A stretch of DNA of 63,944 bases, filler included. It is 10 parts of 10 records of this genome, joined end to end, with 100 filler letters (N's around TTAATTAATTAA, not from the genome) between each part and the next. Parts side by side here need not be neighbours in the genome. Positions count along the whole stretch, not along the records: positions 8,585 to 17,722 come from SRR15195285_1267; 9 more parts are not named here. One strand, written 5' to 3'. Below are positions 1-63,944 of the stretch, piece after piece. Within the stretch, counting starts at the first letter, position 1. Each line of letters begins with the position of its first letter. The notes under the pieces were generated by a model that was not told where the DNA came from, searched no databases, and was given only the letters and a program-made list of their open reading frames with translations. Both the position numbers and the translations under genes were made by a program.

Positions 1-2
1 AC

Positions 3-125
3 GAGGACGAGGACGAGGACGAGGACGATGACGAAGAAGACCAAGAGACGGAGCGCAAAGCCGCGACAATGATGACGGAGGACCAGCAATTGCAGGCGGC
101 TATCAAGGCTTCCATGTCAAAATGA
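3..125 (+). CDS. 3' end of a truncated gene: acidic tract plus C-terminal ubiquitin-interacting motif (UIM)
   Basis: Frame from nt 3 reads EDEDEDEDDDEEDQETERKAATMMTEDQQLQAAIKASMSK* (TGA 123-125). EDQQLQAAIKAS matches the UIM pattern acidic-L-x-x-A-x-x-x-S. Confidence 0.6.
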   Translation, partial: EDEDEDEDDDEEDQETERKAATMMTEDQQLQAAIKASMSK

Positions 126-295
126 TGTATCGTACAGCTTTTTTCTAAACGAGAACTAACGCACGGCATGAAGGCCTTTTGCCCTGCAACACCCTTTATT
201 GCTTTGTGCACCCGACATCATGGGTGCATCATAGTTAGGTGATGAATTCCGTTCGGTGTGGTTGTGAGTTCAGCTACTACGCACTTTTGCCTCAG

Positions 296-1837
296 CTAGC
301 TTAGCAAGCACGGCCAAGTCTCGGGCCCCGCCCCGGCTGCTGCCTTAAGTGCACCGCAGTCCTCTGCTTTCCAACCATGCTCCATCTTGATCTCCAGATC
401 GAGAATGAGCGTGTTCCTAGCCTTCGGGTCGTACTGCGTCCATGTGATTCCTCCGCGACCGCGGCTTGGGGCTGTCACGGCTGGCATGGGTTTGCCCCCA
501 CGTGCAAAGGATCCCCAGTAGTTTTGCATGGCTGCCGTCAGCGCGTGCTCCCTAGCGTTCGTAACACAGCTCGTCGGGGTGCCAAATGACCAGTACAGCT
601 CGGCAGCATGGGACGCCCAGCCCTGGGTGATCGGCGCAGTAGAGATGTTGCGCAGCACCGCCTCATCCTGGCAAACCGGGCCGTACCTGAAGAAGTACAT
701 GAAGCTAGGGCTGCCCACCGCACTGATTAGGCTTGCGAGATCGTAGTTTGGACACACGACCGTACAGTCGCCGGTAGCTTGCACCAATGCGCCATTGCGA
801 GAGCCACCGAAACGTGTGGCTGCGGGATACAGATGTTGAACTGCCGAGCTGTTGTCTGGAAAAGACGTCGCCATGTCCGCGGCAAAGGCGACTGGTCCGA
901 GAGCAGGACCGCCGTCGATGACAAAGGTTTCAATCCCATCGAACGAATTACCGCCTAGCATAACCTGCTCTGCGTTGAGGTTCCCGCCTTGCTCGATCAA
1001 GCGTTGGAAATGCTCAAGCGGCAGCCCCTCGCGATGTGGCAACACCCAGCGATCGACTCCTGGCAGAACCTCCGGTCCTTGCGCGAAGAGGTCGGACGCG
1101 TTGGCTCGACGCAAAGTCTCGAGCGAGCGGCCTGCAGCAAAGGCCTCACTTAGTGCCAGCACCTCGTCTTCGGTGCCCGGCTTCCATGGACCAGTGCACG
1201 GACCAGATTCGAGGATTGCGCGACGAAATAGGCCTTTGGCCCGGGGAGACACCAGCAGCGTGCAAATCGAGAGCGCCCCCGCCGACTGGCCAAACACCGT
1301 GAGCTGCGAAGCGTCGCCGCCGAAGTGAGCGACATGCCGGTGCAGCCATTGCAGAGCAACCACGACATCGTAAATGCCATTCATTGCCCCCGTCGTCGGC
1401 GTGCGAGTGCTGACCGACGTTTCGCGGAGGAGCGCGTCGCTAGAGTAGAAACCGAGCGCCCCTAGGCGGTAGTTCATCGTGACGACCACCACACCCTGCG
1501 AGGCCGCGAGCACGCTTCCGTCGTAGTCGCGCCCTGCGCCGAAGGAATAGCCACCACCATGCACCCACAGCATTACTGGTAGCAGTTTCTCCCCAGCTCG
1601 AGCTGGCGTCCAGATGTTCAGGAACAAACAATCCTCGCCGATTTTGCCCACGCGCCCCGCCTGAATGCAGTCGTGGCCGAAAGAGGTGTACGAAGCGCCG
1701 GGTTCCAACGGCGCCTCCACTGCGGGCATGAAGCGCCGCCCACCGGTGGGTGGCAGCGCGTACCGTACACCCTTGTAAGACTCCACGGCGGTCAACGTGC
1801 TAGGCAGCACGAGCAGCGCCGTTACCATCAAGACCAT
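296..1837 (-). CDS. Type-B carboxylesterase (COesterase family), probably secreted, intronless
   Basis: EDCLFLNIWTP signature, HGGG oxyanion loop, nucleophile FGQSAG, catalytic His in ASHAAEL. Hydrophobic start MVLMVTALLVL at the ATG ending at 1837. Confidence 0.92.
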   Translation of the reverse strand: MVLMVTALLVLPSTLTAVESYKGVRYALPPTGGRRFMPAVEAPLEPGASYTSFGHDCIQAGRVGKIGEDCLFLNIWTPARAGEKLLPVMLWVHGGGYSFGAGRDYDGSVLAASQGVVVVTMNYRLGALGFYSSDALLRETSVSTRTPTTGAMNGIYDVVVALQWLHRHVAHFGGDASQLTVFGQSAGALSICTLLVSPRAKGLFRRAILESGPCTGPWKPGTEDEVLALSEAFAAGRSLETLRRANASDLFAQGPEVLPGVDRWVLPHREGLPLEHFQRLIEQGGNLNAEQVMLGGNSFDGIETFVIDGGPALGPVAFAADMATSFPDNSSAVQHLYPAATRFGGSRNGALVQATGDCTVVCPNYDLASLISAVGSPSFMYFFRYGPVCQDEAVLRNISTAPITQGWASHAAELYWSFGTPTSCVTNAREHALTAAMQNYWGSFARGGKPMPAVTAPSRGRGGITWTQYDPKARNTLILDLEIKMEHGWKAEDCGALKAAAGAGPETWPCLLS

Positions 1838-2156
1838 ATCTCTCGCGCGCGGACCTCTATCTACTAGCGTACCGCGGTACAGTAGGATACTAGCTAGTAT
1901 ATACCGGCCCGGCGCCGCGGTAGAGGCGCGCTCGCCGGCCGCGCCGGCGGAGCCGCCGCCGCCGGGGGTCGTCGCATGCACGCGCGCGTGCGCCGGTGTA
2001 CCGCACACGCGTACGTAGCTAGCTAGCTACGTACCGTGAGAATCCGCCCGGGACCTGGTTTGGTCGCTCGACCCGCCGGCGATATCTTCGGCGATATCTT
2101 CGTTTGTGTGAAGCTGTGCGCACACACCACGCTACAGCAATACTGGGCATTCGGGG

Positions 2157-3839
2157 ATGTGGTGGAGCAAGCAGCAAGAGACAGCCGAGCTCAGCGGAGA
2201 GTTCTCCGGCGAGCTACGGCGCACTGATCGACGCACGGCTGACGCTGCGGCATCGCCCATTGCTATGGCACCCACAGAGTGAGAAATCTTCCGGTGTTGT
2301 GCTTACAGCGATGCGACAGCCGGCCAGACCGTGCGATGCGGTTTCTCCGTCGCCTGGCTTGCGCAGCAGTGTGAGTGTGTGGTGGCTTGCGTGCGCAGTC
2401 GATTCCTGCTGGACATGAATGGCTACCTGCACTTGCGTGGTGTCCTCACTGGTAGCCATCTCGCTACTGCACGGGCCGCTGTGGTAAGCTCTATGTACCC
2501 CATATCGCAGTAGTCTACTGCGTCTGCCCTGCCCTGCAGTAGTTTGATTCGACAAGGTCTGTGTGACCTTGGTGGGTTGTGACTATCATCAGGTGCGGTA
2601 CGCGGAGGCGGACCCTAGCGAGCTCCACCCGCCTTTCGACCAAATCCGACGAGACAATGACGCGACTGTGTACGCTAGCTCCACCAAGTTTTCATTGGCA
2701 TCTGATTAGCTTTGCCATGGAACGATGTACTCAAGGCTTTGAATTCATATTGGAGCAGGTACCCATCGGATGCGGTTAACATCGCGAGCCACCTTCCACA
2801 CGCGTTTGCGTTTGACAAAAGCTTGGAGAGCATCATTTTCCACGAGCGCATCTGGCCCATAGTGATGGAGCTCACGGACGGTAAGCCTCGGCTGGGCGGC
2901 GGTGTGCTGCTCTGCGAAGATCACAGGCCAGGTGGAGCGGGCGAACGCCCCGTCCATTTGCACTGCGCGCGCGAGGACGGTGGACCACGCCGTGGCCTGT
3001 TTTCCGTATCGAACGGCCGGATCCACTGCGATCACTTTCTAGTATTTCCCTGTGCGTGTGCCTCCGCACTGCAAACTACAGGCTTCGCAAGCTAACCACA
3101 ATCGCAATACTGACCGCACGTATCAATGTCACAGACTTCGATGATGTAAATGAAGGCGACGGTGGTCTTGTGGTTCTGCCCGGTAGTCGTACGTTCTCTT
3201 TTCGTGCACCGCTGCGCAATCTTGCACAAGACCTTGCTCGTGCAATCTCAACGTGTCATCTGCCTTTGCTGTGTCGGGTCGGACGATGGGCTGGCATGTG
3301 CAGATAAGAGTTTGTTTGAACGTCCGCCGGAACTGTACGGAGCATTTGGCGAAGCAGCACGACGCGCGACACGAGAAGACCAGTACCCTGAAACAGGTCG
3401 ATTCGGAGAGTATACTGGGGCGAGATGGCGAGAAGTTTTCGACTATAACGGTGTTTTGCCGGAAGAGTCCGTAGACCACGGCATGAAGAACATCTGCCCC
3501 AGAGCGGGTGACGTGTTAATAATGCCCGAGGCCCTGACCCACGGCGTGCTGCCGTGGCTGCCCACCGACCGTGCGAGATACGCGATGTTGATGACCATAA
3601 CCCCAAGCGATCGCGGTAAGCATTCAACGCATGCGCTGGTACTGTGGACGCCGGCACACAATCATCTCACCAGCTTCACCATCGCTGACTAAATGCACGG
3701 GGCAGGGAATGGCGCTGGTCGACCAAACAACTCCTCAGTCCCACCGGAGATCTTTGAGGTGCTCTCGCCAGAGACACAGGAGCTGACCCAATTCGGTGAA
3801 GGCGTGAAGCAGGTCGCACATTCTGCATCAAAGCTTTAG
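2157..3839 (+). CDS. Phytanoyl-CoA dioxygenase (PhyH)-family Fe(II)/2-oxoglutarate oxygenase, multi-exon, with C-terminal SKL peroxisomal signal
   Basis: Spliced model gives RFLLDMNGYLHLRGVL, VHLHCARED, DDVNEGDGGLVVLPGSHK, AGDVLIMPEALTHGVLPW..DRAR. Last intron 3616-3705 is phase-consistent and the last exon ends ASKL*. Start codon is uncertain. Confidence 0.8.
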
Positions 3840-4872
3840 GTAACTCAGGGTTGTAACTCAGGGTTGTTGGAATTGTGGTTATCGCGCATCATTCATAGAG
3901 ACTGCATTATTCGTTCACGCAGCAGTCTGGTCAACGAATGGGAGACTGATCAACGAATGGGATGCAGTGCAGATCTACTAGAATGGGATGAGCCAGCTGA
4001 TCCACCTAGGCTGTTCGACCGGCTCGTTGCTTGTACAATCATGTATGCGCTTCTCGAGGTATAATTATAGCTTCTGCAACCTCTGCCGCTATAGGTGCCC
4101 GTCACGTGCGAAGTGTGCCGTTGCACACAGTGCTAACTATGTTGCTCTTTTTGTACCCACCCACTCCTGCTCTTCTTCTGCCAGCATCTTGCGCATATTC
4201 GCGAGCCATCGCTGCGCCTCACGCGCTTCGCATCCAACATGCGAATACTAGTAACTCACGCTGGCGACCGACGATTCCCAGGCGGCGGCCGGCCGGCGTG
4301 CGCGGGCCTATTGATCAGAATCAGAACCAGAATCAGATACATTATCATGTAAAGCATTTCAAAAACAAATGGAATTGTCATTGTCATTGATACATTACAA
4401 AAAAATACACCAGATCTAGTATCGCTGTTCGGGTGCCTGCGCATGGGTGTGTGCGTGTGCGCAACGGCGCACACGTGAAGAGAGATTAAGGCAAATCCTA
4501 CTTCCCTTAAACGGACCCACACGCGGTGAGTTCAACACACAGAATCCTAGGGGATTAATGTAGTGTAAAATACAATCTACCTATGAGCTATGATCTAACT
4601 ACACGTGTAAGAGAATCCAAGCCGATTCTCTACATCATCAGATGCTGAAATCGACATCCAATGCTAGTTCTCACACCCTCGAGTGGCGCAGACCGAACTC
4701 CCCGAATTCCTCGAGCCCTGGCCCCGCCGAGTAGCTCTTGGGGATGGTGGGAGAGAGCTAGTTTGCTACAATGTGGTGAGTCCAAGGTGTCGGAGGCAAA
4801 AAGTACTACAGTGGATCTCGCCGCAACTACTAGTATATGACGCATAAACAGCCGCTCACACAGTACTCGATT

Positions 4873-7800
4873 TTATACCTGTCGAAAAGTCAGATTCACT
4901 CGCACATTCCCCCGTGGGGCAGCAGGAGGAGGTCCCTCCGCATCCCAATGATCATCATTGCCACTGTCTGTTGTCACTTTCACGTTGGGAGGAATGCTAC
5001 CAGGGAGCACTTCGTGCTCCCACATCCGCGGGAAAATCACTAGATCACCGTGGTGGAGCGGTTCGTCAAATGCCAGACCGCCCTCTGGGTGGATCACACG
5101 AAAACGTCGTGCCGCACCAAATGACAGCGACGCCACCTCGTCGCATGTGAAAATCGCCTCGTCATCTCTGCAGCAACACCAGCAGCAAGTCAGAAAGCAT
5201 ATGTGTTGCTATTTTTCGGTATGAGTCGCCTCGTCTCTTCAGTACGAATTCGTCGTCCGACTGAGAAAACCAACAGACGGCTTATCCAGTGGAAAAGACG
5301 TACCGATGGCGTGCCAGCGCAGAGTTGTCGTCGTCGTAAACGTTGACGTTCACAGCGTTGAAGGCAGTGCCCGCCACACGCGAGGCAGAGGCCATCGCTT
5401 CCACCAAGAGCGGTGGGAGTGGGAGGGGTTCAAACGAATGTCCCGCGTAACGGTACCTGATGTGCTCGCACATCATGCCGTCATCAGTTGCGAGTAGTGG
5501 CGGTCAGCAAGTCACTATTAGTCATTCTGTGGTGAAAGCTGTAGGGCAATGGAAACCTAGCCTGCTGTGTGGACGAGCGCGACAACTGCGTGGCGTACGG
5601 AGTATCAATATCATCGCCCAGCCACGCGACTTTACGGTGAGAATGGCCTGCGTTGCCCCCCTGCCCCATTGTGTAGGCACGTGGAGCATCGCCCAAGGCC
5701 TCTAACATAGCCATGATAGATATTTCAGCACTGAAGGCAGGGATATGCTTCACTTCCGGCACATCTGGACGGACAACGAGACATACACAGCCAGAGTAAT
5801 TCAGAAGGGTCCAAAAATGAAGCCCGGCACGCTCGAGTGGCAAACAGTTATGACTGGCCGCTGTTCATCCGCTCCGACTCACCAATCCGCGTTGAAATCG
5901 ATGACAGAGCAGTAGTCATTCGGGGTGCAACCAGCTCACGGAGCTCGCTTAGAAAGTTGTCAAACTCAGATTGGAGCGCAGGAGACGCAACTGCCGAGTC
6001 AATGGCAGAACGTATTGCCACTTCCGGCTCATTCAATGTTGATACTCCAGACCGTTTCGCACTGCAAAACAAAACCACATCGAAGCGCACTCTCAAGGGA
6101 GGCGGTCAAAGCGATGCTAGGTCCGGACGACAATCGATTGTATGCGTTCTATTCCAGTATGAGGGAAAGACCACAGCAGTGGACGGTCTTACCCGAAGCC
6201 ATCGACAGTTGCGGCGAAGGCCTTGTCCTTAAAGCAGCACTCTGCAAGCACGAGGTTGCCGGGCGGTGCGAGTGGAATCTCAACACCACCACTCTTCGAA
6301 AAGGCTAGTGCGATGTAGTCTCGAGAAACCAGGCCACCTGTGGACAATGACAAGTGCGTAGTCCAGTCGGAATGCATTTTCATCACTGTGGCAACGATTG
6401 GCTAAGTTAGTTTGAGATACCTGCGACTGCCAGGACTAGACCCATCATCTTCAGGATCTGATGGTACAAAAACGATCGGCCTGTAATGGTCAGCACCGCA
6501 AAATCTCCCAAACCACTGGCCTTCGCGTGGAAACCCGCGGTCATTCCCGAACGGCATCGATAGACAGAGCGCACAGACTTGCCTGTTGTGCACACCACAC
6601 CACATTCTGAAAGAATCAACGATGGGAAGTGAGAATGCCAAAACGGATCGCCAATTAAAGTAAGACGAGCTGCAAACTTGACTTACCGTCGCTGCTATCG
6701 TGGAAGTGTGGACAAAAGTTGTGAAAACTACGTGTTCCGGTCAGCAACCGCAGGGCGTCACGCAGCCGCTGGTGGGCAGCACGGCGCACTACGGCGTCAC
6801 TCTCTAGCAGTGCCATCAAGCCTTTGGGTTCGGCACCTGGAAATCCAACCTGGTCCGCATCATTTGTGTAGCCTTAGTGCAACCAGCCGTAGCGGAGACA
6901 AGCACCGTTAACAAGGCGTATGCAGCACAAGAGCAAAGGTGCAGAGAAGAAGGACACACCGCCCCATCGATCGCTGCAGCCATACGTTCGGCGTCCGCAA
7001 GGCTATTCATATGCAGTATCGCGGATCCAGGGTGTTCCGACAAGACTACCTTATCCAGAGGCGCTTCGCCGCCATCTTGTGCAGCGTCGGCCCAGCATGC
7101 TGCAGCGAAGTCTCGCAACACACTGGCATCACAGATGTCCGGCAGCCCGCAGACCCACACACAAGTCTCCTTGGTGCTGGCACCCGCACGTTGCTCTTCG
7201 GGCGTAACCAGTGCCCGGTAGGGCACGTAGTAGCGGTACTCCCGCTTCTGGCATGCCCGTCGCATGTCTATATCAGGCTGCTTCGCCACATCAAAACGCT
7301 GCAGGACCGTTATAGTCGGAGGAAGCTCCGCACGGACTGCTTGCAGCCATGACTGACCTTCCAGAGGCGCGGGTGCAGCTGAACCCTTCTCAAAGTCTGT
7401 CGCAATCTTGACGTGGAGCACGTTTGCTAGCGCGTGTACGCCGCGATCGGTCCGGCTGCTTCGGGAGTGCACCTCAGCAGTGGCCGCTTTAGCAGCCTTG
7501 TGCCGCATGCTTGCAGCTTGGATCGCTGCGAGGAGCGTGCCCTCCAGGGTCGGGCAGCGCTCCTCATCCTCCTGCGCGTTGCGCTGCGAGCCGAAATATT
7601 CCGTCCCGACGTAACCATAGAGTACGACGTAGCGCTCAACTCGCTGCACCTGCTCACCCCCGCAGCCAGTGGCACGAATGTGACGAAACATCGCATTGCG
7701 AGAAGCAAACGGCGCCCCACACCCACCGCACTTCACGGCACCGCCGCAAGGGGTCGCTTTGCCTAGCGGCTTGCCCTTCCGATTGAGCGGGCCGGTTTCT

Positions 7801-8068
7801 CCGGCCGCTCGAGCCGCAGCGGCAGCCTGTGCTCTCTTCCTCTCCTGCTTAGAAGCCTTCTTCGACGGCTTCTTCTGCGTCGGGTGCTGCTGCGCCTCGG
7901 GCTCCGGCTCCGGCTCCGGCTGACCTGCACCAGCTGTCGTACTCAGCGCCGCATCCGGGTTATGCACCCCGCGCTCAGCGGCCTCTCCATCGCCCGAGGC
8001 CACCTCCGCATCCGCCTGCAGCAGCACCGGAACCACAAATACACCCGACTCACATGCGCAACGGCCAT
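4873..8068 (-). CDS. TruA/PUS1-family pseudouridine synthase with zinc finger and RRM insert, spliced to a C-terminal ALKBH2/3-like dioxygenase
   Basis: PUS motifs: YGYVGTEYFGSQ, SRTDRGVHA, REYRYYVP, GTRSFHNF, ITGRSFLYHQILKMMG, IPLAPPGNLVL. AlkB motifs: RKVAWLGD..PYRYAG, FNAVNVNVYDD, ARHRDDE, VASLSFGAARRF, WEHEV, RVNLTFRQ. Phase-consistent introns at 6850-6959, ~6607-6686, 6338-6420, 6062-6192, 5765-5882, 5457-5598, 5168-5303. The 5' end may extend to an ATG near 8227. Confidence 0.75.
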
Positions 8069-8484
8069 GCGCGCAATAACGTAGTGCTACTGACGAAATG
8101 ATAGACGGACCCGCAGTGTTTTGTCTTCGGAGTTGTTCGCCGTGCAGGCGAATCGGCAGCTATTGGTCAGCGCGAGGGCGAGCACGGCGCTGCCCAGCGC
8201 CGCCACTGTGGTCGCACTACGCTCCATACAAGTATAGATCTCTCTACTAGTAGGTCCAAGAGAGATCTAGATCTAGATCTCTAAGATACCAGTACAGCTG
8301 CACAGCGCAGCAGCAGGTGCAGGACGCGCTCGCTGTGCTCTACGTAGCCTACGAGCCGTGCTGGTAGCGAACTCTATCTCTCTACGGGGCGCCGTCGCGG
8401 GCGGCGACGGAGGTACGCGCGCGCGCGAGCCGGCCGCACAGCATGCATTATTGCTTGAGGTGGGAATCTCGGAGGATTTGAGGA

Positions 8485-8584
8485 NNNNNNNNNNNNNNNN
8501 NNNNNNNNNNNNNNNNNNNNNNNNNNNNTTAATTAATTAANNNNNNNNNNNNNNNNNNNNNNNNNNNNNNNNNNNNNNNNNNNN
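8485..8584. other. Artificial contig spacer (44 N + TTAATTAATTAA + 44 N)
   Basis: Identical 100-nt six-frame-stop linker recurring nine times in the window. Confidence 0.99.
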
Positions 8585-8685
8585 CGGAATTTTTGACGCG
8601 AGTCCGACTCATCGCGCCGGCGATCGAATTAGCCATGCCACCCTGGTGCCGTTATCGTTCCCCAAGATCGCCGGACGTGCCCCCT

Positions 8686-11600
8686 ATGGCCGCCATAGCG
8701 TTTGTGGTACACGCGTACATCTTGTGTGGTACCACCAGCGTGACTGCTGAGTCCACAGCGCTCGACCGGCGAACAGCGCGGGTGACGATGATCGGTACGC
8801 TGTGCGGAGGGGCATGCGCTGACCACATGGTCCTGGACCGCACAAACGCGACGGTGTGGGGAGTCGGGGCGATGGTTGGCGCAAAGATTCGCGTGTCGCT
8901 CGAAAGTTCGTCGCATGTGAGCGTCGGGGAGACAAGCGCGTGGGAGGTCGTCGTCAGCAGCGATGGATCGTGGGCGGTCAGCCTTGGCATCCAGAATGCT
9001 AGCACAGGGTCAACGCTCAAATTTTCAGGGAGTGACAACAGTACGGCCAGTTTGGTAGACGTCGCCTTTGGCGACGTGTATCTGTGCAGCGGGCAGAGCA
9101 ATATGTGGTTCCCCCTGAACGACATTGGCAACGGCACCGCGGTCGTCATTGAGGGCGAGACCCTGCACGACATCCGAGTCATGAACGTGAATCACCTGTC
9201 CGCTCCACAGGGCCCACAGTCGACCTTGAAATGGGGCCGCTCGTGGGACGGCACTGGGACATGTCCCCACCCAAACAGCTGCAGCCCTGCAGGCTGGTCC
9301 TCAATGACGAGCAAGCTTGCAGCGAGCTTCTCTGCTGTCTGTTTCCTCACTGGCCGCGATGTCTACCGTGGGCTGGGCGGCAAGGTCCCGATAGGTCTTG
9401 TCGAGGCAGCCTGGGGTGGGACTCGGATTGAATCGTGGACCTCACCTGACGGCCTGGCGAAATGCAGCGGCGACGGAACCGCCAAGTGCGGTCTGTGCTG
9501 CACAGACTCAACTAGCAACAGTGGTGGCTGGTGCAAGACACAACAGCCAAAAGGCTCTAGAGCATGTGCACGGATGAACTCCACAAACTCTGGGAATCTT
9601 TGCTCAGCAGCCTTCAACGGTATGTTGGCTCCGCTTCTACCAATGCGCCTAAAAGCAATGCTCTGGTGCGACACCAACGCATTCCTCATTTGTATAATTA
9701 TGAGCGCTCTGAAACACGGTAGATGAGTTGCATCCTAACATCTACACTTGCCTTGCTTCTGACTCGTGTGCAGGTACCAGGTGAGACTCCATCGGGACAG
9801 ATGAGTCCACAGTGGCATTTCGAGTTGAGATTATTGCGCTCTGTTTGCGTCTCGTGCTGTGTGCGTGTAATCAGGGAGAGTCAAATACGGACACCTTCCA
9901 GGGTACCCTCGCCGGCCCGGCCAACTACGCATGTCGAATGCGTGCAGCAGTGCAGGACTGGCGTGAGAAGTTCAAGTCACCAATGCTTCCCTTCTTCAAC
10001 ATCGAGCTTGCTGCATGCAGCAACTACCCGGACCATGCAGACAACGCAATTACGTGGGCTTCGATTCGACAGGCGTCGCGGTCGTTTCTTTCTCTTCCTG
10101 GCACGACCGGCTTTGTCACCACCATTGACCTTGGGATGGCGAATGGGGCTGTGCACTCAACTGTGAAGCAGCCAGATGGGCGGCGACTTGCGCTACAGGT
10201 GCTTCGCGAGGTTTATGGCGATCCGGTAACTGCTGTCGGGCCTTCTCTCACTTATCATAAGCCTCCGAACGGCACGGACGACACAAAGCATATGCTCGTA
10301 TTGGGCGTGTCACTTCTGTGCTGGGGCTGCTGGCCGACGCTGCGTCAGCTTTGCGGTGCACCGATCGCGGCATTTGCCACGCTGAACATTTGTAGCCAGT
10401 GCGCCACAAGCTTCGTGTATCTGTTTGCGCTCAGCACTGCTGGGACGATACCAAAGATCCACAAGGTACTGCACGATCCAACTTCGCGAGAGTTGTGTGT
10501 GTTTCTTGGTGAGACAACGCGAACTGCATATAGCGTGGCACTGAAGTAGATTGTGTTTCTCAACAAGCAGAGCTCCGTTGTTGTGGAAACTATTGAGTCG
10601 AGTAGCAAAACCAGATTATCAGGATTAAGGGTTTATGCTTGGGACAGGTGGGTTTCTTCTTGGTCATGCGGATCAGCTCAGTGCTACTGCGATGAGCATG
10701 CTCTCCGCTGCCATTGCCTACCCACTGTGCGCAGTCCAACTGAAGCAGCAGCAAAGCACAATCATGACCTTGTTCTAATATCTATCGTCCTGTGTTGTAT
10801 GCTCTGTATCAAACCATTTGCGTTAGCTATGCTGGGCTTGGGTTGATCATCGCACAGACTCTCAACTACGTGCAGACTGGTTCCGCTGCACCAGTCATGC
10901 TTTTCTGTGGCCTTGGTCTTGTGGGTCTCGGCCTTGCATTCCTTACGCTGACGCAATATGCCAAGGGTCAGCAGCATACGCCACAAAGCGACCCAAGGCG
11001 TCGAGGCGGAACCGACTCAGCCGACGATCGGCAAGCCAGCTTACCAACCGCGCCACTACTTGAAGGCATGCATGTGCAACAAGATTACCATCCCCTTCGA
11101 CAAAGTGGCGTCAAAGCGGGGCTGTCGACTCGCGGTGCCATGCTTGTGTGCGTGGTTGCTGGTATTGCCGGTGCAGGATGGTCGCCACTCTCCACGTATG
11201 CAAGGTCTGGTCAGCAAGGAACCTTCGCTGAGGTTGACCCTGTTCACGACGCAACAATCTGCCTCGTCGTGTTTCAAATTGGTCAGCTCTGTGCGCTACC
11301 TTCGATTGCAAATATCGGTGGGTGGCTCACAGGGACTGGCGTGGTTGCACCTATTCGCAACCTAAACTTAGGCAGTGCAGCATTTGGTATCCTATGTGGT
11401 ATATTTGTAAGCACAGGATACATGGCTTATTTTACTTCATCGGTAAGAGAACCAGCGATCCACATCTAGCAAATTCACTCAGGCAAGTATTTCAGTCCTG
11501 GCTACAGTATGACCACACTGACAAAGTTCTGCAAATGGATCAGGCATATATCTCACCAACCGTTGCGTTTGGCATTACGGCCTGCAATCCTGTCTTAGCG

Positions 11601-12419
11601 ATGATCATCGATGTGCTACGCTGTGAATTTCGTGGGAAATCGACAAAAGTCAAGGGCTTTCTTCTGCTCTCCATTTGTTCATATGGTGCAGCCATAGCCG
11701 TACTCTCACAAATCGCACCACAGCATGCGGGTCATTCGACAGGTGGTGCTGGCTACCAAATCAGCATGCCTACCGATCCGACGACTGGCAGGTCCACTGC
11801 GTCACTGTCGATGCCATTTCACAACGCCTACAACCTCCACGCTGCACCAGCGGCAGGTTTTCACTCTGCCGGATGCGAAGAGTCGCCGTTTGAGTTTGGC
11901 TGGGTAGAAGTGAACAGTGGCAAGACGTTTTGGCTGCATGCGAATTTCTCTGTAGCTCAGCTTGATGGCAACAGCGCGATTGTGATGCTGACGGGCCACC
12001 ATCCGTCACAGGTGTTGGCGGGTGGTGCACAGTTGCAGCTAAACGAAGTGCGCTATGCGTGGTCAGGTCAACCACAGTGTGTGCTGTACTCAGGCCATGG
12101 CTCCTATGCCAATGCATCTGCCCTGCCAGTAAGTACACGGCTGACATGCAAAAAAAGCGATTGCAGCTGCACCAGACCAGACACTCTTTTCTGTCTGCTA
12201 ACAGTGCTCTCGTTGCTGCTTTGCTTCCAGGCAGCCCCTTTTCGTGTCGCAGTCATGAGCTGCGCTGAGACGACCAAAGCCTGTTCGCTGGATGGCGTCG
12301 GCATAGGTGCAGACGTCGATGCAGTACAGTGCTGCAGCAAGACAGAGGAGTGCGTACCGTACGGTGGCTGCCAGGCAAAACAACCGTCCTCGGATGAGGG
12401 TATCAAGTCTGGCAGGTGA
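8686..12419 (+). CDS. Sialate O-acetylesterase (SASA/SIAE-like SGNH hydrolase) with an in-frame inserted ureide-permease/DMT-like transporter domain
   Basis: Esterase motifs: GDVYLCSGQSNM, FSAVCF, PIGLVEAAWGGTRIESW, WYQGESN (assembled across introns 9666-9773 and 9781-9874), DLG...VHSTVKQPDGRRLAL, and C-terminal VRYAW..P.C.LY...LPAAPFR. Transporter motifs lie at ~10292-11714. Other introns: 10509-10647, 10727-10826, 11443-11543, 12129-12230. Confidence 0.8.
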
Positions 12420-12840
12420 GGTCACATTCATGGCCGGCGCATTAATCCATCAACAAACGAGAAGTAGCGGCAAAACACACACTCCGTTCCACTTCTCCCA
12501 GTGCCTTTGCTTCGGTGTGCTTGCATTTTCGAGCCACGCCTGTAGCCTCAGATGGGTCGCTGGCGTCTCTTGGAGGCGTGCATAGTGCTACTAGTCACTG
12601 AATCACGCGTCTACCACGACTTCAAGAACTGCAACATACTGGGGTGCGTGTTCTGAATGCCTCGTAGAGCGGGCATGGCGCATGTCAAACGAATGGGTGA
12701 TGATGCATTAGAACATTTGTATCAGTTTTACTTTTCCCAAGAGCGTGTATTCGAATTCATCGCTTCTCCCAGGTGTGCGTGTTCACTGGCTACACTTCCC
12801 AGGCTAATACTAGTGATGACTGCATCCTGCGGCGTCCAGG

Positions 12841-15800
12841 TCATACATTAGCATGGTGCGACGGCCCTCGCTCCGCTGCTGCCTTCGCTTCAAACCCACA
12901 GTGCGCGGCAAACTCACTGCTCGGGCCGTAGTCGAAGCGCAGTTCGGTGTAGGCCTCAATGTGTTGTGCCGCGAAAAAGGCGACACTCGGCATCGTCGCA
13001 TCCATGTTCCCGCCGCAGAACACTTCAAAGCCAAGAATCCAGACTCTCAGGCATACGTTTGGACAAGGACAGCGAATCTACAGCAGCCGAACTTTCCAAG
13101 CGCGCAGACGAACACACATGCTGGGTATGTACAAATACTAGATGGATCGGTCGTGTAGCGCACCCATCTGCGCAAAGACGTTTGGAGAAGCTCCATCGTG
13201 ATTCAAGAATCGGCTTATGTTTCCTTTCTTCTTTGCGTCGATCACATACTCCGCGGCCGGCCAGGCATGTCGGACCGCAGGACTGCTTTCGAGTTCACTA
13301 TCGTGCACCTTTGATTCTATCTGCAACACAAGCTGATAGCTTGTATCGCTTTGGGCGTTCGCCTCTGCCCCGATCATGATCACAAAGTCAAGATGAACTG
13401 AATTGGTTCGTTTTGAAATGGCCAAGTGAGCAAGATCGACAGTCCACTCACCAGGGATAGTTAGAATCTCGCCAACATAGGTCGTCAAAAACGTGCCCTG
13501 CTCGATAGCGTTGCGGCACCACACGCCATAACCGCGCCCACCCTGGTCTACATGGCCAGTGTAAAACACCTCAAGGCCTTGGTGTGTAACGCCGTTTGTC
13601 ACCACTCGATTTTCGTACTTGGTCTCTGTTCCTCGTGGTGTTTCGATAATCACGTCTCTAGCATACCTGTAAAGTGCTCAAAAATGTCAAATGTGTCAAA
13701 CGATTGGTATTTTTCTTTGACCAGAGTGGGCACCGCAGCCTTCCACTGTCGTCGTAGCCTCTGCCAAGACCGTCCAACGAGTGTTGCAGCTCTTCGATAT
13801 CATGTGCTGGTCCGAGGAGCAGACTATCCTTGTCGGTGTGCTCTTTAGCTTCACCAACTCTCTCACTAGCGACTATGTACTCAAATGTGGCAGGTGGCAC
13901 TGGAGAATTGAAGGACAAGGAACAGAGCTTATAGCGCTCGAGTCCAGCTGATAAATCACCCTGCACACGAACGAGTCAGAACACAACTCATGTCGAGCTC
14001 AGCGAAAACATTTGCATACCTGTGATTGCGTGTGATCCCTAGGGTCCATATTGCTTGGATACAAACGTACCGATTGTTGTTTGCTCCACTCCAGCCGCTC
14101 AAACTCGATCGCAGGAACACACAGTGTGAGTGAGCTAACTGGCTCCCAACTTGTAGCTTCGTAGCCCTGCCACATAACTTCGTATTCAGCTGTGGTACCG
14201 AGCCAGCGTTTTCGTAGAATCTTCTCAACGAGATATTCCTCTCCTTCCTCTACCCCTACATTGACTTGCGCACTCGTTGCCATCTGAGCTTGAACCTGAC
14301 CAGTAGCGCTAGTGTGTGTCGATTGCTTTCGTTGAAAGCGCCGCCACGCGCTACTTATGCTTTTGTAGGTACGAACATCGTTTTTATCGTGAAATGCAGA
14401 GTTGAGCGCATCACTGATGGCAGTAGGCTTTGCTCCTTGCATCATCATCTCTCGTAGCATGCGGAACTCAGCACTGCTCCAGAACTTCCTAGGCGTAGCA
14501 GTTTTCGAGATATCTGGTACACTGTCGTTCCAAGTTTGTTGTTGGACACCTGGTGTGTCGCTAGCAGCAGTGTGACTGTCAGTTGTTGCCGGTAGCTGGC
14601 CACGGCGTAGGAACTTGCACGGGTTCTGGATGGACCCATCAGACTTCGGCCCCAGCGCACCAGTAGGCCACAGATCTGCAGCAGCTGATGATACAGTTGT
14701 GGTGTCGGCAGCCAACCCCAAGCATACGTGATCATCGTGCCTTGATGGCAGCGCAGCTACAGTGCCTGGCATTGTCGAGGACTTGTACCGAATTGCAGGG
14801 ACTGTTCCTTCCATTTCATTGTCAGTAGTACACTTGACTCGTTTCGAACCTTTTGGTACTGCGTGAGCTTTATGTCTGCCAACCAGTGACGGTGTCGCGG
14901 CCATCGGATGCGTTTTGTCCAGTTGCCCAAAAGGTAATACGATTGGCACATCATCTCGCGGGAAAAGGTCGGAGTAACCGTATTCTGTCATGCTCTTGTC
15001 GCTCCACTCGACTGTGTACCGATCGGGACGGGCGAATGATACAATCTGCCCAGCACATAGTGTCTCTGCATCCCGTTCATCTACCTGTGTAGATTCCACG
15101 CGCCAGCCAACAAGGCCTCTGCCCTCCTGTGGCCTGCTTCCATACTGTTTCCATACTGTTGCCATCAAAAGTCTGCGGGTCTGCTCGCGAAGACGACGTT
15201 CAGCACGTAAAGCTGTCTCTTTGGCCTTGCTCCCATGGCTACGAGCCACCAAAGCAGCTGATTTTGGAGTAGAAGACCATATTTCTTGCTCCAGTTTTCG
15301 CGGCGCCTGCCTTTTTCGAGTACTGGATGCACTGGTCGACTGACCCAGCGTTGCATGCTGGCCATGCCGCGTGGAACAAGTATGAATACCACGTTTGCTG
15401 CGACAAGCCTCGCACGTTATGTCAGCTTCCTTCTGCAGAGCAGCCTCGCGCCGCTTTTCTACGCGAACGCATGCTTTGCATGCTGCAGTCACGTTTCGGT
15501 CCATCCACACCTCTGCATCTTGTTCGTCTACCGGCCTTGCCGTAGAACCTACAAGCTTGTCAGTACCTTTGTTGAGCGTTTTCACCACCGTCGGTAGCGT
15601 GTCGCGAAGGTACGTTACGCCCAAGACGAAGTCAATGATGGGTCCGATACAATTCAGAAAGCTTTGCGTTCCTCTGCCACCTTCTGCTGGCATCAATCTT
15701 TCTTTTCCCATCTGTCGGTATCCAACCAGCACCACAGCTAGAGTCAACGAATGCGGTAGACTGCTTGTAGCCAGAAGCAATCAGGACGTTCTCACATCCA

Positions 15801-17388
15801 ATATTGTCTCTTCAGCAGGAGGCCACATCTCAACGACGCCGAATACATGCTTGCCCCACTTGGCTCCTATAGGGCACAATGGGATCCATGCTCAGCTAAC
15901 CACAATGCATGAGCACCACTTGGCTCCTAAATAAACTAATTGCATCGAAAGGCACTGTCTGAATGATTCAACTGGTTCCACTGTCTGTCTGAACAATAGC
16001 GTACCACCATCTGTTTTCATCCACCGTATTTTTTTCCCCGCGCTAGTAATGCCATGCTTCCATAGCTGTGTGTCTTCCCCTAGCGGGACGAGGGCACCAT
16101 TCACGTATACAATCAGACCGCCATGTTGAGTGGGGCCGAAATTGTCTCCAAGCAGCTCTTCACCAAATCGCCGGTGATGCCTGTTTTTGTCACTGCGGCC
16201 TAGTCGCAGGACCCCTTTGAATCCTTCACATTCGACATTAATATGCGAAGGATCGACGATTGCACGCGGGACGCCTAACACCCCGAGCTCATCCACCATT
16301 GGTGGCAATTTCTCATCAATACAGTCGTACAAAAATTGTGCACCACCTGGCTGCACAGCCTGGCCGTTCAGAAACAGGGTTGTCTTTGGGTCGGCGAGGA
16401 AGTGGCGAAGCCGTTGGCGAAGTGAGGTGACGTACAACGGGCAGTTGTTGTCTTTCCCGCCAGGAATAGCAGCACCGGAAGCGAGCGCGCTCGGGTGACA
16501 TCGCACATCATTGCCATGCAGGACGAATTGGCGGCAGGCCTCCGATGTTCCTTCTCGTCCTTCGGATCCGAAGTATACCATTCGCGTGCCTCTATTGCGG
16601 CCAATATGAGAAAACTGACCGGCGATGCCTTGGACTGATCGTGATCCTGGTGGTAGAAAAGTGAGCTGCACGCCACGGCGTGTGTTCAGTGAGAGTGCGA
16701 CTGAGAGGATTATCGTCGGCGCAGTGGTGCAGCGCTATCACGTTGCGAGACCCAACTCACGTGTGCGCATGTTTCGCGTATCATGTCGTCATGCGGCCCA
16801 TTTGCCCCCGTCCAGTCCGGCTGTCCGTGAGCAGACGTCCACACGAGTCTCTTTGCTGGCTTGCAAGTTCCGCTGCCGGATGAATCAGCGACGTCGAGCA
16901 GCAGGAGACAGTAGGTATGAAACCCTTCGTTGTGGACCGGGGAGATGGAAAATATTGCCAGCCGCGAGAAAATGTTTAAGCATGCCTTGGTTCCGATGCC
17001 GTTGTGGGAGTAGTTCCGCAGCACCTGAGCGTCAGTTTTGGCCGCGTGCATGCCGAACCGGATCGCCATTTCGCATTCCTTGGGGGTCATGCCAGCGCCT
17101 CGTTGCTCCGTAACGTGGAAACACAGCTCACTAGAGTCCAGGATACGCTCCATCACAACATCGACTCGCTCAGCCCGACCATGTTCTATCGCTGCGCACT
17201 CGAACACCATCACCACCACCACGAGCAGTCTGTGTCAGTAATGTGCTGGGCTGAGCGGCAGAACTGCTCTGGACCGCACCGTTGGCTATCGGCTCCAGCA
17301 AGCGCGAGATAGGGTTGGTGTGTGATTTCTGTCTGAAGAGGTTGCAGTCAACCAGCACCGGACACTCGGTGGCCTCCGCCGCGGCCAT
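12841..17388 (-). CDS. Chromatin protein: MORC-like GHKL ATPase + Tudor-like + Myb/SANT-like + chromodomain + SUV39-like pre-SET/SET
   Basis: GHKL-like LLEPIANAIEHG, RGAGMT, NGIGTK; S5-like VFGVVE. Tudor-like LVGWRV...GQIVSF...YTVEWSD. Myb-like WSSAE...RTYKSISSAW. Chromo EEYLVEKILRKR..EYEVMWQGYEATSWEP. SET NRVV..LEVFYTG..RGYGV, YVGEIL, IDAKKKGNISRFLNH, ELRFDYG. Phase-consistent introns include 16666-16760, 15867-16004, 15712-15795, 13961-14019. Confidence 0.75.
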
Positions 17389-17722
17389 TTTCCGACGGGC
17401 GAGAGGGCGAGAAGTCTACTCGGTCAAGTATTAATGGCACGTACTCAACCGCGTGTTCAAAGCCTGCGCACACTGCGTCGTGCGGACAACCCGGACCCGG
17501 ACGGACGGACGGCACGCGCGCGCGACCGCACATGCTCCATGCATCATACACCGGCCGCGCGCGCGGGAACTTTTACGTGCACCGCCATGCGCGCTCGCTC
17601 GCGCGCGCGTGCCAGGTACCGGTACCGGTGCAGCACGTTTACAACTGCGCAATCAGAATCACAATCAAAATTTCAGTTAACGTTCTGTTGTGTGGGTGCG
17701 CTGGGTGTGGGAGTAGCCGTTT

Positions 17723-17822
17723 NNNNNNNNNNNNNNNNNNNNNNNNNNNNNNNNNNNNNNNNNNNNTTAATTAATTAANNNNNNNNNNNNNNNNNNNNNN
17801 NNNNNNNNNNNNNNNNNNNNNN
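17723..17822. other. Artificial contig spacer
   Basis: 44 N + TTAATTAATTAA + 44 N. Confidence 0.99.
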
Positions 17823-18135
17823 ATTCCAGGAGTTTCCCGTACATGTACGAGTTGTTGTCGCTGCATGAACTTGCAATTTTCTGCAGTTCTGCACATTCGA
17901 TAGTACGTACATTAGTTTGAGTTTGCAGTGCACCAAATCCTCGTGCAAACTCGACCGTAATTTCCAGAAGGAATCCCGGAAGTCTGAGTTTGCAGCACGA
18001 TCCTACAGGATGACGAATACGGAATAGAGTTCTCATACGGTAGCACAATTCGGTCGTGGATGGGTCTCGTGGCGTAACTTTTCTGCCTTCGAGAATCCAG
18101 ACCCGACGCAGCGGCGCGACACAGGCCGGGCTTGA

Positions 18136-20325
18136 ATGGCGCTCGCGCTGCTTTCGCTCGCCGCCGCCGCGTCGATGGACGTGGGGTTGCAGCACGTCAC
18201 CTCCGCCAGGCTGTCGATCAACGTGCCGACGGCGCACTCGGCCGCGGCGACGAGCCAGATTTTTAGCGATGCCTCTGGCACCGACACACGACGCTCACGA
18301 TCGGCGCCAGAGCTGCTGGTGATGAAGACAGACGATGGCCCGGATGGAGGAGGGGGTCGTGCCGGCTGCAACTGTACTGGCCGTCAGAACTATGGCAACT
18401 GGGCCAAGGCGCTGGGTGGCAAGCAGCACGCGCCCACCACGGCTGCGTGCTGCGCGATGTGCACCGCAAACAGCGCTTGCGTTATGTGGGAGTACGACCC
18501 TAGCGCAGGCGCGTGTTGGCTGAAGCGCGACGCCGGAGGGTGTGTCACCAAGCAGAGCCGCATCAGCGGAACCTGTGGGCGCTCACCGCAGCCGGGCCCG
18601 CCGCCGTCTCCGCCGCCGCCGCCGCCAAGCACGATCGAGGTGGATGTGAAGCTGGACGTCACGGGCGCACCCATTGCGAAGACTGCAACAGAGGGTTTTG
18701 TTAGCTACTGCCTCGACTGGTGGGCGCCGCAGCAAGGGGCAAGGCCTGAGGGCTGGGGCAGCCACGCGAACATCCTCGAGATCGATTTCAACTCACCCAA
18801 GCTGCAGGCGCTTGTGCGGGCGTTGGGGCCTTCCTACCTGCGGATTGGTGGCTCGCTGGACAAGGACGTGATCTACAAAATGCCAGGGACAACGGAGCCA
18901 TGTCCGACTAGCAGCGAACGGGGACCAGTGGCCCCAGGTGGCCTGTGCTTGAACACATCACGGTGGGACGCGCTTCATGCCTTCGCAAGGGCGACGCAAA
19001 GCAAGGTCGTGTTTGGACTGTCTTATCCTCAAGTTGAAGCTGGGCCGGATGATGCTGCGAGTGGTATAGGCAGCGGGCTATGGAACTCGACACAGGCAGA
19101 AGCGCTGTTCGCATACTCGAAGCAGCGGGGCTACACACCCGAGACGACACTCTTTGGGTTTGAACTTGGCGAGGAACTCACTGCCTTCAAGGTTGGCACT
19201 GGAGCCTTCAGGAACTATGTGGAATCATATCACCGTGCGGCAGCGCTGCTCAAGAGTGTATTCGGCGGCACATCTACCACCTCCAGCACGACGGAGGCAG
19301 GGGCAACGCAGCAGGTGGTTGCGACTAGTGACGACGGCGGGGCTGCTGCTATACCCAAACTTATGGGCCCCTGCCCTGGTATGTCCTGGCCTCAGCTCGC
19401 TACTTGGTTCCCAGACTTCCTAAAGGGCACGGCTGGAGCACTCGACATCGCTGTATATCACTCCTACAACCAGATCCAGCCGGAGCCACCGCGTCGGGTT
19501 CTTTTCCTCAACGAGACGCCGCCCTCTGGCAGCGTGGCAACGCAAAAGGGTGCCTCAGCAGGGGGCACTGGCTGGCAGGGTAAGGCAATGGCAGGCTATG
19601 CGAAGGATGCGGGTGTCCCTGTCTGGCTTGGGGAAGGCGGGCCGCACAATGGAGGTGGCGGCGGGGAGTATGCAAGCACCTTCGTGTCGAGCTTTGGGTA
19701 CATGGATACCCTGGGGACACTCGCCGCGTTGAATCACTCCGTCTTTGCGCGGCAGACGCTAGTGGGGGGAAACTACGAGCTTTTGCGCTGCAGCAGTGGC
19801 CAGACGGCAGGGCCGCAGCCGGGCGCTGGCTGCGACTTCGAGCCACACCCCGACTACTGGATTGCGTTGTTCTGGCGACGGTACATGGGGCCAGTGGTGC
19901 TCTCACCACCTCTGCTCAGCCCGCTCTCTGCAGAAGCTGCGCAGTACGTGCGGATGTATGCGCACTGCACCCCTCCACCCTCCTCAGCCAGCAACGTTAA
20001 CGCCGGTGGTGGTGGCAACGGCTCTCTGACGGTTGCGTGGGCCAACACCGCCGACAGCGTGACGTTTCGTATGACCCTCCCACAATATCTCTGGTCGCAG
20101 CCTCGACAGGAGTACCATCTCACTGCTGCGAATCGCAGCGAAGGCTTCGGGAGCCGCACGCTCTCCCTCAACAATGGATCCGCGCTGACGGTTGGTGATG
20201 TGGGGGAGTTGCCACCGCTGCTACCGCGTGGACAGCCGCCGCTCCCGCACGGGCTGGTGGTTGCGGAGCCGGTCTCGGTGGGGTTCGTGGTGTTTCCTGA
20301 CGCGAAGGTGCAAGCCTGCATGTAG
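18136..20325 (+). CDS. Secreted heparanase-like glycoside hydrolase family 79 with N-terminal PAN/Apple domain and Pro-rich linker, intronless
   Basis: Signal peptide; PAN-like CCAMCTANSACVMWEY...CWLK; GH79 motifs LDWW, YLRIGGSLDK, CLNTSRWDAL, FELGEEL, WLGEGG, RQTLVGGNYELL, PHPDYWIALFW. Confidence 0.88.
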   Translation: MALALLSLAAAASMDVGLQHVTSARLSINVPTAHSAAATSQIFSDASGTDTRRSRSAPELLVMKTDDGPDGGGGRAGCNCTGRQNYGNWAKALGGKQHAPTTAACCAMCTANSACVMWEYDPSAGACWLKRDAGGCVTKQSRISGTCGRSPQPGPPPSPPPPPPSTIEVDVKLDVTGAPIAKTATEGFVSYCLDWWAPQQGARPEGWGSHANILEIDFNSPKLQALVRALGPSYLRIGGSLDKDVIYKMPGTTEPCPTSSERGPVAPGGLCLNTSRWDALHAFARATQSKVVFGLSYPQVEAGPDDAASGIGSGLWNSTQAEALFAYSKQRGYTPETTLFGFELGEELTAFKVGTGAFRNYVESYHRAAALLKSVFGGTSTTSSTTEAGATQQVVATSDDGGAAAIPKLMGPCPGMSWPQLATWFPDFLKGTAGALDIAVYHSYNQIQPEPPRRVLFLNETPPSGSVATQKGASAGGTGWQGKAMAGYAKDAGVPVWLGEGGPHNGGGGGEYASTFVSSFGYMDTLGTLAALNHSVFARQTLVGGNYELLRCSSGQTAGPQPGAGCDFEPHPDYWIALFWRRYMGPVVLSPPLLSPLSAEAAQYVRMYAHCTPPPSSASNVNAGGGGNGSLTVAWANTADSVTFRMTLPQYLWSQPRQEYHLTAANRSEGFGSRTLSLNNGSALTVGDVGELPPLLPRGQPPLPHGLVVAEPVSVGFVVFPDAKVQACM

Positions 20326-20875
20326 TGATCTAGCTAGCGATCTACTACAATCTGTGCGTGCTACTAGCAGTGGTGGGACCCTCGACGACGGAGGAAAAAA
20401 CAAGATATCTCGTTTGCCGGACATTGAATGAACGCGTACCCGAGTTTCCTAAGCATCCTCACGGCATTGATGGATGCAGTTCAAGTTGTGGGGCAACATC
20501 GACGTAATAAATCAAAGCCTAGCTTCGTTGCAACTAGACCATGGCGACAAGCTTGTGCCCAGCTCCTGCTAGGGACGCGGTAATGGTGTCTCGGCCGAAA
20601 TACTCTTGCTTGTTTGCCGCATGTGAAGCCGCTGTCTAATAGTCGTGAGGTGGGCCGATGCGCCGACCACGATGTGCCGACCACAGTGCAAAGTGTAAAC
20701 GAACGTATTATGACTGTCCGGTGGTCAAACGTCCCAGGAATTTCGTGGGAACGTACAAATCAATTCAAGCGCCCGAACACGTTGCCAGTAATACTAAGTA
20801 GATCAGTTGCTTCTATCGCCAAATCATTCATCTACTGTGGTCCATAGGGTCCGGCAGGCAGTCTAGAGCTTTGCA

Positions 20876-22939
20876 TCAGATGCTCTTTGCCTTACGGGAT
20901 ACCAGCATGGCGGATGGGCCTTCCGCAGCAGCAGCCTCGCGACAAAGCTTGTAGGAGAGCCACCAACACCAGTGAGTGCCAATCGCGCACACAACCTGTC
21001 ACACCAAGAATGAATGCAACGAGACATGAGTCGCCGCAAACAGTGCAGTAGTAGGTCTTTGAGTTGAATTGGCCGAGACGCACCGAGTACGCAAGCAATG
21101 GTAGAAATGGCAACCGTTCACTGAGCCCCGGCCTACACATGAAAAGCACGCGTGGGCCGAGCTCCGCAACCAGCCCCTGTGATAACGAGAGAACGAAGAC
21201 CAGCAACCGACAAATGCAAGCATCAGTGTACGGGACAACTAAAACTGCTCAGAGGGTTGACAGAGCGAGGGGACTACGTACAGCAGTCAGAATGTACAGC
21301 TTTTCAAACCACGCAGCGGAGTCCCACAGCGGCAAGGAGCGTGGAACCGCGAGCATCAGGGCAAGATAGGCCAACCAGGTGGTTACCTTCCAGCTCCACT
21401 CGGGGGATGTATGCACTGCAGCAAACACGCAGAGAGTCTGAGAACCCGCTCTAGACGACCGAGGGCGTACACTGCTGCGTGGCAAGAAATAGAACGTTGT
21501 CGCAGTCTCGCGGAAAATACTCACGCAAAGGAAAGAGCGACAAATGTCCAGTCATGGAAAGTAGCAAGAATAGTCTGTATGCCGTGGTGCTCCTTTGGCC
21601 TCTGGCATCGATGCTGCCTAGCGCAAACACCAACGGCGCGAGCGGTACCGTTGCCATGAGAACTGCCTTCTCGTGGACATGCCATGACAGCATGAAAAAG
21701 CAGAAACTAGAGTAGATGAGGCAAGCGGCGAACATGCGCTGAGATGGTCGACGCCACAGCTTTGCCATCGCCGGGAGCAGTGTCAGTCCGACCAGCGCAA
21801 GCGTGCGGCCCGGAGTGATGTTCGGTAAAAAACGGTGCGCGTCGCCGTCGTGAACCAAGCCACCAGTGAAAGATGGCCCGCTGCCCGCAGCGGCAAGCGG
21901 CACCAGCGACGACAGAGCTGCAGGAAGTCGGCTATGGAGCACTATCCCAGCCTTGTCAGCGAGGTTGTACAGCGCCCAAAAGTTGGGAGCCCAGTATGCG
22001 TGGCATAGTCCTCGTTTAAACGGGAACAGGCGTGCAAGGATCTGCGGCAGCTGCTCCACCCCACCGAGCACAAGGTACGGCCCGAACGAAAGAGCGCAAA
22101 CGAGGCAGACAACTGATCCAAGGGTCACGAACCTCATCAACGAGAACATGGTCGGCACGCCGGCCAGAGAAGCGCCGCAACAGTACCCGCGCAAAAGGTA
22201 CACGAACACTGCCGGCACGAAATAGAGAAAGATGTGCTTGAAGTTGAGCAGCGCGGCGAAAAGCGCCCCGCCCACCAAGGGATTAGGCTTCGGCCCGAGT
22301 AGTTCTCCCAGGCAGCAGAGGAGCAGCGCATACAGCACCCCATTGTACTGAAAGTGCACGTGGTCGACAAGGAGCAGCCCAGGGTTGCAGACGGTGAGAG
22401 CCACAGCTAAGGCCTGGTGATTTGGAGCATCCGGATACAGCCGGGTGCAGAGCCGGGCAGCGGCAGCGGCCAGCGCGCAATCCAGAATGATCACGCTGAG
22501 ACGCTGAAAGAGCACGGTGCCAGCCGACGCGTGCCCCAGGTTGGACACCACCAGCATCTCTGGATCGAACAGCATCGCGGGCCACGAGAGCCCCCACTCC
22601 ATTGCAGCGAAGAATGGTGGGTAGTCCAGCGTCCATTCGGAAGTGTCCTCAAAGTACCAGCGCGAGAGTGGCAATGAGTGCGTGATGGCCAGCCAGTTGC
22701 GATGAACCTCAAAGTCCGTGCTGTGGTACCTGCAGGGGCGACGGAGCAGCAGAAGTCTCGGATCTCAGAACGATTTCTCCGCGTCTCTGCTTGAACGATT
22801 GTACTGGCATGGCATTAGCTGACTGGCTGGCAACGAGACTACAAATTGGGGTACGAATGGGCACTCACCCTGGGATGAGGAGCAGCTTAAGGACGCTCAG
22901 CGCTACAAACAGCGCAGCGGTGGACTGCCGTGCGAGCAT
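20876..22939 (-). CDS. ALG8: Dolichyl-P-Glc alpha-1,3-glucosyltransferase ALG8, multi-exon
   Basis: YHSTDFEVHRNWLAITHSLP, SEWTLDYPPFFA, VDHVHFQYNG, RLFPFKRGLCHAYWAPNFWALY, WHVHEKA. Predicted last exon ends KAKSI*, a KxKxx ER-retrieval motif. Confidence 0.93.
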
Positions 22940-23129
22940 TTGCTGCCCCGGCGCGCTCTCGACACCGCCGTCGCTTGAAGCACTCAACCTGGGCACTGCG
23001 CGTTGCACACCTCGCTCGCGGGTAGCATTTATGAAAATTTGCATCGCAGTACCGCGCGCCCGTAGCGGTATATTATATACCTGGTATTCGAATACATACG
23101 TTGTAAACACGCGATCGACGAGTAAATTG

Positions 23130-23229
23130 NNNNNNNNNNNNNNNNNNNNNNNNNNNNNNNNNNNNNNNNNNNNTTAATTAATTAANNNNNNNNNNNNNNN
23201 NNNNNNNNNNNNNNNNNNNNNNNNNNNNN
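23130..23229. other. Artificial contig spacer
   Basis: 44 N + TTAATTAATTAA + 44 N. Confidence 0.99.
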
Positions 23230-26200
23230 GCGGTCCGTCGTCACAGTATCTTGTAGGTCTGAGAAATGATAATCGCAGTAGAACAGGATGCGATTGATCA
23301 CCGAGATGATGTCCGTCAAGGCAACCGCTACTTGGTTTTCAGGATTTGGTCCCGTGCACATTGCAATCAGAACACGGAATGCTGCAAAAGTACGATCCAT
23401 CATTGCGCCATCACTAGGCAACATTACTCCTATCGTGTCTGTTCTTGCTACTGCCTCTTTGATATCACGTTCAATCTGGCTCAGATACAGAACCACGTCG
23501 GAGATGATATCGAGCTCGCGCGGGTGACCTGGTTGTTTTTGTAGATACACCTGCATCCCCATGTGGTTATCAAGTGTCAAGTTACGTAGAACTTGGAGCA
23601 CCTCGAGTGCGAAACCAACCTCTTTGCCATAGGCCCCGTCAGCTTTCGCTGATTTCCGTTGCATCTTCAGGTCAGTGATACTGTTGCGCAGTAACCTCCT
23701 GAAAGTTGTAGCGCAAATTTCGTTCGGGCAGATTTTCGGATCGTCTAGTGTCCGGAGAAGCTCATTCTGCACGTCAAGGTTGCCCCCACCAGTCAGGGCT
23801 AGCAGAAGTCGCAGTGCTGGGAGATGAAGCGTTGGCAAAGTCTCCATGGCCAGAACTCGAAAGCAGAGGAGCCCCCAACCTTGCTTAACCATGATCGCCT
23901 GCACTCTGGACACATCCGGGTTGATTGAGCTATCCAACGGCTCTACTGCCAGGAAACTCTTGAACGCAGTCTCAATCGTGTCCTTGTCGAAAGCTGCGAC
24001 GCCGTAAGGGATGGATCGCACCGCGTCCATCATCATCAGCAAGTTCGGCATCTCCTCTTTGCTGGGCGAGAACTGCAACACCTCAAGCTTTTCGATCAGG
24101 GGATCTACCAAAAACGCGGCGTAGTGCGTCTGCTCGGTGTGTTCATCTTGGGTGCCCTCTTTGGTGCCCTCTATCTCCTCAATCGAATCGACTCGTCCAA
24201 CAGACTGTTCAGCAGGAACGACTTTCCACAGCGCTTTTCCAACGCTCATAATACCGACACCAAGGGTGCGGTCCGTGCCAGCAACTTTACCTAGCGTCAT
24301 AGTGGACTCGACCGACTCCACTACTTGAGTCCAAGTCTGGTTGTGCAGCCAGTTATTATTACCTACTTCCGGTTCGTGCCTTTTGATATCATCAATGCCC
24401 ATGTTTGCATCGAGCTCACCATCGTTGGCGAGGTACTTCTGGCTGATAGTCTCGAGCTTTTCTATCAGCCCCCTCTCTCTGTAAGTGAAGTCTCCGAAGC
24501 TCTTGTACTGCCGCACCTTTTTCGCAAACGCAAGGACTTCTCTGTATCTTTCGACCACAATGTCAAGCTCATCGGCGGGTACGGCACTTAACTCGTTCAC
24601 ACAGGCGTACTGGATGAAAAACTGCACGTTCTGCTCGAATATGTAGTCTCGAGTCTTGCCCTTCGGCAAGTCCTCTGTAAGAAGTTCAACCAGGTCGCTG
24701 TACGCATTGTCTGCAATTGGAATCGCATAACTGGCATGAATGAACTTATCGACGGTCCAAATGCCATTCGCTGCGCGACGAAGGCTGCGCAAAATATGTG
24801 ACGAGTTGGTGTCGATAAATACTTCACGAAAGAATGACATTGTGCTGTTCTTGACCCCAGTCACGTCTGCTTCTGTGCTCTGCAATTTCGGATGGTCAAA
24901 TATCTCGTGCAGGCGCGATATCACTTCTGCCATGGGCATCAACGAGGCGCACAGCAGCTCAGTTGTGGGATTTTTGCCGTTGGCGCACTCTGCGAGAACC
25001 TCGAGCGACTTGTTGTAGTACTGGGCTTCCAAGAGACATCGATCACGATCTGTGCTTGGGACACGGTCAATAATGATTTGCAGCATCTCTACCCGTCCAA
25101 TGGCGGGACCGAAGGCCCATTCGTTCTTTTCAAGAGCCCCTCCTACCTCAATCAGATCCTTGGACATCATGGCACCTTTGCAAACTTTCATTTGCGACGT
25201 GACGACAGGTTCCCCATCTACCACCAGCAGCGACTGCAGCAAAGACAACAGTCCGAGGCGGCGACCAAATCGCATGGCTAGACTGCTCACATGCTGGACC
25301 ATCAGCCCCGACAGGGAATTGGATTGGTTGACATTGTCGGCGATGAGGCCGCGTAGACAGTGTGCAGCGTCGTCGATGTACTTTTCAATGTTGAGCAACT
25401 TGAGAAAAATCTGCTCTACGTACACTGCCATCATGTCTTGATTGGTGGTGTTAGCGTCACAGAACTCTTCCACCAAATGCAGCACCTTCCTGAGAAGTTC
25501 CTCGAATTTCGCACTGGGGAGGCGCATCTTGAGAACCCGGACGACATACTCTTCTAGGTTCAGGTTGCGCAAAAGGTCCTGTCCAGCTTTGTTCTTGCAC
25601 TGGTTTGTCAGCTGCTCCACAATGACAATGCACTGTTGACACCTGGCGTCCTCGTGCAGCCACTTGCGCAACCTTCGAAACTCTGACACGGTTTGCATGG
25701 CTTCAAGAAACGTTGTCGCATCCGCTTTGTTGCCAATCGGGATTACAGAGTGAAGTGCTTTCTGGAACACGAAGCTTTGGGATATGAAGAAAATTAGAGT
25801 GTTGAATGCCGTGAAAGCCAAGTGTGGGTCCATGTGGTAGCGAGTCAGGTCGATGAGAATGTCGGTCATCAACTCGTCTACAGACTTACGGTCGCGGAAA
25901 ATGGAAACCTTCGCGATAACATCCTCTGCAAGCTGCGCTGTTTTCTGAACATTGGTGAACTGGACTCTTTGCGCTTGCTTTCGACTTTTCTTGGCCAGGT
26001 TTCGGACGGCGAACGTAGCCGACTGAGCCGATTCAATCGATGAGACGACCTTGTCAGTACCAGACATGATGGCCTGCTTCGTACCCTTATCGATTGCGCT
26101 CATATCTTTTTCTACTACAGCTGTGAGAGATTTGTCCACTAGCTTGGCTGTCTTGCCGACTGTGTTAGAACCAACAATACGGGTCTGACTCGCTACTCCC

Positions 26201-29200
26201 GACGTGAGTTTGGCAGTCGTATCGGTGACTGCGTTCAAGGACGCGGGGACTGACACACGGGATGCCTTCGAACGGGAGTCGCTCTCAAATGCTTCGCCTA
26301 TACTACCTTCTGCAGTATCTTCATCAAACGTCTCGGTAGTCGTTTCATCTTCGAACGCCAGTGTATTATCGTATGCTTTTCCACTTGCCACTGCTTCGAT
26401 ATCGGTCGATGATTGCATCGCTGATTCGACTGCCAATGGGTTCTGAAACTTCACAGAATCTTCGGTCACCCCTGACGATTGATCGCCCGGTGTGAATTTC
26501 TCCCCAGGAGTTTCTGGCTGATAATCTTCGCGCTCAATCGCTGCCTGTTGAATCTGCTGCAGGTCCGTCATCTGACGCTGATCTCGCTGTTCCTCATCGA
26601 ACATGCCCCCGTACTTCTCAAGTATGTCGGCGATGCCATTGCCGTCGGCGTCGGCATAAAACACTTTAAGTAGCTCATCGATTCGAGTGCTAGCGCGCAT
26701 GCCGAACATGACATTCAACACTCCCAATACTTTCGCTTTCATTTTCATCAGAATTCCGTTCTCATACGACAGGTAAAATCGTGTAGACCTTTCTTCAGTT
26801 TTCTCTGCGAGAGGTATGTCTGTGCGACCATCGAGCACTGGCAGTAGCGCCTGGGCCAGATCTTGTGCCTGCGGACCAATCCTAAGCACGCCGTCCGAGT
26901 GAATCGTCGGATCGAACCCGCTGTCATATATGCCACACAACAGGAGCATCTTAGCAAGGTCCAACAGTGCACACAAGAACTGGTTGTGCGCAGTCTCGGA
27001 GGCTTTGAGTTCGCAGTTGTCGTCAAGGCCCGACCGTTGTCGATCTGCCTCGAACACGGACAGAATTGTGCTCTTCAAGCCTCTGAAATACTCGCCGTCT
27101 TTATATTCAGGCGATTCGATGACTACTCCGTCCAGGTCTGTCATCGGCGAGCCGTCCTCTGTCTTGTATGGATCCACATACTGCACACCTTCCAAGCTTA
27201 GGCTATCGATGGTGATGAACGGCAGAATTCGTATGCCTTGATTGGCCGACCGCATCTCGAAAGGCTCACGGTCCACATACAGAGACAACATCAACTCTGT
27301 ATATCGAAACCTCGCCTCTTCTCCATATTGTTCAGTCTCGGCAACTCGATCAATCCGACACTGCTCCCAACTTCGTTGGAGGTTTTTCAGCACACGCCTG
27401 TACGCGAACCTGAACTGACCGTGTCTGAGAAACAGGTCGATCGAAGACCGATGTCTTGCAGCGCACAGTAGTGCTGCAAGCTTAACAAGAGATACGTGGA
27501 ACACAAACTCCTTCATCCACCACTCCTCTGCTTTTGAAAGCGGCTCGAGTTTCGCTGCCCTCTCAATGCCTCGGATTTCTATGCCATGCGAACGGTGCCC
27601 TGTACCGACTGGCGTGGCAGGTGGGACTGCCCATGGGTCTCCATCGTCCCATGGGTCGCCACGAAACACCGGAGTGCCTGCGTTAGACCTCAAGTCCTTC
27701 TCGATCACTGCAATTACCCGATCCTGGTTCGACTTGATTGGTGAGCCGTCGTGTGTAAGAAGTACGGATAGAAAATCCACGTAGACTCGTGACCGCCCTT
27801 CCCGCACCAAACCCCAGATTTTCGTAATGAATGACGTCTCAATTTTACGAATCAAATCCTCACTCCCCAAGAACATCTGCGAGATTACATTTGCAACCCC
27901 CCACGGATAGCCAAGTTGCCCAATCAGAAACGTTGTCAAGCAACCAAACAGCTTTGCTGAGTCTACGGAGTTGTTTTTGCACATCTGCCCGAGCAAACGG
28001 AAGATCAACTTTACGGCCAACAAGAACTCAGTGCCGTGCGTTTCGCGCTGTATGTCGTCCGGCTTGATGAACGTGAAGATTTTGTTCTCGACTAGGTCGA
28101 GCAGAAAGTCAACGAGCCGGAATTCGCTGTACATCCTCTGCAGCGGCTTGTTCATAAGGCCGTCCCTGGTCAGTGGATCATCGTTGCTGCTCATAGTAAG
28201 TGCTATCAAAAATCTAGTCAGCACCGCAATGACCGGCGCTTCCACACCGGAATCCATATCCACCCGCAGATGCTTGCGTATTACAACATTCATCCTGTGC
28301 TGTTCTGCATCGGGAGCCGTGCCCCCCTTCAGTCCTTTGCCGGATGGAGCATAGTCTGACAGGTGCTGCGAGAATTTGTGTAGTTTGGCCATATCCTGTT
28401 GCACACCTCGAAACTCATTGACCCAGTCGTCGGACAGAGCGCGGAAGATGAACAGATCGTCTTCTTTGGCGTCTGCTTCTGACTTTGCCGTGAGTTCGTA
28501 GTACAGCTCGTCTTCGACTGCCGTCGCCATCTCCACGCTCTCTTCATCAAGGGCTTCCTCTCCCGCTTTTCTCTTGCCACCGTGCTGCTTTAGTTGGTCT
28601 AGCACCTTTTGCTTCGCCTCGTCGACGATCGCCTCACCCCGGTGCAAAAGGTTGCCCGTGGCAGAGTTTTTCAGCATGAACGGTGTTTTTTCATACAGAA
28701 ACATGTCTGTATCACCGTCAAAGGGCACCAGCCTCCACTGTGCGTACGGTGTATCATCACCATCATCGAAAAAACACTCGCCCCCTGTTTCGCGCTCCTG
28801 CAAAAAGCAGCCTGACATGGAGTCTTTCAGGCTGAAGACCGTCGTAGTCCCAGGTTCGTGCCGAACTGCAGACCCACTCCACTTCATCGACGGCACTTCG
28901 ATTTGCCATGCCAGGTCCGCCCGAGTGCTCACTCGATCAGCAACAGAAATGCCAGTGGTCTGCTCCTCTGCGCGCTCTTTCGGCGGGCGGAACATTTGTG
29001 GACTTCCTTTGATATCCCTATACACGTAAGCCTGCGACTGCCGTTGGTAGATCTGTACAAACTCGCCGCCTCGCACTATACCCTCGGATGCGCGCCTTCG
29101 CGCATCTGTGTACTTGGCAACTGGAACTACCGTGTACCTACGGAGCAAGGCGACATTAGGTTCGTGCCCAGAGAACGCCGCCGGGCGCGAGACGAATTGC

Positions 29201-29992
29201 GGAGCACGAGGCAGGGCTAAAGCGGACCTGGTAGCATCCGAAGAAATGTTCACTTCCTTGCGTTCGTCAATGGTAGCGGTCTCATCTGTGCAGTGCAAGT
29301 ACATTTTTGGCATCTTGATCGACTCCATAATCACTGTGTCCCCCATCTTGATACGATCGCCCTCATTTCGAGTGGCAAAGCCAGGCATAAGTCGGAACCA
29401 CGGGAGTTTTGAGCGTTCTTCGTGGTCTACCTGTTTGGTCTGCAGGCATGTGTCGTCCTCTATGGCAATGTGCTTTTCAGCTTGCACAAACTTGTCAGAC
29501 ACCGGAATGCGCATCTGGTAGATGTTGCCGAAGACGGCAATCTGACCGGAGCGTTGTTTGAACTCAGCTTCATTGTGCTGACGCTCCCGCGCGGCTGCGA
29601 GTTTCAGCGCCTCGGTCTTCGACGCGGCCCCAGCAGCATGCGACTGGGTTGACATCAAGAAGTCGCGCAGCTTCTTTGCGCTTGTATACTGGTTTGTGCT
29701 GTGCAGAATCATGCGGCAGTTTTGCGGATGCGGCGGGTTGGTTGTCTCCATGTTCGTACCTGCGTCCCGTGCAGCAGTTGAGGGGGATGGGCAGGGCAAG
29801 GTTCGGAGTATGGGGCCAGCTCTTACAGTCCAGAAAGTCGCAGAAGATCGTGTCGTCGGCTTGATCTGCGGTGACGAAGCCGACACACATATTCCCGTGC
29901 TCGTCTCGCCGAGGAATCGTTTGCAGAGCGAACTCGTCGCCTATTTGTAGGTAGTTGTCCTTCCATGACTGATCACGCTTGGCGCCCGGCAT
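23230..29992 (-). CDS. Inositol 1,4,5-trisphosphate/ryanodine-receptor-like Ca2+ channel, 3'-truncated before the pore
   Basis: N-terminal beta-trefoil/MIR-like sequence (WFRLMPGFATRNEGDRIKMGD, LAWQIE, WSGSAV), RIH-like segments (NQDRVI, LYVDREP), RIH-associated motifs NHMGMQVYLQKQ and MCTGPNPENQ. Introns near 29760-29827 and 29140-29228. Confidence 0.85.
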
Positions 29993-30677
29993 CTTGCGAC
30001 TGCAGCAGGTGGCACTGCCACTATGCCGCGACCGACGGCCGTTTACACGAGACCTGCCGGCGAATCGTCGGCCTGAGCAGCCGTGAGGCCCCAGTCCCGC
30101 GAGGAACCCCTTCTGCCTGCACCGCTGTCACTACGCTTCGTCCCCCTCTCCCCGTTTCTCTTTCGGTCCTTCCTCTCCCCGGTCTGTCTGCCTCTACTGC
30201 AAGAGACGTGACCGCCCGCGCTGTGCTCAGTCCTCAGCCTGGCCTAGTCTATTGCCAGGGGTGGCACTTTTGACCCAGCTACAGTCTCCGCTAGGTGACC
30301 CAGCAGGCGGCGTGTTGCTGCATTCGTCGCCGCGTACACACGAAACGCCAAGGTTCAGCGCAAGTCCTCACCACGTATCCGCTCCGACACCATACCGCGC
30401 AGCCTGAAGCGCAACGTTCGCTGCAGCTGGCCAGACAGTACGGGCTGGCTCAACTGGCTGTCCCCGCTGTGCACTCGCTACTGCAGAGACGCGACCGTCC
30501 GCCCCGTCCCCAGCCTCTCGGCACCCCACCCCAGGGGCGGCTTCTGTCGACCCAGCCAGCGCCACCACTAGGCGATCTAGCAGGTGCCCCTACAGCTCCC
30601 CAGGGTCTGCAACGCCTTCTCGCCAGCCCACCCTACGTCCATCCGTCGGCCCCGAAAAGTTCACCCTCGCCAACCCC

Positions 30678-30777
30678 NNNNNNNNNNNNNNNNNNNNNNN
30701 NNNNNNNNNNNNNNNNNNNNNTTAATTAATTAANNNNNNNNNNNNNNNNNNNNNNNNNNNNNNNNNNNNNNNNNNNN
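30678..30777. other. Artificial contig spacer
   Basis: 44 N + TTAATTAATTAA + 44 N. Confidence 0.99.
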
Positions 30778-33700
30778 CATCGAGCTCGAGAAGGAGATCA
30801 AGCTTGTGTGCACACCTGTCCAAGCTGCCACTGTCCAGGGACACTTCCGGGTGGTCCTGTTCCTGGTGCAGAAGGGTGCCGATGTGAACATTCCTGCTCA
30901 CAGCGGAAACACGGCCTTGCACTACGCGTGCATGAAGAGCTTCGTTGGGTTGGCTAGCTTCCTGGTGGAAAGCGGTGCTGCACTAGACGCACGGAACGAC
31001 GCTGGGGCAGTCCCTGCCGATGTGGCCGAGGACGGTATGAAAGACTTACTGTTCGAGGCTGCATCGCCGCAAAAGTCCGCTACAGCGCCTGCAAACGGAC
31101 CCGATGCAGCAGAAGGTAGTACGCCGAAGAAGCAGCTGACATTCAACGACGATGCCGACATCAAACTCATTGACAGAGTCGGTGGCGACACTGGGGCTGA
31201 ATGGTACAAAGATGGTCCGGGTCCCTGGGTATTTGGAAAGATGTTTCTCGATACTTTTACTGCGAAGGAATGGAAAACACGAGTGGCAGCTCTACGGGTC
31301 CTAATTCGTGACCTGCACCTCGTGCAAGGCGATGATGACCTGCTTTACAAATCGGCTTGTGCTGTGTTGAACTCGGCATTTAGCGACAAGGTGGCTCAGG
31401 TGTATCTGGTGTCGCTCGAGTTGCTGAGAAAGACTTTGGCTCACTTCGCGACGAAAATGGACCCGGAATTCTTGAAGGAGCCGATGAACGGGCTGATGGC
31501 GACAGTCATCCCCTTCACAGGAAAGTCGCAGGAAAAAGTGCGCAATGAATCGTTCAAGGCTGTGTTGTTTGTCGCTCGTCAGCCGGCCGTTGGCCCGGCA
31601 GGTATTGCTGAGCTTGCGCTCACACAGAAATCGAAAAAGGATAACCCCAAGAAGTGGCGCCCGCTGTACGGGCGACTAAAAATCCTAGCGCAGATGGTGT
31701 TTGAGTTCAAGTTCAGCGATTCGAACGGGCTGACGATTGGTGCCATCATGGACTTCGCGGCGCCTGCTTTCGAGCACCAAAACGAGCAGGTACGCAAGGC
31801 TGCCGTTGACCTGTTTGTTGAGGCGTACATGCTCGAAGGGGCGGCAGCCGATGGCTACATCGCCACACTGAAGCCTCAGCTACAAATTATGATCCGGGAT
31901 GAGCTGGCATCGATTGATGCACCGGTGGCGCCAGTGGTTGCAGAAAAGCCGCCTCCGACTGCGTCCAGGCTTACTGACGACACAGCGACCAGTCGACCTG
32001 TCACCGCTGGGGCAAGACCCACGACAGGGTCGGCTGCTGCCGCAGCTGCTGGCGAGGCAATGCCGTATGCGAAACCAATAGACAAAGATGACAAGGGTGC
32101 CACAGCACACATCACCGAATTCTTTGACGACGAAACCGCACGGTGCTTTGTTGCTAAGGGCTGGCAGTCACGAGTAGCTGCCTTGCAAAAAATTGAGGCT
32201 ACGTTGGTCGAGATACTGGACCCCGAAAACACTACAGCTGTAGATAAGCCGGGCACAGCTGACGCGGCATACAAAGTAGTGTACACGGCGCTGCGCGACC
32301 CGGTTCCGCACGTGTACACGGCTGCGTTGGGTCTGTTGAAGCCACTTGCTGCTGCGCCGAACAGCCAGCTGAATACCGTCGATCCTGGTTCTGAGGTGCT
32401 GCTAGGCCGGATCGTGCGTGCCATTGTCGCCAAACTAGGCGACCGAAACGCTCGCATACGTACTCGAACAGAAGAGTCGCTATTGGAGATGGCAAGGTTG
32501 CCGCACCCGTACGGTGTTGAGGTCATAGCCAATTACACACTAAATCCAACTGGTGACAAAGTTAAGGATAGTAAAGGGAAGACTGAGCCGCAGCTCAAGC
32601 TCCTGTGTACTCTCGTCCAGCAGTTTGGACTAACGGAGGAAGGTTCGATGTCGTTGGCCTCCATCATGGGCGTCACAGTACCTGCTTTTGAGGACCGCGA
32701 TAAGAAGGTACGCAAGGTCGCCGTTGGTGTCTATGTGTCGACGTGGAAACGGGTTGGCAGCGAGGCGCTGCTTCCTTATGTGACACATTTGAAAACCTCG
32801 ATTCGGAAGGTGCTGAAGGCCAAGACCGAGGGCAAAGCAACGTCTGCTGACAACGCTGGCTCCGACGGAGTCAATGACGGGGGGATCATGTTCTTTAATG
32901 CTGATGAGTTCAACAACAAGAGCGGCAATGGCGGCGCTAATGATAGAAGCGGAAATAGTGTGGGCGAGGGCGAAGGCACCACTGCTGCAGCGGAGGCATT
33001 ACCGTACGCAAGTAGCTTACCGGACGACCTGCGTGAGGCTGTTAAACCACTCGCACAGGTTTTCGGCGACGACACGATGCAGTGTTTCTATTCGAAGCAG
33101 TGGGCCCCGCGGGAGGCTGCGCTACGCAAGGTGGAGGGTCAGATTCGAATGATGGATGGATGCGACCGCCGGATCTTTCTGTACGTCGTGTTTATGCTGG
33201 AAAGTGCTCTGGCAGACAAAATTGCCCATGTGCTGTGGGGAGGGCTATCGCTGCTACGTACGGTAGTGGCGAATTATGCTAAGGATCTCGCGCCGGTAGA
33301 AGTACAGTACAGTATGGAGAAGCTCATGCCAAACATCATCACGCAGCTTGGCAACAGCAACACTCGCACGCGGCAGGCCTGTGACCAGACGTGCCAGTTT
33401 CTTAGCTGGAAGCCAAATGTTGGTGGAGCATTCATAGCACGGCACGTACTAAGCCACGACCACGGAAAAAACGTCACTGCTGTGGAGAATAAGGCCTTGC
33501 TCCTTGCGCAGCTCGTGAACGATTTTGGCCTGGGCGATGAGAGCATTAGTGCCGAGCAATTGTTTGCCTTTACGCGGCCTTGCTTTGAGCACCGGAACGC
33601 CAAGGTACGCGATGCAGCAGTCAAAATTTATGTGGCCGCGCATAAGTTCATTGGTGCAGCTGTGAACGACATGATTGGTGACGTGAAGCCAGCACTACGC

Positions 33701-35744
33701 GCAGTGCTGTCCAAGGCTGCTATGGACGACCCACACATGAACAATGAGCGACCGAAGACGCCGGCAGCGTTCATTTTCGACCGTCCGTCTACTGCTGCAG
33801 AGAGACTATCACATTCTCTCGCGCTGGGTGGCGTGGGCTTGTCAGCAGCGCCAATCCTTGCGCAAGTCGGCATCGGCGGAAGTAGTGGCGGGCAGGTCTC
33901 TCCGAACGAGGAAGAACTGGGGCAGAAGAGTGACATGGTTGACGTTTCAAAGATGCCGCAGGCGCAACCACAGACCGAGCGCGAGAAGGCGCTGGCTCTT
34001 CAGCGGGCGACGGATGCAGAACTCAACGAGCTCACAGGCTTGTCCGGGAGCCTCGAGGTTCTGAAGAGAGTTTTTGGCTCAGACTTGCTGCTGCAGTTCC
34101 GCGACAAAGACTCATCGGAGCGGGAGGAGGCCTTGGAGTCCATGCAGGATGCCATCTGGTCGAACGGACCTTTGCTGGGCAGTGAGACTGACGCCAATGC
34201 AAGCTTCGAGGCATGTTGCCACCTTGCCAAACATGCTCTGTCGGACAAGTCCATTGGCGTCATCTGCGCCGGGCTCGAGCTGCTGAAGACGGTCATAGTT
34301 ACCCACTCGCGCAAGCTGGGGGCATTCGAGTTTCGCCTTGCACTTGGCTCACTCGCCACGACCATTCTTGGGCTGTCGGCGGACGGGCCGATCCGGGTGA
34401 GGGGCAAGTCGGATGAAATGGCAGTCTTCCTCGCACATCAACCTAAGCTCGGGATCGCGTTTTTGTCGCGCTACTTGCTAGAGAGTGCAGCGGCACCTGC
34501 TCTCATGGCGCGGAAGGACTCCGGGCGCGCCGTGGTCCTCGCGCGGCTGAAGCTCTTAGTTGACCTGCTAGGCGAGGTGGCGGCGCCGGGGACTGACAAG
34601 AGCCAATGGCCAATGGAAAGCGTCGCCACATTCTGCGCGGCGTGCATTGCCGTCCACACGTCCGTGTCAGTAAAGACCAAGGCCAAGCTAGTCGCTGGCC
34701 TGGTATGTAGCTGCTGTGCACAAGAAGGCGTTGATGCGGTGCGGAGGCTGGTCAATCAGCCGCCGACATCAGACCCAGAGCAGCGCAAGCGGGTGGTAGA
34801 TGTTTTGGAAGAGGTGTTGGCTGAGCACGCGGGTGAGGAATCCGTCTGTAGAGGAGCAATCATGCTGCGCGCTGACATGGCCATTCAATGGCAGCTTCTC
34901 ACAAATGTGTCTGACTGTTGTGTCCTGCAGAAAAAGTATCAGCAGGAGCAGGCGACAACGGGCCGCCGCGAGGTGTCGCCGACCCCAAATTCCGGCACTC
35001 AGTGCCGACAGGGGGCAACAATTTCGAGGCAGCCGACCTCGGACGTGCCCGCTCAGCTGTAGCAAGCAGCCGAGGCAACGAACCAGGTGCGCGCCTTACT
35101 CAACACCACACATGTGTGGTCATGCGCAGCTTGCTGTGCGGAGAAACGCTAGCAGCAATCTCTTCCTGATCGGCGGAGCAAGCGGTGCTTGCATCACGCT
35201 TGTCACCCCATATTCGGGGACGTTGCTCACAGCCTGCCATGCGCGTTGTTCCTCTGCGTTACAGAGCAAGGGGCTGCGCGTCCGACCACGTTCGGTGGAG
35301 CAGTGGGGGACAAAGATGGCTTATCGCAGGCGAAACCTTTCAGCGGGCTGCCAGCGGGTGGAAGCGGGGCCGTGCTGGGTGACCTGCCGCCGATCACACT
35401 GGGGATGCCGACCGGTGTGGCAAATGAGTTCGGAAGGTGAGTGCTGACTTTCTATCTACTTCGTCTATCCCTCTGTCAGAAGCTGCCTGCATCGATGGTA
35501 GACCCGCAGCTTTGTTCTTGACTCTGCGGCTTCGTGTGCGTATTCTCGGGTGGGTAGATATGGTGACCCGACTCAAATGGCGACGAGCCCTGCTCCTGGC
35601 GACAGATCAATTTTCGCCAACGATCCGCCGTCGCCACGCACACCAGATCACCGAGTCGCGGGCTCTCCGGTGAAAAGGTCTCCACGAGCTGGTAGGAGGG
35701 CAGCCGAATCTTCGAACCGGACATACGGCGCTGCAGATGCTTGA
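30778..35744 (+). CDS. Ankyrin repeats + four tandem CEP104-like TOG (HEAT-repeat) domains, 5'-truncated
   Basis: Ankyrin GNTALHYAC and GADVN. Four repeats starting KEWKTRVAAL, KGWQSRVAAL, KQWAPREAAL, KDSSEREEAL, each followed by a DKV/DPV/DKI/DKS helix, with VR.AA-type ends in the first three. The low-complexity tail is spliced; the final exon joins via AG|gtgagt...tag|A. Confidence 0.8.
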
Positions 35745-36290
35745 TGTTTATGTGTAGCGCACCACAGCGACGAATGCAACTTTTTAAATTTTTCCTTCAG
35801 GCGGGTTGCGACAGTTAAGCTCCTCACTCCGCCAACGTATTGCTACTGGAGGGTCACCTGTCGGGGGCACGGCGAATCTCTACATGTATTCTAGAACTTC
35901 TGTCGCAGTCAATACTGTATGTCTCAATCGCTTGTTTCTTTGATCAGGCAAGTCATGAGTGCAACGAGCGTTTCTGTCTCATTCTGTTTGCGGCGTCCGC
36001 CGGCGATCCACTCCGGCCGCGAGGTGGTTCAATCGATTCAAGCAGTTCGCGGAGGCCGGATCAATCAGCAGCCATGTCAAGCGCCCGAGTGTATTGATTG
36101 CAAGGGTTTCAAATTGACGCTCCCTTGATTTCAGCAACATTCCACCTGCCTTCGCCCTGTTCACGCCCTTCAGCTTCACGCGCCGGTCTTCATATCCCCT
36201 TGTCGGAGTAATCGAGTGCTGATAAATCAGGACTCGATTGTTACAGGCATTTGAGTTGAAATCACAGTGGTTTTGGATTCCATGAATTGG

Positions 36291-36390
36291 NNNNNNNNNN
36301 NNNNNNNNNNNNNNNNNNNNNNNNNNNNNNNNNNTTAATTAATTAANNNNNNNNNNNNNNNNNNNNNNNNNNNNNNNNNNNNNNNNNNNN
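36291..36390. other. Artificial contig spacer
   Basis: 44 N + TTAATTAATTAA + 44 N. Confidence 0.99.
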
Positions 36391-39300
36391 GAGATGGAGG
36401 AGGAGCAAGTGAAAAGCATGAAGACGTACATATGCGTGCTGGCGACTCTCATGCTCTTCTCATTTCTCGTGATCTTTGGCCTCGTATACATCGGCATTGA
36501 GTTGACGAAGGACATGCGTCCGAAAGACAGCGTCATGCTCGACAACGACGACAACCCGGTGCAAACTGCTACAGAAATAAACGATGGCCAGAGCTGGAAC
36601 AACCGCGCGACAGATATAGCGAATGCCGTGCGCTCTCAGGTCCCGGTCTACCAGCTCGACACAATGTCAAACAGCGCGCTCACGTCTCTGGAGGCTGTCA
36701 AAGTCGACACTTCTCCTGATGGGGACTCCACTGCGGAAGTCGGTGATTTTACCGTAAGATGAACGTCCGCCCTGAAGCCCTTTGCCGCTGTTCCATACGT
36801 CTGATCTGATGATCGATTGGTGTGTGGTGTGTGTCAACTCGTGTGATAGGTGTACCACGTTTCCACAATAAACGTCAACCGCCCAGCGTCTCCCGGCAAA
36901 GTTCGGGTCACCATAACTACTGCCCTCGGCGAAACGATCGAAGTGCACGACAGCGTGGCAATCATCCGCGATGCCGATGGGACCCAGACTCACCGCATCA
37001 CGGCGCCGACGCCCGAATCAGGGCGTCGCCGTCGGATGCAGACAGGCGACGATGAAATTCACGCTACTGGATGCCCGCCACAAAAGATTGTGGAGCTCGA
37101 AGACACCTTCAACGAAATCGGATCCAGCAACGTAACGGGACCAGAGGACCTGATCGCGCGAATGCGAGATAATATAGGCAAAGAAGTGACCACCGCCGAG
37201 GCTACGCAAATGATTGCCGCAAATGATTTGGACGGTGACGGTATTGTCCCACGCGATGAGTTTGTGCGTGCGCAGTGTGCAATGTTGTCGGCAAGTGGCG
37301 ACGATCCGAGCTGTGCTGACGCCTGCATGAGCTTGTACGAGACGGGCCAGCAGAGGGCTGGCGACGAGTGCTCCGCATCCTGTTTCTGCAGTAACCTGGC
37401 CGAAGACGCCTGCAACGAGGAGTACATGTGCCGATACAATTACGAAGCCCCTTCACAATGCGAGGTCCGGCCGAAAAACTGCGACGAGCGATGTGAGTCC
37501 GGCCCTGTCTTGTCTTGTAATCCGATCACCTACCAAGAAGCAGAATCTGGCGCACCGCTGATAGCTTCGCACGCTCAGGTGATGCTGACCCGCACATCTG
37601 CCAGTGGGATGAGAGTGGGAACCTTGCGTCACCGTCCGAGTGTGAGCGTTGCCACCGCTCATGCTACTGCCAAGAACTCGAAGAAGACCAATGCCATCAT
37701 GATGAGATATGCATGTACGATTATTCGACGCACGAAGCCGCAGCGACTTCTGCGACAGCTACGACAGGTCGAGGTCGCCGGTATCTCCAGGACACCAGCG
37801 CTTGCATGAGCCCTCCAGATGACGGGTTTGTCCCACCAGAGGCCCGGGCTGCTTATGTAGCACCACCAGAGCCCGAAATGGTTCCGTGCTGCAATTGTGG
37901 CAGCTGTTTTGAATTCGGCGGCCCTGTGACCGAATCGTGTGGCGAAGAAGGCGTGCTCTGCTGCGGAGTTGCGGCAGATGGGACACCGTGGTTCTCACAA
38001 CCGCACCATGACTACTGCGCGGCAGAGTTTGGAACGGTTTCTGCAGGAGAGTCTCGCCCATCGACCGAGGAAGAACTCGTGGGAGGCGCTCCGCTCACTA
38101 TCGCGCCACCGTGCGTTGCTCGCGAGCTGAGTAAGTCATAATTACGCGTTTTGGAACTCCTGCGTGTCACTGCCTGTCTGTGCAAAATTCTTACCTGTAG
38201 TTTTTCCACTGGCAGACTGCTGGGAAGTCTGTGACATGGACGTCTGCAACCTGAATCATGGAGAAGCATGGACAGAGGACAAGGATCGCGCGTGTAGAGA
38301 CTGTCACACTGAATGTCACTGCTCGGTCCAGAACCAAGAGACCTGCCACGATCTCGCAGAATGCGCCTGGGAGCCAGCGCGCGCGTCTGATGGTTCTCTG
38401 AATGCAGGTGGACAGTGCGTGAAAGCGCCGCCGTCATGCCACGAGATGTGTGATCGTGCTGAGTTCTGTCGCTGGAATGGAGACTACGACCAGCAGGAGT
38501 GCTTTACGTGCCGAGATGACTGTGCGTGTGCAGCTCGACCAGGCGATCTGTGCGTAGCTCCGCCGCGCCCTGAGGGTCGCCTCGGCTGGCGCTCGATGAA
38601 CGGCGATCAAAAATGGATGATGCACATCGAAAATGGAGAAGTATTCCCGGGCACAACAGACGAACGCACCTTCCCCGCACCACTGGACAAAACTGTGGAC
38701 GTTTGCGCAGAATTTTGCGCACAGGGCGGCTATGAATACATGGGGCTGCAGTGGGAGGCGGAGTGCTACTGCTCGAATGAATACGACTTGCGAGGTGAGG
38801 CTGCACCACACGAATGCGGGGTTACAGAAGACCACCCAGAGCCTCGCTGCGCTACCGACGAGTGGACGGGGTGGGACGAGGCCACTCACTTCGGAGGGTG
38901 TGGATATCGAAACGCTGTTTTCACTGTTGCCAGCGGAGATTACATCGGCTGCTTCATAGACGGGGGAGAAAACGATCCAGTTGTCGACGGTCTGACGGAA
39001 GAGATGCGTGTGCATTCCGGGCGCGAATGCGAGGTCGATGAAAAGCAGCAGACTTGCGTTCCTACCAAGCCTACGTGCAGTCAACAATGCGATTGGGGCA
39101 TCTGCCACGAATTATCTCGGGAGGAGGAACGGCTACGCATGGAGGCTGAGGCCAACTTTGACGAAGCAGCTCTGGCAGCAATGGACCCGAGTACAATGAC
39201 TATGCCCACTGCAGTTCAGGTTGACTGGCGCCCTTGCGGACAGTGCCATGATGAGTGCTACTGCTCAGAACAAAAATTTTCATTATCTCAGGAGACGTGC

Positions 39301-42300
39301 GCTCGCGACAGCGGCGATTTCTGCGAGTGGAAAGCGACTGATGTGAGTTGCACAGCGTTGTCGTTCGCTTGCTAGTGATGTGTCGTACAGATCTAGCTAG
39401 TGTCGTTCGCCATTGATGCGATGCTGACTAGCTGCGTGCACTGCAGATATCCGCGACTGTAAAAACAGCGTCTGGCGCTACGTCCCCCGAATCTGCTCCA
39501 GGTGTCTGTGGCAAGGCGCCGCCAAACTGCTGGGAGAAGTGCCACTGGTCTGACGATTGCAAATGGGTGCCGGATCCGTTGACTGGCATGGAATATCCGA
39601 TGGACGCCTACGCCTGCCGCCTGTGCACCACGCAGTGCGAGTGTCACTCTGATCATCGTATGCACGAGTTTGAGATGCACCAGGGCGAGCGCTCAAACCG
39701 CGACGACGAACCTCTTACTTTCGCTGAGTTCTGTGCGTGGGATTCACGATGCCAGGCCACGGATGGGGCTGACACGCCACCGAAGTGTGAAGCTGTGACC
39801 ATTGGTTGCCATGAAATGTGTGATTTGCAGACGTTCGAGTCGCCATGCTCATCGCACAGCTACGACGCCGAGGCCTGCGATGCTTGCCATCGTAGTTGCT
39901 GCTACAATGAGGATGATCCGACCGCTACTCACTGGCACCACACATGCGATGGGATTGATATGTGCTGGGACAAGGCAGATGGCGAACCGTGTTGGACAAA
40001 ACACGAACATACCCCCAGCGTGTGCCAAGACAGACACTGTCCGGAACCACAGTACGAGGAAGATGAGTTCTGCCCGATTTGTTTTGACGGCGGACATGTA
40101 TTCGAAGACAAATGTGGCTCGTGGGAGGGAGGCGCCATTCCGCATTGGCAGGCGGACGGAACCGTAGTGATGCCGGATGCACCATGCGAGTCAACCTGCG
40201 GTGAAATCCGGGACTGGCATGCGATGAACCCGCACGATGGTTGCCACGATGTAATGGCTCACTATGACCACACAGTCGGGTGCTGCTACCGAACGGAGGC
40301 TGTTGCCAACGAGGGGCCGCCATGTTGTCAAGAATGCCAAGATGGCTGTGGCGGGTACCACCCGTTCACTGCTGGTTCTACTCGGGGAATTTCCGATGAG
40401 TGCCTCGACGACGGCCATACGTTCATTGACATGTCCGGGCCAGAGCCTTTTGAGATGGGCATTTGTGACATGGACATGTGAGTTTGCATTCTTTCGTTCC
40501 CTGTGTCCTGCTACGAACAGTGCTGAGCGCTGAGCACTGTCATCGTCGCTGCAAACCTTCTGGCTGGCAGGGAACACCCGATGTTCGACGCTTGGCATGA
40601 CCAACCCTGCGATCGATCTTGCTTGGTGGCAACAGAGGAGCAACCCCGTTTTGACGATGACGATCATGATGAGCACGAGGACGGACCTCCAGAGTGTGTC
40701 GCTGCCTGTGCGTTGGGCTGTATGGAGAGCATGATAGACCATGAGACTGGTGAAATGCGCGAAGATCATCAGGGTCTCTGCGCATGCTTCGGCACCTGTG
40801 ACCTTTCGGGCTGTGATTCTGAAACTACAGACGATATTGTCGAATTCCTCGACTCGGGATGCTTCATGGGCGAGGAGGGTGAGGTTGGGCGTGAGTACAA
40901 CTGGGACGCAATGTGCTGCCTCGACTTCGCAACTGGAAACTGTGATGCAGACATCAGTTTGCAAGAGTGTGAGCCGTGCCCATTTGAAAATGATGGCGTC
41001 TGCGACGCGATGTGCAGCGACGATGGTACTCCACCAGGTCAGCACGACGGACGCCCTGGTTGTATCTGCCACGAGGGCACAGACCTTGCTGATTGTGAAG
41101 CGCCAGACCCAGCTGAAGACGACGAAATTCCTGATGTCTGTTGGGATCTGGCGTTCTCGGCCGGATGCCTCGCGCTCCCGCACGACCCTGCTTTGTGTGA
41201 AAAAATGAACGGCGTTGGCGAATGGGAACGAGACCCCGTCTGCCGCGGCCCTGAAGACACAACACGATGCGCTGGTACTAGCACGAAGCTCTCGTCCGGC
41301 AATGACTGTGTCGCCGAAGAGTCCGGCGACGGTACCGTCGCGTTTTCGTGCGGGTACCAGTGCGTAACTGATGGTAACCCAACATGTGGCGCTTGCAACA
41401 TCGAAGAGTTCCTTGGCTGGGCCCTGGAAGAGCAACCGAGTTGCGCCCAAGGAGGTGAGATGCTGCGTGCTGGCTGCGGTGGTTGTCCGTTTGAGAACGA
41501 CGGCTCTTGCGACGCCCCACACAGTTGCCCTGCAGGCACCGACGCAAACGACTGCGACAGAGAAATATACACATCCGTGCTCCAAGAGGTGGGCAGCATG
41601 TGTGCAGACGAGTTCAGTGCCTGCACTGGAAGCGACAGTGACAACGACTGCTGGTTCACGCCAGAAATCATCTCTACACCAGCCACCACAACTGAACCCG
41701 CTCGTGAAGAGATTGTCGACTGGAACTCGTGCCCTGAGTCCGACTGTCTCGCAGAGCTGTTCGCTGCTGTCGACGCTGGCGAGCCGCCCACAAGTGGGAG
41801 CACCACAATGATGGAATTGGTACAGTGCTACCTGACAGCCCACGCAGAACACGAGGAACAGATGGAGGCGTGCCCGTACATCAACGACAATTACTGTGAC
41901 GCGGGTGAATTGTGTGATGAGGGCACGGATGTCGAGGACTGCCAAGCTCAGGAAGCTGCGTATGAGGCAGAGGCTGCAGCTCGAGCAGCTGCAGAAGCAG
42001 ATTTACTAGCTCAGTGCGAGGACTGCCCGCCTGACCACATCTCAGTGGAGGATTGCCTTGTCCAGCAGCTCCACCACGAGCATTTCCCAGTCTGTGATCT
42101 CGACCCAGTTACAGATGGCACAGACGAATGCCTTCCAGGTGAGATGGTTTCACCATCTTGCGGTTGCATTTGGCCCTGAGACACATACAAACGTCTCTCT
42201 ACTATCCGCTGCCTTCTTGACCCATGACAATTTTTTCGTTGCATCCGTAGGTTGTTTCCTTTCTACCTCGTACGTGCCGACCTGCGACCTGGATTGGCAT

Positions 42301-42498
42301 ACTGATCGTGACTTCGGAGAAGATTGCCCCCCTGGATGCGTTTATGACGAACCTGTTGGCGCGGCGCCAACATGCACTGGGACCGCGAACGAAGAGCCCC
42401 CAGTCTGCAGGGGTAGCGCGGAGCCCACAGTCGAAACCGAGTGGATTCTGATCCCTCGTGTGTGTGAACTTCCACCAGGTACTGCAGGTGGTCGCTAA
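36391..42498 (+). CDS. Large acidic Cys-rich membrane-anchored surface protein with EF-hand, WSC domain and LNR-like repeats, multi-exon, probably 5'-truncated
   Basis: One N-terminal TM (YICVLATLMLFSFLVIFGLVYIGI); EF-hand DLDGDGIVPRDEF; WSC-like CAEFCAQGGYEYMGLQWEAECYCSNEY; NDGVCD/NDGSCD/NDNYCD motifs with GTD..DC. GT-AG introns lie at the frame switches. Confidence 0.65.
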
Positions 42499-43586
42499 GC
42501 AAGTGCTGTATCGCCGGCTGTGCAGAAGTTATGGAAGTTATGGAGGGCTAGGTAGGCGCAATTGCTCAGCAAACTGAAGTTGCGTTCATAACGACGGTAC
42601 TGGTGCCTCTAGGTGTTCGCGTTCCCTTGATAGCACTGCACCGCGGCTACCCCTCCGTACGTCGAGCGCCATGCGTCGACGGTGGCCCAATGACGCAAAT
42701 GATGGCCTAGATACCCGCGACAGCACCTGCTTGCACCACAACTTTAACTATGTGTCTAGCACCGCACCATGCCCCCACCCCATCTGTGATCTCGGTGTTG
42801 GAGTCTGGGCCGTCGTCCAGCGCATCCATACGTGGAGTTCGTAGCAAACCATCACGCGACACCAATTTTAAACGTGTCGCGTGACGGGGTGGTGGCTTGG
42901 AGGGTGGTGGTGACAGTGGGGGCTTGGAGGGTGTCGGTTTGGGGGATGGCGATTTGGGCGCTGGATCAATAATACCACAAAATCTGATCTAGTACTCAAG
43001 ATCGTCACTCTGAGCCCCCCGTATTACTGGATTCAGTAGGACGACGACGATGACGACAGCGACTTTGTCAGGGACAAGGCGAAGGGGCAGAGTGGGCTGG
43101 ATCAAGAGAGGACGGTGCCGATGCTGTTCAAGAAGGCGCACTGTGCGCTGCTGCCGGACAAGTGTTATCACACTAGTCTACGCTACATGAATCCGTTTTA
43201 AAAGTAGCGGCCAGAGTCAAGCAACCCTTACATGACTCCTTGGAGGAGGTGAGCAAGCTCCGTTTTAAAACGGGTTCATGTAGCGTCTAGTCTAGTGTGA
43301 TAATACTTAGGCGGGCGATCGCTGCCACGTCTGGTGCTCGAACAAGTGTCCGACGATGAATTGTTCGTCTCTGCATTGGTATGTAAGCCATTCTATGAAC
43401 TATTGAAAGAATAGGAGCGGTGTGCACTGAAAGACGGTATTGACAACGATGTTCGTTTCCTGGCACCACCAGCAGCCGGCATCTGCAGTTCATTCAATCG
43501 ATATATGTTTGTGAACTCCTCGGGTGAACATGGTCCTCAGTGGAAAACCCGTGCCTCCGCCCCCAGCAGGGTGGGGCGCCACAGCG

Positions 43587-43686
43587 NNNNNNNNNNNNNN
43601 NNNNNNNNNNNNNNNNNNNNNNNNNNNNNNTTAATTAATTAANNNNNNNNNNNNNNNNNNNNNNNNNNNNNNNNNNNNNNNNNNNN
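43587..43686. other. Artificial contig spacer
   Basis: 44 N + TTAATTAATTAA + 44 N. Confidence 0.99.
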
Positions 43687-44034
43687 GGGGGGGAGGGGAA
43701 GAGGGGAAGAGGGGCAGGTGGAGCAGAAAAGGTGTGCAAACACACAGCTGTATCGTACCGTGCGCGCGCCGGACGCAGATCTACAGTGTATCAGCCTCGC
43801 TCTGGAGCAGAGGAGGGGTGAGAGAGGAGGAGAAGATGTGGAAGGCGACGAGGGTGAGGGGTGAGGGGGAGAGGGGGAGAGGGAGAGGAGGGAGAGGAGG
43901 GAGAGGAGGAGGAGAAAAGGTGTGCAAACCCTAGCGTTGTGACAGCGGCTGACCGCGGAATGCTCAAAAAATGCGGGGATGTTCGCATAGGGACTCGGAG
44001 ACACCATCGGCTACCATCAGTGATAGGCGATATA

Positions 44035-47000
44035 ATGTCCCGAGGTCTGGGGACGCTCGGATCACTGTGGAGCACGGCCGTGCTATGGACGGCGGTGCTC
44101 AGAGTGCAACAGCACGCCTACGCTCAGCGGTACCTTTGCCCACCTGGGCGAGGAGCCAGCCTTAAGGGCACCGGTGACAGCAGTGAGTATTGTGACATGC
44201 CTCGTGGCGCCTGCGCTGATTGCCAGCGAGGTGAGTACACAGATCCACTGACGGGTGCGTGCGCGAAGTGCAACGATACGAAAGTTCCGAACGACTCTGG
44301 GTATGGCTGCGAGTTTTGCCCCGCCGGCAAGCAGCGCAACAACACGGACCGTTCCGCGTGTGAAGCATGCACGATCGGCCAGTACAGCAGCTTGGACGGT
44401 CAATGTAAGCCATGCCAGTTCGGGCGCTACACAGATCAAGCTGGTTCTGCTGGCTGTCGAACGTGTCCGTTCGGCAAAATACAGAACGCCAACTCCACAG
44501 AGTGCATCTCGTGTCCGAAGCATCAGGTGGCAGTAGATGGTGTTTGTCGTTGCCAGGCTGAACATTACAATGCGTCCGAGCTCTGGGTAGAGTGTGATAT
44601 GCACGGCTCCGGCTACGACCCTACTGCTAGAGACAAGTGGGTAGCGGCGGGGCGCGAAGTATGTCAAGACTGTCCTATTTGTGCAACGTGTGAAATTCCA
44701 GGCAGCCCACCCGTGATTGAACCGGGGTTCACCACGACCGTAACCAATGCGGGAGAAGTGCAACGGTGGGATCGATCGAGTGATGCCTCGGGTCAATTGA
44801 GTGATATCCGAGTCGCGTATGCATGCCAGCATTGCATCGGCGACCATTCAGATTGCGTGGCTGTCGGTTGCCCAGTGGGCTCCACAGTAGTACAGCTCGA
44901 AGGACACAAGACCTATCCGGACTCCTTGCTTTTAAAACGCTGCGAGGAGGTCGCTGATCAGTTCCTCTCCGAGGGTCCACGGGTGACGCTTGGTCCTGCG
45001 GATGTTGGTGATCTTCGCAATTGTGTTGGAGAGGGCACATGTGGCACTTTTACTGAAGCTGAAGAGGAAGAAGAGCGGGACTGGTGGGGCAAGAACAATC
45101 CCGACGTGTTAGTTGTGTTGTCGCAAGATGGCGAAGACAACTTGATGTGGTTGTCGCGCTCGGAGCACACTGACGACAGCTTCATATGGTCTGATGAGGA
45201 AGATTTCGGCCAGAACTCCACGTACGCCAATGTCACGATTGAAGAAGACGTTGAAAGTCTCTGGGTGGGGGCATGGCAAGATTCACTCGAGCGGGACGCG
45301 TCCGGGTCAGGGTCCCTGCTGCACAGCAGCAACGGTGAGGACACCCGAAAATTTCGTTTCGAACATGAGTGGTGTTTGTATGACAAGAAAATTTTGCAGC
45401 CAGCACGTTCACAAAGAACGGCACTGCATTGTCGCACTGGCTATGTTGGGTTGTTCTGCCAGTCTTGTGATGAAACACATTCGTTGCAAGGTTTTCTGCG
45501 CCAGGAATGCAAAAAGTGTCCCACCAGCTGGCCCATTATGTTCAGTGTTGGAGCGTTGACAGTGGCTCTAGGCACGATTATGTTGGGAGTGCAACCTGTA
45601 GCAAAGATCTGCTTCCGTAAATGCAAGCTCGGCAAGAACGGAGACAATGGTGAGTCACTACACGAGTCGATCACAAACCCTGTGGGTGGGCACAGCAGCC
45701 CCGCGGAAGAACAAGTAAACAAGCAAGACACAACGACAAACCCACTGCGAGTCGCTGTGAAACGAACCGGCACACTCTCATTCGGTACGGTGACACTAGT
45801 GCTGATGAGCCAAAACTTGTGGGTAGGAGCAGTAACGTGCTTGACTTTTCTGTATTCGGTCAACGACGTGTACTGGAAAAAGGATTCTTCGTTTACGGAC
45901 AAGCCAGTCGTGCATGCAGTCGATGAGTCTGGCAACCGATGTGCCAACCGACGCGACGCCTGGATTCACATTCGTCGCAAGCTGGACCTGTACGTCAAGG
46001 TCGTATATCAACCACTCTTGAGCATTATCACGTGGGCTCAGCTCACTTCCAGTGTAGCAAAGCAGCTGTTGAATGACCAGCGATTCATTTATATACCGAG
46101 CATTGTTCACCCAGTTATGCAGCTGAAAGAACCATATTCTCACAGCTCTATTCAGTGCCATGGTGGAAAACGTTTGGGATTAGATTGGGAGCTGTGGTGG
46201 TTGCTGCGAATTGTCTTTTGCTTGTTAGCATGCATGGTGCCGGCAGCATTCGTTTGGTTTTTTCTCAGTAAGACGACGACGTTGCAAGAAGCGGAGCGAG
46301 AGGCCATGGCTGAGACGCAGCAGGGGGTAGGGCTGGTCGGTGGCAACAGCACTCCGCCACCTGTGACACCAGCCGCGATGCAGACAAGTACGCCAGATGC
46401 GGAGTCCAACAGGGACACAGATGCAGACGCCCGAGCAGCTGATGCTTCGACAGACAGGAAGATCCACGCCAAAGCAATTTTGTTCAGAAGTGTTGTCTTG
46501 CTACACCCAGCCGTGTGTAAACTCTTGAGTGCGCCGTTTGTATGCGGCCGCCCAGTTATCAATGCGCGGGGGGGGTCAATATCCATGCTCGTTGACGATG
46601 ACAGCATGGCGTGCGCGGGAGTAGCCACCACTTGGAAATTGTCATCAAGTGTTCTGGCCGTGGTATTCACGGTCGGCGTCCCGATGTTTGTCTTCTGCGA
46701 TTTAGCGTCCCCTATGTGTAAGTTGATCCGAGACTCGGAGAAAGAAAACGCAATACCCGCAATGGAAAATCGGAGGTCGTTATCGGTAGCGTTGGTGCAA
46801 AATTTACCGCGCCGGAGACAACGCACGCAGTCTGACTCTAGTTCGACAGACGGAGTGGATAACGAGACAAGGAATTCACCATCAGGGGATGCAGGCACAG
46901 GTCCAAACAACCCGTGTTGCTCGGTCTTGCAACAAATTGTCCACAACATGCTGTTTGTTGTGGACAATTTGCCAAAATATAAACGAGCTGTGGAATTTAA

Positions 47001-49197
47001 GGATATGGATGGCGCAAAGACGCTCTTGTCAAAGATCGAGAACAGAACGCCCGATGAAATCAAGGATATTTGTAACGGCGACATTGACGTGGCCGCAACG
47101 TGTGTTGTGCACGATGACCGGCATTGTCTACGTGCATCAGATTATGAAGCAGCTGGACGTTCGTACATGACAAAATGTTACAGGCCTAAACGGGCATACT
47201 GGGAAGCACTGGATATGGGACGTACGGCGATAATGTTCTGGATATTCTCAGGTCTACTTGGACAGGGTGTGGTGAGCAAGGTGATTGGGATGGCCGTATC
47301 GCTCGGATTCAGTGTCTTGATAATGACGAAGAAGCCCTACAGGCTGCAGGCGGATCTGGACTTCAGGCTTGCGATAGAGTTGCAGTGGTTCATGACACTT
47401 CTGGCGCTTGTCTTCGTAGATGCTCTGGATACCCAAATGGCAGAGTATTTTGACTTGTTTTACTGTGTTTCAGCATTCATGGTCTGCGCCGGGTTCAGCT
47501 GGACTATTCGACGCAAGCTGCAGTTGGCTCAGTTGGCTATCGAGACGCAAGACATTCTTGGAGTGTTTTTGAGGTTACATTGTGACCTTGCTTCCGAGAC
47601 AGACCGACAGGACATGACAGATTTCATTCGCGAGCGCCACGACCATCAGATAGAAATCGATAAGGCCCTGAAACTGTTTCGTGCGGACTGCATTAATAAG
47701 GACTTTATGGTGTCCGACTTCATTTTTGAAATTCTAAAGCAGCACATGAAGGAGGAGACAGAGATGCAGCACTGGACGGAGGAGACAGAGATAGGGAAAC
47801 ACGTTGAAAAGCACAGAAGAGAGGAGTTTGCTAAAACGGTAATGGTGTTCGAGGATCATCGTTTGTTCACGTCCCTTGAACCCGAGGCGCAGATCAGGGC
47901 ACTGATGGATCTGGCCCAAACGGCAATAAGGTTGTTCGAGGATCATCGTTTGTTCACCTCCCTTGAACCCGAGGCGCGGATCAATGCACTGGTGGATCTG
48001 GCCCAAACGGTAAGGCTGTTCGAGGATCGTCGTTTGTTCAGGTCCGTTGAACCTGAGGAACGGATCAGGACACTGCTGTATCTGGCCCAAACGGTAAGGT
48101 TGTTCACCAGAGACTGCAACCAGGACCCTGAGGCACAAAATACAGCACTGCATCTCGCCGTTCGGGCCTCAGGGGCTGACGGAGCTACGGAACCTGGTCG
48201 AGACGCGTGTTACAAGTGCATGTTGCATTTGTGCTCGTTGGGCGCCAACCCGATGGCAGAAAGTTCTCGCTACAGCCACACTGCTGCGCAGGTCGCTCGG
48301 AGCGTATCAGATCCTCGAACCGTGTTGTGGGGACGGCACGCTCACTGCCTGCACGATCTAAAGCCCGAAGTCGAGAATTTTGGGACACTCGCTGCACTCG
48401 ACAGTGTCCTCGAGTGGCGTAAATTGCATCCAAACGATTCAAAACAATGCCCGTCTTATCGCCTCGAGGGGACCGATACGCATGTCTCCCAGACCTGTGT
48501 CGTACTGCGCGCATGGGAAGTGGGGGATACAGGCAAGGACACACCAGTGGTGGCGAAGTTCATGCAGCACAAGCGTCAACACGCGCGAGAAGTCGACATT
48601 AGGCTCCAGCTGAAGAATGCCGAGATTGAAGCATCCCCTGACGTGGATGTATCTGACGTAGACAAATTCGTTGTGCCGATCAAGCGACACTTCATCGTTG
48701 ACCAGAGCTGTCAGATGTGGAAAGATGTGAAGGCAGCGACCGTCGATGGCGACCGACTCGAACGCTTTGGACAGCACACACTGATCATGGAACGTGGAGT
48801 CAGAGACTTGATGGATGTTCTCGCGCACGACAACATTGCTGGCCGCGAGCGTGCCAAAGTGCAACACTATGGTCGACAAATTGCCTGCTGCCTGCTGGCG
48901 ATGGAGAAACGTGGCGTTTTGCACGGCGATGTGAAGCTGCTGAACCTGATGGTCTTTTCTGCAGATGATTCAGTACACGAATCAGTAAAACTCATCGATC
49001 TCGACGCTGCCGTAGAGTACGGAGGCACTGCTGGAAAGAAATACAGCAGCGCCTGCTCTCCACCTGAGCTCGCGCGCCTAATATGCCAGTATCGTAAAGT
49101 AGCAGTAGCAGATGCACCTTCGGATGACAGCAAGGAACTCGATGTGGCCGCTGAGAATGTAGCATCCGAACCAGAACCAGAACCAGAACCAGAACCA
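44035..49197 (+). CDS. Multi-pass receptor-like protein kinase: Cys-rich ectodomain, several TM helices, tandem repeat, ankyrin-like unit, kinase; 3'-truncated
   Basis: Signal-like N-terminus; CxxCPxG repeats of the TNFR/ephrin-receptor-like type; hydrophobic segments with YRPKRAYWEALDMGR and KPY motifs; NTALHLAV; kinase VVAKFM, HGDVKLLN, LIDLDAA, PPE. Confidence 0.8.
47835..48108 (+). repeat. Coding tandem repeat, 3+ copies of 84-87 nt
   Basis: Units begin GTTC at 47847, 47934, 48018 and 48102, encoding FED(H/R)RLF(T/R)S(L/V)EPE..I..L..LAQT. Confidence 0.95.
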
Positions 49198-49297
49198 NNN
49201 NNNNNNNNNNNNNNNNNNNNNNNNNNNNNNNNNNNNNNNNNTTAATTAATTAANNNNNNNNNNNNNNNNNNNNNNNNNNNNNNNNNNNNNNNNNNNN
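49198..49297. other. Artificial contig spacer
   Basis: 44 N + TTAATTAATTAA + 44 N. Confidence 0.99.
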
Positions 49298-49382
49298 TGT
49301 TTTCTTTCATTAAAACAGGACTGGTCAACACATGAAGTGGCCAAATACATGTGGGTGGTGCCACACCTCAGTTGTGAGAAAA

Positions 49383-52300
49383 TCATTTCTCGAAGCGAAT
49401 CGCCACGTCATCCACTATGGCGGCAACATTCGCAAACGGCACACTGCGCCTGAAGTGAGTGCGCGCCTGGATCGTGAGTTCGCCGCCGCCGGTCTCGAGA
49501 AGCCAGCCTCCTGGTCCTTGATGGCCGAGGTATCGCGAGGCAAACACTGCTAAGCTCGATCGCGTCCTGACCGTGAGTAGCTTCGATGGTTGCAACCGCC
49601 ACATCCATCGATGCAAATGGACATGAAGTGCTGGTAAGGTTAGTCAGATGAGAAGGTGACACAACACGATATTGGCTCTCTCATTCCAGTCCGACTTTCA
49701 TTCATAGTCGCGTCGTATCGGCTCGTCGAAGCTTACCGGTATGCCGAGAAATCCAGCCGAGCAGTCGGCGTCGTCGACCCTAGACCCGAAAGCGAATCGA
49801 TGGCACCAGCACTTCTCACAGCCTTCCGGATGCTTCGTTTAGCGTTCCCTGCCTGCAATGCTGCCAGCCGGGACGGATTCGTTCCTGAGAATGCAGGTAG
49901 GGGCTCGCCTGAGCGCAATTTCCGCACGCCAAACTGCACCCAGCCCTCCAGAAACTCGTTGTTCCCTAAAATCTGACTACCCGCGGAAGTATTTGGAGTA
50001 AACCCTAGCCGATCTCGCGATAATGGGGTGGTGATTCCTGGAGTAGGTCCGCGCGACGGCGTTCGTCCATCGGTTTCTTCAGAAGGAAGAGGGCCAAGCA
50101 GAGGGTGGACACTGAGCTGTTTGCTGCGATTGGACGGCAGCAGGTTTTGGAACGGATCATTCGCGCTGTCCAAACGTTTTTGCTCACCGGTTGGAGTGCG
50201 CTGACTATGTACCATCCCTATGCGTGACGTTGGCGCATCATCAGTCTCGGGGGGTAGTTCTACATCTGTGATTGTAACACCGCCTCGACCAGTCGTGGAA
50301 ACCGTGTACTTCTGGCCGTCCAACTCAACCATGATGTTATCACCCTGTGATCCCAGCACGCCACAAACTTCACCTGTCCACTCACCACCAGTGATCTTGA
50401 CATGCTTCTTCGCACGCTCCGCTGCTAATTTTCGCCCACGCTCCGCTCGTTCCGTCTCCATCTTCTCCTGCTCAACTCTGCGAATATTGTCTTCATTCAA
50501 TTTGCGCTGGCGTTCTAACGTCAGCTGGTATCGGCTGCCACGTTCCTCCGGGTATCGTTCGAAGATCATCTTCTCATATGAAGCCGAGATATACTCGTTC
50601 GACGGAGAGGAGCAAATTAAGCGGTTGGGCCTATGCTCTAGGTCAGGAATGCCACGACGCCAGCCATCTACGAACACACCGAGCTTCTTTCCATCCCTCA
50701 GCAGCTCGGGCTTGTGCTGCGGTACAGAACATATCAACGGTGTGATTCATAGAAGTACATTGGCCAACGGATGCTGCACAGGTTAGCAATGAAATGTGGG
50801 TGTCCTGCTTAGGTAAAGTGGTTGCACGCACGGATGATCTCCAGGACTTCTTTGCGCGCTGCTGATGTTCCTCTTCAGCCTTTTCCGACTGCCGCTTACG
50901 ATCTGCCGCTGTCAACCCGTCAGCGAGCGAGCTATTTCTGGACGGAGAAAACAAGAATCGCATCGTTTGTGCAAATGCTGCGTCGAGACATTTTTCTCCT
51001 GCTAGTTTTGCTGCATCTTCAGCCACGATCCGATCTTGTTCCTCACTGTGCTTACGTTCTCGGTGCTTGCGCGCCTCCATCAGAGCATTCTCTGGGACAA
51101 TCTTTGACCGTGTGGCCTCATCAATCACTTGCTGTGCCTGCTGCAGCAACAAGTACATCGGCTCCCGCCGCCTTCTCCAGCCGTGCTTACCCATCGCCTC
51201 AGTTTCCTGAGCAAGCTCATCCATCTGATTCACCAGCGTTGCAACCTGTGTCTGTAGCTGTTTGAGTGCGCGCGCTTCTGCGTTCTTCGCTGCTTTGATC
51301 CGTACCTGCGTCTCGGCTACCACTTCTTGCTTGCACAAATTGTTGGCCTGGTATCGATCAAGCACGGCCTGCATCTCACTGGCGAGCACGCACGTGTCGA
51401 GCTCTTTGCGGTGTGTCTCCACAACAGCTTCTGCTCCTTCTTCGGTGGCCTTAGAGAACAATGCCCACCCAGCTGTCCCTCGCAGAGAGTCCTCATTCTT
51501 GTCTGCAACGGTATGAATCTCCGCGACTAGGTTGTTCATGCCCGCTAGCAAATTGCTTGCCCTCCTCATCTGCTCGGCAAACGCCCGATTTGCCGCTTGA
51601 AGTTCATCCTCTGCAGACATCGTCTGTCGTCTACGGCGTCGGCGATCGACCATTGTCCGCGCTTTCCGACTGCGTGTAAGTGCCTGCAGCGTCACCACCT
51701 GATTTCGCATCTCAGCACTTTCTTTACGTACCCGCCTGCCGCGTGTGGCAGCCTGCAGACGAATCGCAGCCGCCTCTGACCCAAGTGACGTGCGTGACTC
51801 AGCCTGCGTCTTAGCATCTACAGCCCATAGAGGCGTGTTCGTGCCTCCTGCTAGAAATACGAGCGAGTCATCTTCTGACTTGACTGCCGCCAGCAGCACC
51901 TCATCACGGGTCTCTGCAGCAGATGGTGGTTTCCTCCGTACCACCTCGGCAGTCCGTGCGCTGCCAATCCACTTCTGCCACACGGGTGTAGTCGTGGTAC
52001 CGCCTGACTCCTGCTGCGCGTCGCTGACCACCTCGACCCAGCGCTCCGTCGTTTCGTACGACACTCGTTTGCGTAGCTCTTTACCTGCTGCCTCGTGGTG
52101 TGGCTCCAGTTTCGTCACTTGCCGATACAGCACCACGTGACGCTGGAACCGCAGATCGGCTTCGGAGAGCAAAGAGCTCACGTCTCCCGGGGTGTACAGG
52201 ACTGTCCGAATGTCATAGCCTCCGCCGTGTGCATACTGGTCCTGCAAGAGGTGCACTGTCTGAGCGGCACGCTCTACTCGCACACTCACCTCATTTTCTT

Positions 52301-55300
52301 TCTTGTCATCGGTAGTGTTGTGCCAGCCTACTTGCACCTGCACTTTGCCCGCATACGCACCTGTCTTTGGATGGTGCAGGTCACACCACACAACGCCTGA
52401 GTTCCAGTGCCTAGGTCTGTCCTTTATCATCATCACACTGGAACCTATCTCTAGCAGGTGCAGTCCGATGAGGGTATCACCTGCTGGGTCGTCATTCCAC
52501 AGCTCAATTCCGAGCGATGGCGGTGCATCTGCCAAATGAAACTGCACAGTTTCGCCCATTACTTGGTTCCATTTCTCGGCGACGCCACAACCAACTCCCC
52601 ACTTAGGCTGAGAACCACCTCGTGTCACAGTCGACGTCTTACGATCCATAGTATGACGCCGGAAAGTAATCTCATCGAAGCCCTCTGCTCGAAAGCGCAC
52701 ATAAGGGCTATTGCTGCCGACAGTGTTGAGGTCTGTCCACAGAGCAGTTTTGCGCAGATTGACGGCCTCGAACACGGTCGCGTCCAGCTGCCAGGGCTGA
52801 CCTGCCCCTGCTGCAATCGCATGTGACCACCGAAAAGTCAGCCGAATCTTGCCGCCAGTCTCCTTTCGTCGACCATACTGTCTCCGTGCTATATCCCAGC
52901 CCCTCCCTACGAACTTTCCAAGCGAAAACCAGCCGTTATAGACACTGTCCTCTTCTTCCTTGAGGCAGATACCACGAGGATCATCAAGGCTAACGTCCAC
53001 AGTGCCTAGCAAAGTCTCCTGCTGGGCACCATTCTCGTGTGTTCTCCGACTGCAGACATGGATACGCGCTTTTGTCGGAAGCACCGTCCCAGATGCAATC
53101 GCCTTCAGTGTGCCTTGCACTTTGAGTTCCGCCTCCATTGACTCATCGTCTCTGCCCGAAAGCCGTGCGAGTGTGTCCATCATCGCCGAAGCCTCAAAGC
53201 GAGAAAACAAGTCGGTGGTGGCCCCTGTGACGTCCTTCATCCGCTGCTGCGTTAGCCACCATTGTGTAAACTCCTCCTCGTCAATCGTGCCTCCACAGTC
53301 ATCGTCGATGTGCCGGAACACGTTTTCAGCTGTGTCGCCATCAATTTCAACACCCATGGCTAGCATTGCGCTCTTAAATTCACCTATGTCAAGGTTTCCC
53401 GAGCCGTCCTCGTCTATCGAACGGAAGACCTTCTTAATTTTGGTGGCTGTGTTGGCAGTTTGACGATGACACTCTGCAATCTCTTCTTGGACCCACCGGG
53501 CAATGGCCCATTTTCTACTGGCTGGGCTCGAGCCCACTGCAAGTTGCAAGTTGCACAGACATAAGAGGATAGAAACAAGAGGAAATGAGCAGCCGTTTGC
53601 GGATGAGAAGAGCTGGACATCTAGATTCCGTACCAGGAGTGACGCCCTTTTGTTGCACGTCAATGAACGCCACCGTTTGCCCTGCTCCATGACGCCACAC
53701 AGGGTGGCCAGACGAGTGTTTGACTGCATCCGTCTCTCGCGACTCTCCCGCGCACATCACTTTGACATACACTTCTTCATCGTCACGATGATCGAGCCCA
53801 CTGCACTCCAGAACAGACACGAAGAATGCACGTTGCTGGGCTTCCCCAGCCGTTTCGACCTCGAGAATTTGAGAGATCTTGTTTTTAATCAACAAGCCTT
53901 TCATGCTCTCTCGTAGCCTCGCTTCCACTGCAGTTGTTTTCAAGGCACCACTGCCAGCTTCCAGCTCGAACATTTCCACTACCTTGTCGACATCATCCTG
54001 GCCCTCGCCCTCTGTTGTTTTTTTCATTTCCGTCTTCAACTTGCTCAACATCTGGGCTGTCGAAAGTGCGCTCAACTCGGCCCTCAGAGAGCTCACCAGC
54101 ACGTGCTCCTCTTCTTCTTCCTCTTCGACCTCAACAGGTTGCCACATCATCCGCACCAGCAGTGTGCCTGCCGGCTCGCCATCCCCATCTGTAAGCTCCA
54201 CCCACTCGTCCGCTGTCCAAGTGTCAAAACCCAAGTTGCGTTCCGCGTTCCACCGCGCAAGCATGTGCCCGACGTCGCATGCGCCTCGCGCGATCAGCAC
54301 GTGTTTCGATGCATCATCCAGATCTCTCGCGGCGTCCAAAAGCTCGACAGCGAGAGTTGGTGGCGGCTGTGGCAGCTCAAACGGGGCAACGAAAAGCACG
54401 TTGTCGCCATCTGGGCCCCAATCGACCTCCGTATCACCTTCGCTCGTCGTACTCCGCCGGCTGTAGAGGGGCACATCAAAACCTTCCACAAAAAATGCTG
54501 CGTACGCTGCAAAGGATTCGTGCGTGTCGTCCGATGTTCCCTCTCCCGCTGGCTGCGTCTCTGCACCCTCTGTTTTAAGGTCGGGCCCAGCCTCTGCCTT
54601 GAGCGCTGTTCCTGTTGGTCTGGGCAGGTCAGAGGCGTGCACCACCGTGGTGTGCAGATAGAACTGTCGCCGACTCGGGCGGAACGTCGTGCCTTTGTAC
54701 TGAGTCCTGTCGCCATCCCGACCTAGGTTGTTTCCCCAGCGTACAAATAAGCGCAGCTCGCCGCCGTTCCGCCCAACGGGTGTCCGAAGCGTATACCAGC
54801 CGACTGTGCTCCAGTCCGTGCTGCTGCTCAGCTCCTCGAGCAAGATCTCACAAGCGCCCAGTGTCTCTTCCTCACCAGTCAAGATCTCGGCGCGCAGAGA
54901 GCGAGGAGGCGGCAGGAGCGTCTCGCGGTGCTCCTCGTGCGGCACGAAGGTGAGTGACTCACCCGCGAGTTTGTACCACATCGCCGCAGCCGCGCCACAG
55001 TTCCCCACAGCTGCTGCGCTCGTGCGGCGCTGTGCTTCGGCATGCACCCACCCCTCCGCACCCTCCACATCCATGGCGACGCTCACAGTCTCGGCCCCAG
55101 TGCTTGCAAGGGGCTCCCCTTCGCTGCGCAAGCCACGAACTTGCAGCGCAGTGACGAGCAGCGAGCGCTGCCCAGCTTTCAGCGGACCGTTCCGATACGC
55201 CATGCTGGACACAAATCCCTGTCTGTGTCACCCTCCCGCTCAAATCACTGCGGGAACTCTCCCATGTACAATTCACTGCAGTGCTCCCCGTCACTCTCCT

Positions 55301-55499
55301 GCTGTGTCGTATGTGACGCAACGGCCTCGTCAGCTCTGCCAGTGGACCGTCACGCTCTCACGCACGCCCGTTGGTCTCCGACCCCTGGTCAGCACGCTTC
55401 CAGAGGGGACGGCTCCTCGACGATCTTCCTGAAAAGTCCCATACGCAGAAACCTCAGACTCAGGAGACGGTGCGGGGAGGGGGGGAAGGGGGGGGGGGG
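49383..55499 (-). CDS. Multi-C2-domain protein with EF-hand pair, two IQ motifs and coiled coil, multi-exon, 5'-truncated
   Basis: C2-like strands (TVFEAVNLRKT..SPYVRF..PKW; VSVLECSGL..VYVKV..PVW; TVVHASDLP); EF-hands DEDGSGNLDIGEF and DDDCGGTIDEEEF; IQ motifs LQAATRGRRVRK and LQALTRSRKAR. The 3' end below 49736 is uncertain. Confidence 0.7.
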
Positions 55500-55599
55500 N
55501 NNNNNNNNNNNNNNNNNNNNNNNNNNNNNNNNNNNNNNNNNNNTTAATTAATTAANNNNNNNNNNNNNNNNNNNNNNNNNNNNNNNNNNNNNNNNNNNN
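55500..55599. other. Artificial contig spacer
   Basis: 44 N + TTAATTAATTAA + 44 N. Confidence 0.99.
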
Positions 55600-55987
55600 G
55601 GCCGTTTCGCGCCGGTCGAACTTGGGACAGAAACGCAATCGACACCCCTATAAACATTCATCATTATGTCCCCGAATAATTGCAGACCTCAGCACCGCGC
55701 GAGCACGAGAAATCGTATCACTGCTATCAGTGAGTGCTAGCAGTACAGCGCTGTACGCGGAAGGCGCGCATGTTTATCTTCTTTGAAGATGCATGGCCAT
55801 GCACGCGCGCGAGTCGCGCGGCAGTCGCGGCGAGGCAGAGTCTTCTATTGAGAATCTCGCGCGCGCTTGCCAGTCGGTCGGCGCTCGTGTTGTTGTGGTT
55901 GTTGTTGTGCGGCGGTGGGTGGGGGGCGGGAGCGATAAAAGGCCACAGGGAGGGAGAGAGGCACGAGGCAGGCGTGGGCTCGGAGGG

Positions 55988-58815
55988 ATGGGAGTCCTCT
56001 CAGTCTCACTGGTGGGTGGGCTGCTCGGGCTGCTTGTGACGCCCCTTGGTGGGGTCGCGGGGCAGTGGGCGAGCTTGGGCGGCATCGACACGGTCATGTG
56101 CAGCGGCTGGTCGCTGCGCCTCGACGAGATGAACACTGTGTGCTGCGCGGAGGAGCCCGGCGGCGTCTGTGCGAGTGGCTTTCCGACGACCTGCAGCCCG
56201 GCGTGCGCGGCTGTCTTCGGCGACTTCAACGACGACTGCGAGGGAATGTTCTCGTACCTGGGCATGACGTCCAACCCGCAGTACATGGAGTTCGCGGGCA
56301 AGTGCGAGGACGGCCACGAGCCCTCCGGGCTCTCGAACAGCATGGGCGGCTCGGCGGTCGTGCAGTTTGAGCTCGACACGGACGACGTCGAAGGCGACCT
56401 GCCCGAGGGCGCGGTGATCTACATCTGTGGCACATTCAACTCGTGGTGCACGTACAACGAAGGGATAGACCGCAGCCCTGAGGACGCGGCTCCGATCGTG
56501 ATGACCCGCGGCCAGGGGTACGCCGACAACCGCGACTGGTTCGCACAGGTCAATCTCGACCCGGGCACGTACGCCTACAAGTACCAGATTGTTCCAGACA
56601 CCGCCCATCCGCGGGATCATACTTGGGAGGATGTGCCCGAGGAGTGCGGCGTGGCGTGGGATCGCGGTTTCGACCGCGTGCTCACCGTCACCTCTTCAGT
56701 CACCTCGCAGTTCGGATTCGGCAGCGGCGTTACGATCTTTGACATCTTCTCCGACTGTGGCGACGGTCCGACCGATTGCGAGCTGGAGCTCACGCACGAG
56801 CCAGCGCTCGACGCTACGTTTCTCGGCACTGCCGACGAGCGCACTGGTGACCACGAGATGACCCTGGCGGGGGACGCACACGTCGAGGCAGACGGCGTGC
56901 ACTTCGACGGTGACGGCGATTACGTTAGCTTTCCCACATTTGATTACTACGATGCAAAGCCTGGCAGGCAGGAAGGTGATTTCGGCTCTGACTCGCCGTC
57001 CTTCTCCATCTCGATGTGGGTAAATACTGACGTGTGCGACCCTGAGGACCCGACCCCCAGCACGTTCGGATACGTGTATTCGCACAATCAAGACTCCTCC
57101 TCGCACCCCCTTGCTGCCGACAACTCCAACATCAACATCTACCAGGGATGCCAGAACAACGGTTTCATGCGCTTCGTGTTCGTTGGAGAGAGTGGCTTCG
57201 CGAGCTACGACGTGCCTTTCACCATGCTCGAGGCAGGTGGGCACACCGAGGATGTGACGTTCACCCAGTTTGGGTTCACCTTCAGCGGCAACTCCATCAC
57301 CGTGTACGTCAACGGGCTCCAACTAATGTCTGACTTCCAACTCGCACCCGGTGCTGCAGCTGTAGCGATGGGCAGCGTGGCCGGCCCGGCCTGGACGAAC
57401 GCGGCCGTGACCAACGGCCAGGTCAACTTGATCAACTTGAACAATGGTGCTGGCATCGGGAGGTTCCGTCTCGCGGGCGATATTTTCGTGGGTGGCCGAG
57501 CAGACGAGAACGAAGACCGATTTTACACTGGGGCGGTCGCTGGCCTGCAGATATTCACTGACGGCGCGAGCGCTGCGGACTTCCAGTGTATTTACAACCA
57601 CCAGGAGCAGTTGGTACTTGGGACGACTGCGCATACGTGCACCTTTCACTCTGAGGGCTATCGCTGGATCGATCCGACTACTGACCCCAACGCCGAACGC
57701 TTGAGCGAAGTGTGTGGAGATGACGGACAGTGCACTTTCAGCTCCGGTGCAACGGGTGAGCTGCGTGGCCCATCCGCTGACGACGGCTACTTCTATATTG
57801 ACTTGTCACCGCTTGGCATGTCCTTTCCGTTCATGGGGAGGGCGGAGCACGAACTCTACATTTCTGCCAATGGTTACCTTTCATTTTCCGGCGCACAGAC
57901 GGGCGACTCTGGACAAGCATCAAATCCTGAGACAACTGTTATCCCATCCGCTGGATCAAAGCCAGACGATGCGATCTTCGCTTACTGGACAGACCTGGAC
58001 TTTTCAAAAGGTGGTGACATATACATTTCACCTGGTGCAGCGCCTGAGGCGGGCACAACAATCACCTGGTTGGATGCGCCATATTACTGCCACGGCGAAG
58101 GTGATGGGGAGTGGTCGTCAGATCCTGACTATGGACCTAGCTGGCACACTGGCACAAACTGCATAGGAAAAACAGCGTCATTCCAGGTGCGTGATCTCAA
58201 CTTCTTGCGACTACTGCGTGCGCGCGCCCCCCTTGCATGAACACACTGATGGGACCCATACATGTACGTTCTGAACGATCTCTCGCGGCATTCCAGGTGA
58301 CTCTCTTTGGGGACGGCCGGATTAAAATTCAATATAAAGACATCGATACGTATGCATCACCGGCGTGGGCGCCCGTCTCGATCGGCCTGGAGAGCTACGA
58401 TGGATTTGACGGGATTCAGGTAGCTTATGATGACCACAACTGGCCGCGGTCTGGAACCGCCATTGGCTTCTCGGCTTCCTGTGCTACAGCAGGTGAAAAT
58501 GATTGTGGTGTCGATGACCTTGCCCGAGCACAAGTCTCCTGCGCCAGTTTCGACTTGGACCGGCCAGACTGCGTCCCTGGCGCGTACGGGATCCCAGTGG
58601 ATCCGAGCTGCACTCAGGCATTCTGCGATCATGCATGCTTTCACGAGATGTACAACTTCAATCAGGACTGCATCTCGAACCCACGCACGACGCTTGACCC
58701 GGACGACATCTCCACTTTCGATCAACTGGCTCCGCCATCCCTTATCCAGGCTTGCCCTGCGCCAGATACTGGCACTGCGCTACCGCCGCCGCCACCGACA
58801 GGTGGTGGGCACTAA
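55988..58815 (+). CDS. Secreted protein with CBM48/E-set-like, LamG/concanavalin-like and NIDO-like domains
   Basis: Signal peptide MGVLSVSLVGGLLGLL; YICGTFNSW...LDPGTYAYKY; FDGDGDYV..FSISMWV..TVYVNG; FPFMG..LYISANGYLSF..IFAYWTDL..FQVTL. One intron, 58187-58296. Confidence 0.7.
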
Positions 58816-58908
58816 TGCGGAGCCAAAATCCTACAGCATTCGCTGAGCTCTGAATGCATCAGTTTCATGACCGAGAAGAGTTCCACACAACGTGTTGGGA
58901 TTGTTTTT

Positions 58909-60690
58909 CTACAACCTTGTCCCACGGCGGCGGCGCAGGACCCACGCAAGCGCCGCAGCCAGTACCACCAGCATTCCGACATGTACAGTCTCTGTCCGTC
59001 TACGCGCCACAGCCCAGCGTGGTCTCGGTGCGGGGGGCGTGCTGTGTCGCCACATGGTTGGCGCGCCTCGGTTGTGAGCGCTCAACCAGTGTTGCATCCT
59101 GGTCACAACGTCTCGCGACTTCTCGGCGTGCTCTCCTTGCGTAAACATGATGATATGCCCCATGCCGTCGTATTGGACAATCTCTTTGTCTATCGTTGCA
59201 GCTCGCTGATACAGCTCTCGCACAGCGGTGGGGCTGCAAGTCGGATCCTCCTGCCCTCCCATCAGCAGCACAGGGCACTGCAATTTCTCCAGCTCGCCGT
59301 AGATGCGCTGTGTTGTTCGCAGGATTGACAGCGCCGTGCCAAAGCGCAGGCCGCCTTGATAGCGCAAAAGATCGTACTGTTGACGTTCCCATACGCTGCA
59401 TTCTTCCAGTGCCTTTTCATTGTCGTTGTGGTCACCTCCACTCCGCTCAACAGCTCCCCCTGCCGGCGGCGCTGGCAGCTGAAATCCTTGCTCGCTGTAC
59501 TCAGGAGTCGATCGAGCTTGAGGCAGACCATTCCTTGCTGCGCGGGCAGGGACACTGAGAGCGCGAGCTGTTGTTGCGATCCGACGCGAGTGTTGCGCCC
59601 CTTGACCTCGCCGCCCACCTCCTGGCATAAACCTGCGAGGCACAAGTCGCGCAACTGCTGTGTACAGTGCCGTAAGGACCGGGCCCGGCTGCATGCCGGG
59701 CTGCAGCTTGCACATCGGTGCGACCAGTATGCAGCCTGTGACTGCGAGGCGCTGGGCGACGAGAAAACCCAGCCCACCACCCATACTCTCCCCCCAGATA
59801 AATAAGCGAGCGCGTGGCTGTGCCTTTGTAGCAATACGCGCCGTGGCGAATAGTACGGCATCATCGACCAGGTCGTCAAAGCGTGGTAGGAAGCAGCGCG
59901 CCCCGGCCCTGTCGATTCCCATGATTGAACTCAGTGCAAATGGGATAGCCAGGGTCATCTACCATGCGCTGAGTGTAAACTCGATGGGGAAGGCCGCCTA
60001 CCTGTCATCTGAGCGGCCGAGACTCTCGTGATCAAAGCCGTGCACGTCGTAGCCCATCCTCGCCAAGGTGAGCATCTGCTTCCCATCATTCCAACAGCGC
60101 AGCGAGTGAATCTGACTGAGAACACACTCGCCGCGTCTGGTCTTGCCAATGAAGGGAGGACCATTGGTGCAGCATCACCTGTTCCGCATGGTATGGCGAG
60201 TTGCAGTGATCGCCGAAGCCCTGCAGGAAAAGAATGGAGGCCGCTGCTGGGCGTTCGCTCGGGTGTAGCAGGTGCTTGCCGTAGAGCACAGTGCCCCTGC
60301 ACGACACAAAGCCCTCCTCCACCTGCCACACCAATCGGGTGGTTGTCGACATTGGGCCATCAGGGCAGCGTTGCTATGGACAGTGTGTACACCAGGTGGC
60401 CCCAGTGGGTGGGCAGCATTGCTGCGGTAGCGGCGGTGGCTTAGGTACAAGTGTAGGTAGGGTGTTTGTACTAGCATAGCATAGCGAGCATAGTGTTGCA
60501 TTGGCGGTACCAGCGTGAAGGAGTCGGTTGGTTTGGCCGAGGCCGCCCTGCAGCGGTGAAGGAACTGCTCGTAGGTGGCTGACCACTCAGAGCCGACGGG
60601 CACGCTCGCTGCCTCAGACCCTGCTGCCGCCATAGGACCCGCCAATGTAGCCATTGCGCCGAGTCGCAACGTCGCCGGCGGTGCCGCCAT
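58909..60690 (-). CDS. Alpha/beta hydrolase, monoacylglycerol lipase/Hydrolase_4-like, multi-exon, with C-terminal hydrophobic anchor
   Basis: ILFLQGFGDH, nucleophile WGESMGG, ILVAPMC, PVLLMGGQED, YDGMGH; C-terminal VGMLVVLAAALAWVLRRRR. Confidence 0.85.
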
Positions 60691-60704
60691 CCGCAGTGCG
60701 CATG

Positions 60705-60804
60705 NNNNNNNNNNNNNNNNNNNNNNNNNNNNNNNNNNNNNNNNNNNNTTAATTAATTAANNNNNNNNNNNNNNNNNNNNNNNNNNNNNNNNNNNNNNNN
60801 NNNN
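60705..60804. other. Artificial contig spacer
   Basis: 44 N + TTAATTAATTAA + 44 N. Confidence 0.99.
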
Positions 60805-63725
60805 CCTCCTCCTCCTCCTCCTCCTCCTCTTCCGATTCGTCGACGTCTTCGCCAGCACACAGTCGCTGCATCACACCCTGCGCCTTGCTCAATTTCTCGG
60901 GGTCGACAGCCGGCAGTCCGACGTCAACCGTCGTGCCGACTTGGAGCCGCGCTGCTTTGTAGTTCACCACATCGGGATCTTCTTCTTCGACCGTCCAAAG
61001 CTGGGCGGCGCCGTCGATGCCAACCGCAGGGTCGATGCTATGCCTGGCGCAGATCTCCTTCCATTTGTTCGCGGACTTTGCTTTGTCGCCGACGGCGACT
61101 TGCAAGGCGTTGTACTCCACCCGATTGAGCTTGCCGTCCTTGTCCTTGTCAGCCCATGCGAATATCGCTTGGATGTTGATGAGCTTAGCAATCATTTCTG
61201 TAAGTCGGTATTCGTAACCATCCTTCGTCCATGCGTTCAGCAACTGCAGATACGAGATGCCAACCTTGCGTTTTGCCTTCGCCCTGGAGCACAGGTCGCT
61301 CCATGTGTAATCATCCAGCCCTTCGTCTTCATCGTAGGCTAGCATGAGCTTCTCCATCTGTGCACGTGAGATGAGGGCGTTTCCATCGGCTCCATTATCC
61401 ATCCAGGCGAAGATTGCAGCCACGTCGCGCATCGCTGCGGTGCCGCCGTGCTGCAATACGAGCAGCAGCAGCAGCAATCAGAGCCATTAGATTCAACTGT
61501 TCAAATGCAAGCATATCCAAAGAAGACAGGCGTGAGCACTGCTTGTCAGTCAGGAGACTCACGTAGTTCCAAGGGCGACGGCTAAGCATTTCCGTAAGTA
61601 CAGCCTTGACCTCATCGTAACCGTCAGCGTTCACTGTTGAGAGCAGCAGGAGCATCGCGCGCTTGCCCTTGCCGCTTTTCACTTTCGCGTCAGCTTCTTC
61701 AGCGTAATGATCATCGTCCTTGCCCAGGCCTGTGACGTCAATGTCATCCACAATCTGTGCACCTATCGTACCAGCAGCCTTCGTGGTCTTCTTTTCCTCG
61801 TCCTGTTCAGCCTGTGCAGCGTCCCGCATCAGCTTGCTGAACTCCGCACGATTGCTGACAGGACTGCCGGCGGCGGCAGCCGCAGCTTTGATCGCCTCCA
61901 CCGCTGTCTTCCACTTGTGCATCTCTCGCGCGGCCTTACAGATGGCCCCGTGCTCAACAGGAACATCGCTTGTGGCAGAATTGAGGAGCACGTTGACAGC
62001 TTCGGCAGAGCCCATGCGTGCGGCAAGCATCAGCGTTGCATCCAGGCACTCTGAATGGCCCTGATAGCAACTCCAACAGAGAACGTCGTCTCCGCCTCGA
62101 ACAATCCGTTGGAAGAGCCACCTGCAGGTAACAAAGCACTTCTTTTTCAAAAAAAATCCCTGTGCTCGGCCTGAGCATGTCTTGGTTGATTTTTTTCCGT
62201 CGGAATTTGTTAAGGGAGATGCAGAAGAAGAGTGCCCTACCGAAAGACTTTCATGTGGCCAGCAGCTGCCACAATATCGAGAGGCGTCATGCCGGATACA
62301 TCTTCCTCGTATGGCACACCGATGTTCTCCAGGAACTGAAAGACCGTCACACTATCGACAATACTGGCAGCCATATGCAAGATGTTTGATCCTATGAAGT
62401 GGTCAGGGACATCCTTATTGAACTTATGCATCACACTAATCGCGCCATTTGCGAGAAGCTTCGTGAGTGCATCCAAGTCCTCAGCCATGATTCCCTGCAG
62501 CAGCTGAAGGATCGGAGACACTGCGCCCGCAAGCCGACCCTTCTTCGAAGACGAGGGCGGGACGAACACATAAACGCTCTCGTCACCAGTCCGGCATGTC
62601 CGCTCGAGCTCGGCTCGGCCTTCGGCGGTGTGTTTGTCCGGGTTTGGGACCTTGGTCAGATCTTTGACGCTCACTCTGAGCGGAAGGCAGACGTCCACTA
62701 GGTGGTGTCCGAGAGGAGAGGAGTTGCCATCAGCATCCAGCCACTCCCATCCCTTGCCATCCGGCAGCCTTGACATTTCTCCGCCGGGTCCGTACTTCTC
62801 TTTCCGATGTTGCTGCGACCCGAAATTGTTCGCGCAGACGGCCTCCTTGTCGCGAAAGCTGCTCGGCTCGAGCGGCGTCGTGTAGATACCGTCTCCAAAA
62901 GTTCCGCTGCCTTCGGTCACCAGCATACCGGCCTGGATGTACTCCACAGGCAACCAACCGCCGACCAGCATCTCTTGTTTGTTGTCGTAGATCAACGAGA
63001 CCGTCTTGCGCTGTGTGTAGTGGTACACCATCGTGCTGATCTCCCCCGGCTCGCTGAAATCGATGGGTTCGCATACGTAGATCCCGTTGTACTCGTCTCG
63101 CAGCGGGTAGCGTCCCCAATTCTTCTGGATGCCTCCCTCGTCGTCCCCCTCTCGCTTCTCGAAGGTTTCGACCTCCTCATCGGGTTCTTCTTGAGACTCA
63201 TCTGACGCACCACAGCCACGATTGAGGCGTTCAGAAAGATCCGCAGAGGGAGCAGGCAGCAGGAATCAGCAAGCATCAGGAGCAGGCAGCAAGCAGCAGG
63301 TAGCACGCAGCAGGCAGAGGAATGGTAGATAGGGAGGGAAGGGAGTTACATGTATGCTCTAGGTCGTCCACCAGGTCGTCCTCGGGGCGAGGCGGCCGTT
63401 CCTTCGGAGGTCCGTCTTTGACGTTCCAGCCTTTCTTCTTCCACAGTTTTGGCAACTCCTCTTCTCCGGAAGGATCAGTTTTGACGATGTAATAGCCCAG
63501 CGGTGGCATCACTTGATCGGTACCGAGCTGGCCGAAGAACGACGGGATATCAACAGCAGGGGTATAGTACCCGTACGCGATAGCCTGGCATCGCGCCTTG
63601 AGCTTCTGTAAGCCGGTGCTCCGCTGGTTCGTCATGCGCTGGCGGATGGCCGGAGTCATCGTGTCGTCGTCTCGCTCGGCCGGCGGTACCGCCTCGGCAG
63701 GCTTGGCGCTGCCCTCAGCACTCAT
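60805..63725 (-). CDS. HYD1-type ADP-ribosyltransferase-like domain + ankyrin repeats + EF-hands, multi-exon, 3'-truncated
   Basis: VYHYT, GTFGDGIYTTPLEP, NNFG, VDVCLPL; ankyrin GSNILHMAA and GMTPLDIVAAAGH; EF-hand DKDKDGKLNRVEY. Intron ~62123-62241 joins KVFR to WLFQ in phase. Confidence 0.6.
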
Positions 63726-63944
63726 CGTTGGACAACTTCGCGGCGGATCGGTGCGTGCCGTGGGCGATCGGGAGCGCGTATGCCTGTACTGCACACCGCG
63801 GTGTGTGTCATTTGTACTATAAATTATAGCGCGGCGCCGGTCGGTACACACGCGCGCACGCCGCGCCGTGCCGTGCCGGCGCGCGCGCGCGGCATCACGA
63901 GCGTCTCTCTAGAGAGGTGCAATATCTGTCCAAGTGCCCAGGTT

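Follow-up and report, generated by a model that had tools for sequence, protein, structure and literature searches.

Pseudouridine synthases (PUS) and AlkB-type dioxygenases are both well-known enzyme families, and RNA modifiers that unite several enzymes in one protein already exist. The animal protein ALKBH8, with the order RRM, AlkB domain and methyltransferase, fuses an AlkB-type dioxygenase to a second tRNA-modifying catalytic domain. In plant RNA viruses (Flexiviridae and relatives), AlkB domains are embedded in replicase polyproteins, where they presumably keep specific RNA free of methyl damage. The human AlkB homologue ALKBH3 works on both DNA and RNA in single-stranded form, and its substrates include m1A and m3C in tRNA. 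Pseudouridylation and AlkB demethylation are not, to our knowledge, steps of one pathway. A literature search, mostly at the level of search results and including part of PMC2938197, returned no covalent join of a pseudouridine synthase to an AlkB demethylase.

The window analysed here is a stretch of 63,944 nucleotides, spacers included, that joins ten parts of ten records of one marine protist genome end to end. On its minus strand, an eight-exon model spanning 8015-4873 gives an open frame of 772 amino acids with no stop, and every one of its seven introns (83-142 nt) runs from GT to CAG (Table 1). As judged from sequence, these exons very probably belong to one gene, the mRNA of which would be spliced from 5883 to 5764 to yield a single, predicted bifunctional PUS–AlkB protein of about 770 amino acids or more. 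Splicing at this joint would remove the PUS stop codon together with a short spacer. The predicted protein would carry a C2H2 zinc finger at the N terminus, followed by a PUS1/TruA synthase that contains an RRM-like insert; a helical linker would then lead to an ALKBH3-like Fe(II)/2-oxoglutarate dioxygenase at the C terminus.

Table 1. Exons and introns of the proposed PUS–AlkB gene, in order of transcription (window positions)
Feature	Positions	Strand	Remarks
Candidate first coding exon (ATG GCC GTT GCG CAT)	8054..8068	-	Proposed by the first-pass annotation; uncertain
Large exon	6960..8015	-	Zinc finger, N-terminal PUS1/TruA half, RRM-like insert; 5' limit provisional
Intron 1	6850..6959	-	110 nt, GTGTGT...CAG, phase 0; position given by the colinear P0029, P0028 and P0003
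PUS exon (VGFPGAEPKGLMALLES...TGTRSFHNFCPHFHDSSD)	6687..6849	-	Homology
Intron 2	6583..6686	-	104 nt, GTAAGT...CAG, phase 1
PUS exon (KSVRSVYRCRSGMTAGF...FLYHQILKMMGLVLAVA)	6421..6582	-	Partial PF01416 match
Intron 3	6338..6420	-	83 nt, GTATCT...CAG, phase 1
PUS exon (GGLVSRDYIALAF...NLVLAECCFKDKAFAATVDGFG)	6193..6337	-	Homology
Intron 4	6062..6192	-	131 nt, GTAAGA...CAG, phase 2
Last PUS exon	5883..6061	-	C-terminal helices (...FDNFLSELRELVAPRMTTALSSISTRI), linker in the fusion
Fusion intron	5765..5882	-	118 nt, GTGAGT...CAG, phase 1; holds the PUS TAA; P0029 and P0028 lack the intron-encoded tail
AlkB exon 1	5599..5764	-	Encodes strand 1 plus helix 1 (VPEVKHIPAFSAEISIMAMLEAL) and extends to RKVAWLGDDIDTP
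Intron 6	5457..5598	-	142 nt, GTACGC...CAG, phase 2
AlkB exon 2 (YRYAGHSF...FNAVNVNVYDDDNSALARHR)	5304..5456	-	PF13532 profile 56-112
Intron 7	5168..5303	-	136 nt, GTACGT...CAG, phase 2; splits the HRD iron-binding motif
AlkB exon 3 (DDEAIF...HGDLVIFPRMWEHEV...RVNLTFRQV)	4873..5167	-	PF13532 profile 114-194, 27.9 bits; stop TAA at 4875-4873

The joint between the two halves had been proposed in the first-pass annotation, and re-reading the minus-strand coordinates confirmed its donor, a phase 1 GTGAGT just before the PUS stop. This donor occupies 5882-5877, directly after exon base 5883, and the in-frame TAA of the PUS reading frame (5850-5848) lies 11 codons into the intron, so that without splicing the PUS protein would end in I-GESERMNSGQS*. 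Position 5765 is the last base of the acceptor (...GTCCGTCCAG) and 5764 the first of the following exon. When we recomputed the join, it read ...SISTRI-D-VPEVKHIPAF... and led from the PUS frame into the AlkB frame, as had been claimed. Between the last conserved PUS residue and the first conserved AlkB residue there are 20 GT/AG pairs, three of which keep the frame; only the 5882/5765 pair combines a consensus donor with a pyrimidine-rich CAG acceptor. The size of the intron, described earlier as typical, is in keeping with the lengths of the six introns fixed by homology. The observation that there is scant room for a separate AlkB promoter also holds: the distance from the PUS stop to the first ATG of the AlkB frame (5714-5712) is only 133 nt, and the next gene on the contig is about 1.2 kb away. 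Upstream, the AlkB frame is closed by a stop at 5867-5865, and it contains no ATG from there to 5714.

Most of the database relatives that we found are exon or intron read-through fragments. Two sequence variants from a relative, which are protein open reading frames (ORFs) from contigs of either cDNA or intron-free DNA, join the PUS C terminus to the AlkB N terminus in frame at the predicted position. In P0029 (699 amino acids), a single ORF encodes the zinc finger, the PUS1-like domain and the whole AlkB domain, and the suggested search for the combined architecture finds both PF01416 and PF13532 within it. The colinearity of P0029 with the window model extends through every exon and spans all seven introns; 458 of the 689 residues in the alignment are identical, and the junction is free of gaps (SISTRIDVPEVKHIPAF against SIANRREVPEVKLLPGF). 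P0028 (399 amino acids), a second variant, bridges the same junction; its alignment with P0029 covers 365 residues at 93% identity, its substitutions are scattered, and both of its ends diverge. In both proteins, ...ESIANR leads directly into REVPEVK, and the intron-encoded tail has no counterpart. The position of intron 7 is read through in the genomic ORF of a relative (P0001), and the intron is removed in P0019 and P0020.

The PUS half resembles PUS1 in sequence and in predicted fold. Its active site, reported as intact, does contain the catalytic motif RTDRGVHA (7454-7431), and the RTDxGVHA motif with the catalytic aspartate is present in all 15 PUS rows of the alignment. The large exon begins with an acidic and basic low-complexity stretch and encodes the C2H2-type zinc finger (7730-7662) and the RRM-like insert (VWVCGLPD..., from 7160); the finger, the RTD motif and the insert are all conserved across the aligned PUS orthologues. 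Because introns split the domain, the window exons taken singly score 16.8 and 20.5 bits against PF01416 (cutoff 23.3), compared with 47 bits for the colinear orthologue P0029. By sequence, PUS1 structures are the best match of the PUS part (E of about 1e-14). In an AlphaFold model of the orthologue P0029 (not of the window protein itself), the PUS part has pLDDT values of 80-95, and a Foldseek search with it returned yeast and human PUS1 at the top (E = 2e-17 to 1e-16; 7r9f, E = 2e-17). Residues of this model that are equivalent to the last PUS exon form two helices (462-475 and 478-509; pLDDT 82-95).

For the AlkB half, the claim of an intact HRD...H...RVNLTFR active site was upheld by the motifs themselves: the intron-split HRDDE (5308-5158), the distal histidine in WEHEV (5022-5008) and RVNLTFRQV (4902-4876), which includes the 2-oxoglutarate-binding RxxxxxR motif RVNLTFR (4902-4882). 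The likeness to ALKBH3 noted at first reading is also found in the structure database, in which ALKBH3 is the best match of the AlkB part. P0029 aligns to ALKBH3 (2iuw) from PEVKLLPGF to its C terminus (E = 7.5e-12), with the HxD motif (HSD in ALKBH3), the distal histidine (WEHEV against WQHRV) and RVNLTxR all kept; the RVNLTFR of the AlkB part aligns with RVNLTFR of ALKBH3. Residues 516-692 of P0029 cover profile positions 3-194 of 194 of PF13532, from K516 onwards, at 57.7 bits (cutoff 31.2). Searched singly, two of the window AlkB exons score 27.9 and 15.5 bits, and AlkB exon 1, a piece too short for such searches, gave no match in Pfam or the PDB. The AlkB fold is assigned by sequence comparison only, because the AlphaFold model of P0029, built from a shallow alignment of 16 rows, has low confidence over this part (residues 511-699; pLDDT below 50).

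A search with the last AlkB exon against 1.84 billion representative proteins (E ≤ 0.001) returned 11 matches, of which seven are AlkB-like fragments, none long enough to reveal an architecture. With only seven AlkB-like relatives in a set of this size, the AlkB part belongs to a small divergent clade. The remaining four matches (P0022, P0024, P0025 and P0026) are long proteins with short matching stretches. A scan of metagenome contigs with the AlkB exon alignment gave a single locus (L001; 38% identity over 52 residues), which turned out to be a formate dehydrogenase/NADH dehydrogenase region from a bacterium and was discarded as a false lead.

The 5' end of the gene is less firmly placed. 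The ATG at 8068 is in a different frame from the main exon, and if it is paired with the donor GTGAGT at 8053, the intron must be 38, 50, 71 or 80 nt long, compared with 83-142 nt for the verified introns; judged on size, the 38-nt first intron proposed earlier is doubtful. Alternatively, translation may start at ATG 8227; the intron would then run from a GTCCGT donor at 8110 to the acceptor at 8016 and measure 95 nt.

Assembled contigs from 4 RNA-library runs, out of 13 that share words with the locus, were compared with the gene model. None of the 17 pieces from these 4 runs contains a spliced joint; each is colinear with the DNA. Pieces that pass from exon into intron touch six of the seven introns at least partly, namely the fusion intron and five others; one of them, 5397-5976, runs unspliced through the entire fusion intron. 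These pieces are DNA carry-over or pre-mRNA and are silent on splicing, and parts of the locus that no piece reaches carry no information. They do not discriminate between the readings of the joint, because the same pieces enter five other introns that must be spliced.

The same stretch could also hold two neighbouring genes, with PUS ending at TAA 5848 and AlkB expressed either from its own promoter or by spliced-leader trans-splicing at CAG 5765, in the manner of dinoflagellate-like tandem arrays, and translated from ATG 5714. Dinoflagellates use spliced-leader trans-splicing, and the named PUS orthologues are from this group; the unfused orthologues stop at the equivalent place, and the unspliced 5397-5976 contig would also fit. 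However, the AlkB fold begins at VKLLPGF/VKHIPAF, upstream of ATG 5714, which falls within helix 1, so that a start there would leave out strand 1 along with half of helix 1. The 17 N-terminal AlkB residues in question are encoded only in the spliced form, and their codons are kept in frame with P0029, with 11 of 17 residues identical, a level equal to the 66% found across the gene. P0029 has no methionine at this point (Met 5714 of the window aligns to its E528, and the earliest methionine of its AlkB domain is M543) and reads straight on from PUS, P0028 has the same junction, and all seven introns have canonical GT...CAG ends. Because the fold begins upstream of ATG 5714 and the relative lacks a methionine there, a whole AlkB domain is only possible as a fusion, and we regard a pair of separate genes as improbable. 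It is more improbable still that the locus is a mis-joined contig of the metagenome bin or carries a nonfunctional, decaying AlkB remnant. Such doubts could arise from the make-up of the window, a chain of short contigs with N spacers, and from a gene start that cannot be fixed, but an independent RNA-library contig of 580 nt matches 5397-5976 with a single mismatch, and an ORF across 5484-5864 is recorded from two contigs (P0027); the genomic join is real. The eight exons are also open, and the catalytic motifs are all intact. The same arrangement recurs in a relative at 66% identity, and both halves therefore appear to be under purifying selection.

Regulated retention of the 118-nt intron would add to the fusion rather than replace it: frequent retention would yield a PUS-only protein, predicted to end in ...STRIGESERMNSGQS*, and the efficiency of splicing would set the dosage of AlkB. 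The retained intron stops translation after 11 codons and gives a C terminus of the length seen in unfused orthologues; the ends of P0028 diverge from P0029 as those of an incompletely spliced transcript might, and the RNA library holds the unspliced contig. As that contig fits pre-mRNA or DNA equally as well as a mature, intron-retaining mRNA, we consider such a pair of isoforms conceivable but somewhat unlikely.

If the single fused protein is made, its PUS module may bind structured RNA together with the zinc finger and the RRM-like insert, with tRNA the likeliest candidate by analogy with PUS1. The bound RNA would then be presented to the tethered AlkB domain for oxidative removal of methyl or alkyl groups of the m1A/m3C type from its bases, and a single enzyme would act on one substrate both as a writer of pseudouridine and as an eraser or repairer of methyl lesions. 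We offer only tentatively the broader proposal of a 'writer plus eraser' chain that couples pseudouridine formation to m1A/m3C-type removal on tRNA or another structured RNA and so connects two layers of the epitranscriptome that are otherwise apart. In this proposal, the intron would act as a switch between bifunctional and PUS-only products, and the protist protein P0004 would mark a recurrent, selected pairing of PUS enzymes with oxidative base modifiers in marine protists.

The fusion itself is probably young, because the more distant PUS orthologues (P0003, P0004, P0006, P0007 and P0010) lack the AlkB fusion and end 10-20 residues past the APRM motif, which is the position of the unspliced stop in the window. 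The 15 PUS relatives searched all lack PF13532, and the protein clusters closest to P0029 do not show the PUS–AlkB architecture. An AlkB gene may have lain downstream of the PUS gene, with a new intron forming across the old stop; with that stop kept within the new intron, the locus looks like an early-stage gene fusion.

P0004 (932 amino acids) is a PUS1 orthologue of the same clade, 45% identical to the window PUS, whose zinc finger and insert it shares. It further contains a 2OG/Fe dioxygenase-like domain, with HxD...H...RYS motifs and an ESM feature score of 0.96 to 'Fe2OG dioxygenase' clusters. This domain is N-terminal and not AlkB-like, whereas the AlkB domain of the window protein is C-terminal; P0004 would be a separate, independent fusion. 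Pfam assigns no family to the N-terminal region of P0004, and the nearest named leads, 2OG-FeII_Oxy_3 and Tet_JBP, occur on a minority of cluster members.

Should both halves be active, the protein would serve directly as both model and tool for the targeted demethylation of RNA, and it would hint at a functional link between pseudouridylation and the removal of methyl lesions on tRNA. The locus also carries a lesson for annotation: ORF-based or prokaryote-style gene calling on protist metagenome bins fragments genes of this kind.

The PUS half shares the catalytic RTDxGVHA motif with PUS1 of the TruA family (yeast Pus1, 7r9f; human PUS1, 4iqm and 4nz6), its best sequence and fold match, and adds to it the N-terminal C2H2 zinc finger and, inside the catalytic domain, the RRM-like insert of about 70 residues. 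Both additions are common to dinoflagellate and other protist PUS orthologues, whereas a C-terminal AlkB domain on PUS is seen in the window and in P0029 and P0028 only. The AlkB half has in common with ALKBH3 (2iuw, 9ncz and 8jnr) the HxD...H and RxxxxxR motifs and the N-terminal strand and helix (V.L.PGF...); identity is low, and the AlkB domain of the window is tethered to PUS, whereas that of ALKBH3 stands alone. The likeness to ALKBH8 lies in the two-enzyme chain only, and the window gene is not a member of that family. The partner of the dioxygenase in ALKBH8 is a Trm9-like methyltransferase, whereas here it is a pseudouridine synthase; a Pfam search of P0029 (E ≤ 0.01) found no methyltransferase family, and the window ORF ends three codons past RVNLTFR. 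The AlkB domain of the window is, unlike that of ALKBH8, C-terminal and closest to ALKBH3. The viral AlkB domains of the Flexiviridae resemble it in being fused to RNA-handling enzymes and differ in their viral context and in their partner domains.

A pseudouridine synthase (PUS; PUS1/TruA family, PF01416) and an AlkB-type Fe(II)/2-oxoglutarate dioxygenase (AlkB; PF13532) are very probably encoded by one spliced gene on the minus strand of contig 1-8484; rather than one stretch of chromosome, the window consists of short contigs strung together, drawn from a metagenome or single-cell bin. Exon borders were set by tblastn of spliced relatives against the contig and then checked by script. Joined, the eight exons give 2,319 nt, or 772 codons, with no internal stop.

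Exons and introns of the PUS-AlkB gene
Feature	Coordinates	Strand	Length	Donor	Acceptor	Basis
Exon 1	8015-6960	minus				tblastn + script
Intron 1			110 nt	GTGTGT	CAG	
Exon 2	6849-6687	minus				tblastn + script
Intron 2			104 nt	GTAAGT	CAG	
Exon 3	6582-6421	minus				tblastn + script
Intron 3			83 nt	GTATCT	CAG	
Exon 4	6337-6193	minus				tblastn + script
Intron 4			131 nt	GTAAGA	CAG	
Exon 5 (last PUS exon)	6061-5883	minus				tblastn + script
Intron 5 (fusion intron)	5882-5765	minus	118 nt	GTGAGT	CAG	
Exon 6 (AlkB exon 1)	5764-5599	minus				tblastn + script
Intron 6			142 nt	GTACGC	CAG	
Exon 7	5456-5304	minus				tblastn + script
Intron 7			136 nt	GTACGT	CAG	
Exon 8 (last AlkB exon)	5167-4873	minus				tblastn + script

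The GTGAGT donor (5882-5877, minus strand) directly follows the last PUS exon. Read on into the intron, the PUS frame adds a tail, GESERMNSGQS, before a TAA stop at 5850-5848. The acceptor, a CAG ending at 5765, is rich in pyrimidines, and joining 5883 to 5764 produces a GAT codon followed by VPEVKHIPAFSAEISIMAML... in the AlkB frame. That frame is interrupted by a stop at 5867-5865, and its first ATG comes at 5714. Of the 20 GT/AG pairs lying between the last conserved residues of PUS and the first of AlkB, three keep the frame, and 5882/5765 is the only pair with both a consensus donor and a good acceptor. Reading 8500-4500 on the minus strand in stop-to-stop frames confirmed every junction coordinate of the first-pass annotation, which had also called the intron typical in size. 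Given the seven sizes (83-142 nt) and donors, the fusion intron is indeed of ordinary length, and its donor is the best of the seven.

Comparison with relatives is the evidence that, at the level of sequence, decides for the fusion. Queried with just AlkB exon 1, a word-indexed search returned two proteins from five candidates: P0027, the read-through ORF of the window itself, and P0028, a 399-aa protein of precomputed family PF01416 that is 69% identical to the window over this exon. P0028 runs in frame from the C-terminal half of a PUS into an AlkB N-terminus (...GPRMVRALESIANRREVPEVKLLPGFSAELS...RKVAWL), and in tblastn it matches the window in six colinear blocks, bounded by the introns of the window gene. 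Cluster look-up placed it in the same 90% cluster as P0029 (699 aa, encoded on a 2,797-nt contig). P0029 begins with an acidic N-terminus and a C2H2 finger; the entire PUS domain follows, insert included, and leads through the same junction into a full AlkB domain ending in RVNLTMRKVECDSE. Along its whole length the window's spliced product aligns with P0029: 458 of 689 aligned residues are identical (66%), and the junction is free of gaps. P0028 and P0029 are 93% identical over 365 residues with scattered substitutions; they are two variants, each bridging PUS and AlkB. P0028 departs from P0029 before ADPGAELARK and after AWLAK and stops after 43 unrelated residues; a transcript of the relative that was only partly spliced would look like this, which, if true, means that the relative's gene has introns too.

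These relatives contradict a reading as two separate genes, as does in-frame conservation upstream of the ATG at 5714. PF13532 matches P0029 with 57.7 bits (cutoff 31.2) over profile positions 3-194 of 194, the match beginning at K516 in EVKLLPGF, and the ALKBH3 crystal sequence aligns from PEVKLLPGF (SRVCLYPGF in ALKBH3) through the first helix to the C-terminus (E = 7.5e-12). The window's first AlkB-frame Met (5714) falls in the middle of this helix and aligns to E528 of P0029, in which the first Met of the AlkB part is M543; the relative has no start equivalent to 5714. Between junction and Met, 11 of 17 window residues are identical to P0029, which is the gene-wide level, whereas the intron-encoded PUS tail is without counterpart in the alignment of the window model with P0029. 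As the AlkB fold is conserved upstream of Met 5714, translation from there would lose conserved parts of it, and these alignments indicate that AlkB cannot stand alone in the window gene. Because the named PUS orthologues are dinoflagellate, it is worth naming a variant with the CAG at 5765 serving as acceptor for a spliced leader; with this variant included, we consider two genes very improbable.

Mis-assembly or decay of the locus is harder still to credit, being contradicted by an independent RNA-library contig and by the open frame and conserved motifs. Thirteen RNA-library runs share words with the locus; contig pieces from four of them were all colinear with the genome (17/17), with no joints. 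One piece (5397-5976) is unspliced through the fusion intron and through intron 6 as well, an intron that breaks up the AlkB fold, and others run into introns 1, 2, 4 and 7. These unspliced pieces are DNA carry-over or pre-mRNA, and piece 5397-5976 confirms that PUS and AlkB are truly joined in the genomic DNA.

The named relatives of the PUS part are dinoflagellates (41-47% identity). Weighing against the fusion, five more distant PUS orthologues (P0003, P0004, P0006, P0007 and P0010) are unfused and end 10-20 residues past a conserved PRM motif, at the place of the window's unspliced stop. PF13532 was found in none of 15 PUS relatives and is listed for none of the Atlas clusters nearest P0029. 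We read the fusion as young and confined to the lineage that the window and P0029 share, with the ancestral PUS stop now stranded in the intron. Given where the unfused orthologues end, the PUS-only isoform proposed in the first-pass annotation is a plausible candidate form. A functional isoform made by intron retention in addition to the fusion would agree with all observations, and we hold it as possible, if rather unlikely.

Both active sites had looked intact in the first-pass annotation, and all their motifs are present: RTDRGVHA in PUS, and HRD, WEHEV and RVNLTFR in AlkB. The PUS motif (7454-7431, minus strand) is kept in all 15 PUS rows of the alignment. PUS1 structures were the best match both in sequence (E about 1e-14) and in a fold search with the P0029 model, which retrieved yeast Pus1 (7r9f, E = 2e-17) and human PUS1 (E about 1e-16). 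The window's AlkB motifs align with the iron triad and 2-oxoglutarate arginines of ALKBH3, which scores above ALKBH2 (48.7 versus about 41 bits). The AlkB half of the AlphaFold model of P0029 is unreliable (pLDDT below 50), so the AlkB fold rests on sequence. The PUS catalytic domain carries an insert of ~70 residues (VWVCGLPD...AIDGA; 7160-6960, minus strand), modelled in P0029 (residues 232-293) with beta-alpha-beta-beta-alpha topology at pLDDT about 90. Weak Foldseek matches to RRM proteins (SFPQ/NONO, CUGBP1; E = 1e-4 to 2e-3) agree with an RRM-like fold for the insert. Upstream of the catalytic domain lies a C2H2-type zinc finger (7730-7662, minus strand); finger and insert are kept in aligned dinoflagellate and other protist orthologues.

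Upstream, the frame of the main exon extends without interruption to a stop at 8162, and its first in-frame ATG is only at 7691, inside the zinc finger. The start first proposed, ATG 8068, would need a 38-80-nt intron; an alternative, ATG 8227, has a GTCCGT donor at 8110, a 95-nt intron and an acceptor at 8016. The 46-codon ORF from ATG 8227 (MERSATTVAALGSAVLALALTNS...; 8266-8087, minus strand) may represent either an upstream ORF or a first exon whose hydrophobic start resembles a targeting peptide. A short cluster of palindromic AGATCT repeats (tagagatctagatctagatctctc ... gagagatctatac; ~8296-8240, minus strand) precedes the candidate start codons by ~200 nt. The next recognisable gene on the contig is a single-exon carboxylesterase (296-2026, minus strand; PF00135, 274.8 bits), and open frames at 2400-3700 on the plus strand gave no family match. 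N runs occur as pairs of 44 with 12 bases between, every 5-9 kb (8485-8584, 17723-17822, 23130-23229 and six more).

Several other proteins were seen beside these. P0004 (932 aa), of the same PUS clade and 45% identical to the window PUS, has an N-terminal RRM-like stretch and, in its N-terminal extension (residues about 225-415), HxD...H...RYS motifs. By ESM features (score 0.96) the extension groups with clusters, most of them viral, that are named 'Fe2OG dioxygenase'; a Pfam search of it gave no match. P0004 could thus represent another PUS-dioxygenase fusion of independent origin; should this be confirmed, this PUS clade would have acquired a 2-oxoglutarate dioxygenase by fusion on two occasions, once at each end. 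Several gene models from Symbiodiniaceae that bear the name PUS1 (P0009, P0011, P0012 and P0013) combine PUS with the PP2C phosphatase family (PF00481), aligned both before and after PUS, and may be merged gene models, not true fusions. An AlkB-like relative, P0017, is 77% identical to the window's last AlkB exon, and one member of its cluster is a EukProt record that carries the label Picomonas judraskeda and stems from a co-assembled single-cell genome. The only metagenome locus for the AlkB exon alignment (L001, 10001-10159) was rejected as a chance match because it lies inside a bacterial formate dehydrogenase/NADH dehydrogenase operon.

Full-text literature searches on the fusion returned reviews and ALKBH8 papers, and no natural PUS-AlkB fusion appeared among these results or in passages of PMC2938197. 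ALKBH8, which combines AlkB with a second tRNA enzyme and an RRM, is alike in principle only; its defining methyltransferase is absent here, by family search of P0029. The parts belong to the PUS1/TruA and AlkB (ALKBH3-like) families, and we rate the fusion as a novel domain architecture whose component families are known and which clearly originated through splicing.

Follow-up and report, generated by a model that had tools for sequence, protein, structure and literature searches.

In an uncultured marine protist we have found a single gene that encodes a secreted sugar-deacetylating enzyme and, within it and without a break of the reading frame, a complete membrane transporter with ten helices. 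The gene, called W in the following, occupies positions 8686–12419 on the + strand of the window, which is the whole stretch of DNA analysed (63,944 nucleotides). By reading of the DNA and scripted splicing it has seven exons and six GT..AG introns of 94–139 nt, which give an open frame of 1029 amino acids. The order is a signal peptide, a SASA-type O-acetylesterase, an insert of 379 amino acids with a ten-helix DMT transporter, and the esterase C-terminal domain. A sequence-only reading of this DNA had proposed that a whole multi-pass transporter is inserted in frame in an esterase; the single frame of 1029 codons and its presence in three lineages confirm that the transporter inside the acetylesterase gene is real. 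The features of W are as follows:

8686..9665, + strand: exon 1, open reading frame with the start codon, the N-terminal beta domain and the first SGNH blocks (GQSNM serine block, AWGGT block)
about 8686–8754, + strand: signal-peptide-like hydrophobic N-terminus, hydropathy peak at amino acids 1–19
9666..9773, + strand: intron 1, 108 nt, GTGCGA..CAG, required for joining LW to YQGESN
9774..9780, + strand: 7-nt micro-exon GTACCAG, completes W-Y-Q of the invariant WYQGESN block
9781..9874, + strand: intron 2, 94 nt, GTGAGA..CAG
9875..10249, + strand: exon 3, esterase part, with the GESN block and the D and H blocks, terminating in ...VYGDPVTAVGPSL
10250..11726, + strand: insert, 1477 nt in the genome, 379 codons after splicing out three introns
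10250–10291, + strand: linker 1, 14 codons, within exon 3 and preceding helix 1
10250..10508, + strand: exon 3, transporter part, with linker 1, helices 1–2 and the beginning of helix 3
10509..10647, + strand: intron 3, 139 nt, GTGAGA..CAG, placed by homology (...ELCVFLG/GFLLGHADQL fits the family)
10648..10726, + strand: exon 4, helix 3 to the beginning of helix 4
10727..10826, + strand: intron 4, 100 nt, GTGCGC..TAG, with the joint AIAYPL/YAGLGL as in the family
10827..11442, + strand: exon 5, helices 4–8 and the central loop; RNA-run contigs map here
11443..11543, + strand: intron 5, 101 nt, GTAAGA..CAG
11544..11726, + strand: exon 6, transporter part, helices 9–10 and a short tail ...SQIAPQH
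11727..12128, + strand: exon 6, esterase C-terminal domain (AGHSTGG... SPFEF ... VRYAW ... ALP)
12129..12230, + strand: intron 6, 102 nt, GTAAGT..CAG, in frame and stop-free, with the joint ALP/AAPFR as in all relatives
12231..12419, + strand: exon 7, cysteine-rich tail, stop codon at 12417–12419

The micro-exon is the sole piece which restores both the frame and the invariant WYQGESN motif, and it had to be added to the exons first proposed for this gene. Its context, AG/GTACCAG/GT, is also present in L001, an insert-less relative discussed below; introns 1 and 2 show indels with respect to L001 which are not multiples of three. The insert begins with linker 1, goes on with the ten transmembrane helices, whose central loop is long and charged, and ends in a short tail. 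No stop is found from the esterase into helix 1 of the transporter, all of it in exon 3, nor from helices 9–10 into the C-terminal part, in exon 6. The left and right parts of the esterase lie in different genomic frames (the 9785 frame and the 11238 frame), and the frame is restored only once the three introns of the insert are removed, so that the continuity of W is not a trivial read-through. Three phase-consistent introns in the insert, with both junctions within exons, had been predicted and are borne out by scripted splicing; two of the predicted borders, 10465 and 10629, had to be moved to the end of exon 3 (10508) and the start of exon 4 (10648), on the basis of homology to the stand-alone transporters P0013 and P0004. 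All catalytic blocks precede the insert, which therefore parts the catalytic SGNH domain from the C-terminal domain and leaves the catalytic core uncut. A tblastn search inside the window gave no second copy of either the esterase or the transporter.

Both parts of W appear to be functional. The esterase can be compared with P0001, an insert-less relative: identity is 48% over 294 amino acids in exon 1 and 68% in exon 3. After the insert it is 31–44% with P0001 and 44–51% with P0001–3. Single exons of W score 22.1 bits (exon 1) and 19.9 bits (exon 3) against Pfam SASA (PF03629), which has a gathering score of 24.8, and the insert-less P0001–3 score 52.8–71 bits. The SGNH blocks are present (GQSN serine, GG, GESN and D..H), and W retains 45 of the 48 columns which are invariant in nine members of the esterase family; the three changes (G88S, V350I and G486V in P0001 numbering) fall outside the catalytic blocks. 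A profile of the relatives (A2) matches the solved structures 9h4u, 9ega, 7kmm and 8f9o-r over profile positions 16–518 of 557, nearly the full length of the enzyme, with E values from 2.7e-143 to 4.4e-78.

The solved esterases of the SASA family (PF03629; 9ega, 7kmm, 8f9o-r and the carbohydrate esterase FI8, 9h4u) are secreted or periplasmic. They share with W the N-terminal beta domain, the SGNH domain and a C-terminal domain which ends in ...VRYAW...LP..PFR. The known enzymes are single soluble chains, whereas W has a membrane domain of 379 residues after ...GPSL. The word sialate in the case of W is a family name and makes no statement on the substrate.

The two parts of the esterase in W are predicted to re-associate, as the sequence-only reading had thought possible for its halves. 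The prediction was made with the two parts of the insert-less relative P0001: residues 27–432 with residues 433–606 gave an ipSAE of 0.87, and the best of three controls gave 0.01. The ipSAE mark is reached by 51 of 78 solved complexes and 2 of 108 mismatched pairs; in eukaryotes the figures are 39 of 65 and 2 of 126. At least 80% of the contacts agree among the P0001 runs, with a partner pLDDT of at least 78. Full-length homologues have been solved (9h4u, 9ega, 7kmm, 8f9o), so this pass may reflect memory of those structures.

The transporter part of W has stand-alone relatives. Its identity is 57% with P0004 and 54% with P0013. A phmmer search with exon 5 found 53 relatives among 1.84 billion representatives. 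The stand-alone proteins (P0004, P0013, P0015, P0017 and others) have 360–490 amino acids and share with the insert the ten helices, the long charged central loop and the motifs GGFxLGHxD, WSPLST and GQ..A.PS. They have their own start 5–70 residues before helix 1 and a stop directly after helix 10. None of the 53 matches is fused to an esterase, nor is there among them any fused protein above 490 amino acids; a weak search for longer proteins, with exon 3 as query, gave no fused protein among its nine matches. The inserts of W and of L004, a second carrier of the fusion, each retain all 27 positions that at least 90% of the 20 stand-alone relatives have in common. The AlphaFold2 model of P0013 (pLDDT 87.8, pTM 0.85) shows ten long helices divided by a disordered loop at residues 164–190, and the insert of W aligns across all ten. 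Helices 4–10 of W are hydropathy peaks at the 1.4 threshold; helices 1–3 lie below it and are placed by the alignment with P0013 and P0004.

A Foldseek search with the P0013 model, which is 54% identical to the insert, gave DMT chains in all of its best 34 ranks. They include LicB (7paf, E 2e-4), SLC35B1, YddG (5i20), TPT, nucleotide-sugar transporters and PfCRT, with E values from 2e-4 to 1.5e-2 and a TM score by query of 0.45–0.59, against at most 0.22 for unrelated folds. The nearest clusters in the ESM Atlas (0.94–0.96) carry the labels Sugar_transport, TMEM144, RhaT and Ureide_permease, the last one in 11–99% of the members of these neighbours. The motifs of the insert had been likened to the ureide permease branch of the DMT transporters. 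The DMT fold and the vicinity of ureide permease clusters agree with this comparison; the Pfam model Ureide_permease (PF07168, gathering score 27 bits) does not. It matches none of the six exon pieces of W nor P0004, and gives sub-threshold matches in four of ten stand-alone relatives, the best with 22.6 bits. According to the review PMC10489999, ureide permeases have ten spans and a Walker-A-like motif in their cytosolic central loop; by eye, the motif G-x4-G-K-[ST] is absent from the central loop of W. No member reaches a Pfam gathering score, so we are dealing with an unnamed DMT family and not with a demonstrated ureide permease. The insert thus stands in a family next to Ureide_permease and is not a member of it. 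No Pfam match to acyltransferase-3 or MBOAT (E ≤1) appears in the exons of W, in P0004 or in 10 relatives.

The topology of the transporter is suggested by the distribution of positive charges. Over 20 rows of the family the mean number of K+R is 1.59, 0.30, 6.45, 1.85 and 1.33 in loops 1-2, 3-4, 5-6, 7-8 and 9-10, and 1.21, 0.45, 0.30 and 0.20 in loops 2-3, 4-5, 6-7 and 8-9. This bias places both ends of the transporter outside the cytosol, in agreement with what had been expected from plant proteins; the positive-inside rule and hydropathy are the whole basis of this topology. All eight N-x-S/T sequons of W are found in the esterase parts or in linker 1.

Both junctions of the insert are found in other assemblies. 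Junction 1 is spanned without interruption by a contig from an RNA run (X1 record 4, 10161–10311), and junction 2 by an independent JGI gene call, P0076, which is 99% identical. One more contig, X1 record 7 (11697–11872), was left out, as it has 29 nt to the left of junction 2 against the 31-nt rule. The junctions are thus not an artefact of assembly. With respect to the environmental RNA-run contigs W shows 19 differences, 13 synonymous and 6 nonsynonymous.

The RNA runs say less about the message. Intron 5 is the only intron seen spliced in RNA among the contigs listed: X5 record 21 has the joint 11441->11543, GT..AG (cut +1), with 50 nt on the shorter side. At least four of the listed contigs retain intron sequence: X3 record 15 (intron 1, for which no spliced contig was seen among those listed) and X1 records 3, 5 (intron 3) and 8 (intron 6). 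These unspliced contigs indicate that the RNA runs hold DNA or pre-mRNA, so continuity at junction 1 is no proof of a fused mRNA. Among the RNA contigs listed there is no spliced message which passes from esterase to transporter or back, no full-length fused mRNA and no joint which skips the insert; at this low depth the absence of a skip is no evidence. RNA cover is absent at 8600–9001, 10610–10743 and 12486–12600, and these stretches are uninformative.

A search for the same order of domains in relatives, which the earlier reading had recommended, has found it in two more lineages, contig L004 and protein P0078, so that there are at least three with W. Over the stretch which it covers, L004 has 12 GT-AG introns against four in W, and the introns found in the insert of W are absent from it. 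All the L004 introns preserve the frame through GPTLA, the ten helices, the esterase C-domain and a stop, and the protein terminates at a place equivalent to the end of exon 7 in W. P0078 is 76% identical and runs from helix 4 to helix 10 and then into the esterase C-domain. A stop after helix 10 is lacking in all three; the stand-alone proteins end there, 18 of the 20 rows within about 20 residues. In a tree with 20 stand-alone relatives the inserts of the three carriers group together as a clade (100/99), and their esterase C-domains do so (98/96) with respect to three insert-less esterases; the closest pair among W, L004 and P0078 differs between these two small trees. W and L004 are 79% identical over the transporter, against 62% over the esterase C-domain.

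Insert-less forms are also found. L001, with 91% DNA identity to W, is an esterase from which the insert is exactly absent: homology stops at 10248/10249 and resumes at 11726, and the C-terminal domains of both are 94% identical. An extra tail of 93 amino acids in L001 has no Pfam match. P0077, from another source, also lacks exactly the insert. The existence of these two indicates that the esterase works, or worked, without it. Each moiety also exists as a protein of its own, the esterase without insert in P0001-3 and the transporter in P0004 and P0013; the nearest named relatives are found in Diaphanoeca grandis for the esterase and in a Picozoa single-cell assembly for the transporter. The fusion probably arose once, when a stand-alone transporter gene was inserted in an esterase loop after ...GP(S/T)L. 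L001 is a close relative or a paralogue which is now exactly insert-less.

We consider it probable that W is one real gene which makes one polypeptide, a deacetylase tethered by two linkers to the outer side of a permease. Its gene structure, its conservation and the folds of its parts are established, and its topology is compatible with such a protein. Led by the signal-peptide-like N-terminus, the N-terminal beta domain and the catalytic SGNH domain would pass the membrane first. The polypeptide would then cross it ten times as an intact transporter of DMT fold, from the sugar-transport/TMEM144/RhaT/ureide-permease group, with its beginning and end on the non-cytosolic side. Translocation of the esterase C-terminal domain with the cysteine-rich tail would follow, and these would fold back against the catalytic domain. 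The outcome would be an ecto- or lumenal deacetylase, held by two flexible linkers above the outer face of the permease. Such a protein may strip sugars of their O-acetyl groups in a non-cytosolic place, either on the cell surface or within a digestive vacuole, and the permease may take up a product of the deacetylation. It is conceivable, as a pure speculation, that deacetylation and uptake are coupled.

A nested gene with alternative products appears improbable: the insert would normally leave the esterase message as one large intron or a skipped block, with a soluble esterase as the product, and expression of the transporter would start at a promoter within the gene and at the in-frame ATG at 10292. 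The fact that orthologous esterases without insert are the rule (P0001-3), with one such copy at 91% DNA identity (L001), fits this scheme, but the breakpoints of L001 are not GT..AG. The ATG of W lies directly before helix 1, so that a product with the transporter and the C-domain is possible in this gene; L004, however, has no ATG before helix 3, and a transporter stop codon is absent from W, L004 and P0078. GT and AG sites near the insert can be paired in frame in 14 ways, yet the candidate donors in W (GTTTAT, GTAACT, GTCGGG, GTATTG, GTGTCA, GTCACT, GTGCTG) are unlike the six which are used (GTGCGA, GTGAGA twice, GTGCGC, GTAAGA and GTAAGT). The RNA data, in which a skipping joint has not been seen, are low in depth and too thin to count against a skip. 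Esterase conservation (VTAVGPSL) reaches 10249 and transporter homology begins 14 codons on, which argues against the scheme. One skip proposed earlier, from 10226 to 11723, would remove the conserved VTAVGPSL and use the donor GTAACT, and its joint does not appear among the RNA contigs listed; this isoform is rejected as the main product. In L004 the first transporter exon opens in phase 1, 116 nt past the esterase exon, and skipping the transporter exons would shift the frame (phase 1 into phase 0).

The fusion might also be real with the transporter part as a membrane anchor only, in a tethered esterase which does not transport; we find this slightly less credible still. The transport function is putative, tethering by itself could be the selected benefit and the esterase of relatives works without the insert; against this, one helix would suffice as an anchor, the inserts of W and L004 keep every one of the 27 conserved positions, and these two genes are more alike in the transporter than in the esterase C-domain. 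That the gene is a chimera of a fragmentary single-cell or metagenome assembly, or a pseudogene in decay, is very improbable and largely refuted: the window has been put together from some ten short contigs with N + TTAATTAATTAA + N linkers between them and the gene begins 100 nt from a contig end, but the junctions recur in independent assemblies (X1 record 4 and P0076) and in the two further lineages, the reading frame is unbroken, 13 of the 19 polymorphisms are synonymous and the conserved residues are retained.

The arrangement of W can be compared with CASD1 (PMC4510713) and the bacterial AT3-SGNH acetyltransferases OafA/OafB (PMC7448272), in which an SGNH domain is reported to be joined end to end to a polytopic domain. 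They share with W an extracytosolic SGNH fold, a relation to O-acetyl groups of sugars and a covalent multi-pass domain; theirs are terminal fusions to acyltransferase-3 domains, and acetyl groups are added. In W the membrane part is instead a DMT transporter, internal to the enzyme, and the SGNH part belongs to the SASA family. The earlier suggestion that this split architecture is undescribed agrees with our literature search, which found no complete transporter inserted inside a secreted enzyme. Domain insertions are common among soluble proteins.

The deacetylase of our preferred reading could be re-formed from its two pieces as a cap that covers the outer opening of a sugar-type permease, an enzyme wrapped round a transporter, and pass its product straight into the pore. 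In this more specific version, which we regard as rather unlikely, the ten-helix module would be a removable cassette, which entered a surface loop once and has since been lost, exactly and with the enzyme unharmed, in L001. Apart from this question, the 53 matches define a DMT family which is small and unnamed. Should the predicted protein be made, it would be of interest for the way in which the translocon copes with one lumenal domain, then ten helices, then another lumenal domain which must dock onto the first, for the question whether an ecto-esterase and a permease can be coupled in one chain, and for the origin and reversal of such genes, with insert-bearing and insert-less forms at 91% DNA identity. 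If the cap over the pore is true, it would be a case of eukaryotic channelling between an ecto-enzyme and a permease in a single chain. The cassette, if true, would be a rare proof from nature that a folded soluble enzyme can take up a polytopic membrane domain and lose it again.

A transporter stands complete inside an esterase in the gene at positions 8686–12419, which belongs to the contig of positions 8585–17722. The gene has six GT..AG introns of 94–139 nt and its spliced open frame has 1029 codons. Its exons, read from the sequence, and the insert are the following:

8686–9665, plus strand: exon 1
9774–9780, plus strand: exon 2, a micro-exon of 7 nt (GTACCAG) flanked by introns of 108 and 94 nt
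9875–10508, plus strand: exon 3
10648–10726, plus strand: exon 4
10827–11442, plus strand: exon 5
11544–12128, plus strand: exon 6
12231–12419, plus strand: exon 7
10250–11726, plus strand: transporter insert, amino acids 455–833 (379 residues)

The sequence-only reading had placed both esterase–transporter junctions within exons and three introns within the insert, as we also find; its intron borders had to be corrected to an end of exon 3 at 10508 and a start of exon 4 at 10648. This joint yields ...ELCVFLG/GFLLGHADQL, which matches all relatives. The esterase parts before and after the insert are in different genomic frames, so they become continuous only once the three introns of the insert are removed. 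The micro-exon encodes the middle of the invariant esterase block WYQGESN: only with it are frame and block both restored. It is identical letter for letter in L001, a contig with an insert-less esterase; none of the RNA-run contigs examined shows spliced RNA joining it. Intron 6 (12129–12230) has 102 nt, is in frame and free of stops. The gene call of the database protein P0076 reads through it; its retention would insert 34 residues directly ahead of the conserved AAPFR.

The window DNA is eukaryotic, with about 55% G+C. It consists of about ten contigs of 5–9 kb each, linked by 44 N + TTAATTAATTAA + 44 N. Several molecules are thus joined and gene order across the linkers has no meaning. 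The linkers and the other long open frames are:

8485–8584, 17723–17822, 23130–23229, 30678–30777, 36291–36390, 43587–43686, 49198–49297, 55500–55599, 60705–60804: linkers
296–2026 (minus strand), 18136–20325 (plus), 21451–22764 (minus), 50643–53756 (minus): open frames with Pfam COesterase, Glyco_hydro_79n, ALG6/ALG8 and EF-hand domains

These frames are on other contigs, therefore no linkage to the fused gene can be inferred. An assembly chimera within the gene is excluded by independent assemblies across both junctions: record 4 of RNA run X1 spans junction 1 (10249/10250) and P0076, 99% identical, spans junction 2 (11726/11727). Environmental RNA-run contigs differ from the fused gene at 19 positions; 13 differences are synonymous third-position changes and six are not. 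One synonymous change is found in linker 1 (10267) and one just past junction 2 (11765).

The esterase exons, scanned singly, reach 22.1 and 19.9 bits with Pfam SASA, just below the cut-off of 24.8, while close insert-less relatives match clearly (52.8–71 bits). The profile of these relatives matches solved structures of sialate O-acetylesterases and of the carbohydrate esterase FI8 (9h4u, 9ega, 7kmm and 8f9o-r) over nearly the full length. The fused gene keeps 45 of the 48 invariant family columns, among them all catalytic blocks, which lie upstream of the insert. The esterase chain runs up to ...VTAVGPSL before the insert and resumes behind it with the C-terminal domain (...SPFEF...VRYAW...ALPAAPFR) and a cysteine-rich tail. 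We have found three insert-less esterases of about 600 amino acids each, one of them from the choanoflagellate Diaphanoeca grandis (EukProt).

From end to end, the insert has homologues in a small family of membrane proteins that stand alone and measure 360–490 amino acids, with 53 matches among 1.84 billion representatives, the longest of at most 490 amino acids. P0004, P0013 and other members have their own start and end directly after helix 10. A further stand-alone lineage (P0073, P0075, P0012) also has its own start ahead of helix 1; it is frequent in ENA metagenome contigs (12 cluster members), and in its gene calls an in-frame intron that follows helix 3 is treated as coding sequence. 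All members scanned (P0004 and ten others) stay below the Pfam thresholds: nothing matches P0004 at E ≤ 1, and for six of the ten others Ureide_permease, TMEM144 or EamA is matched at a sub-threshold score. The AlphaFold2 model of P0013 (pLDDT 87.8) has ten long helices with a disordered loop between them. The top Foldseek matches of this model are DMT proteins without exception: LicB, SLC35B1, YddG, the triose-phosphate translocator, nucleotide-sugar transporters and PfCRT. ESM Atlas neighbours are clusters with Sugar_transport, TMEM144, RhaT and Ureide_permease (scores 0.94–0.96). The ureide-permease branch proposed earlier is therefore right as a neighbourhood, by ESM Atlas and Foldseek, and membership of PF07168 falls, being below the Pfam threshold. 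By eye, the central loop of the insert has no Walker A motif, which the review PMC10489999 lists as characteristic of plant ureide permeases.

In 20 family members lysine plus arginine is high in loops 1–2, 5–6, 7–8 and 9–10 and low in loops 4–5, 6–7, 8–9 and at both ends. This distribution bears out the proposal that both transporter termini are non-cytosolic, which agrees with the cytoplasmic position of the ureide-permease Walker A given in that review. The fused protein starts with a hydrophobic, signal-peptide-like segment, and its eight N-x-S/T sequons are all in the esterase parts or linker 1. The predicted topology is thus compatible with an outside position of both esterase parts.

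The insert-less Diaphanoeca esterase was split at the equivalent place (residues 27–432 and 433–606). Its parts are predicted to bind, with a score of 0.87 (best of three controls 0.01), contact agreement between runs of at least 80% and partner pLDDT of at least 78, although full-length homologues have been solved and the score may reflect memory of them. Solved complexes attain the score mark in 51 of 78 cases and mismatched pairs in 2 of 108 (eukaryotes: 39/65 and 2/126). The predicted interface comprises residues 389–396 and 402–411, adjoining the D and H blocks, and 426–435, around the cut. The model shows the C-domain as an integral part of the esterase fold in this insert-less relative; the reassembly of halves proposed earlier is thus supported for the relative, as distinct from the fused protein.

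Relatives display both states, unfused and fused. L001 has 91% identity with the window DNA, introns included, over 8664–10248 and 11726–12377, and lacks exactly the intervening 1477 nt; it reads ...GPSL/AGHSTGG.... P0077, from another source, has the same form. L001 is not a spliced copy, since its breakpoints are not GT..AG. Indels between L001 and the fused gene are multiples of three in 3 of 3 cases in exons and in 1 of 6 in introns. The L001 frame stays open beyond ...GGCQ for another 93 codons (3199–3477), up to the end of the contig, where it closes in a serine run; this extension matches neither the window nor any Pfam family, so the two genes are in different contexts. In the esterase tree L001 is placed beside the fused gene, within the insert-bearing clade (support 93/95). 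Two histories would account for this: an exact loss of the insert in that lineage, or gene conversion that has held L001, as a paralogue, similar.

The same order was sought in related protists, and two more lineages, L004 and P0078, carry the insertion at the same place. The proposal of a whole multi-pass transporter in frame within an esterase is thereby confirmed, together with the 1029-codon frame. In L004, ...ADGPTLA is followed by an intron, a linker of 14 residues, the ten helices and then the esterase C-domain, whose stop codon is at the equivalent place. Over the shared stretch (L004 1–3316, window 10150–12419) it has 12 modelled GT-AG introns against four. None of the three insert introns is present in L004, which is continuous through ...FTSSAYISP at the site of intron 5; its frame is intact throughout despite the different introns. 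At a transporter identity of 79%, introns must thus have been gained or lost on a large scale among related protists, to judge from the gene models. The L004 transporter part has no ATG ahead of helix 3. The exon with which this part begins lies 116 nt downstream of the esterase exon and starts in phase 1. A transcript that skipped every transporter exon would have phase 1 spliced onto phase 0, with a frameshift as the result. P0078 (11 member sequences, two sources) is 76% identical to exon 6; it covers helices 4 to 10 and continues into the esterase C-domain. No stop after helix 10 is found in any of the three fused lineages.

Their inserts form a clade against 20 stand-alone relatives (support 100/99), and their C-domains form a clade against the three insert-less esterases (98/96), which points to a single insertion event behind all three. 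Within the clade the transporter tree pairs the window gene with L004 and the esterase tree pairs it with P0078; P0078 is partial and branches are short. The window gene and L004 share all 27 conserved transporter-family positions, and their identity is higher in the transporter (79%) than in the C-domain (62%).

Parts of the gene are present in eight RNA runs (marine metatranscriptomes), and contigs of four were read for splicing and junctions. Intron 5 is removed in one contig (joint 11441 to 11543, run X5, record 21), so the transporter part is expressed and spliced, as seen at intron 5 only. At least four of the contigs listed carry intron sequence; these runs therefore also hold DNA or pre-mRNA. 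No contig of the four runs shows a spliced esterase–transporter message or a joint skipping the insert. We consider it probable that one fused polypeptide is made. The sequence-only reading as a whole is partly upheld: gene structure, conservation and compatible topology are established, and PF07168 membership is not supported.

Among known proteins, soluble SASA esterases come closest to the enzyme part and the unnamed stand-alone DMT family to the insert. CASD1 and OafA/OafB, also among the nearest, have SGNH domains fused terminally to acyltransferase-3 membrane domains; they differ by another membrane domain, another chemistry and an end-to-end fusion rather than an insertion. No transporter insertion of this type was found in the literature searched. 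An enzyme–membrane-domain fusion is already known in kind: the novelty is the insertion of a whole transporter. The product would be a single-chain ecto- or lumenal O-acetylesterase seated above a DMT permease from the neighbourhood of the sugar transporters. Outside the cytosol the enzyme may deacetylate sugars, and a product of this reaction would be imported by the permease.
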